A stretch of DNA of 28,405 bases from a virus (taxonomy: Duplodnaviria > Caudoviricetes). Under the pieces are notes generated by a model. The model saw only the letters and a program-made list of their open reading frames with translations. It was not told the origin of the DNA and made no database searches. Location: IMG/VR virus record IMGVR_UViG_3300025751_000105, positions 1-28,405 of that record. One strand, given 5' to 3'. The position numbers were made by a program, and so were the translations under genes. Below, in pieces: positions 1 through 28,405 of this stretch (its first letter is position 1; every line of letters begins with the position of its first letter).

Positions 1-69
1 TGGGACCTGGTGGTGAGCCTACTTTTCAACCCCTGGTACCTTGGAAACCAAGCACTTAGGACATTTCAA

Positions 70-612
70 ATGGCACACAAACGAACAAAAAACAAGCAAA
101 AAACGAGCGAAAAACAAGCACAAAAGGACCCAATTTCGGCCCTCGATTCGTTCATTTCTGGCAAAGAACAGGCTGAGATAGAAGTAGTTGCGTCCAAAAA
201 GGTCAGTCGTGCCAGGACCGTGACCGGGATTCGCCCTGCAACCAAGTTAAGCAGGGACGAAAAGGCATATTTCACTGCAGTTGTGGACTTCCTAAACGAG
301 GCCGGTTTGCTTGAGGTTGTGGACTCGCTTTTGCTGACTTTGCTGGCGAAAAATTACTCGGTCTGGAAGATGATGCAGGACCAGCTCAACAACGTCTCCG
401 ACTACTTCGTGACCCACTCAAATGGGACCACTTCTCCGAGCCATTTCTACAACGTTTCGATGGCTGCAGAAAACCAGATTTTGAAGCTGAGCACAAAGCT
501 CGGTTTGTCCCCTCAGGACAGGAGCAAAATGCTGGGTGCGCTTGCGTCTGCGGAGGTGGCGAAAAGCAAGACCTCTGAAAGTGACAACCTGAACAACCTC
601 CTCAATGACTAA
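70..612 (+). CDS. terS: Terminase small subunit (P27 family)
   Basis: C-terminal LSTKLGLSPQDRSK resembles the P27-family GL(T/S)PxxR motif. It overlaps the start of terL. ATG at 70 is preferred over the GTG at 10. Confidence 0.85.
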   Translation: MAHKRTKNKQKTSEKQAQKDPISALDSFISGKEQAEIEVVASKKVSRARTVTGIRPATKLSRDEKAYFTAVVDFLNEAGLLEVVDSLLLTLLAKNYSVWKMMQDQLNNVSDYFVTHSNGTTSPSHFYNVSMAAENQILKLSTKLGLSPQDRSKMLGALASAEVAKSKTSESDNLNNLLND

Positions 613-2335
613 ACCTCCAAAAAACCTCTGGGCTCAATACGCTCGCGACATCGCGACCGGACAAGAACCGGCTGGGGAATACATCCGGAAGGCAATTGAA
701 CGCTTTCTGGAGCTCCTAAACGACCCAGGAGAGTGGAAATTTGATGCTGCGGCCGGTGAGAAGTACATTCAGTTCATCCAGGAGTACCTCGTGCACACAC
801 GAGGGCAGTGGGCCGGAAAGCCGTTCATCCTGAGTCCCTGGCAGCAGTTTCTCGTGGTGAACATTTTCGGCTGGTTTCACGCCGAAAAGGGTTACCGCAA
901 ACACAGGACTGCGTTGCTCTTTGTGGCTCGCAAATCCGGCAAGACCCAACTGGCTGCGGCAATCGCAATTGCGATGATGGTTTTGGACAAGGAATCTGCA
1001 GGTGAATACGTCTTCAGTGCGACCAAAAAAGACCAGGCAAAAATCGCATTCGATGAGGTCAGCAGAATGCTTCAGCGGGCACCGAAAGAAGTCAAGCGCA
1101 GGTTCCGAGTAAACAGGCACGATGTGGTTGCCCCGTACGATGGCACATGCAAGGCCCTTTCGAGTGATGCAAACACACTCGACGGGCTTAGCCTTCAGCT
1201 TGGTGTTTTGGATGAGTACCACGCACAGAAAACCTCTGACCTGTGGAACGTTCTGAAGTCATCCATGGGCTCCAGGAAAAACCCGCTCATGCTTGCAATA
1301 TCCACGGCCGGATTCATCAAGGACGGGCCGTGCGCGGAGGCGATGAAAACCGCCAAGGAAGTTCTGGACGGGGTGAAGACTGATGAACGCACCTTTTCAT
1401 TGATATTTCAAATTGATGAAGAGGACGACTGGAAAGACGAATCTGTTTGGGTTAAGTCGAACCCAGGAATTGGTGATTCAATCACGCTCGAGTATCTCCG
1501 TTCTCAGGCTCGCCAGGCCATGAACATCGGAGGCCGTGCCATTGTCGAATTTCAGACCAAACATTGCAACCTTTTCACGGGCTCTGTGGAAGTCTGGATT
1601 CAGCCTGAAATTGTCGAGGCACAGCGAGAAGAGTGGACGCCCCCTGCGGGCCATCCAGTGTACGCCGGTTTGGACCTCGCTTCTGTCTCGGACATCTCTT
1701 CCCTAGCTCTGATTTTTCCACGCGATGATGGCAGTCTTTTCCTTCAGACATTTCACTGGCTTCCTGAGCGTGCCGTGGAGCGCAAACTCGACCGAGATGA
1801 ATCATCCATCTACGGTCGAATGGCGGAGCAGTTCGACAACGTTTTTGTGACCCCCGGAAACGTGACCGACTACAGTGCCATCCGTCAGTTCATTTCTGGA
1901 ATGTTTCTGGACGATTCTGGAGCCTTCAAGAACGATGAGAATGGCATTGCGAGCAAATACGATTTGAGAGCGATGGCGTACGACCGCTTCAACTCCTCGC
2001 AGCTCATCATTGACCTGGTGAATGACGGAATCGAGTGCGACCCGTTTGGACAAGGTTTCGTGTCCATGAGCGCTCCCAGTAAGGAGTTCGAAAGGCTTAT
2101 GCTTGATGGTGACCTTTGGCACGATGAAAACGACGTTTTCAAGTGGATGCTCAGCAACGTTGCGCTGCAGTTTGACCCAGCCGGAAACGTCAAGCCTTCC
2201 AAGGACAAAAGTGGTGACAAAATCGATGGAATTGTGGCAACCGTGATGGCCATCGGAATGCGAATGATTGATGAGGCTTCGCAGGACAAAGACGACTATG
2301 AAATTCCAGAAGACTGGAGGCCTCGTTTTATCTAG
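605..2335 (+). CDS. terL: Terminase large subunit (HK97/Terminase_1 type)
   Basis: LSPWQ adenine-binding motif, Walker A VARKSGKT, Walker B GVLDEYH, ISTAG coupling motif, nuclease GLDLA, and C-terminal KIDGIVA. Confidence 0.97.
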   Translation: MTKPPKNLWAQYARDIATGQEPAGEYIRKAIERFLELLNDPGEWKFDAAAGEKYIQFIQEYLVHTRGQWAGKPFILSPWQQFLVVNIFGWFHAEKGYRKHRTALLFVARKSGKTQLAAAIAIAMMVLDKESAGEYVFSATKKDQAKIAFDEVSRMLQRAPKEVKRRFRVNRHDVVAPYDGTCKALSSDANTLDGLSLQLGVLDEYHAQKTSDLWNVLKSSMGSRKNPLMLAISTAGFIKDGPCAEAMKTAKEVLDGVKTDERTFSLIFQIDEEDDWKDESVWVKSNPGIGDSITLEYLRSQARQAMNIGGRAIVEFQTKHCNLFTGSVEVWIQPEIVEAQREEWTPPAGHPVYAGLDLASVSDISSLALIFPRDDGSLFLQTFHWLPERAVERKLDRDESSIYGRMAEQFDNVFVTPGNVTDYSAIRQFISGMFLDDSGAFKNDENGIASKYDLRAMAYDRFNSSQLIIDLVNDGIECDPFGQGFVSMSAPSKEFERLMLDGDLWHDENDVFKWMLSNVALQFDPAGNVKPSKDKSGDKIDGIVATVMAIGMRMIDEASQDKDDYEIPEDWRPRFI

Positions 2336-2383
2336 TTGGCGCCGCCCGAAAGTTCAATCGTTGTTCCTTCTGATATTTGATTC

Positions 2384-3106
2384 ATGGAAGCAAAAATTAG
2401 AGAGGGATTGAAGCGACTTTTGCGCCTGGGAAAAGAGGTGGAAAGAGCTGAGGACGAAAGCCACTACATTCACCTCCCTACAGGTACCAAATTGCAACGC
2501 TGTACCCAGTGGATTTCTGGCGGGGTTCCGCTGGTGATTCCGGACGTGTGGAAAGGCTGCCTGCCGATAGGCAGCATGGTCGACCAATGTGTGCGAGATT
2601 TCTTTGTTGAAGGGCTCGAGGAAATGTCTGCCTTCATGTACTGCAATCACATGCAGTTCAGGGCATATGAGCAGCTCGTTGCTGACCTCAAAAAATTCAA
2701 GGAGGAATACGGTGGCGATTGGCACGTTTTTGCTGACCGAGTTTTTCTGTTTTCGTTGTCATTAGGCGTGGGCGGTGAGGTTGACCTTTTGCTGGTCAAC
2801 AAGGAGACCGGTGCCATTTGGATTGTTGACATGAAAACAAGCCGCGGAGGGACGAAATCCTTCACCAAACGCTACAAGAAAAACGAGCCCACAAAACTCG
2901 AGAAGTATTCCTTGCAGCTCAACACCTACCGCTACATGGCGGAGGAGATGAGCGGACTCCAGGTGCATCGCTTGTCAATCCTACCAATCAAGGTCTTTTA
3001 CCCGCCCAACGGCAGCACCACCGATGAGGCATATTTCGAACCTCAAATTGATATTGAATTCTGCGACCCAATTGCAGCAAGGGACGCGCTAATTGAAGCA
3101 CAATGA
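2384..3106 (+). CDS. PD-(D/E)XK exonuclease-like protein
   Basis: GEVDLLL...IVDMKTS catalytic pattern and KYSLQLNTY (QxxxY) motif, typical of phage RecB/Cas4-like nucleases. Confidence 0.8.
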   Translation: MEAKIREGLKRLLRLGKEVERAEDESHYIHLPTGTKLQRCTQWISGGVPLVIPDVWKGCLPIGSMVDQCVRDFFVEGLEEMSAFMYCNHMQFRAYEQLVADLKKFKEEYGGDWHVFADRVFLFSLSLGVGGEVDLLLVNKETGAIWIVDMKTSRGGTKSFTKRYKKNEPTKLEKYSLQLNTYRYMAEEMSGLQVHRLSILPIKVFYPPNGSTTDEAYFEPQIDIEFCDPIAARDALIEAQ

Positions 3107-3534
3107 GTAAACCAGAACCGTACCACCGCAGAGTCCGAACGGGCTCAGGGTTTTTTACTCTCGAGCAATGCCGAGAGCTTTTCGCTTGGTCCTTGGAGCA
3201 GTTTGTTCCTGAGATTGAGCAACGAGAAATTGCAATGCAAACCAGCAGTATTTGCGGCCGCCAACTTGGCCTGAAAATGCACACCGCAAACGTGATGAAT
3301 TTGGTGCGTTTTTGGCTCATCAAAAACACGGACACGCCGACCGTGATTGTGGCAGAAGCGAGCGCGGTCCATCACTCAACTGTGACCAGGAATGTGCAGC
3401 GCTTCGAGGACTACCTTTTGCAGGACAATTCCTTTCAAAAAATCCTGAACGAGATTGATGAAATGGCTATGCGGTTTGACCGCAAGCATTTTGTGCCCAA
3501 AACTGAGCACCGCCCTGCAGCTGAAATCAAATGA
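3103..3534 (+). CDS. DnaA C-terminal-like HTH DNA-binding protein
   Basis: VAEASAVHHSTVTRNVQRFED resembles the DnaA domain IV DHSTV motif. ATGA overlap with the upstream gene. Confidence 0.5.
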   Translation: MSKPEPYHRRVRTGSGFFTLEQCRELFAWSLEQFVPEIEQREIAMQTSSICGRQLGLKMHTANVMNLVRFWLIKNTDTPTVIVAEASAVHHSTVTRNVQRFEDYLLQDNSFQKILNEIDEMAMRFDRKHFVPKTEHRPAAEIK

Positions 3535-3551
3535 GCAACTGATATTTGACC

Positions 3552-3863
3552 ATGGCAATTCCAAAGATTTTACGCGTCCAAATCAACGTGGATGCGATTG
3601 ACAAAAAGCACCTGTACAAAGGCAAGAAAGGGACGTATCTGAATGTGGCCCTTGTGAACACTCCTGACAGCCAATACGGCCAGGACTATATGGTAACCCA
3701 GGACCTCCCCAAAGAAGCACGCGACGCTGGCGAACGGGGTCCAATCCTGGGCAACGCTTCGGCGTTGTATTTGGAGGATGGAATCCCTGCCAAAAAAGAG
3801 GAAGGTGCCATGACTTCAGCGGCTCCCGTTGCTGACGACAAATCTGACGATTTGCCGTTCTGA
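3552..3863 (+). CDS. Putative single-stranded DNA-binding protein
   Basis: KGKKGTYL...YG...ILGN core and an acidic C-terminal DDLPF tail, characteristic of SSBs. It lies in the replication block. Confidence 0.65.
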   Translation: MAIPKILRVQINVDAIDKKHLYKGKKGTYLNVALVNTPDSQYGQDYMVTQDLPKEARDAGERGPILGNASALYLEDGIPAKKEEGAMTSAAPVADDKSDDLPF

Positions 3864-3884
3864 GCCGTCTGTGTGTTTGAACCG

Positions 3885-3916
3885 GAAAGGGGTGACCAAC
3901 GGCGCCCCTTTCTTTT
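3885..3916 (+). terminator. Intrinsic terminator-like hairpin
   Basis: GAAAGGGGTG...CGCCCCTTTC stem followed by TTTT, just after the SSB-like gene. Confidence 0.55.
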
Positions 3917-3942
3917 CGCAAAATCCGTACAAATGAACATCA

Positions 3943-5037
3943 ATGAAAAATCCCCTGCATTCGCTTCTAATCAAGCCCGAGGAGCTGCGCGCAAAAGCGA
4001 ATGAAATCCGCCGGTCAGGAACACGTCGTGGAGAGTATTCCGGCTTCGAATCACTGGACAAAATTTTCACAGCGAAAAAAGGCTTCCCGCTCTTCATCGC
4101 GGGAGCGCCTCACAGTGGAAAATCGCAGGTCGTGAAACAGCTCGCAATCAACTGGGCAACGGAGCTCGGTTGGAAGGGCATTCTGTACATGGGTGAAGAG
4201 GGTTCCGCGGTGGACTTGTTGCTTGACCTGGTTGAAGTGAAAACCGGAAAATCCGCTCGGCTGAATGATGCTGACGCGGACGATTCAAAAACGCCAATTT
4301 CATCGGACGAATTCGAGTACACAATCCACTGGCTTGACGAGCATTTCACAATCATCGACCCGGAGAAAGCCGTGGACGTTGCGTCCTGGACGTACGACAC
4401 CTTCAACGAGCTCCTCAAGGAGGCCGGAGATTTCGACTTTTCCGTCTTGGACCCGTTCAATGATTTGGACCGCGATATGGAGCTCCGTGATGACCTCTGG
4501 TTGACCAAGGTTCTGAAGGACGTTCGGATTGCTGCACGGCGCTCAAATCGGGTCGACGTGATTGTGAACCACATCGCGAAGACGCAGCACGACGGGAAGA
4601 CCTCAAATGGCATGCCCGTGAGCAAGCCCGCGAGACCTAACGAATGGGCTGGCGGTCAGACCTGGTACAGGCGAGCTTTCACCATGCTTTTGGTGTATCG
4701 TCCACCCGAGCACGAGTTGATTGATTTTTGCCCGTTCGATGAGGCTGGCGAGGGCTATCAAGTCGGACCCGGTGAAATGTGGATTCAAAACCAGAAAGCG
4801 AAGCCAAAAGGCTCGGGCAAACTCGGGTGGGCGCGGCTGTACTACGACACCTCCAGAAACCAGGTTTTCGAGCTTGACGAAACCGGCCCAAATGGACGAT
4901 GGACGTTGGGTCCTGAACAGAAGGTCAACCGCTACTATTCGGGCCAATTGAAGGCGTACAGGGAGAGCCAGGGCGGTCAGGGTAACACCCAGGCCACCCA
5001 GGAAGACCAGGACAACCCAAACAAGCTACTGTTTTGA
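3943..5037 (+). CDS. DnaB/SF4-family replicative helicase (no primase domain)
   Basis: Walker A GAPHSGKS, catalytic MGEE, Walker B SVLDPFND, H3 IVNHIAK, and a late QKAK...G motif. Confidence 0.85.
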   Translation: MKNPLHSLLIKPEELRAKANEIRRSGTRRGEYSGFESLDKIFTAKKGFPLFIAGAPHSGKSQVVKQLAINWATELGWKGILYMGEEGSAVDLLLDLVEVKTGKSARLNDADADDSKTPISSDEFEYTIHWLDEHFTIIDPEKAVDVASWTYDTFNELLKEAGDFDFSVLDPFNDLDRDMELRDDLWLTKVLKDVRIAARRSNRVDVIVNHIAKTQHDGKTSNGMPVSKPARPNEWAGGQTWYRRAFTMLLVYRPPEHELIDFCPFDEAGEGYQVGPGEMWIQNQKAKPKGSGKLGWARLYYDTSRNQVFELDETGPNGRWTLGPEQKVNRYYSGQLKAYRESQGGQGNTQATQEDQDNPNKLLF

Positions 5038-5369
5038 GCAGCATCAAGGAACTGAATTACCTAGCTGCGAAAATTGAATTCCAAGGAATGATGGAGGCCC
5101 TCATGGCGCAGCTCGACGACAACTCCGAACGCATGTCGGAAAAGCAAGTTGAAAGCTGGCAGAAAATCGCACACCTCGGTTTGTTGTTTGTCGACCAGTG
5201 TGAAGACAACTTTCTGGAGATTTCGAAGCTCAACATTCAAGCCCGCAGGTACTGCAAGGAGCTTGCTGAGCAGCGTGCAAAAATCCAGGAGCTCAGAACG
5301 GAAATCGCACGGGTCAGAAGGATGAACGTGGAGCTGAATGAGGCTCTTGCAAAAGGCATCCGAGTATGA
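5034..5369 (+). CDS. Hypothetical coiled-coil protein
   Basis: Overlaps both neighbouring genes by 4 nt. The C-terminal half is heptad-rich. Confidence 0.65.
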   Translation: MSSIKELNYLAAKIEFQGMMEALMAQLDDNSERMSEKQVESWQKIAHLGLLFVDQCEDNFLEISKLNIQARRYCKELAEQRAKIQELRTEIARVRRMNVELNEALAKGIRV

Positions 5370-6001
5370 CACCGCCCACAATCAAAACCGGTTCAATTGG
5401 TGACCTTCACGGTATGGACAAAAAGCAGAAGATTTTTGAGCGAATGCGCGACACAGTTGAGAGCGTGCACGAGCACATTGAAATGGAGTTTTCTGGTGAG
5501 GCATTTGCCGTGTGGATTTTCGGAACCTCGAACAAGGTGACGACGATGGTAACGAAGCCGGAGAAGCTTGCTTTTGCACAGGACACCGTGACCGCCGCGG
5601 TGAGTTCAAATCCGGTCATCAAGGAGCTGTTCACCCAGGGTCTTGCTGGAGAGAAAAATACCTACTACGACAACGATGAACTCGTTTTCGAAAAGCAGCC
5701 GACCAGGCGTGAAATCCTGGCAGCTCTGAACCTTGAGGCGAAGCTCATGTTCAAGGTCATTGAGCAAGCCCTAAACACGAAGCGCGTGGCTCCTGATGCA
5801 CACGGCAATGTTCCGATGAATGTGCTGACGGACTACGTGCTTCCGAAATTTCAAAACCAGACTGGTTTCCTCTTGTCTGATTCCATCTCGTTGATGGCCG
5901 ACGTGCTCGACCTGTGCGGGGCGGAAACGTATGAGGGGGATGATGATTCAAACGCAGAAATCAATTTCACAAATTCAGTTTTCAAATGGCGAAAAAATTA
6001 A
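5366..6001 (+). CDS. Hypothetical protein
   Basis: 211-aa ORF coupled to its neighbours. No motif recognised. Confidence 0.7.
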   Translation: MTPPTIKTGSIGDLHGMDKKQKIFERMRDTVESVHEHIEMEFSGEAFAVWIFGTSNKVTTMVTKPEKLAFAQDTVTAAVSSNPVIKELFTQGLAGEKNTYYDNDELVFEKQPTRREILAALNLEAKLMFKVIEQALNTKRVAPDAHGNVPMNVLTDYVLPKFQNQTGFLLSDSISLMADVLDLCGAETYEGDDDSNAEINFTNSVFKWRKN

Positions 6002-6417
6002 GCCCTTCCGAAGCTGCGCGAATGCGCAAGCTGTACGAGGAAAACGGACTCACTCCTGATGACGTTTTCCAGCACCAACACTACACCATCATCACCCGTC
6101 AGGGAATCGAAAAGATTCAGGCGAAGCACAACATTCGGGTGAGGTTCGAGGTTGAGCACCACGACCCGTCGACGAACACGATTTGCCTTCGCGGGTACGC
6201 GTGGCGCGCGGACAAGCCTGACGACCGAATTCAAACCTTTGGTGAGGTCAATCCGAAAAACAACCGGAACGCCTATCCCTGGGCGATGGCCGAGAAGCGT
6301 ACCCTGAGCCGCCTGGTCCTGAAGGCGGCGGGTCTGTACGCTGAAGGGGTTTTCGGAGAAGACGAAGCTGAGGATTTCGCCAAATCGAATCCCAGGAAGC
6401 GCGCGGCCGCAGGTTAA
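5986..6417 (+). CDS. Putative single-strand annealing protein (Sak/Rad52/ERF-like)
   Basis: TFGE...AMAEKRTLSRLVLKAAGL...GEDEAEDF resembles the (A)E(T/K)RA..RA motif of phage annealing proteins. It shares a block with the exonuclease, SSB and helicase genes. Confidence 0.55.
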   Translation: MAKKLSPSEAARMRKLYEENGLTPDDVFQHQHYTIITRQGIEKIQAKHNIRVRFEVEHHDPSTNTICLRGYAWRADKPDDRIQTFGEVNPKNNRNAYPWAMAEKRTLSRLVLKAAGLYAEGVFGEDEAEDFAKSNPRKRAAAG

Positions 6418-6450
6418 GTTTCATTCATTTCAGTTGGTTTTGGGCCGCGT

Positions 6451-6486
6451 AGACGACCGGGGGAACGCCCTCGGTCGTTTTTTTTT
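6451..6486 (+). terminator. Intrinsic terminator
   Basis: GACGACCGGGGG/CCCTCGGTCGTT stem followed by a long T run, at the end of the replication block. Confidence 0.85.
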
Positions 6487-6529
6487 CAATTTTTTTTTCC
6501 AGTCGTACCAAGGCTTTCGGGACGAAATG

Positions 6530-6613
6530 AGAATTTTTTTTCGCCTCCCCGTTTTTTGAATGAACATATCGCCCTATCTTAGCACTGTTCAATCACTCAA
6601 ACACACAGAACAA
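6530..6613 (+). promoter_or_regulatory. Cassette promoter repeat P1 (TATCTTAG variant)
   Basis: TTGAATGAACATAT..CCCTATCTTAGCACTGTTCAA is nearly identical to the copy starting at 17644. An AAACACACA leader precedes the ATG. Confidence 0.75.
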
Positions 6614-6931
6614 ATGAAATTTCCAGCTGCAATCTCCGAAAGCAAGAAGACGCGCCTCGAACTCGAACAAGCACACTACGATGTGCACGGTACAATCGAG
6701 GGAATGACTGACTACGAATTCCGCGCAATCCCACTCAAAGCCGACTCTGAAGACGAGCGTTTCGAAAACACTCTCACGGCTGCAACCCTCTTCGACCTGG
6801 CTGACCGCATCGGATGCAGCGAGCAAGGTCTCCGCGAAAAGCTTCGCGCCGCATACAAGTCCAACTACCCTTGCGACCTCCTCACCACTCGCTACAAGGG
6901 TTTCGTGATTAGCTGCAACGTCGAAGCTTAA
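6614..6931 (+). CDS. Hypothetical protein, possible HTH (NUMOD1-like)
   Basis: The ATG follows the promoter/leader repeat. LFDLADRIGCSEQGLREKL is HTH-like, with a terminal YKGFVI strand. Confidence 0.7.
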   Translation: MKFPAAISESKKTRLELEQAHYDVHGTIEGMTDYEFRAIPLKADSEDERFENTLTAATLFDLADRIGCSEQGLREKLRAAYKSNYPCDLLTTRYKGFVISCNVEA

Positions 6932-7002
6932 AAAAACTTCACCGGGACCGCCGGTCAAGGCGATTCCTGGTGTATATTTGAACATCAAACACACACAATG
7001 TC
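6930..7002 (+). promoter_or_regulatory. Cassette promoter repeat P2
   Basis: An A-tract is followed by GTATATTTGAACATCAAAC (6972-6990), which contains the Bacteroidota -7 box TAnnTTTG. The same 19-mer occurs at 18410, 18669 and 19094. Confidence 0.8.
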
Positions 7003-7317
7003 ATGAAGCCATTTTTCTTCTTCATCACGCGTCACAACACCATCGTCGACGCAGCTCGATACGGAAACCTCTCCGCCCTGGGTTCAGCCCTCGGAACGAG
7101 CCACACCACCGCCGGAACGTACACCGAAAAACTCCGTTCCAAGTGGTTCGGAATTGAACGCGCCACGAAAGGCCAGAATGTCCTGAGCAGCTTCCGAGTT
7201 GTTCCGCTCGGAAAGCACAACGTTGGTCTCATCGTCATGGTCAACGACAACGCCGACCGTGACGACGCACGAGCCCTCTTGTCAAGCAACGGTTTCAAAT
7301 TGAACAGCTGGTCATGA
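7003..7317 (+). CDS. Hypothetical protein
   Basis: Follows promoter P2. YGNLSALGSALGTSHTT is weakly HTH-like. Confidence 0.7.
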   Translation: MKPFFFFITRHNTIVDAARYGNLSALGSALGTSHTTAGTYTEKLRSKWFGIERATKGQNVLSSFRVVPLGKHNVGLIVMVNDNADRDDARALLSSNGFKLNSWS

Positions 7318-7502
7318 AGTTCGCGAAGTACAGAAAGAACCTCGAGAAAAAAGGGAACGGCATTTACAGCTACGGAACCCGCGTCGCAATCATTGAGGGA
7401 ACTACACTCAAGCAGCTTGGGTGGTGGTCGACGACAACGCAAAAGCATATCAACTATGCAGCACAGGAGTGCGGCCTAAAGCTCGACAGAAATGGTCATT
7501 GA
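7314..7502 (+). CDS. Small hypothetical protein (SYxTxVA...SxTTxxHIN phage family)
   Basis: YSYGTRVA...WSTTTQKHIN pattern, which I recall from small early phage proteins. ATGA overlap with the upstream gene. Confidence 0.7.
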   Translation: MKFAKYRKNLEKKGNGIYSYGTRVAIIEGTTLKQLGWWSTTTQKHINYAAQECGLKLDRNGH

Positions 7503-7683
7503 AATCCACACACCGTGGCACGGAAAATTGTGCCACCTCAGTTCATGGAAAGCGTTCCGCGGTTTCATGATTAAATGGGAGATGGACCGAGGTGAATTCA
7601 TCCAGGCTTCTTGGGTCTACTGCAACGGTCGTCCAATGAGGTCGTGGGAGGCCATACGGATTGAAATGAAGCGCCATGGTTGA
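7492..7683 (+). CDS. Small hypothetical protein
   Basis: Member of an overlapping chain of + strand ORFs. Confidence 0.55.
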   Translation: MVIEIHTPWHGKLCHLSSWKAFRGFMIKWEMDRGEFIQASWVYCNGRPMRSWEAIRIEMKRHG

Positions 7684-7966
7684 GCTCAGACGGATTGCCC
7701 TAACCCTCAAGCTGATTCAGCACACGGAGGCGACCACGATGGTCAGATGGATTCCCGAAGCGTACGGGTACTTCATGGCCGGAATGTTGACTGAAGCGGA
7801 GAGCAAGCTTCACCAGTTCGCGGGGTGCGGTACAATTCACCCGGTGAACCGGTCGAGGGCCTTCAGTGCGGCAAGCAAAATTGCCGCGCTTCAATGTCTA
7901 GACCGAGACGAATTTGAAAACCTAATTGAACAGTTCAGAAATGAAGAGAACGAAAATCAACCTTGA
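7676..7966 (+). CDS. Hypothetical protein
   Basis: Member of an overlapping chain of + strand ORFs. Confidence 0.55.
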   Translation: MVELRRIALTLKLIQHTEATTMVRWIPEAYGYFMAGMLTEAESKLHQFAGCGTIHPVNRSRAFSAASKIAALQCLDRDEFENLIEQFRNEENENQP

Positions 7967-8252
7967 CGGTTTCCGAGATGCGAAACCCCATGCCACCAAG
8001 GCGGAAAAATTTGGCCGAGAGCACGACCCAAAAAGTGGCGTCTCTGGCGAGTGGTTCATCGGAGCTCGCGTCGTGTGCGTGAGGCGAGATGACGAAGAGA
8101 AAACCCTGGTCCAAATCGGAACAACCAAATCCAGCGCGAAATGGATTGCGATGCAGACCGACCGACCGTGTTCGAGCCAGAAACTCCGCAGGGCTCTTAA
8201 GAACGGCCACCGTTGCAACGGATTTGTTGTGGAGTACAAAACCAAGCCCTAA
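7941..8252 (+). CDS. Hypothetical protein, possible NUMOD1-like DNA-binding module
   Basis: ATG at 7941. C-terminal TTKSSAKWI...SSQKLRRALKNGHRCNGFVVEY. TAATG coupling to the next gene. Confidence 0.6.
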   Translation: MKRTKINLDGFRDAKPHATKAEKFGREHDPKSGVSGEWFIGARVVCVRRDDEEKTLVQIGTTKSSAKWIAMQTDRPCSSQKLRRALKNGHRCNGFVVEYKTKP

Positions 8253-9094
8253 TGGATTTCGTCTCAAATATGGAGCCCAAAACGCTCCCAATCGTCCGAG
8301 AAGCTTTTGACGGCTTCGCCCGTTTCATCCGCATGCGCGAATCAATCCGAGTCCTGAAGGACAAGGGTGCCCCGCAGCCCTGGACCTACGACGAGATTCT
8401 GAAGGGGTATCACTTCACGAACATCCGGAGGGAAGACGACCGTGTTTCTCGGTTCCTGTTCGACGAGTGGTACCCACACGTGGTGAACCCGCGGAACGCG
8501 CGTCATGCGTGGGTCAAAATCATGGTCGCAAGGTTCGTCAATAACCCCACCTCCCTGAGAGAGATTGCCGACCTGATGAAGGACGAAAAATACCACGAGG
8601 CTTGGCTCGAACTTGAGGAGCGTGGCGAGGCCGGGAAAAAGGTTTTCCGGTCGGCCTACTTGCAGCCCGAAATCAAGGGTGTCCCTCGTCTGAAAAAAAT
8701 CTTCGGAATATTCCTCCCGCAGCTTCTTGAAACCGATATCCGAACGGAGTCGATACAGGACTGCATGGAGGACCTGTGCCGAATCAAATACTTCGGTGAA
8801 TTCATTGCCGGTCAGATGGCCCTTGACGCGCTCCACGTCGTCCCCGGTGAGTGGGCAGATGATTTCACTTTCGCCCCCATTGGGCCAGGCAGCACGAGGG
8901 GTCTGAATCGCCTCCGCGGTTTGCCCCTGACCAGGAAGCTGAAACGTGACCAGTACGAGCGTGAAATTGCTGAGCTGCACACATGCCCCGGCATGAACGA
9001 ATGGAGGGCGTATGATTTGGAGCACGCCCTGTGCGAGTGGGACAAGTACGAACGAATTCGATTGAAGCAAGGTTCGTACAACCGGAAACGTTGA
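8252..9094 (+). CDS. aGPT-Pplase1 / 5-hmdU DNA kinase helical-domain family protein (DNA base hypermodification)
   Basis: PWTYDEILKGYHFTNIRREDDRVS, an HhH-like LCRIKYFGEFIAGQMALD, GPGSTRGL and DLEHALCEWDKYER all match my recollection of this family's motifs. Confidence 0.8.
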   Translation: MDFVSNMEPKTLPIVREAFDGFARFIRMRESIRVLKDKGAPQPWTYDEILKGYHFTNIRREDDRVSRFLFDEWYPHVVNPRNARHAWVKIMVARFVNNPTSLREIADLMKDEKYHEAWLELEERGEAGKKVFRSAYLQPEIKGVPRLKKIFGIFLPQLLETDIRTESIQDCMEDLCRIKYFGEFIAGQMALDALHVVPGEWADDFTFAPIGPGSTRGLNRLRGLPLTRKLKRDQYEREIAELHTCPGMNEWRAYDLEHALCEWDKYERIRLKQGSYNRKR

Positions 9095-9138
9095 CACCGC
9101 CCCATGATTTTTGAATGAACATCTCTGAACATTGAGAC

Positions 9139-9648
9139 ATGGAAACACCACAGAAAATGGTTGCCCAGGTTCTAGCAAAGGGCAACATCAACCAGACATC
9201 TCTCGCCAAGCTTCTTGGCGTGACCCAGGGAGCCGTGAACCACTGGCTCACCGGAGCAAACAATCCCTCCCGGACCAATATGGAGGCCCTTAAACGGCTC
9301 CTGAGGATTTTTGAGGTGAAGGACAAGGCAATTCAATCCGGAGTCTTTAATGGCGCCTCTAAACGCCCCGCAGGCGATTCCATTGCCATCCAGGCTCATC
9401 GAATCGTGAATGAGCGCGCCGAGGAGAAGGAACGCCAGTACGGGGATTTCCACACGACCATGCGACGTGCGAACGACATCCTCAATGCCATCATGAATAC
9501 CAAGCTGCCCGAGCAGACCATGTACTTCGCGATGGTGGCTATGAAATTGGCTCGCGAGGGACACGCCCACAAGTCCGACAATTTGCTTGACGCCATGGCC
9601 TATATGCAGGCCCTCGAAAATCTTGAAAATGTGGTTGTCAGCGAATAA
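9139..9648 (+). CDS. Cro/C1 (XRE) HTH fused to a DUF6378-like all-alpha domain
   Basis: N-terminal NQTSLAKLLGVTQGAVNHWLTG is a canonical XRE HTH. The C-terminal part has AHRIVNER..QYGD...MVAMKLARE...DNLLDAMAY. Confidence 0.75.
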   Translation: METPQKMVAQVLAKGNINQTSLAKLLGVTQGAVNHWLTGANNPSRTNMEALKRLLRIFEVKDKAIQSGVFNGASKRPAGDSIAIQAHRIVNERAEEKERQYGDFHTTMRRANDILNAIMNTKLPEQTMYFAMVAMKLAREGHAHKSDNLLDAMAYMQALENLENVVVSE

Positions 9649-10348
9649 CCCACCGGAGGCCTTCCGCCAGGCTTATCGCCTGGTCACCGACAACGGTGAA
9701 CCGAACGAGGACACCCTGCGATTCACGGGCGTCGTCATTGAGGTCAGAAACCCGCTCGATTTCGAGGCGGGTCTCTGGCCCATTTGGCGCAAGTGGTCAC
9801 AGCGGTATGTGGACCTCGAATGGAAGTGGTACGAGGCTGCAACACGTGACCCTGAGATGGTCGAGAAGGTCGCTTCAATCTGGACCAAAATGAAGGACCA
9901 GTTTGGCGAGGTGAATAGCAACTACGGGTGGCAGATGAAACGGGAAAACCAGTGGGCCACATGTGTCCGCGAAATCGTTGAATCCATGCTGACCGGAAAG
10001 GGCACGAGAAAACACGTCCTTTCAATCTACGACGGCAAAGAGCGGTGGCGCTACACGAAGGACACACCGTGCACGATTTCCTTCACCTTCGTTTTGAAGC
10101 GTGAGGGCAAGACGAAATTCAGGCTTGACCTGCACACGCACATGAGGTCAAACGACGTTTGGTACGGCCTCTGCAACGACCTCCCGGCCTTTGCCCTGTT
10201 TCAGTCCAAAATGGTGACCGACGTTCAGACCAAACTGCATGACATATGCAAGGGCGCTCCAACACCATACCGTGTCCGCATGGGCCGCCTGGTTCACTTT
10301 GTGGACGACCTCCATTTGTACAACGATTTCCTAGACAGAGACGAATGA
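9629..10348 (+). CDS. Thymidylate synthase homologue, T4 gp42-like dCMP hydroxymethylase type
   Basis: LEWKWY, IW...GEVNSNYGW, catalytic PCT, MRSNDVWYGLCND with Asp at the specificity position, and LHLY. Confidence 0.8.
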   Translation: MWLSANNPPEAFRQAYRLVTDNGEPNEDTLRFTGVVIEVRNPLDFEAGLWPIWRKWSQRYVDLEWKWYEAATRDPEMVEKVASIWTKMKDQFGEVNSNYGWQMKRENQWATCVREIVESMLTGKGTRKHVLSIYDGKERWRYTKDTPCTISFTFVLKREGKTKFRLDLHTHMRSNDVWYGLCNDLPAFALFQSKMVTDVQTKLHDICKGAPTPYRVRMGRLVHFVDDLHLYNDFLDRDE

Positions 10349-10743
10349 AAAATTTTGAGACTCTCCTGAAGATTCAGGACACAATTCAACGAGACCATCA
10401 GGGTATGGATTCACAATCCATGACGATGGCAGAACGAGCTGACGAAATGATGCGCCAGCAGCAGTACCTACTTGACGAAATCACGGAGCTCATGACCGCA
10501 CTCGGTGGACCGTTCGGAAAGGCTTCCTGGAAAAAGTGGAAGGCTGACCACGAAACAGTCAAAGACCTGTACGTTGAGGACCTCGATTCTGACGAGTGGA
10601 AAGAGGTGGTTTTTGAGTCTGCCGACGTGCTCATTTTCGTGCTCAACATTTTGGCCCTTGCTGGCGTTACTGGCGAGGAAGTTTTGCAAGCTGTGGAGGA
10701 CAAGCAAAACGAGAACATTGAACGCTGGAAAAGTGGATATTGA
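10345..10743 (+). CDS. All-alpha dCTP/dUTP pyrophosphatase (T4 gp56-like, MazG superfamily)
   Basis: DEITELMTALG, WKKWKA, EVVFESADVLIFVLN and KQNENIERWKSGY parallel T4 gp56 motifs as I recall them. Confidence 0.8.
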   Translation: MKNFETLLKIQDTIQRDHQGMDSQSMTMAERADEMMRQQQYLLDEITELMTALGGPFGKASWKKWKADHETVKDLYVEDLDSDEWKEVVFESADVLIFVLNILALAGVTGEEVLQAVEDKQNENIERWKSGY

Positions 10744-11417
10744 TGGTCGCCAAAAAACGAGCAGCTCTGTGCAGCCCTCCGCATCATTTTGTCGTTCTCT
10801 ACAAGGGCAAAAAGGTGTGGGGGCCGCACACCCCTTACGCATGCATGAACTGGTACCACACAAAAGACCCAAGGCCCATGCATGACCAGAGCGATTTCAG
10901 CATTGTTCAGAGGCCTCTTTTGAAGGCCTCAGTGCATTTGCCTATCAAGGATGAAACCGTGCTGACCACGGCCGCCAGAATGAGCCACGTGAACCCACTG
11001 TACGGCGAGATGGAGTACATGAACAAGTGCTTCAGGAATCCAGAGAACGACGAGCAAAAAAGCATGGCGTCCAGATTTGCCGGGGTCATGGCCGAATTAC
11101 AGGTTTGCGAGTCCATGCACGGGGTCTTCACGGACAGCTACAAATCCGCCAGTCCGGACAAGGGTTGGGACATGGAAATTCACGACCTGAAAGTTGACGT
11201 GAAAACGTCGTTCTGGTACAAGGACTCGTGGACCATCAAGAAGGAAAAATACGAGAGTGACATTTTGCTTTTCACCAATGTCCAGCTGGCTCCATTTCGC
11301 CAGGTTACGCTGCGCGGTTTTCTTGAGCCTCGAGAGCTGGTTTACTGTGACCGAATCAAGAACATGTGGCGTGTGACTTCATCAAAAATTCGACCGCTCA
11401 AAGACATGACAATTTGA
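10743..11417 (+). CDS. Putative PD-(D/E)XK (restriction-endonuclease-like) nuclease
   Basis: GVMAELQV...DKGWDME...VDVKTS fits the E...D...(D/E)xK pattern. TGATG coupling to the pyrophosphatase gene. Confidence 0.55.
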   Translation: MVAKKRAALCSPPHHFVVLYKGKKVWGPHTPYACMNWYHTKDPRPMHDQSDFSIVQRPLLKASVHLPIKDETVLTTAARMSHVNPLYGEMEYMNKCFRNPENDEQKSMASRFAGVMAELQVCESMHGVFTDSYKSASPDKGWDMEIHDLKVDVKTSFWYKDSWTIKKEKYESDILLFTNVQLAPFRQVTLRGFLEPRELVYCDRIKNMWRVTSSKIRPLKDMTI

Positions 11418-11457
11418 GTCCAACGAACGAGGCAACCTAGGAAAGCTCGCGGGCGCG

Positions 11458-11466
11458 TAGTTTTGC
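11458..11466 (+). promoter_or_regulatory. Possible -7 box upstream of portal
   Basis: TAGTTTTGC matches TAnnTTTG in the short intergenic gap, but it is very close to the ATG. Confidence 0.35.
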
Positions 11467-11473
11467 AAAGAAC

Positions 11474-12691
11474 ATGAGTATCTTCACCCGCATTTTTGGA
11501 GGCAACAAAGAGGAGCGTTCATCGAGCGTCAACCCCGCTTTGTACTTCAACGCGGGAGGTGCGAATACCCGCGCCGGTTCCAACATCACTCCGAACGAAT
11601 CTCTCAAGCTTGGCACAGTCTACGCTTGCGTTTCCAAAATCGCTCAAACCGTAGCGGCTTTGGACCGTTCTGTTTTCAAGGAAAACAAGCAAGGTCGTTC
11701 GGTCGTTGAGCACCCCGTTTCGTACCTCCTTTCCAACTACGCGGACAGGCACACCTCGTCCTTTGATTTCTGGGAAAAAATCGTTTCAGATTCCTTGCTG
11801 TATGGCAAGGGATATGCGTACATCGAAAGGAGCGGAACGAGGCCCACGGCTTTGGTCTGGTTGCCTGCCCAAAACGTCGAAGAAATGGACGCCCCGCAGG
11901 GAGCGACCGTGTACCAGTTTTCGCCGGAAAAAACAGGCCGCGTTGATGCAACGAATTTCAACTTCCTAGAGCAAGAGGTTCTTGTCGTTTCGGCGTTCCG
12001 TGGGATTAGCCCGATTGAGTACCACCGGGAGTCTCTTGGACTGTCAAAGGCGGCCCTTGAATTTGGGGCCAGTTTCTTTGGTTCTGGAGGCAATTTGAGT
12101 GGTGTCTTGTCTGTCGACAAGACTCTCACAGATGAGCAGTTCATGGCGCTCCAAAACGCTTGGCAGAACAAGTACCACGGCAAGAGCGGTCAGCACGCGA
12201 CCGCAATCCTTGAACACGGCATCAAATACGAAAGAATCGGAATCCCACCGGACGATGCTCAGTTCATTGAAACAAGGAAGATGCAAGCCTCAGAAATCGC
12301 ACGGATTTTCAACGTCCCTGCATCACTGGTCGGGCTTGAGGCGAACGTTTCATTCAGCAACGTTGAGCAGCAAAATATCTTCTTCGCATCGTACACCATT
12401 GCGCCACTCGTGAAGCGCATTGAAAACGAGCTGAACAACAAACTTTTCACAGAGCGAGAACGCAAGAGCATGAGTGTTGAATTTGACATGAGCTCTCTCC
12501 TCCGTGCGGACGCGGAGACGCGTTCAAATTACTATTCCACCATGCTCCGCGATGGCGTCATGACCATCAACGAGGTTCGCAAGATTGAGGGACTCAATCC
12601 GACCGAAAATGGTGACACCCATTTCGTTCCACTCAACGTCATTCCGCTCGGTAAAATGGACGGCTATGGCGACAAAATTTCGACTCCGTAA
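11474..12691 (+). CDS. Portal protein, HK97 family
   Basis: VYACVSKIAQTVA, LLYGKGYAYI, GISPI, DAQFIETRK, EIARIFNVP, SNVEQQ and GVMTINEVR. Confidence 0.96.
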   Translation: MSIFTRIFGGNKEERSSSVNPALYFNAGGANTRAGSNITPNESLKLGTVYACVSKIAQTVAALDRSVFKENKQGRSVVEHPVSYLLSNYADRHTSSFDFWEKIVSDSLLYGKGYAYIERSGTRPTALVWLPAQNVEEMDAPQGATVYQFSPEKTGRVDATNFNFLEQEVLVVSAFRGISPIEYHRESLGLSKAALEFGASFFGSGGNLSGVLSVDKTLTDEQFMALQNAWQNKYHGKSGQHATAILEHGIKYERIGIPPDDAQFIETRKMQASEIARIFNVPASLVGLEANVSFSNVEQQNIFFASYTIAPLVKRIENELNNKLFTERERKSMSVEFDMSSLLRADAETRSNYYSTMLRDGVMTINEVRKIEGLNPTENGDTHFVPLNVIPLGKMDGYGDKISTP

Positions 12692-12693
12692 CC

Positions 12694-13098
12694 ATGGCCG
12701 ATTACTACTATATCTTGAAGGTTATTGACTGCCGCGGGAAAAGCGACCCAGGCAAGAACCCAGCGAGGAGAGCACGCACTAAAAACACAAAGAACTCAAG
12801 TGGCAATTGGGTGCTTCGTTTTTCAGACCTCAACAGCACTGCGGCTTCGTCAAAAGTTCGATTCCTGGGCGAGGTTCAGGACCAGCTGTCACGAGCTCCC
12901 GGAATGGTCAAATATCTTGACCTGAACGCCCTTCTTGCAGCATTGACGAATTCGGCTACAACGACAAACGATGGGGTCACCACCGTGGGGCCATGGAGCC
13001 AACGTATTGGCAAGCGGTTTTTGCGCTACGAAATTGGCGTTTCGACTAGCAGCTATGGAAACGCAGAGGTGAACTGTACTGCCCACGACCTGGAATGA
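12694..13098 (+). CDS. Hypothetical protein between portal and protease
   Basis: 134-aa ORF tightly coupled on both sides. Confidence 0.65.
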   Translation: MADYYYILKVIDCRGKSDPGKNPARRARTKNTKNSSGNWVLRFSDLNSTAASSKVRFLGEVQDQLSRAPGMVKYLDLNALLAALTNSATTTNDGVTTVGPWSQRIGKRFLRYEIGVSTSSYGNAEVNCTAHDLE

Positions 13099-14414
13099 GT
13101 TTTTCGGACTATCCACAGAGCGCAACAAACGCGGCAAAACGCGCGTTGAAATTCAAGGAGGAAAACGGTACTTCTTGCGGCACCCCTGTGGGGTGGCAGC
13201 GAGCAAACCAGTTGGCCTCCCGAGAAGCTCTGTCGTTGTCCACCGTGAAGCGAACTTTCAGCTTCCTTTCACGAGCCGAAGTGTACGACCAGGGACGATT
13301 CACCGATGATGACGGCAAGGAAATTTGCGGGTCAATCATGTACGCCGCATGGGGTGGAAAAGCCATGCGCGGTTGGTGCAACAAAATCATCCGAGAAGAG
13401 GAGGAGCGGAACGAGCTCAACGAGCAGGCAAAAACCTCTCTCAAAAAGAAGGTCGAGGAACACAACGAAGAGTTTGGAGACAATCCCAAAAAGCGGGCCA
13501 CTCTGGCCATGCTTTCGGCGGTTTACAAAAGGGGCATCGGAGCGTACAAGGGAAACCCCTCTTCTGTGCGTCCTTCGGTCAAGTCCCCGGAGCAGTGGGC
13601 ATTTGCCCGAGTGAATTCATTTTTGTACGCCCTCAGGAACGAGCGTTTCCGTGGTGGAAAACACGACACAGACCTCTTCCCCAAGGGCCACAAACTTTCA
13701 AGCAGAAGCATGGACGAAAACAAAGAAATCCGAGTGACTACCGGGCTAGAGGTCCGGTACATGAATCAAGAGGACGAAGAGAAGCGCACGCTGTCTGGTT
13801 ACGCAATCAAATTCAACGACGTCACGACGATTGGCGACCAGTTCCGCGAGCAAGTCACTTCGACCGCTCTGGAAGGCGTTGACATGAGCAACACGTTTGC
13901 CTTGTTCAACCACGACTGGTCAAGCCCTCTCGGGCGTGCTGGTCGCAACATGAATCTGACCGTGGACGACACTGGTTTGCGAGTTGACATTGACCTGCCC
14001 AATACGAGCATGGCGCGTGACCTCGCAGAGCTTGTCAAAAACGACATCGTGGGTGGCATGAGCTTCGGCTTCACCATCGCCGATGATTCATGGACACGAG
14101 ACGACGAAATGCCCCTCAGGACCATCAACAAAATTGACCGTCTGTACGAGGTGACGTTTACGCCCATTCCAGCCTATCCGACCACGGAAGTGGCCTTGCG
14201 CAATCTTGAGCAAGCCACAGCCGAAGACGATACCAACGACATTCTCCAGGAGCTGCATGGAGACCACACAGAGGCTCAAACCTCTCCCCCTAGCCCAGAA
14301 CAAGGGCCAGGCACCCCGGAGCCAAATATGGCGCCCCAAAACGCTCCAGAGGATAAACCCCTCGCCTTCACCAAGGTTGACGCCCTCAAATTCTTGTTGG
14401 ACAACCAGGAATGA
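13095..14414 (+). CDS. HK97-family prohead protease with ~205-aa N-terminal extension
   Basis: LSGYAIKFN, ALFNHD, GMSFGF and LYEVTFTPIPAY. The protease domain begins near the in-frame ATG at 13710. Confidence 0.9.
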   Translation: MSFSDYPQSATNAAKRALKFKEENGTSCGTPVGWQRANQLASREALSLSTVKRTFSFLSRAEVYDQGRFTDDDGKEICGSIMYAAWGGKAMRGWCNKIIREEEERNELNEQAKTSLKKKVEEHNEEFGDNPKKRATLAMLSAVYKRGIGAYKGNPSSVRPSVKSPEQWAFARVNSFLYALRNERFRGGKHDTDLFPKGHKLSSRSMDENKEIRVTTGLEVRYMNQEDEEKRTLSGYAIKFNDVTTIGDQFREQVTSTALEGVDMSNTFALFNHDWSSPLGRAGRNMNLTVDDTGLRVDIDLPNTSMARDLAELVKNDIVGGMSFGFTIADDSWTRDDEMPLRTINKIDRLYEVTFTPIPAYPTTEVALRNLEQATAEDDTNDILQELHGDHTEAQTSPPSPEQGPGTPEPNMAPQNAPEDKPLAFTKVDALKFLLDNQE

Positions 14415-14452
14415 AATGCGAGATTTTCGAACCTTTCAAAATCCCCTGAATC

Positions 14453-15655
14453 ATGAATTCAATTGAATTGATGGACAAGCGGAATGCAGCGCTCGAAGAG
14501 CTTCGCGGTTTGGTTAACCTGAACGGCGAAGAGTTTACCCCCGAGCAAAGCATCGAAGCACAGGAATTGCGCGACCAAATTTCTTCCCTGGACGCGAAGA
14601 TTTCTGACCAAAAAATCAAAGAGGAAGAAACCCGTTCCAACCCCACCCCTCAACCCCGAAACGAGATGAAAGACATTCAAGCTCGCTACTCTCTGGGAAA
14701 GGCGGTCAAGGAGCTCGCTACTGGTGGGCAGTTGACTGGCCTGGAAGCAGAGATGCACCAAGAGGCCCGAAACGAGGCCGCAGCCCTTGGCATCAACAAC
14801 ACAGGAAACCTTTCTGTGCCCTCGATGCTTTTCCGTGAAAACACCGTGAACTCTGGCACGAACCAGACGGTTACCGCGACCTCTGGTCAGATGGTTCCTG
14901 AAATTGTGAACCAGCTCCGTCCGGACTCCGTTGTGGACAAGCTCGGTGCAACCGTTTTCCAGGCTTCTGGTTCTGTTGTGATTCCCGTTCAGACAGACCA
15001 CATCGACGCAGGAAACACGACTGAAGCTGCTGACGTGACCGCTTCGGATTTCGACATCGTGAACAAGACCCTCGTGCCTGAGCGTGTGTCTGCCATGAAC
15101 GAGTACAGCATGCAGCTCCTCGCTCAAAACGTGAACGCCATTGATGCGTTTGTGGTTCGCGACATCAACCGCGAAATGGGCATCGGAATTGATGACAAAA
15201 TCATCACGAAGCTCCAGTCCGGTTTGACCGCAGATGCAACGAGCGCAGCTGAATTCGACATGGCTGATTTGCCCGCCCTCTGCGAAGAGGATTTGTTGGC
15301 CGCAAACGCGAGCGTGGAAGGTGCGAAATTCTTGCTCCACCCATCCGTTTTGCGTCGTTTGAAGCGTCTTTCTTTGGACGCTGGTTCTGGCCGCATGGCA
15401 GCTGAAGGAAACACCATCTACGGTTACCAGGCAATCGCCACGACCACCGAGATGACCGCGACTGAAATCCTCTTCGGAGATTTCACCGATTTGGCAGTGG
15501 CATACTGGGGCGGAATCGACGTCCTCGTTGACCCATACACGCGCGGCCACGCTGGTCTCGTTCGCGTCATCGCGAATGCCCACTGTGACGCAGCCGTTCG
15601 CCGCGCCGGTTCCTTCTCTTTCCGCACTGTATTGAACAACGCTTCGAACTACTAA
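14453..15655 (+). CDS. Major capsid protein, HK97 fold
   Basis: Position after the protease, a coiled-coil N-terminal delta-like domain, and ILFGDF...WGGIDVLVDPYT. Confidence 0.93.
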   Translation: MNSIELMDKRNAALEELRGLVNLNGEEFTPEQSIEAQELRDQISSLDAKISDQKIKEEETRSNPTPQPRNEMKDIQARYSLGKAVKELATGGQLTGLEAEMHQEARNEAAALGINNTGNLSVPSMLFRENTVNSGTNQTVTATSGQMVPEIVNQLRPDSVVDKLGATVFQASGSVVIPVQTDHIDAGNTTEAADVTASDFDIVNKTLVPERVSAMNEYSMQLLAQNVNAIDAFVVRDINREMGIGIDDKIITKLQSGLTADATSAAEFDMADLPALCEEDLLAANASVEGAKFLLHPSVLRRLKRLSLDAGSGRMAAEGNTIYGYQAIATTTEMTATEILFGDFTDLAVAYWGGIDVLVDPYTRGHAGLVRVIANAHCDAAVRRAGSFSFRTVLNNASNY

Positions 15656-15678
15656 TTCGAAGGCGATTTGAAAACCTG

Positions 15679-15716
15679 AAAGGCCCTGACCCGAAAGGGT
15701 TGGGGCCTTTTGTTTT
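15679..15716 (+). terminator. Intrinsic terminator after capsid gene
   Basis: AAAGGCCCTGACCC-GAAA-GGGTTGGGGCCTTT followed by TGTTTT. Confidence 0.85.
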
Positions 15717-15728
15717 AACCTCAAAACC

Positions 15729-16340
15729 ATGAGACAAACCATCAAAGAAACCGTGACTCCGGTTGACATCGTTTCGGTCCTCACAACCGGAGTGATTGAG
15801 AGTCATCTACGCGTGACATACAGTGCCGATTCATCGTACCTTGATGGTCTCGCAAAAGCCGCCCTGGCGGCGGTCGAAAAAGAGGTGAACGAAACCTTCG
15901 GACAGGTTGCGGTTTCGGGAGACAATTCCGAGTATGTGAACGAGTTCACGGTCCCCTATGAGGCGAGCCGAATTCGAGGCGTTGTGGTGGTCAATTACTA
16001 CGACGAAACGGATGCAAACATTCCCATCGATACGGTGAACGTTGTTCAATCCACTCAGGGGTACCCCGCGGTCATTCAAATCAACCCAGATTTCAAGCCA
16101 ACGGGAATCACGAAAAAGCGACCATACCACCAGACATTCAGCTTCACGATTGACCCTAAACCATTGCCCGAAGGGTTGAAGCAGGCGGTGCTCATGATGA
16201 TGGCCCACTTCTACGAAAACAGGGAGGCTGTTTTGACCGGCCGAGTTGTCGAGCCGCCACTCGCTTTCAGGTTCCTCTGCGCGCAGTACAAGCGACCAGC
16301 TTTGCGCCAGCCGTACAACCCTGAATTCATCGTGCGATGA
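15729..16340 (+). CDS. Head-tail connector (gp6-like)
   Basis: HLRV..D..YL and LKQAVLMMMAHFYENRE. Confidence 0.9.
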   Translation: MRQTIKETVTPVDIVSVLTTGVIESHLRVTYSADSSYLDGLAKAALAAVEKEVNETFGQVAVSGDNSEYVNEFTVPYEASRIRGVVVVNYYDETDANIPIDTVNVVQSTQGYPAVIQINPDFKPTGITKKRPYHQTFSFTIDPKPLPEGLKQAVLMMMAHFYENREAVLTGRVVEPPLAFRFLCAQYKRPALRQPYNPEFIVR

Positions 16341-16678
16341 TTGGCGCAGGAAAGCTCGACCGATTCGTGACCATTCGGGACGTCCTTGGGACTCAGGATG
16401 CGTTCGGCCAACCAGTCGAATCTTACCGCGACCTCGCGACCGTTCCGTGCCAAAAAGAGGACATCCTTTCGACCTCTTCAATGGAGGTCGAGGAAGCTGC
16501 CCAGGAGCAGACCAAAACCATCTCGAAATTCACCATCCGATACTACCCCGGATTGGAGGGCAAAATGCGCCTTCTGTTCGAGGGTGAGACGTACGAAATC
16601 GTGCGAGTTGCAGAGCGTGGCCGGAAGCGTTACACAATCATCTTGGCGTACGCCTTGAGCTCAGACGTTTTGAACTGA
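16337..16678 (+). CDS. Head closure/head-tail adaptor (SPP1 gp16-like)
   Basis: GKLDRFVTI, QDAFG, FTIRY and MRLLFEGETYEI. Confidence 0.9.
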   Translation: MIGAGKLDRFVTIRDVLGTQDAFGQPVESYRDLATVPCQKEDILSTSSMEVEEAAQEQTKTISKFTIRYYPGLEGKMRLLFEGETYEIVRVAERGRKRYTIILAYALSSDVLN

Positions 16679-17157
16679 TGGCGAAGGCGGTTGAAATGAA
16701 ACTGACGGGCCTTCTGAAGGCGAAGGAACTGGTCAACATGCGTGGTGGTTATCGGGCCAAGCGTCGCGAGCTCAATCGTGAGATGCGAAGAGCAATGAGA
16801 CCGGCCTACAACCGGATGCGTGCAAGGGCTCCAAAAGGTCCGACCGGAGCGCTCAAGAAATCCATTGCAACGACCGCCTTCATGACCTTCGATTCCATCA
16901 ACGTTCGGACAGGCCCTCGCGTGCGTGGCCCGCGACGCGCGAGCTACGCGCATATCGTGGAACTCGGCTCGAAGGGCGGTGTTCGAGTGGTCAAAAAACC
17001 AGGTTCAAAGGGCTTCAGAATCGGACGCCGCAGGACCGACAAAATCAATCACCCAGGGACCAAGGGTGTGGGGTTCATCGAGTCGACCTACAACGACTCC
17101 ATCAACACTGTTGTGCCGCGAGCCATTGCGGCCATCAAAAAAGTATTTCGTGTCTAA
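16678..17157 (+). CDS. HK97 gp10-like tail component
   Basis: ARAP..TGALKKSI, YAHIVELG, HPGTK..GFI, and gene position. Confidence 0.85.
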   Translation: MAKAVEMKLTGLLKAKELVNMRGGYRAKRRELNREMRRAMRPAYNRMRARAPKGPTGALKKSIATTAFMTFDSINVRTGPRVRGPRRASYAHIVELGSKGGVRVVKKPGSKGFRIGRRRTDKINHPGTKGVGFIESTYNDSINTVVPRAIAAIKKVFRV

Positions 17158-17561
17158 TGCTCGACCTAGTCTATAAGCTCCTCAAAGACGACTCGAATGT
17201 GACCGGAGAGGTCTCGAGCCGCATCTACCCGTACATCCGTGAAAAGGACACCACAATGCCCGCCGTCATGATGGAATTTGTGGGAACGGAATTCACCATT
17301 CCGAAGGAAGGAATCTCCAAGGCGGACATGTACCAGGTTGAAGTGTTTTCGTACGCCAAAACCGCGACCGTTGCAATGCGCCTCGGGCACAAGGTTCGGG
17401 CGGCCCTGGTCAACAAGCCAGGGACGTACGACATGACCGGAGACGGAGGCTTTTCGTACGAGGTCCTCGAGTCACACATCCGACAGATGAGCATGGAGAG
17501 CGAAGCCGAGGGCCGTGTTTACGTCCTGGTTCAGGTTTTCGACTTCGTGGTGTCAGTCTGA
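17157..17561 (+). CDS. Tail terminator/completion protein (DUF3168-like)
   Basis: SRIYP...P and QVEVFS...VRAAL, plus gene position. Confidence 0.8.
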   Translation: MLDLVYKLLKDDSNVTGEVSSRIYPYIREKDTTMPAVMMEFVGTEFTIPKEGISKADMYQVEVFSYAKTATVAMRLGHKVRAALVNKPGTYDMTGDGGFSYEVLESHIRQMSMESEAEGRVYVLVQVFDFVVSV

Positions 17562-17581
17562 GGAAGTTTTTTTTCGTCCTG

Positions 17582-17607
17582 AAAGCCCAGTAAACGCTGG
17601 GCTTTTT
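17582..17607 (+). terminator. Hairpin/terminator before cassette island 2
   Basis: AAAGCCCAGT-AAAC-GCTGGGCTTT followed by TT. Confidence 0.6.
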
Positions 17608-17616
17608 CAGTTTCCC

Positions 17617-17700
17617 GAAAATTTTTTTCCCGTGTTTCGTCGATTGAATGAACATATGCCCCTATCTTAGCACTGTTCAAACAAACAAACACACAGCATC
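17617..17700 (+). promoter_or_regulatory. Cassette promoter repeat P3 (TATCTTAG variant)
   Basis: TTCGTCGA at 17636 lies 27 nt before TATCTTAG at 17663. It shares its core with P1 and its leader with P4. Confidence 0.8.
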
Positions 17701-18339
17701 ATGCCTCAGTTTCAAAACGGTTACACGACGAGCAACGTACAGGGAAGCCAGTTGCAGCAAACAGAAACAAACGACTGCACTGTGCGAGCAGTAGCGAACG
17801 CCGCAGGAATCCAATACGACCAGGCTCACGCCCTCTGCAAAAAGTTCTTCAAGCGTCGTTTCCGCCAGGGCACATCCACTCGCCTTATCGTCACCGAAAG
17901 CCACAAGCTTTTTGAAACCATCGGATTTGAAGTTGAGAAGCGCACCGTTTCTGAGTACTTCGATTTGCGCGGCACCTGGGGCACCATCAACCAGTTCGTG
18001 AAGCGTCACCCCCGCGGACGCTACCTCCTTTCCGTTCGAGGTCACTCCCTCGCAGTTGTCGACGGTGTTGTGTACGACAACGCAAACCGCACCTCTGGCC
18101 GTCACCGTGTCTTGAGTGCCCGCAAGCTCACTCCGGTCGGAGCCACTCAGGAGCCCATTGTTGAGGCCAAGCCCAAGAGCAAGCGAGTGAAGTTCACCAT
18201 CACCAAGGACGGTGTGACACACTCCGGATTGACTCCGAAGCAGGTGTTCGGAATCGTCGGCGGAAACCTGGCGAGCGTGCAATCCATCTGCGCAAAGCGT
18301 CGCCCTCAGGTCTACGGTTGGACCCTCACTTTCGAGTGA
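17701..18339 (+). CDS. Papain-like (C39-like) Cys-His-Asp domain protein with C-terminal NUMOD1-like module
   Basis: NDCTVRAVANA...GHSLAVVDGVVYD catalytic-triad pattern, then a linker, then TPKQVFGIVGGNLASVQSICAKRRPQVYGW. Confidence 0.6.
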   Translation: MPQFQNGYTTSNVQGSQLQQTETNDCTVRAVANAAGIQYDQAHALCKKFFKRRFRQGTSTRLIVTESHKLFETIGFEVEKRTVSEYFDLRGTWGTINQFVKRHPRGRYLLSVRGHSLAVVDGVVYDNANRTSGRHRVLSARKLTPVGATQEPIVEAKPKSKRVKFTITKDGVTHSGLTPKQVFGIVGGNLASVQSICAKRRPQVYGWTLTFE

Positions 18340-18367
18340 GGTCCACCGGCCTCCGAAAAAAAATCTG

Positions 18368-18442
18368 AAAAAAGTTCCCCTGTTTCGTCGAAGGGTAGAA
18401 CAAGTTGCCGTATATTTGAACATCAAACAAACACACAGCATC
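18368..18442 (+). promoter_or_regulatory. Cassette promoter repeat P4
   Basis: A-tract, TTCGTCGA (18384), TATATTTG (18411) and an AACATCAAACAAACACACA leader. Confidence 0.85.
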
Positions 18443-18625
18443 ATGCAACGCACTCCAAAATCTTTCGCCCAGTCAGTCGCTAACACAGCAAAGGACTACG
18501 CTCGTGACTACGGTATGAACACCAAGGATATGGTTTGGGACGTGGTCAAGGAATACGGCTGCGACCTGGGTTGGTCTGACAGCGACCGCAACGACGTCTA
18601 CAAGGCAGCTCTTCAACTCCTCTGA
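18443..18625 (+). CDS. Small hypothetical protein (60 aa)
   Basis: The ATG follows the repeat leader, and the ORF fills the space between P4 and P5. Confidence 0.75.
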   Translation: MQRTPKSFAQSVANTAKDYARDYGMNTKDMVWDVVKEYGCDLGWSDSDRNDVYKAALQLL

Positions 18626-18706
18626 AAAAAAAATTCACCCTCTTCGTCGAAGGGTAAACCAAATCGACGTATATTTGAACATCAAACAAACAAGCACACA
18701 GAAATT
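18625..18706 (+). promoter_or_regulatory. Cassette promoter repeat P5
   Basis: A-tract, TTCGTCGA (18643), TATATTTG (18670) and the same leader. Confidence 0.85.
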
Positions 18707-19048
18707 ATGGCTTCAATCATTCTCCCTCACGGTCGCCTGAACCTCGAAACAGGAATCTCTCAAAAGCCCGGCAGCTACTCGTTCGACGTTATCGAATGCG
18801 ACAAGAACGGCGGCTGGCTCGAACTCTGGAAAAGCGACACAGGAAAGTTCAAGGTCGTTCGCACCTGGGTCGGAAAAGACGGCGAACCCTGGAACAAGCC
18901 TGGCGACCGCACCGAATTTCGTCACGACCAAACTCGTCGCATCATGAAGGGTGTGTGGACCCTCAAGGGTTCCACCCCGGTCGAGAACATCGCCCTGATT
19001 CAGAAGCACACAGGGAAGCGCGTCCTGGACGTGGCTTGCTACAAGTGA
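18707..19048 (+). CDS. Hypothetical protein (113 aa)
   Basis: Fills the space between P5 and P6. Confidence 0.75.
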   Translation: MASIILPHGRLNLETGISQKPGSYSFDVIECDKNGGWLELWKSDTGKFKVVRTWVGKDGEPWNKPGDRTEFRHDQTRRIMKGVWTLKGSTPVENIALIQKHTGKRVLDVACYK

Positions 19049-19049
19049 G

Positions 19050-19137
19050 AAAAAAAAGTTTGCCCCTTTCGTCGAACGATAAAGATGTTGCACGTATATT
19101 TGAACATCAAACAAACAAACACACAAATCTTTTCATC
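19050..19137 (+). promoter_or_regulatory. Cassette promoter repeat P6
   Basis: A-tract, TTCGTCGA (19068), TATATTTG (19095) and the same leader. Confidence 0.85.
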
Positions 19138-19689
19138 ATGAAAAATTTCAATTCCATCGCAGCAGCAGCTGCAGCCCTCGAAGTCAAAGCCAACACCCTG
19201 AGCAAGCAGCTCAAGCGTCACGGCAACCAGGTCGAAATGTTCGACCAGAAGGACCGAGAAATTCTGGTCAAGCGAAACGACGACAACACCGTTTCTGTGA
19301 CCCTGGTCAAGCAAGCGCCTGCGAAGCCTAAGGCGAAGCGCAAAGAGTTCGTGTTGCCAAGCCACCACGTTCACACACAGAAGACCGACCCACGAATGAG
19401 CCGTATGGCCGGTGAGGAGGTCGCCAACGAAAGCCGCGAGCCTGGAATCTACGTGACCACCGCGGACGGAGCTGAAGGCATCTTCCACAACAACACGCTC
19501 GCCGCAGCGTTCGGAGCCTGCACCGTTTCTCGTGTCTCTGAAATCCGTCGTGCAACCAAGGTGCGTCAGTTGGACGCGGGCGGTTCCTTCACCGTCACCC
19601 TCAAGAACGGAACGACCATCTCAATGGTTCGCCTCGATGAGGTCGTGTGGATGCGCCGCACCAAGAAGACCGGCGAAGCTGCCGAGTAA
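19138..19689 (+). CDS. Hypothetical protein with two NUMOD1-like HTH segments (183 aa)
   Basis: ATG after P6; the track's start at 18796 overlaps another gene. Segments FNSIAAAAAALEVKANTLSKQL and IFHNNTLAAAFGACTVSRVSEI. Confidence 0.7.
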   Translation: MKNFNSIAAAAAALEVKANTLSKQLKRHGNQVEMFDQKDREILVKRNDDNTVSVTLVKQAPAKPKAKRKEFVLPSHHVHTQKTDPRMSRMAGEEVANESREPGIYVTTADGAEGIFHNNTLAAAFGACTVSRVSEIRRATKVRQLDAGGSFTVTLKNGTTISMVRLDEVVWMRRTKKTGEAAE

Positions 19690-19712
19690 TTCGATTCTCC
19701 CTCTGTTGAACT

Positions 19713-19745
19713 GAGAGCGGGCCGCTAGGCTCGCTCTCTTTTTTT
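19713..19745 (+). terminator. Intrinsic terminator closing cassette island 2
   Basis: GAGAGCGGGCC-GCTA-GGCTCGCTCTC followed by T7. Confidence 0.9.
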
Positions 19746-19778
19746 GCCCATACTGTCCCAACTCTCGTAAAAGCACAC

Positions 19779-20126
19779 GGAGCCCATAGGAGCTCCATAT
19801 CGAGTCCGGAGCATTTCACCTAGCGTCTACCACTCCAAAATCATCCGAGCTCACGTATGGAGCCCGAATGAGCTTCAAATGAACACCGCTGCCCTGTGTC
19901 TGGGTTGCGGTTTTGTTTCTTGTGGTCATGAGTATTTCACCACCGAGATGCGAGACCTGTGACGGCTCAGGCGAGACGGGTCCGCACGGCTGGGAATATC
20001 CGGAGTGGCACACGTGCACCGCGTGTAACGGGTCAGGCGTAGCGCGCGACGAGGACGCGGAGTACGATGCCTGGAAGGATGACCAGCTTTGACCAGGAGC
20101 CCATAGGAGCTCCATATTGAGCCCGG
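19779..20126. repeat. Direct repeats GGAGCCCATAGGAGCTCCATAT
   Basis: Exact 22-mer at 19779-19800 and 20096-20117 (29/31 identical when extended), with a degenerate copy at 19859-19880. Confidence 0.9.
19928..20092 (+). CDS. 54-aa DnaJ-type zinc-finger protein (not in ORF track)
   Basis: Translated by hand as MSISPPRCETCDGSGETGPHGWEYPEWHTCTACNGSGVARDEDAEYDAWKDDQL, with two CxxCxGxG motifs. Confidence 0.8.
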   Translation: MSISPPRCETCDGSGETGPHGWEYPEWHTCTACNGSGVARDEDAEYDAWKDDQL

Positions 20127-20285
20127 GTGTGTTTTGGCTGCCTAGCAGTAGCCCAGACCATCCGGGCTTCCCTATAGCACTCCAAAATCGTCCAGAGCAA
20201 TGTTGTTCGAACGAAGCCGCGGTTCACGTATGCGCATGAGGTACTTTCGCAAAGACGTCGCTTCTCATCCCCAAAACGAAAGACC

Positions 20286-20762
20286 ATGGCAACAATTCAC
20301 GGTAACGCTCTCGGCATCTACGTGTCCAACACGGCTGGAGACCTCACCGCCCCTCTCGACCCAGACAACGCGGAACTCGTGGCATGCAGCACGAACGCAA
20401 CTCTGAGCCTCTCAAACGCAACCATCGAAACGGCTTGCAAGAAAGACACCTCGGGTGTTCTTGACGACGCCTCCGTGCGTCACACAATCCCCGGCCAACA
20501 AACCTGGAGCATTCAGGTTGAGGGCCTCGTTGAACTCACTGCCCCCGCAGCTACAGCAAACAACTTCCAGAGCCTCCTGGAAATCGCCAAGGACCGCGAC
20601 GACATTCTCGTTGTGTTTTCCGACCGTGTTGCAGGCAACTACGAGTACTACGGCTTGGGCTTCATTTCCTCGATTGAAATCTCGGCTTCTGTCGACGACT
20701 TCGCAACGTACAGCTGCACCATCGAAGGAAACGGAGACTTGACTAGCGCTGCGCACACGTAA
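20286..20762 (+). CDS. Major tail tube protein
   Basis: IHGNAL, ACSTNATLSLS, TWSIQVEGL and ATYSCTIEGNG resemble TP901-1-type tail tubes. It precedes the chaperone and tape measure genes. Confidence 0.9.
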   Translation: MATIHGNALGIYVSNTAGDLTAPLDPDNAELVACSTNATLSLSNATIETACKKDTSGVLDDASVRHTIPGQQTWSIQVEGLVELTAPAATANNFQSLLEIAKDRDDILVVFSDRVAGNYEYYGLGFISSIEISASVDDFATYSCTIEGNGDLTSAAHT

Positions 20763-20786
20763 GAGCTAGCCCTTTCTGAACCCATA

Positions 20787-20810
20787 GAAGCCCGCCACTG
20801 AGCGGGCTTC
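20787..20810 (+). terminator. Hairpin after tail tube gene (no U-tract)
   Basis: GAAGCCCGC-CACTGA-GCGGGCTTC. May be an mRNA-stabilising or weak terminator structure. Confidence 0.45.
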
Positions 20811-20827
20811 GTGGGCAGGAAAAATTG

Positions 20828-21169
20828 ATGAATATGGACAACACTCTGCGTGGAGCTTTCGAGCTTGAACTTGATGGCAAAAAAATCTCGTGCTTGCTCA
20901 ATCTGAACGCGTTCAGAATCCTGACTCAAAAATTTGGTGTGAAGCTGGCTGACCTGGAAAAGGACATGTCAGAAGACCCGCTGGAAATCATGCCGCAAAT
21001 TGCATGGTGCGGGTGCCTCAATTCTGCGATTCGAAAGCAGGAAAAATTTGAGGTCGATTTCGACTGGTTCGCTGCGGTCCTTTTGGACGGGCCGGATGCC
21101 ATTGAGCAACTGACCGAACGAATCACAGAAGTCTTCGCCCCAGAGAGCAAGGAGACTGAGGGAAACTGA
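20828..21169 (+). CDS. Tail assembly chaperone (lambda gpG-like)
   Basis: Lies between tail tube and tape measure genes and ends ...EGN* over the slippery heptamer. Confidence 0.85.
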   Translation: MNMDNTLRGAFELELDGKKISCLLNLNAFRILTQKFGVKLADLEKDMSEDPLEIMPQIAWCGCLNSAIRKQEKFEVDFDWFAAVLLDGPDAIEQLTERITEVFAPESKETEGN

Positions 21170-21486
21170 GGGGCCCGAAGAAGGAGCTCACCTGGTCGGA
21201 TTTGTACCAGGTTGGTTTGTCTTCGGGCTTGCTCCCGGACCAGTTCTGGGACATGACTTTTCGTGAGCTTCATTTCTTCACGTCAAGCACCCTCGAAAAC
21301 GAGAAGCTCGAATGGAGACGGCACAGCTATTTGCTCGCTCTTCTGGCTAACCAGCACAGAGGCAAAGGCAAGCAGCCTGCCAAACCAGACGACTTCTACC
21401 CGTTCGATACCACACCGGAATTCACAAAGGAAGACCTGGATGATGTAGTTGCCCACTTGAAACGACCCAGAAACGAAAAAACCTGA
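21160..21486 (+). CDS. Tail assembly chaperone frameshift extension (gpGT-like)
   Basis: G GGA AAC slippery site at 21160-21166. The -1 frame is open to 21486 and contains GLLPDQFWDMT. Confidence 0.8.
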   Translation, partial: GKLRGPKKELTWSDLYQVGLSSGLLPDQFWDMTFRELHFFTSSTLENEKLEWRRHSYLLALLANQHRGKGKQPAKPDDFYPFDTTPEFTKEDLDDVVAHLKRPRNEKT

Positions 21487-23897
21487 TGGCAAAACAGAGC
21501 CTTCTTTCAATCATTCTGCGGGTCAAGGCAAAGGGCTTTGACGCAGCTCTAATCCGTGCGGGAAAATCTCTCGAACGGTTCGGCTCGAAGGCTACTGCCG
21601 CGGGCAAGACTTTGACCACTTCCCTGACGGCTCCTCTTGCTGCCGTCGCAGCGGTTGCCGGGAAGACCGCGGTTGACTTTGAATTTGCTCTTGCGAAGGT
21701 TCAAGCTGTCAGCGGTTTCACGGCCGGTGAAATGGGAAAACTCGAGGCCCAAGCTAAGGCGCTTGGAGCTTCAACAAGCAAGTCCGCTTCGGAAGTCGCT
21801 GGGCTACAACTTGAGCTTGCGAAGCTAGGCAAGAGCCAGGGCGAAATTGAAGGCATGACGGAGGGCATTCTGTCCCTCGGTATTGCGTTCGATGAGGAGC
21901 TCGGTGTTGTGGCCGCGGAAGTAGGTGCAACCCTCAACCGTTTCGGACTTGATGCGAGCAAGACAAATGGCGTCGTGGACGTCATGGCCAAGGCCTTCGG
22001 TTCGTCAGCTCTTGACCTGGACAAATTCAGCAACGCAATGGCCAAAGCGGGACCGACCGCAAACGGCCTGGGAATCTCTCTTGAGGACACCACCGCAGCG
22101 CTCGGAGTTCTGGTCAATAACGGTATCGACGCAAGCACCGCGGGAACGGCCCTGACGAAGGCAATGACGACCCTCGCAAAGAAGGGGGTTGAGCCGTCAA
22201 AAATTCTCGGAACCCTGTTCAACGGAGGTCTCTCTGTTGCGGAGTCGTTTGAGCTGTTCGGAGACCGTGCCGGCAAAATCATTCCGGTCCTCCAGGCAAA
22301 CGGTCAGCAGTTCGATGAACTGTCCACCAAACTGTACAACGCAGATGGTGCCGCGGCAACCGCACGTGCGACCCTCGAGAACACCGCACAGGGCGCACTC
22401 GACCGGATGCGTTCCGCAATTGAAGCGGCAGCCCTTTCGCTTTCAGAATTCTTGCTTCCCGCAATCGTCCAAGCAGCAGACTTCATCGGCGGTTTGGCAA
22501 GCAAGTTTGCGAGCCTCGACACAGAGACAAAAAAGACCATTCTGAAGTTTGCCGGAATCGCTGCGGCCATCGGCCCAGCCTTGCTCGTCGTGGGCAAGTT
22601 CTCCGGACTCATCGGAACCCTCCTCCGTCTTCTCCCGTTGGTGACTGGTCCGGTCGGGTTGGTTGCCATCGCGATTGGCGCGGCCGTCATTGCAATCATC
22701 AAAAATTGGGATGCGGTTGTGGCCTACTTCCGTGACGGACCTGGAGCCACGTTCTTGGACACTCTTCTGGGCGTTGTTGAAACCGTCATCAACGGCATTG
22801 TGTTTGTCTTCTCGGCGGCCATTGACATGATAATTTCGTTCTGGAATACGTGGGGCGAAACCATCACAAACATTGTCGTCGGAGTCGTCAATGGACTGGG
22901 CGACATTTTCGGATTCCTGTTCGAGGGAATCGGCAGCCTGTTCGCTGCCTTCAAATCCGCATTTGAGGGTGACTGGTCAGGCATGTTCAAGAACCTCGGA
23001 AACACTCTCATATCGTCCCTTCAGTTTATTGTCAGCACACTGTTCAACGCGTTCGGCGTCATCGGCGGATTGGTCGACGGCGTTCTGGAAAAATTTGGCG
23101 TGGACAGTGGAATTCAGTCCGCCCTTGACGGAGTTGAAAAGAACGTGACCGACTTTCTCGAGGGATTGAAATTTGACGTCGAGGAAACTGAGAAATCCGT
23201 ATTCAGTCTTGGTGAAACCTTCAGCAAGGTCATGGGCATGTTCTCGGGCTCTTCTGGAGGCACTGGAGGAGCTCAAACAATCGACTCAGGCGTTGAGCCA
23301 GGAACAGGTGTCGGAGGCGATACAGGAGGCGATTCTGGAAGCGCCATCGAATCGGCCGAAACCTACAACGGAATTCTGGAGGAAACGAAGACCCTCGCGG
23401 AGCAAGCCGGGGAGGCCAGTTCACAGGCGTTCGCGAGCTTGACCGACGGGCTAGCGTCTGCCATTGTTGAAGGCGAAAGTTTTGGTGAGACTTTGAAGAA
23501 TGTTTTCAAGGGGCTCCTCAAGCAGCTTTTGTCTCTCGCAATCTCCTACGCAATCACCTCTGCGCTGAGCCCACTTGACCCGGCCAACCAGGTCACAGGT
23601 GGTGCAGCTGGCGCGGCCAAAGCCGCAGCAGCTCCGGCCATCGTGAAAGCCTTCTTTGCATCGCTCCCGAAGTTCGCCCAAGGTGGTGCGGTTACGGGGC
23701 CAACCGTGGCCCTCATCGGCGAGCGCCCCGGGTCTCGCGGTGAGTTCGTCATTCCGTTCGAACGCCTTGGCCAGTTCATGGACATGGCGGGGGCTGGTCA
23801 ATCTCAGACCGTCAACGGCCGCATTTACGGTGACGACATCTTTCTCTCAAACGAAAATTCAGACCGCCTTTTGAGCCGTCGCAGAATCATCTCATAA
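21486..23897 (+). CDS. Tape measure protein (TP901-type core)
   Basis: Ala/Gly-rich, with LTTSLTAP..DFE..KVQAVSG and GIDASTAGTAL, aromatic repeats, and C-terminal FAQGGAVTGPT..GE. Confidence 0.93.
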   Translation: MAKQSLLSIILRVKAKGFDAALIRAGKSLERFGSKATAAGKTLTTSLTAPLAAVAAVAGKTAVDFEFALAKVQAVSGFTAGEMGKLEAQAKALGASTSKSASEVAGLQLELAKLGKSQGEIEGMTEGILSLGIAFDEELGVVAAEVGATLNRFGLDASKTNGVVDVMAKAFGSSALDLDKFSNAMAKAGPTANGLGISLEDTTAALGVLVNNGIDASTAGTALTKAMTTLAKKGVEPSKILGTLFNGGLSVAESFELFGDRAGKIIPVLQANGQQFDELSTKLYNADGAAATARATLENTAQGALDRMRSAIEAAALSLSEFLLPAIVQAADFIGGLASKFASLDTETKKTILKFAGIAAAIGPALLVVGKFSGLIGTLLRLLPLVTGPVGLVAIAIGAAVIAIIKNWDAVVAYFRDGPGATFLDTLLGVVETVINGIVFVFSAAIDMIISFWNTWGETITNIVVGVVNGLGDIFGFLFEGIGSLFAAFKSAFEGDWSGMFKNLGNTLISSLQFIVSTLFNAFGVIGGLVDGVLEKFGVDSGIQSALDGVEKNVTDFLEGLKFDVEETEKSVFSLGETFSKVMGMFSGSSGGTGGAQTIDSGVEPGTGVGGDTGGDSGSAIESAETYNGILEETKTLAEQAGEASSQAFASLTDGLASAIVEGESFGETLKNVFKGLLKQLLSLAISYAITSALSPLDPANQVTGGAAGAAKAAAAPAIVKAFFASLPKFAQGGAVTGPTVALIGERPGSRGEFVIPFERLGQFMDMAGAGQSQTVNGRIYGDDIFLSNENSDRLLSRRRIIS

Positions 23898-26800
23898 TGA
23901 CAATTGACTACTACGACGGGACAGCCTATGCGCCTGGCGCAAACACGAGTGGGTGGGTGTGTCGTCTTCGCTCTCGTTTCACTGATTCCACCGGAGGCGT
24001 TTGGGTCGTTGAAATCATCGACAACCAATTGTCCCCGAGTGGGTTTTCGTGGAGTGCCGCCTCGCCTGAACCATTCCAGCTCGGGCCGGATGGTTTCACG
24101 TGGAAAATGGACGGTAAATCCGACACGTTTCAAGTAGGGGCAATTTCGACCGAGGTCACTTTCGATTTGATGGTGACGGACACGAAGCACGACCAGATTT
24201 TGTCGGTCATCAAAGGAGCCCAAGACATGCGCTTCGGGGTGGCCATCTACACGGTCAACGGACAGGTCTCAAGCGGGGCTGGTTACGTGCGTCCATTTTG
24301 GTTTGGATTGATTTCCCACGAGGGAATCAATTGGGGTCCGTATACGCACCCCGATTCAATCCGTATCAAGGCGCATTGCGGTCTCTCCCTCCTGAACGAC
24401 ATCGAGTACGCACAACCAGACGGCCGGCCGTACGAGGACACGCAGAATGTGGGCACGCACTTGCAGCGCATTTTCAACAAGATTCCGACCCACACTTTGT
24501 GGGGCTGGAAAGCCAATGGAACCTATACCCAGCTTTCAGGAACATCGGACTACGGTGAAGGCATCTTCACGCATTACCAATGGATTGCCGACAAGGACAA
24601 GCATTTGTACGGCGCAAGCAACACCTTGGAGAAGTCTGTTATTGGCTTCACGAAGTGCGATGCTTCGGCGTTTTTGGAGATTGACCGGGAGGAGGATATT
24701 TTTGGTGGAGACTACGTTAGCACGGAGAACTCCAGCTGCGCGGAAGTGCTCAAGCATATCCTGTCCGTTTTTCAGATTCGAATGTTCCAATATGGTGGAA
24801 CATTCTTGGCTCATTGTCCATGGCAAACCGGACAATCCACATACGTCGGGAGGTACCAATATGAAAAGCTCAACGACACCATTTTCACGGCCACTGAAGA
24901 CACTGTGACCGAGACCCCGTTGTATGCCGCTGGATTCGAGCAAGCGGCTGGCGTGAGGGACTCGTTTTTGTTCCCTGTTCGACAATCGAAAAGCGTCCAC
25001 AAAAAGGGCGGCGCGAGAACAATTTTCACGAGGCCTCTTCTCGAAGTTCGGGTGTACCCAGCGGATGGCAATGTATACACGAACGGGGCTCTGCCAGAAT
25101 TGCTCAATTCGCCAGATGCAACTGTTGAGCCGGGGACATCCATAAGCTTGACCGGTGACTTGCGAATTTGGTCGCTCGGATTCGGCTCTGCTGGACAGAA
25201 CTACAACATCGATACGGGCATGATTGGAGCCAAGCCCGTGATGCAGTTTGAAATCAAGGTGGGACAATACTACCTGAAGCGTGATTTGGTCATGTCTTCG
25301 ACTGGTTACAACATCCACCGAACAGCTGCCGCTGACTTGACGTATAAACCCCTCGAACAAAGCGGCGCGGTTGAATGGACAACGACTCCATCGACGTACG
25401 ATTTTGTCATGCCATTCCCTGGTTGCAACGAGGAGCCGGCGGTGTACAATTTCAACTCTGGTGGAACGGAGCAAACCGTTGTTGGAGGGCTTCACCTGGC
25501 ACTCGGAAACAATGACCCATTCCGATTCAGTTCGGGCTTCTTGGGAGACGGCACACAGATGAGCGAATGCCACGCGAATGTCGCGTGGGTTTTGCCCGCC
25601 GTGCCGCAGCAAGCAGCAGACCACGTGGGGGTTCAATTTAGGGCTTCCATGAAGTACATGTTCAGGGACGGAAATAACACCTTGAACATTGGTCCGACCT
25701 CCAATGGTGGGCTTCCTGGTTTGATTGGTTACACCCCCGGAACCATCACGAATTTCAGACTGTTCGCTTCAACTCATGACGACCCTGATGCGGACGTGGT
25801 TTTCACCTCTGCAGACCAGACGAACTACAGCACGCAATTGACGTGCACAAGCATCCTAGGCGACAAGTACACCGACCAGAATCTGGGTGTCCTCAAACTG
25901 GACGACGTAAACAACCCCGGAACAGTCACGCCAGCCGACCAAAACTGGGTGACCTGGGGAGACACCTCCGCGAACGGAAGACCTCTTCACCAGCTGATTG
26001 CTCGAGAAAATCTCTTCATGCGTGATGAGACTCTTCGAACCAGGAAAGCCACGTTTGTCGGAAAGGTGCGAAGTGACCACCGCGCCTTCAACCGAGTGTC
26101 CCACACGTACAACTCCGGATTGATTTCGTTGTTGCCCCCGACAAGGCTCGTCAGCATTGTCGATGAGGCTACCTCTTCGAACCGTCAATGGTACATCATG
26201 AACATGGGCTTTACGGCCGCTTCACAGGTGTACGATTGCGAGCTTGCTTTGCTGGCCACAACGGGGGGAACAACCAACCCGGTTGACGATGACACAAGGC
26301 CCTTCGGATTTGACGGAGAAGGGCCTGGAACATCGGGCGGTGACTCATCCAACCCGAGCACGGACATTGTGCCCGTCGGATTGTCCGACAATTTTGGTGG
26401 AACAGTGACCACCGGAAACGACATTTCTTTCGTCAAGTTCAAGACGGATTTCATGTCCATCACTCAGCCCGTTGACCTCGATGATGTGGAGACACAGGCG
26501 AACCGAATCAAAGGCGTTTCGACTAGCCCTGCAACGCCACTCCTCTTGAAGGTCGATGTAGGCGGAAACTTCGGAACCGTAGCGGATGGAAACAATGGCG
26601 AAGTGCTGTCAACAGACGGCAGCGGAAACTTCAGATTCGTTCCTCAAACCGGAGGCGGTGGAGGTCGGAAATTTCTTGTCACCCATTTCACTCGTCCAAA
26701 CCTGAATCTTGCTCGAGGGACATTGTACTACGGTCACACCACGGAGGGCTGGGCAAGCCGCGCCTGGAACCTTTCGACCACAACGCCCACAACTATTTTG

Positions 26801-27130
26801 GGGCGCTATGCGGGGAGTTGTTTCACGCTACCAGAGGATGCGACTGTAATTCACCTCGATGGATTCGTTTTGCCTGAGACAGCTCGTGACAACATCACGA
26901 TTGCTTTCTACCATGGCTCTCCCATTGGAACCACCCAAAATTTCAGCCTGGTTCGGGTGCAATCCCAGACCGTTACCGTCGCAACAAATGGCGTCGCATA
27001 CCCATTCTCGTATCGAGCAACGGGCTTGAACATCCGCAAGGGTGAAACCTTGTGGCTTTTCATCGGCCGGCAAAGCCCAACGACCGGCAACGCGTTCACC
27101 CAGTTTGGCTTCACAATCACCTACGAATGA
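23897..27130 (+). CDS. Large tail-tip/baseplate-fibre structural protein
   Basis: Directly follows the tape measure gene and is G/T/S/N-rich. It has a GNNGEVLSTDGSGNFRF fibre-like motif and a poly-Gly linker before a beta-rich C-terminal domain. Confidence 0.75.
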   Translation: MTIDYYDGTAYAPGANTSGWVCRLRSRFTDSTGGVWVVEIIDNQLSPSGFSWSAASPEPFQLGPDGFTWKMDGKSDTFQVGAISTEVTFDLMVTDTKHDQILSVIKGAQDMRFGVAIYTVNGQVSSGAGYVRPFWFGLISHEGINWGPYTHPDSIRIKAHCGLSLLNDIEYAQPDGRPYEDTQNVGTHLQRIFNKIPTHTLWGWKANGTYTQLSGTSDYGEGIFTHYQWIADKDKHLYGASNTLEKSVIGFTKCDASAFLEIDREEDIFGGDYVSTENSSCAEVLKHILSVFQIRMFQYGGTFLAHCPWQTGQSTYVGRYQYEKLNDTIFTATEDTVTETPLYAAGFEQAAGVRDSFLFPVRQSKSVHKKGGARTIFTRPLLEVRVYPADGNVYTNGALPELLNSPDATVEPGTSISLTGDLRIWSLGFGSAGQNYNIDTGMIGAKPVMQFEIKVGQYYLKRDLVMSSTGYNIHRTAAADLTYKPLEQSGAVEWTTTPSTYDFVMPFPGCNEEPAVYNFNSGGTEQTVVGGLHLALGNNDPFRFSSGFLGDGTQMSECHANVAWVLPAVPQQAADHVGVQFRASMKYMFRDGNNTLNIGPTSNGGLPGLIGYTPGTITNFRLFASTHDDPDADVVFTSADQTNYSTQLTCTSILGDKYTDQNLGVLKLDDVNNPGTVTPADQNWVTWGDTSANGRPLHQLIARENLFMRDETLRTRKATFVGKVRSDHRAFNRVSHTYNSGLISLLPPTRLVSIVDEATSSNRQWYIMNMGFTAASQVYDCELALLATTGGTTNPVDDDTRPFGFDGEGPGTSGGDSSNPSTDIVPVGLSDNFGGTVTTGNDISFVKFKTDFMSITQPVDLDDVETQANRIKGVSTSPATPLLLKVDVGGNFGTVADGNNGEVLSTDGSGNFRFVPQTGGGGGRKFLVTHFTRPNLNLARGTLYYGHTTEGWASRAWNLSTTTPTTILGRYAGSCFTLPEDATVIHLDGFVLPETARDNITIAFYHGSPIGTTQNFSLVRVQSQTVTVATNGVAYPFSYRATGLNIRKGETLWLFIGRQSPTTGNAFTQFGFTITYE

Positions 27131-27300
27131 CACATGAAAATCTCCTCAACATTTTTGGCTTCAGCTGGTCAATGCTGATGCTCTCGGAATGCATCACCTG
27201 GACGCTTGGTGTTGTGACCGGAATCACCCTCATTTGGATGAATGTTGAACGAGCCCTGAAGGCTCGAAAAGAACGAAAAGAGAATGGACAGAACAATTGA
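27127..27300 (+). CDS. Putative holin (57 aa)
   Basis: ATG at 27127 (ATGA overlap), hydrophobic segments followed by a basic tail, immediately upstream of the endolysin. Confidence 0.6.
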   Translation: MTHENLLNIFGFSWSMLMLSECITWTLGVVTGITLIWMNVERALKARKERKENGQNN

Positions 27301-27709
27301 AAAAATCATCATCCATTGCAGCGCGACAAAACCGACCCAGGACATCGGAAGCCGAGAAATCCGTTCGTGGCATTTGGCAAAAGGATGGAGGGATATTGGG
27401 TACCATTTCGTAATAAGGCGAAATGGAAAAATCGAGCTCGGTCGGAGTCTCGACGTGCGAGGCGCACATGCGCGTGGGCACAACGCGACAAGCATCGGAG
27501 TGTGCTACGTTGGAGGGGTCGACGAAAAGATGAATCCTGAAGACAACCGAACGGCCGAGCAGCTGCGCAGCATGCAGCTCCTCGTGAGCTTGCTCTGGGC
27601 AATGTTCCCGGACGCAGACGTTTTGGGCCATCGTGATTTGCCCGAGGTCACCAAGGCTTGCCCATCGTTTGATGTGAAAACCTGGCTCGAAGCCATTAGG
27701 AGCTCATAA
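27284..27709 (+). CDS. Endolysin, N-acetylmuramoyl-L-alanine amidase (T7 lysozyme-like)
   Basis: IIIHCSAT, GWRDIGYHFVI, GAHARGHN, SIGVCYVGG, GHRD and KACPSF. Confidence 0.96.
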   Translation: MDRTIEKIIIHCSATKPTQDIGSREIRSWHLAKGWRDIGYHFVIRRNGKIELGRSLDVRGAHARGHNATSIGVCYVGGVDEKMNPEDNRTAEQLRSMQLLVSLLWAMFPDADVLGHRDLPEVTKACPSFDVKTWLEAIRSS

Positions 27710-28165
27710 ATGGACCCGGAGGCAAAGACCTATAGGAAACCACTCAGAGAAACAAAGGTTGGGAAATGGCTATCCCGAAACGCTCCAGACGTTCTCCAGG
27801 CCGCTGGTGAACTCACCCCGGTCGGAGGTGGTGCACTGCGCTTCATCGCAGACAAAATCCAGAAGCGAGCGGAGCTGACTTCTGAAGCCCTCGAAGAGTG
27901 GGACCAGATACACCGTGAAGCACAGGTGGAAATCACGAAAAGATGGGAGGCGGATATGGCATCAGATTCGTGGCTTCCCAAGAACATTCGCCCAATGACT
28001 TTGGTGGTCCTTTTGCTGACCTTCCTGGTCGTGATTGTGGTGGACTCAATCGACTCAATTCCGTTCAATGTTTCGGAGTCCTACGTGTCGATGCTTGAGG
28101 TGCTCATGACAACCGTTTTCACGGCCTACTTCGCAGGCCGTACTTATGAAAAAATTCGACGATGA
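27710..28165 (+). CDS. Putative holin (GTA 3TM-like family)
   Basis: RWEADMASDSWLPKNIRP, two hydrophobic helices and AYFAGRTYEK. Confidence 0.8.
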   Translation: MDPEAKTYRKPLRETKVGKWLSRNAPDVLQAAGELTPVGGGALRFIADKIQKRAELTSEALEEWDQIHREAQVEITKRWEADMASDSWLPKNIRPMTLVVLLLTFLVVIVVDSIDSIPFNVSESYVSMLEVLMTTVFTAYFAGRTYEKIRR

Positions 28166-28405
28166 GTGAAGACCAAATACAGCAGCGATTTGTCCGCCTC
28201 CTTGACCGCCTCAACGCGACTCAAAAGGCGGGCATTCTTTTTTGCTCAACTCAAGGCGGGATGCGCATGCGAATCGGTCAGGCCAGGAAGATGGTTCAGG
28301 GCGGTTACAGGAAGGGCATTCCTGACCTCCTGATATACACCCCGAACCGAGGATTCAGCGGCCTCGCTTTGGAGCTCAAAACCGAGAAGGGCAGACCCTC
28401 AGCGG
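28162..28405 (+). CDS. VRR-NUC domain nuclease, truncated by window end
   Basis: Translated by hand as MSEDQIQ...GYRKGIPDLLI...GLALELKTEKGRPS. Confidence 0.85.
   Translation, partial: MSEDQIQQRFVRLLDRLNATQKAGILFCSTQGGMRMRIGQARKMVQGGYRKGIPDLLIYTPNRGFSGLALELKTEKGRPSA

Follow-up and report, generated by a model that had tools for sequence, protein, structure and literature searches.

Thymidine hypermodification in phages M6, ViI, PaMx11, PhiW-14, and SP10 is associated with a set consisting of a dUMP hydroxymethylase, the P-loop kinase 5-HMUDK, a clade-2 amino acid:DNA transferase (AADT), and a clade-1 aGPT-PPlase. The aGPT-PPlase family was defined by Iyer et al. 2013 (as cited in PMC8989533 and PMC5889632). 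Clade 1 is present in all four classic thymidine-hypermodifying phages (PMC5889632), and the literature searched reports no activity for any clade-1 enzyme. The clade-1 protein of M6, gp55, is dispensable for glycinylation and adds nothing when glycinylation is reconstituted. SP10 contains only a clade-1 domain, fused to the kinase, and no clade 2 (PMC5889632, Table 3), so clade 1 may be the transferase of SP10. The virion DNA of M6, ViI, PhiW-14, and SP10 contains no 5-hydroxymethyluracil (hmU) because the remainder is converted to T, and the literature searched assigns no enzyme to this conversion. An AADT yields thymidine when borohydride is supplied.

Three systems that modify cytosine are relevant for comparison. 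The 5-hydroxymethylcytosine (5hmC) pathway of T4 comprises gp42, gp56, gp1, alpha- and beta-glucosyltransferases, and DenB. The 5-carbamoyloxymethylcytosine pathway (PMC8670742) has its gene set in Bacteroides phage BF486P2. RB69 and DLP3 carry arabinosyl-hydroxycytosine (PMC13326640); both have a D169N synthase, and in RB69 the arabinosylation is attributed to this synthase and to enzymes of the glycosyltransferase fold.

A cassette of five genes was analyzed within a window of 28,405 nucleotides (table 1), the 99% complete genome (CheckV) of a small uncultured aquatic phage, a 28-kb HK97-type siphovirus. The cassette is stripped-down and kinase-free: a clade-1 gene is accompanied by only a hydroxymethylase and a pyrophosphatase, and the cassette thereby isolates the clade-1 enzyme. 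A broad reading is given a probability of about 0.5: a clade-1 enzyme would have moved from uracil to cytosine as its substrate and would, independently of a kinase, convert 5hmC in DNA either to 5-methylcytosine (5mC) or to a C5 adduct not yet described, the phage depending on its host for kinases and polymerase.

Table 1. Features of the cassette and the adjacent region (positions in the window)
Feature	Position	Strand	Basis or context
Clade-1 aGPT-PPlase (PF18723; M6 gp55 family), HhH-type helical DNA-base enzyme	8252..9094	+	PF18723, model, fold match
Cro-type HTH fused to DUF6378	9139..9648	+	Pfam
Predicted dCMP hydroxymethylase, T4 gp42 type	9629..10348	+	PDB match, diagnostic residues
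T4 gp56-like all-alpha dCTPase/dUTPase	10345..10743	+	Pairwise homology, PRA-PH Pfam
PD-(D/E)XK-type nuclease-like protein	10740/10743..11417	+	Weak phrog_1360 match
Small conserved ORF, may belong to unit	7926..8252	+	Stop overlaps clade-1 gene start
Repeated intergenic promoter-like element	6972..6997	+	Upstream of gene run containing cassette

A preliminary description of this DNA had proposed a cassette of five mostly translationally coupled genes. All five ORFs are present, genes overlap at three out of four junctions (the fourth is a 44-nt gap between 9094 and 9139), and the order is conserved in relatives: two loci (L005 and L007) keep it at 55–80% identity and three more (L004, L006, and L009) keep the downstream part. 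An unrelated phage with 30% GC and another terminase class (L023) contains the same gene set with an additional dCMP deaminase gene between the pyrophosphatase and synthase genes, and a DUF6378 without the HTH domain follows its clade-1 gene. The same description had emphasized a stand-alone aGPT-PPlase. The gene is indeed separate, but this is the norm for the family (M6 gp55 has its own gene) and the unusual points are that its partner is of the cytosine type and that no kinase gene is present. The small ORF upstream of the clade-1 gene has counterparts in L007 and L022 (66–73% identity) and no match in Pfam, PHROG, or NCBIfam. The promoter-like element contains TATATTTG, occurs in four copies (88–100% identical), and may resemble the Bacteroidota promoter consensus; TANNTTTG shows no excess (6 occurrences, 6.9 by chance).

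The synthase (239 aa, starting with ATG) belongs to PF00303 (E = 2.9e-13) and has T4 dCMP hydroxymethylase as its best PDB match (E = 5e-10; 22% identity to T4 gp42, pairwise E = 3e-13). Its diagnostic residues are D145, C148, D176, and D184, read by the published rules for the hydroxymethylase and hydroxylase classes (PMC13326640, PMC8670742). The D145-x-x-C148 motif places an acidic residue at the ThyA L143 position, three residues before the catalytic Cys, which is a mark of hydroxymethylases (PMC13326640). D184 aligns to T4 D179, the column in which 6l18 and 6a9a (PDB mutants) carry N, and provides an Asp at the ThyA N177 position (ThyA numbering carried over through T4) in place of the Asn that marks the dUMP hydroxymethylases of the M6/ViI type. 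D176 occupies the D169 position, which is Asn in the RB69 gp48-type 5hodCMP synthase. By these residues the protein is predicted to be, in line with the initial gp42-like assignment, a gp42-type dCMP hydroxymethylase rather than a ThyA or an RB69-type hydroxylase, and it very probably forms 5hmdCMP. The closest cultured relative (35.6% identity) lies within the carbamoyltransferase cluster of BF486P2, and the nearest cultured relatives adjoin a carbamoyltransferase or a beta-glucosyltransferase. BF486P2 likewise has a PRA-PH companion gene but no PF18723 match; in the cassette the clade-1 enzyme takes the place of the carbamoyltransferase. RB69 and DLP3 share the D177-type synthase and a dCTPase with the cassette, and an early caution that RB69-like phages might compromise its novelty is not borne out, since the synthase retains D169. 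The flavin cofactor, the sugar-making genes, and the glycosyltransferases of RB69 and DLP3 were not seen in the cassette phage.

The pyrophosphatase matches the PRA-PH Pfam family (E = 5e-5) and phrog_173 (E = 6e-16) and is 28% identical to T4 gp56 over 137 columns that include the catalytic helices (pairwise E = 3e-16). It is a gp56 homologue, as initially assigned, with a predicted specificity for dCTP. The HTH-DUF6378 protein matches HTH_3 (E = 4.5e-7) and DUF6378 (E = 9.9e-8). DUF3310 has a nucleotide kinase role, and a DUF3310-like function for DUF6378 was rejected (profile E = 0.33, equal to seven control families). The DUF6378 model (pLDDT 87) matches mainly other DUF6378 proteins, and among solved folds no match exceeds Z 6.3 and none is informative. 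The last ORF has no Pfam match and a weak match to the "DenB-like" phrog_1360 (E = 0.003); its profile aligns to T4 DenB over 43 columns only (hhalign, P = 0.17, not significant), and an identity as DenB is not supported. All eight homologues of this ORF are 68–97% identical. The cassette phage has the synthase residues and the gp56 homologue in common with T4. It differs in that neither a glucosyltransferase nor a dNMP kinase nor a DNA polymerase was found, and in that the likeness to DenB is weak.

The clade-1 protein (280 aa) matches PF18723 over model positions 2–278 of 281 (E = 2e-31; 109.9 bits, curated cut-off 25) and is 28% identical to M6 gp55. Its predicted structure (pLDDT 95) has PaMx11 gp46 (8z2m) as the best fold match (Z 9.3, rmsd 4.3, 213 aligned), which is modest for a helical protein, and HhH glycosylases occupy most of ranks 2–21. 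PDB sequence searches with the protein and its profile gave no match, nor did Foldseek with the model at E 0.001; the profile aligns to the AADT over 18 columns only (P = 0.044) and the genome contains no clade-2 AADT (PF18724) at E 10. The resemblance to the clade-2 AADT is at the fold level only. The motif E257-H258-x-x-C261 aligns to E243/T244/C247 of M6 gp51; the same residue numbers are reported for the metal ligands of PaMx11 gp46 and for the Cys with which it clamps the base. C261 is invariant (120 out of 120 aligned sequences), and the protein retains the cysteine that is catalytic in AADTs. The E-H pair is also found in M6 gp55 and in 17 out of 145 more distant representatives (context unknown) and is not diagnostic for cytosine. 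Clade-1 aGPT-PPlases are a common type of protein, with 4,412 representatives at E ≤ 0.001. The subclade of the cassette protein is rare and forms one branch in a quick tree (18 rows, SH-aLRT 100) and no member was found in GTDB genomes searched with its residue patterns. Its long stem branch and the fixed changes H54, T56, Q138, R146, W201, E257, H258, and Y276 (18 out of 18) suggest an altered specificity.

A survey of gene neighborhoods was used to compare the partners of clade 1. A D177-type (dCMP) synthase is found in 6 out of 16 distinct subclade loci, five of which represent one phage family, and an N-type synthase in none; no synthase is in view in six distinct loci of the subclade that come from larger phages (L107, L108, L110, L111, L113, and L114). 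Among the distant loci, 49 out of 62 contain an N-type synthase (dUMP hydroxymethylase) and none a D177-type. The uracil pathway is the norm for the clade-1 family. Where 3 kb of sequence was available on either side (37 distant loci), ten loci contain a dUMP hydroxymethylase but neither kinase nor AADT, and five of these ten have a TAGT glycosyltransferase. Clade 1 therefore stays beside the hydroxymethylase together with kinase and AADT, with a glycosyltransferase, or with nothing recognized, and this constancy, with its dispensability in M6, is easier to reconcile with a general finishing step than with decoration. Since clade 1 tracks the hydroxymethylase and has no assigned activity, conversion of hmC to 5mC is favored over a new bulky base. 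The decoration of a 5-substituted cytosine to give an undescribed base, as first suggested, is possible but not favored.

The cassette resembles the M6/ViI-type systems in that a clade-1 gene of the same fold family, with the same cysteine, lies beside a hydroxymethylase, but the partner is of the dCMP type. The near-complete genome yielded no candidate for a DNA kinase, a transferase, a glycosyltransferase, or a polymerase, in agreement with the preliminary description, which had seen no kinase, glucosyltransferase, or amino acid transferase. The 5-HMUDK model PF18748 and PF20691 have no match in the record, and a kinase profile built for this study has none over positions 1–19091 (via the identical locus L100). 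A six-frame scan for Walker A motifs, which a very divergent kinase could escape, recovered only the helicase and two chance-looking matches. No glycosyltransferase was detected in Pfam, PHROG, and NCBIfam scans (39, 39, and 24 ORFs), and the same databases revealed no dNMP kinase or polymerase. The genome contains no PLP or radical SAM gene and no activating enzyme or donor-making gene, and no deaminase was found in the window (Pfam). A kinase hidden in the missing genome end was rejected, as the relative L203 has there a short ORF and another whose motif, judged by eye, is HNH-like; this comparison covers 865 nt before terS, short of the VRR-NUC junction.

In the favored mechanism, the gp56 homologue would hydrolyze dCTP to dCMP, from which the synthase would, very probably, make 5hmdCMP. 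Host kinases and the host polymerase would carry 5hmdCMP into DNA, as the phage genes for these steps are absent; this is the weak point of the scheme. RB69 gp48 gives only trace product without its kinase (PMC13326640). The clade-1 enzyme, given its fold and cysteine and by analogy to the AADT, would then flip the base and add C261 to C6, and water would leave to give an exocyclic methylene. AADT chemistry requires a phosphate leaving group, which the scheme lacks. A cellular reductant would quench the methylene to a methyl group, analogous to the hmU-to-T step; no reductant or partner reductase was identified, and given the silence of the literature on clade-1 activity the reductase role is itself conjectural. 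A C5-modified cytosine in the phage DNA is probable and an action of the clade-1 enzyme on it is somewhat favored overall, but 5mC as the end product of a kinase-free conversion of hmC on DNA is a tentative proposal. Xp12, which methylates at the nucleotide level, reaches the same end product by full 5mC substitution; here the synthase carries the hydroxymethylase mark, so that reaching 5mC would take a further reaction on the DNA. If true, a 5hmC-to-5mC converter would open a route to a methylated genome in two steps and be the cytosine counterpart of the hmU-to-T enzyme. Either such a converter acting on DNA or a kinase-free 5hmC ligase would constitute new chemistry and could be put to good use in 5hmC mapping, and the cassette could help to assign a function to a common family found in all four classic phages.

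A less likely alternative is that the clade-1 enzyme removes water from 5hmC within the DNA and then traps an amine, amino acid, or thiol of the host; the resulting base would be an undescribed one. This agrees with the closest solved fold being a group transferase (PaMx11 gp46), with the retained cysteine and metal-site positions, with the fixed subclade changes, with the possible transferase role of the clade-1 half in SP10, and with a genome that contains no other decorating gene. It is opposed by the missing activating enzyme and donor-making gene, by the lack of any contribution of M6 gp55 to reconstituted glycinylation, and by uracil-type loci that keep clade 1 where a glycosyltransferase or AADT already decorates. 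Rather unlikely is a plain 5hmC genome in which clade 1 acts on its ancestral substrate, 5hmU arising by deamination of 5hmC or 5hmdCMP, to restore T or excise the base. The dCMP deaminase in L023, the glycosylases among the fold matches, the E-H pair of M6 gp55, and the subclade members with no synthase in view are consistent with this reading, but the window has no deaminase, deaminase and PRA-PH genes are ordinary beside D177 synthases in C-modified contigs (PMC8670742), and the subclade, with its long stem and fixed changes, seems to have acquired a different specificity.

The GATC site is absent from the window (0 occurrences, 82 expected). It is also absent from 13 out of 54 control loci and may be only a signal of the host lineage. 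MboI and DpnII cut fully 5mC-substituted Xp12 DNA, so the absence of GATC fits a small C5 group. GATC avoidance, the unrecognized kinase and polymerase, and a DUF6378 not tied to any known kinase would also suit a cassette that shifts nucleotide pools or gives low-level substitution, with 5hmdCMP entering DNA partly or not at all. This reading is improbable: the genes on either side of the synthase in two unrelated phages encode a conserved DNA-acting enzyme and a homologue of gp56, and there is no avoidance of other C-containing 6-bp palindromes (369 versus 381 expected; control median O/E 0.79 and 0.68). A thymine cassette, with a standard thymidylate synthase or a dUMP hydroxymethylase as its synthase and a dUTPase as its pyrophosphatase, is very unlikely. 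In its favor, T4 gp56 is also annotated as dUTPase, the uracil pathway is the family norm, and NCBIfam returns only thymidylate synthase models, far below cut-off, but D184 and D145 and the carbamoyltransferase or beta-glucosyltransferase neighbors of the nearest cultured synthases argue against it, as do dUMP hydroxymethylases, which are longer and have G-A-N at the D184 site.

Avoidance of AT-only restriction sites was rejected as a sign of C modification, as it is weak in the window (18 versus 24.1 expected) and lies within the control range. A clear avoidance of AT-only sites was observed in a different locus, L020 (44 versus 72.9).

Genes for an HK97-type head, siphovirus tail, amidase, holin, helicase and exonuclease are present in the window (28,405 bases, 99% complete according to CheckV), and no DNA polymerase was recognised among the 39 ORFs scanned. 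The five consecutive, mostly translationally coupled genes of the preliminary description were recovered, with overlaps at three of the four cassette junctions and a gene order that relatives keep at 55–80% identity. The cassette is real and conserved, and combines, in the most reduced form, a first half of T4 type with an orphan enzyme of the thymidine pathways. It shares the gp42-type synthase and the gp56 homologue with the T4 pathway, and the clade-1 enzyme (PF18723, the M6 gp55 family) with the thymidine-hypermodifying phages, but unlike the latter it combines this enzyme with a dCMP-type synthase and lacks both the kinase and the amino acid:DNA transferase (AADT, clade 2). The terminase and portal genes are split by a 9-kb replication and modification block, in an order identical in the relative L007, and the prohead protease has a weak DUF5824 match and a long N-terminal extension that is shorter in L007.

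Both T4-like assignments made earlier, a gp42-like synthase and a gp56-like pyrophosphatase, held up. T4 dCMP hydroxymethylase is the top solved-structure match of the synthase (E 5e-10), and D184 aligns with T4 D179 in a column that is Asn in two deposited mutants. According to the rules in PMC13326640, Asp at ThyA position 177 specifies dCMP as substrate, an acid at 143 a product other than methyl, and Asn at 169 a hydroxylase; the window synthase carries D184 and D145 at the first two positions but D176 at the third. Asp177 is enriched in modified-cytosine contigs, accompanied by PRA-PH and deaminase genes (PMC8670742). The closest cultured relative, gp32 of Bacteroides phage BF486P2 (35.6%), adjoins a carbamoyltransferase, and the relative in Enterococcus phage nattely a beta-glucosyltransferase. 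The gene after the synthase encodes a T4 gp56 homologue (28%, E 3e-16). Based on the synthase match, its residues, the neighbours of cultured relatives and the adjoining gp56 homologue, the prediction that the synthase makes 5hmdCMP is well supported. The BF486P2 carbamoyltransferase cluster (L117 2653-8681) contains two thymidylate synthase homologues, the second of which is divergent.

A neighbourhood survey, as proposed earlier, covered 105 loci with a clade-1 match, or 78 when identical proteins are counted once. The subclade that holds the window protein pairs with dCMP-type (D177-type) synthases and the distant set with dUMP hydroxymethylases (N-type). Among the 62 distant loci, a sample from the best 80 of about 1,200 stretches, 49 contain an N-type synthase, one another type, 12 none and 0 a D177-type, and a kinase is present in 39 and AADT in 29. 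Among the 16 subclade loci, six contain a D177-type synthase, ten none and 0 an N-type, and neither kinase nor AADT was found in any. Five of the six D177-type loci (the window copy and four family members) come from one family, leaving two independent cases; the second, L023, is a phage with 30% GC and a terminase class different from the window's, and its gene row reads clade 1, DUF6378, MazG, dCMP deaminase and gp42-type synthase. Four of the ten contigs without a synthase stop <700 bases downstream, and the remaining six are larger phages with no synthase in view. The subclade is a single branch (18 rows, SH-aLRT 100, stem 1.28 in a quick tree) and rare, as three 50%-identity clusters by far outscore the other hits among 4,412. 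In larger phages (L107-L114) its gene lies beside Hsp20/DnaJ-like genes and, where the locus is long enough to show it, comes after a PolB-type exonuclease.

Searches of the window with PF18748 (kinase), PF18724 (AADT) and PF20691 (glycosyltransferase) gave no match, kinase and AADT profiles built here found nothing in positions 1-19091 (via the identical locus L100), and the helicase holds the sole convincing Walker A motif, in agreement with the earlier remark that no glucosyltransferase, P-loop kinase or amino acid:DNA transferase is visible. No dNMP kinase is evident in the window, and the entry of 5hmdCMP into DNA is the weakest step of the proposal. Comparisons gave no support for DUF6378 as a dNMP kinase. 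Ahead of terS, one relative has two ORFs, one HNH-like and one short.

Clade 1 accompanies the hydroxymethylase rather than one particular decoration, often without a kinase. Of the distant loci in the same sample, 37 extend 3 kb or more in both directions, and among them the synthase occurs with kinase and AADT in 18 and with neither in 10; a scan of 70 of 121 neighbour genes, from 16 loci, identified among these 10 a TAGT glycosyltransferase in five, a radical SAM enzyme in one more and no recognised decorating gene in four. In the cultured Brevibacterium phage LuckyBarnes (L208 2768-6783), clade 1 occurs with an N-type synthase and two genes annotated as glycosyltransferases, making glycosylated 5hmU a candidate DNA base there and in the five glycosyltransferase loci. 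A search of five whole records, of which four are 45-88% complete, found no PF18748 kinase in any; this model is insensitive to distant kinases. A dUMP-type hydroxymethylase, a glycosyltransferase and clade 1 occur without a kinase in L062, L068, L081, L083 and L095, and in L044, L048 and L089 clade 1 and a dUMP hydroxymethylase stand without any recognised decorating gene in the neighbourhood, a uracil twin of the minimal cassette. In Ralstonia phage phiRSL1 (L209 1-8099), genes annotated as sulfotransferase and APS kinase adjoin the same two genes, a hint of sulfate-based hmU activation.

Since clade 1 tracks the hydroxymethylase across decorations and often without a kinase, it may finish leftover hydroxymethyl bases, as an unassigned enzyme would in the conversion of hmU to T; the parts of the literature consulted on thymidine-hypermodifying phages assign no enzyme to that step. 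The cytosine counterpart would yield 5mC, a tentative end product (probability roughly 0.3). A new adduct on cytosine is only slightly less probable. SP10, which has clade 1 only, is the main fact against a finishing role leading to 5mC. SP10 gp186 is a kinase fused to clade 1 (PMC5889632, Table 3).

The clade-1 protein of the window matches PF18723 end to end, with 28% identity to M6 gp55. Pfam names this family a kinase, whereas the M6 kinase is the separate gp54 in PMC5889632, and a literature search found no publication assigning an activity to clade 1. Table 3 of PMC5889632 swaps the two clades relative to PMC8989533 and Pfam, labelling M6 gp51 clade 1 and gp55 clade 2. The closest fold to the structure model (pLDDT 95) is the AADT PaMx11 gp46 (Z 9.3, rmsd 4.3, 213 residues), followed by HhH glycosylases (Z 8.2 and below), scores that by the tool's own warning are modest for helical folds. 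E257/H258/C261 align with M6 gp51 E243/T244/C247; in PaMx11 gp46 these numbers belong to the residues that bind the metal, which contacts thymine O4, and to the cysteine that clamps the base (PMC11472151); clade-2 enzymes require cysteine and metal (PMC13458397). In PMC8989533, glycinylation proceeds without gp55, the clade-2 route runs via a methylene that borohydride converts to thymidine, and virion DNA holds T or the hypermodified base and no hmU. The subclade carries E-H where, of 53 uracil-type members, 50 have Q and 51 have N. An amide-to-acid replacement of a residue close to position 4 of the base would be the counterpart of N177D in the synthase; M6 gp55 also carries E-H, so this is only suggestive. 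The available text of PMC9599517 places pelagiphage clade 1 next to M6-like synthases and does not mention cytosine. In P0382 (968 aa) clade 1 forms one protein with a family A DNA polymerase, and in P0253 with a cpYpsA SLOG domain.

GATC is absent from the window (0 observed, 82 expected) and nearly so from four sets of relatives, and is also absent from 13 of 54 control loci. MboI and DpnII cleave 5mC-substituted Xp12 DNA (PMC7653180, Table S3), so a small modification is not contradicted by this absence; in the same source the rows for T4gt are confounded, as unmodified T4 GT7 is likewise uncut. Other C-containing 6-bp palindromes occur about as often as expected (369 observed, 381 expected), a ratio above the control median ratios of 0.79 and 0.68 in a descriptive comparison. 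The TpA ratio is 0.32; the lowest values among the 54 and the 58 control loci are 0.50 and 0.42.

Freshwater metagenome-labelled sequencing runs that hold the window sequence may represent its source. The closest cultured synthase weakly suggests a Bacteroidota host, as does a possible likeness of the promoter-like repeats to the Bacteroidota promoter consensus. These intergenic repeats contain TATATTTG or TTGAATGAACAT and are probably phage promoters or operators.

Positions of genes and repeated elements in the window
Position	Feature	Context
605-2335	Terminase	
6556-6608, 17644-17696	Further repeat pair	Intergenic
6972-6997, 18365-18441, 18624-18700, 19049-19125	Repeat copies	Intergenic, ahead of small genes
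8252-9094	Clade-1 protein	Cassette
9108-9125	Repeat element	Directly before HTH-DUF6378
9139-9648	HTH-DUF6378	Cassette
9629-10348	Synthase	Cassette; ORF start 9629
10345-10743	gp56-like pyrophosphatase	Cassette
10743-11417	PD-(D/E)XK-type protein	Cassette
11474-12691	Portal	
13095-14414	Prohead protease
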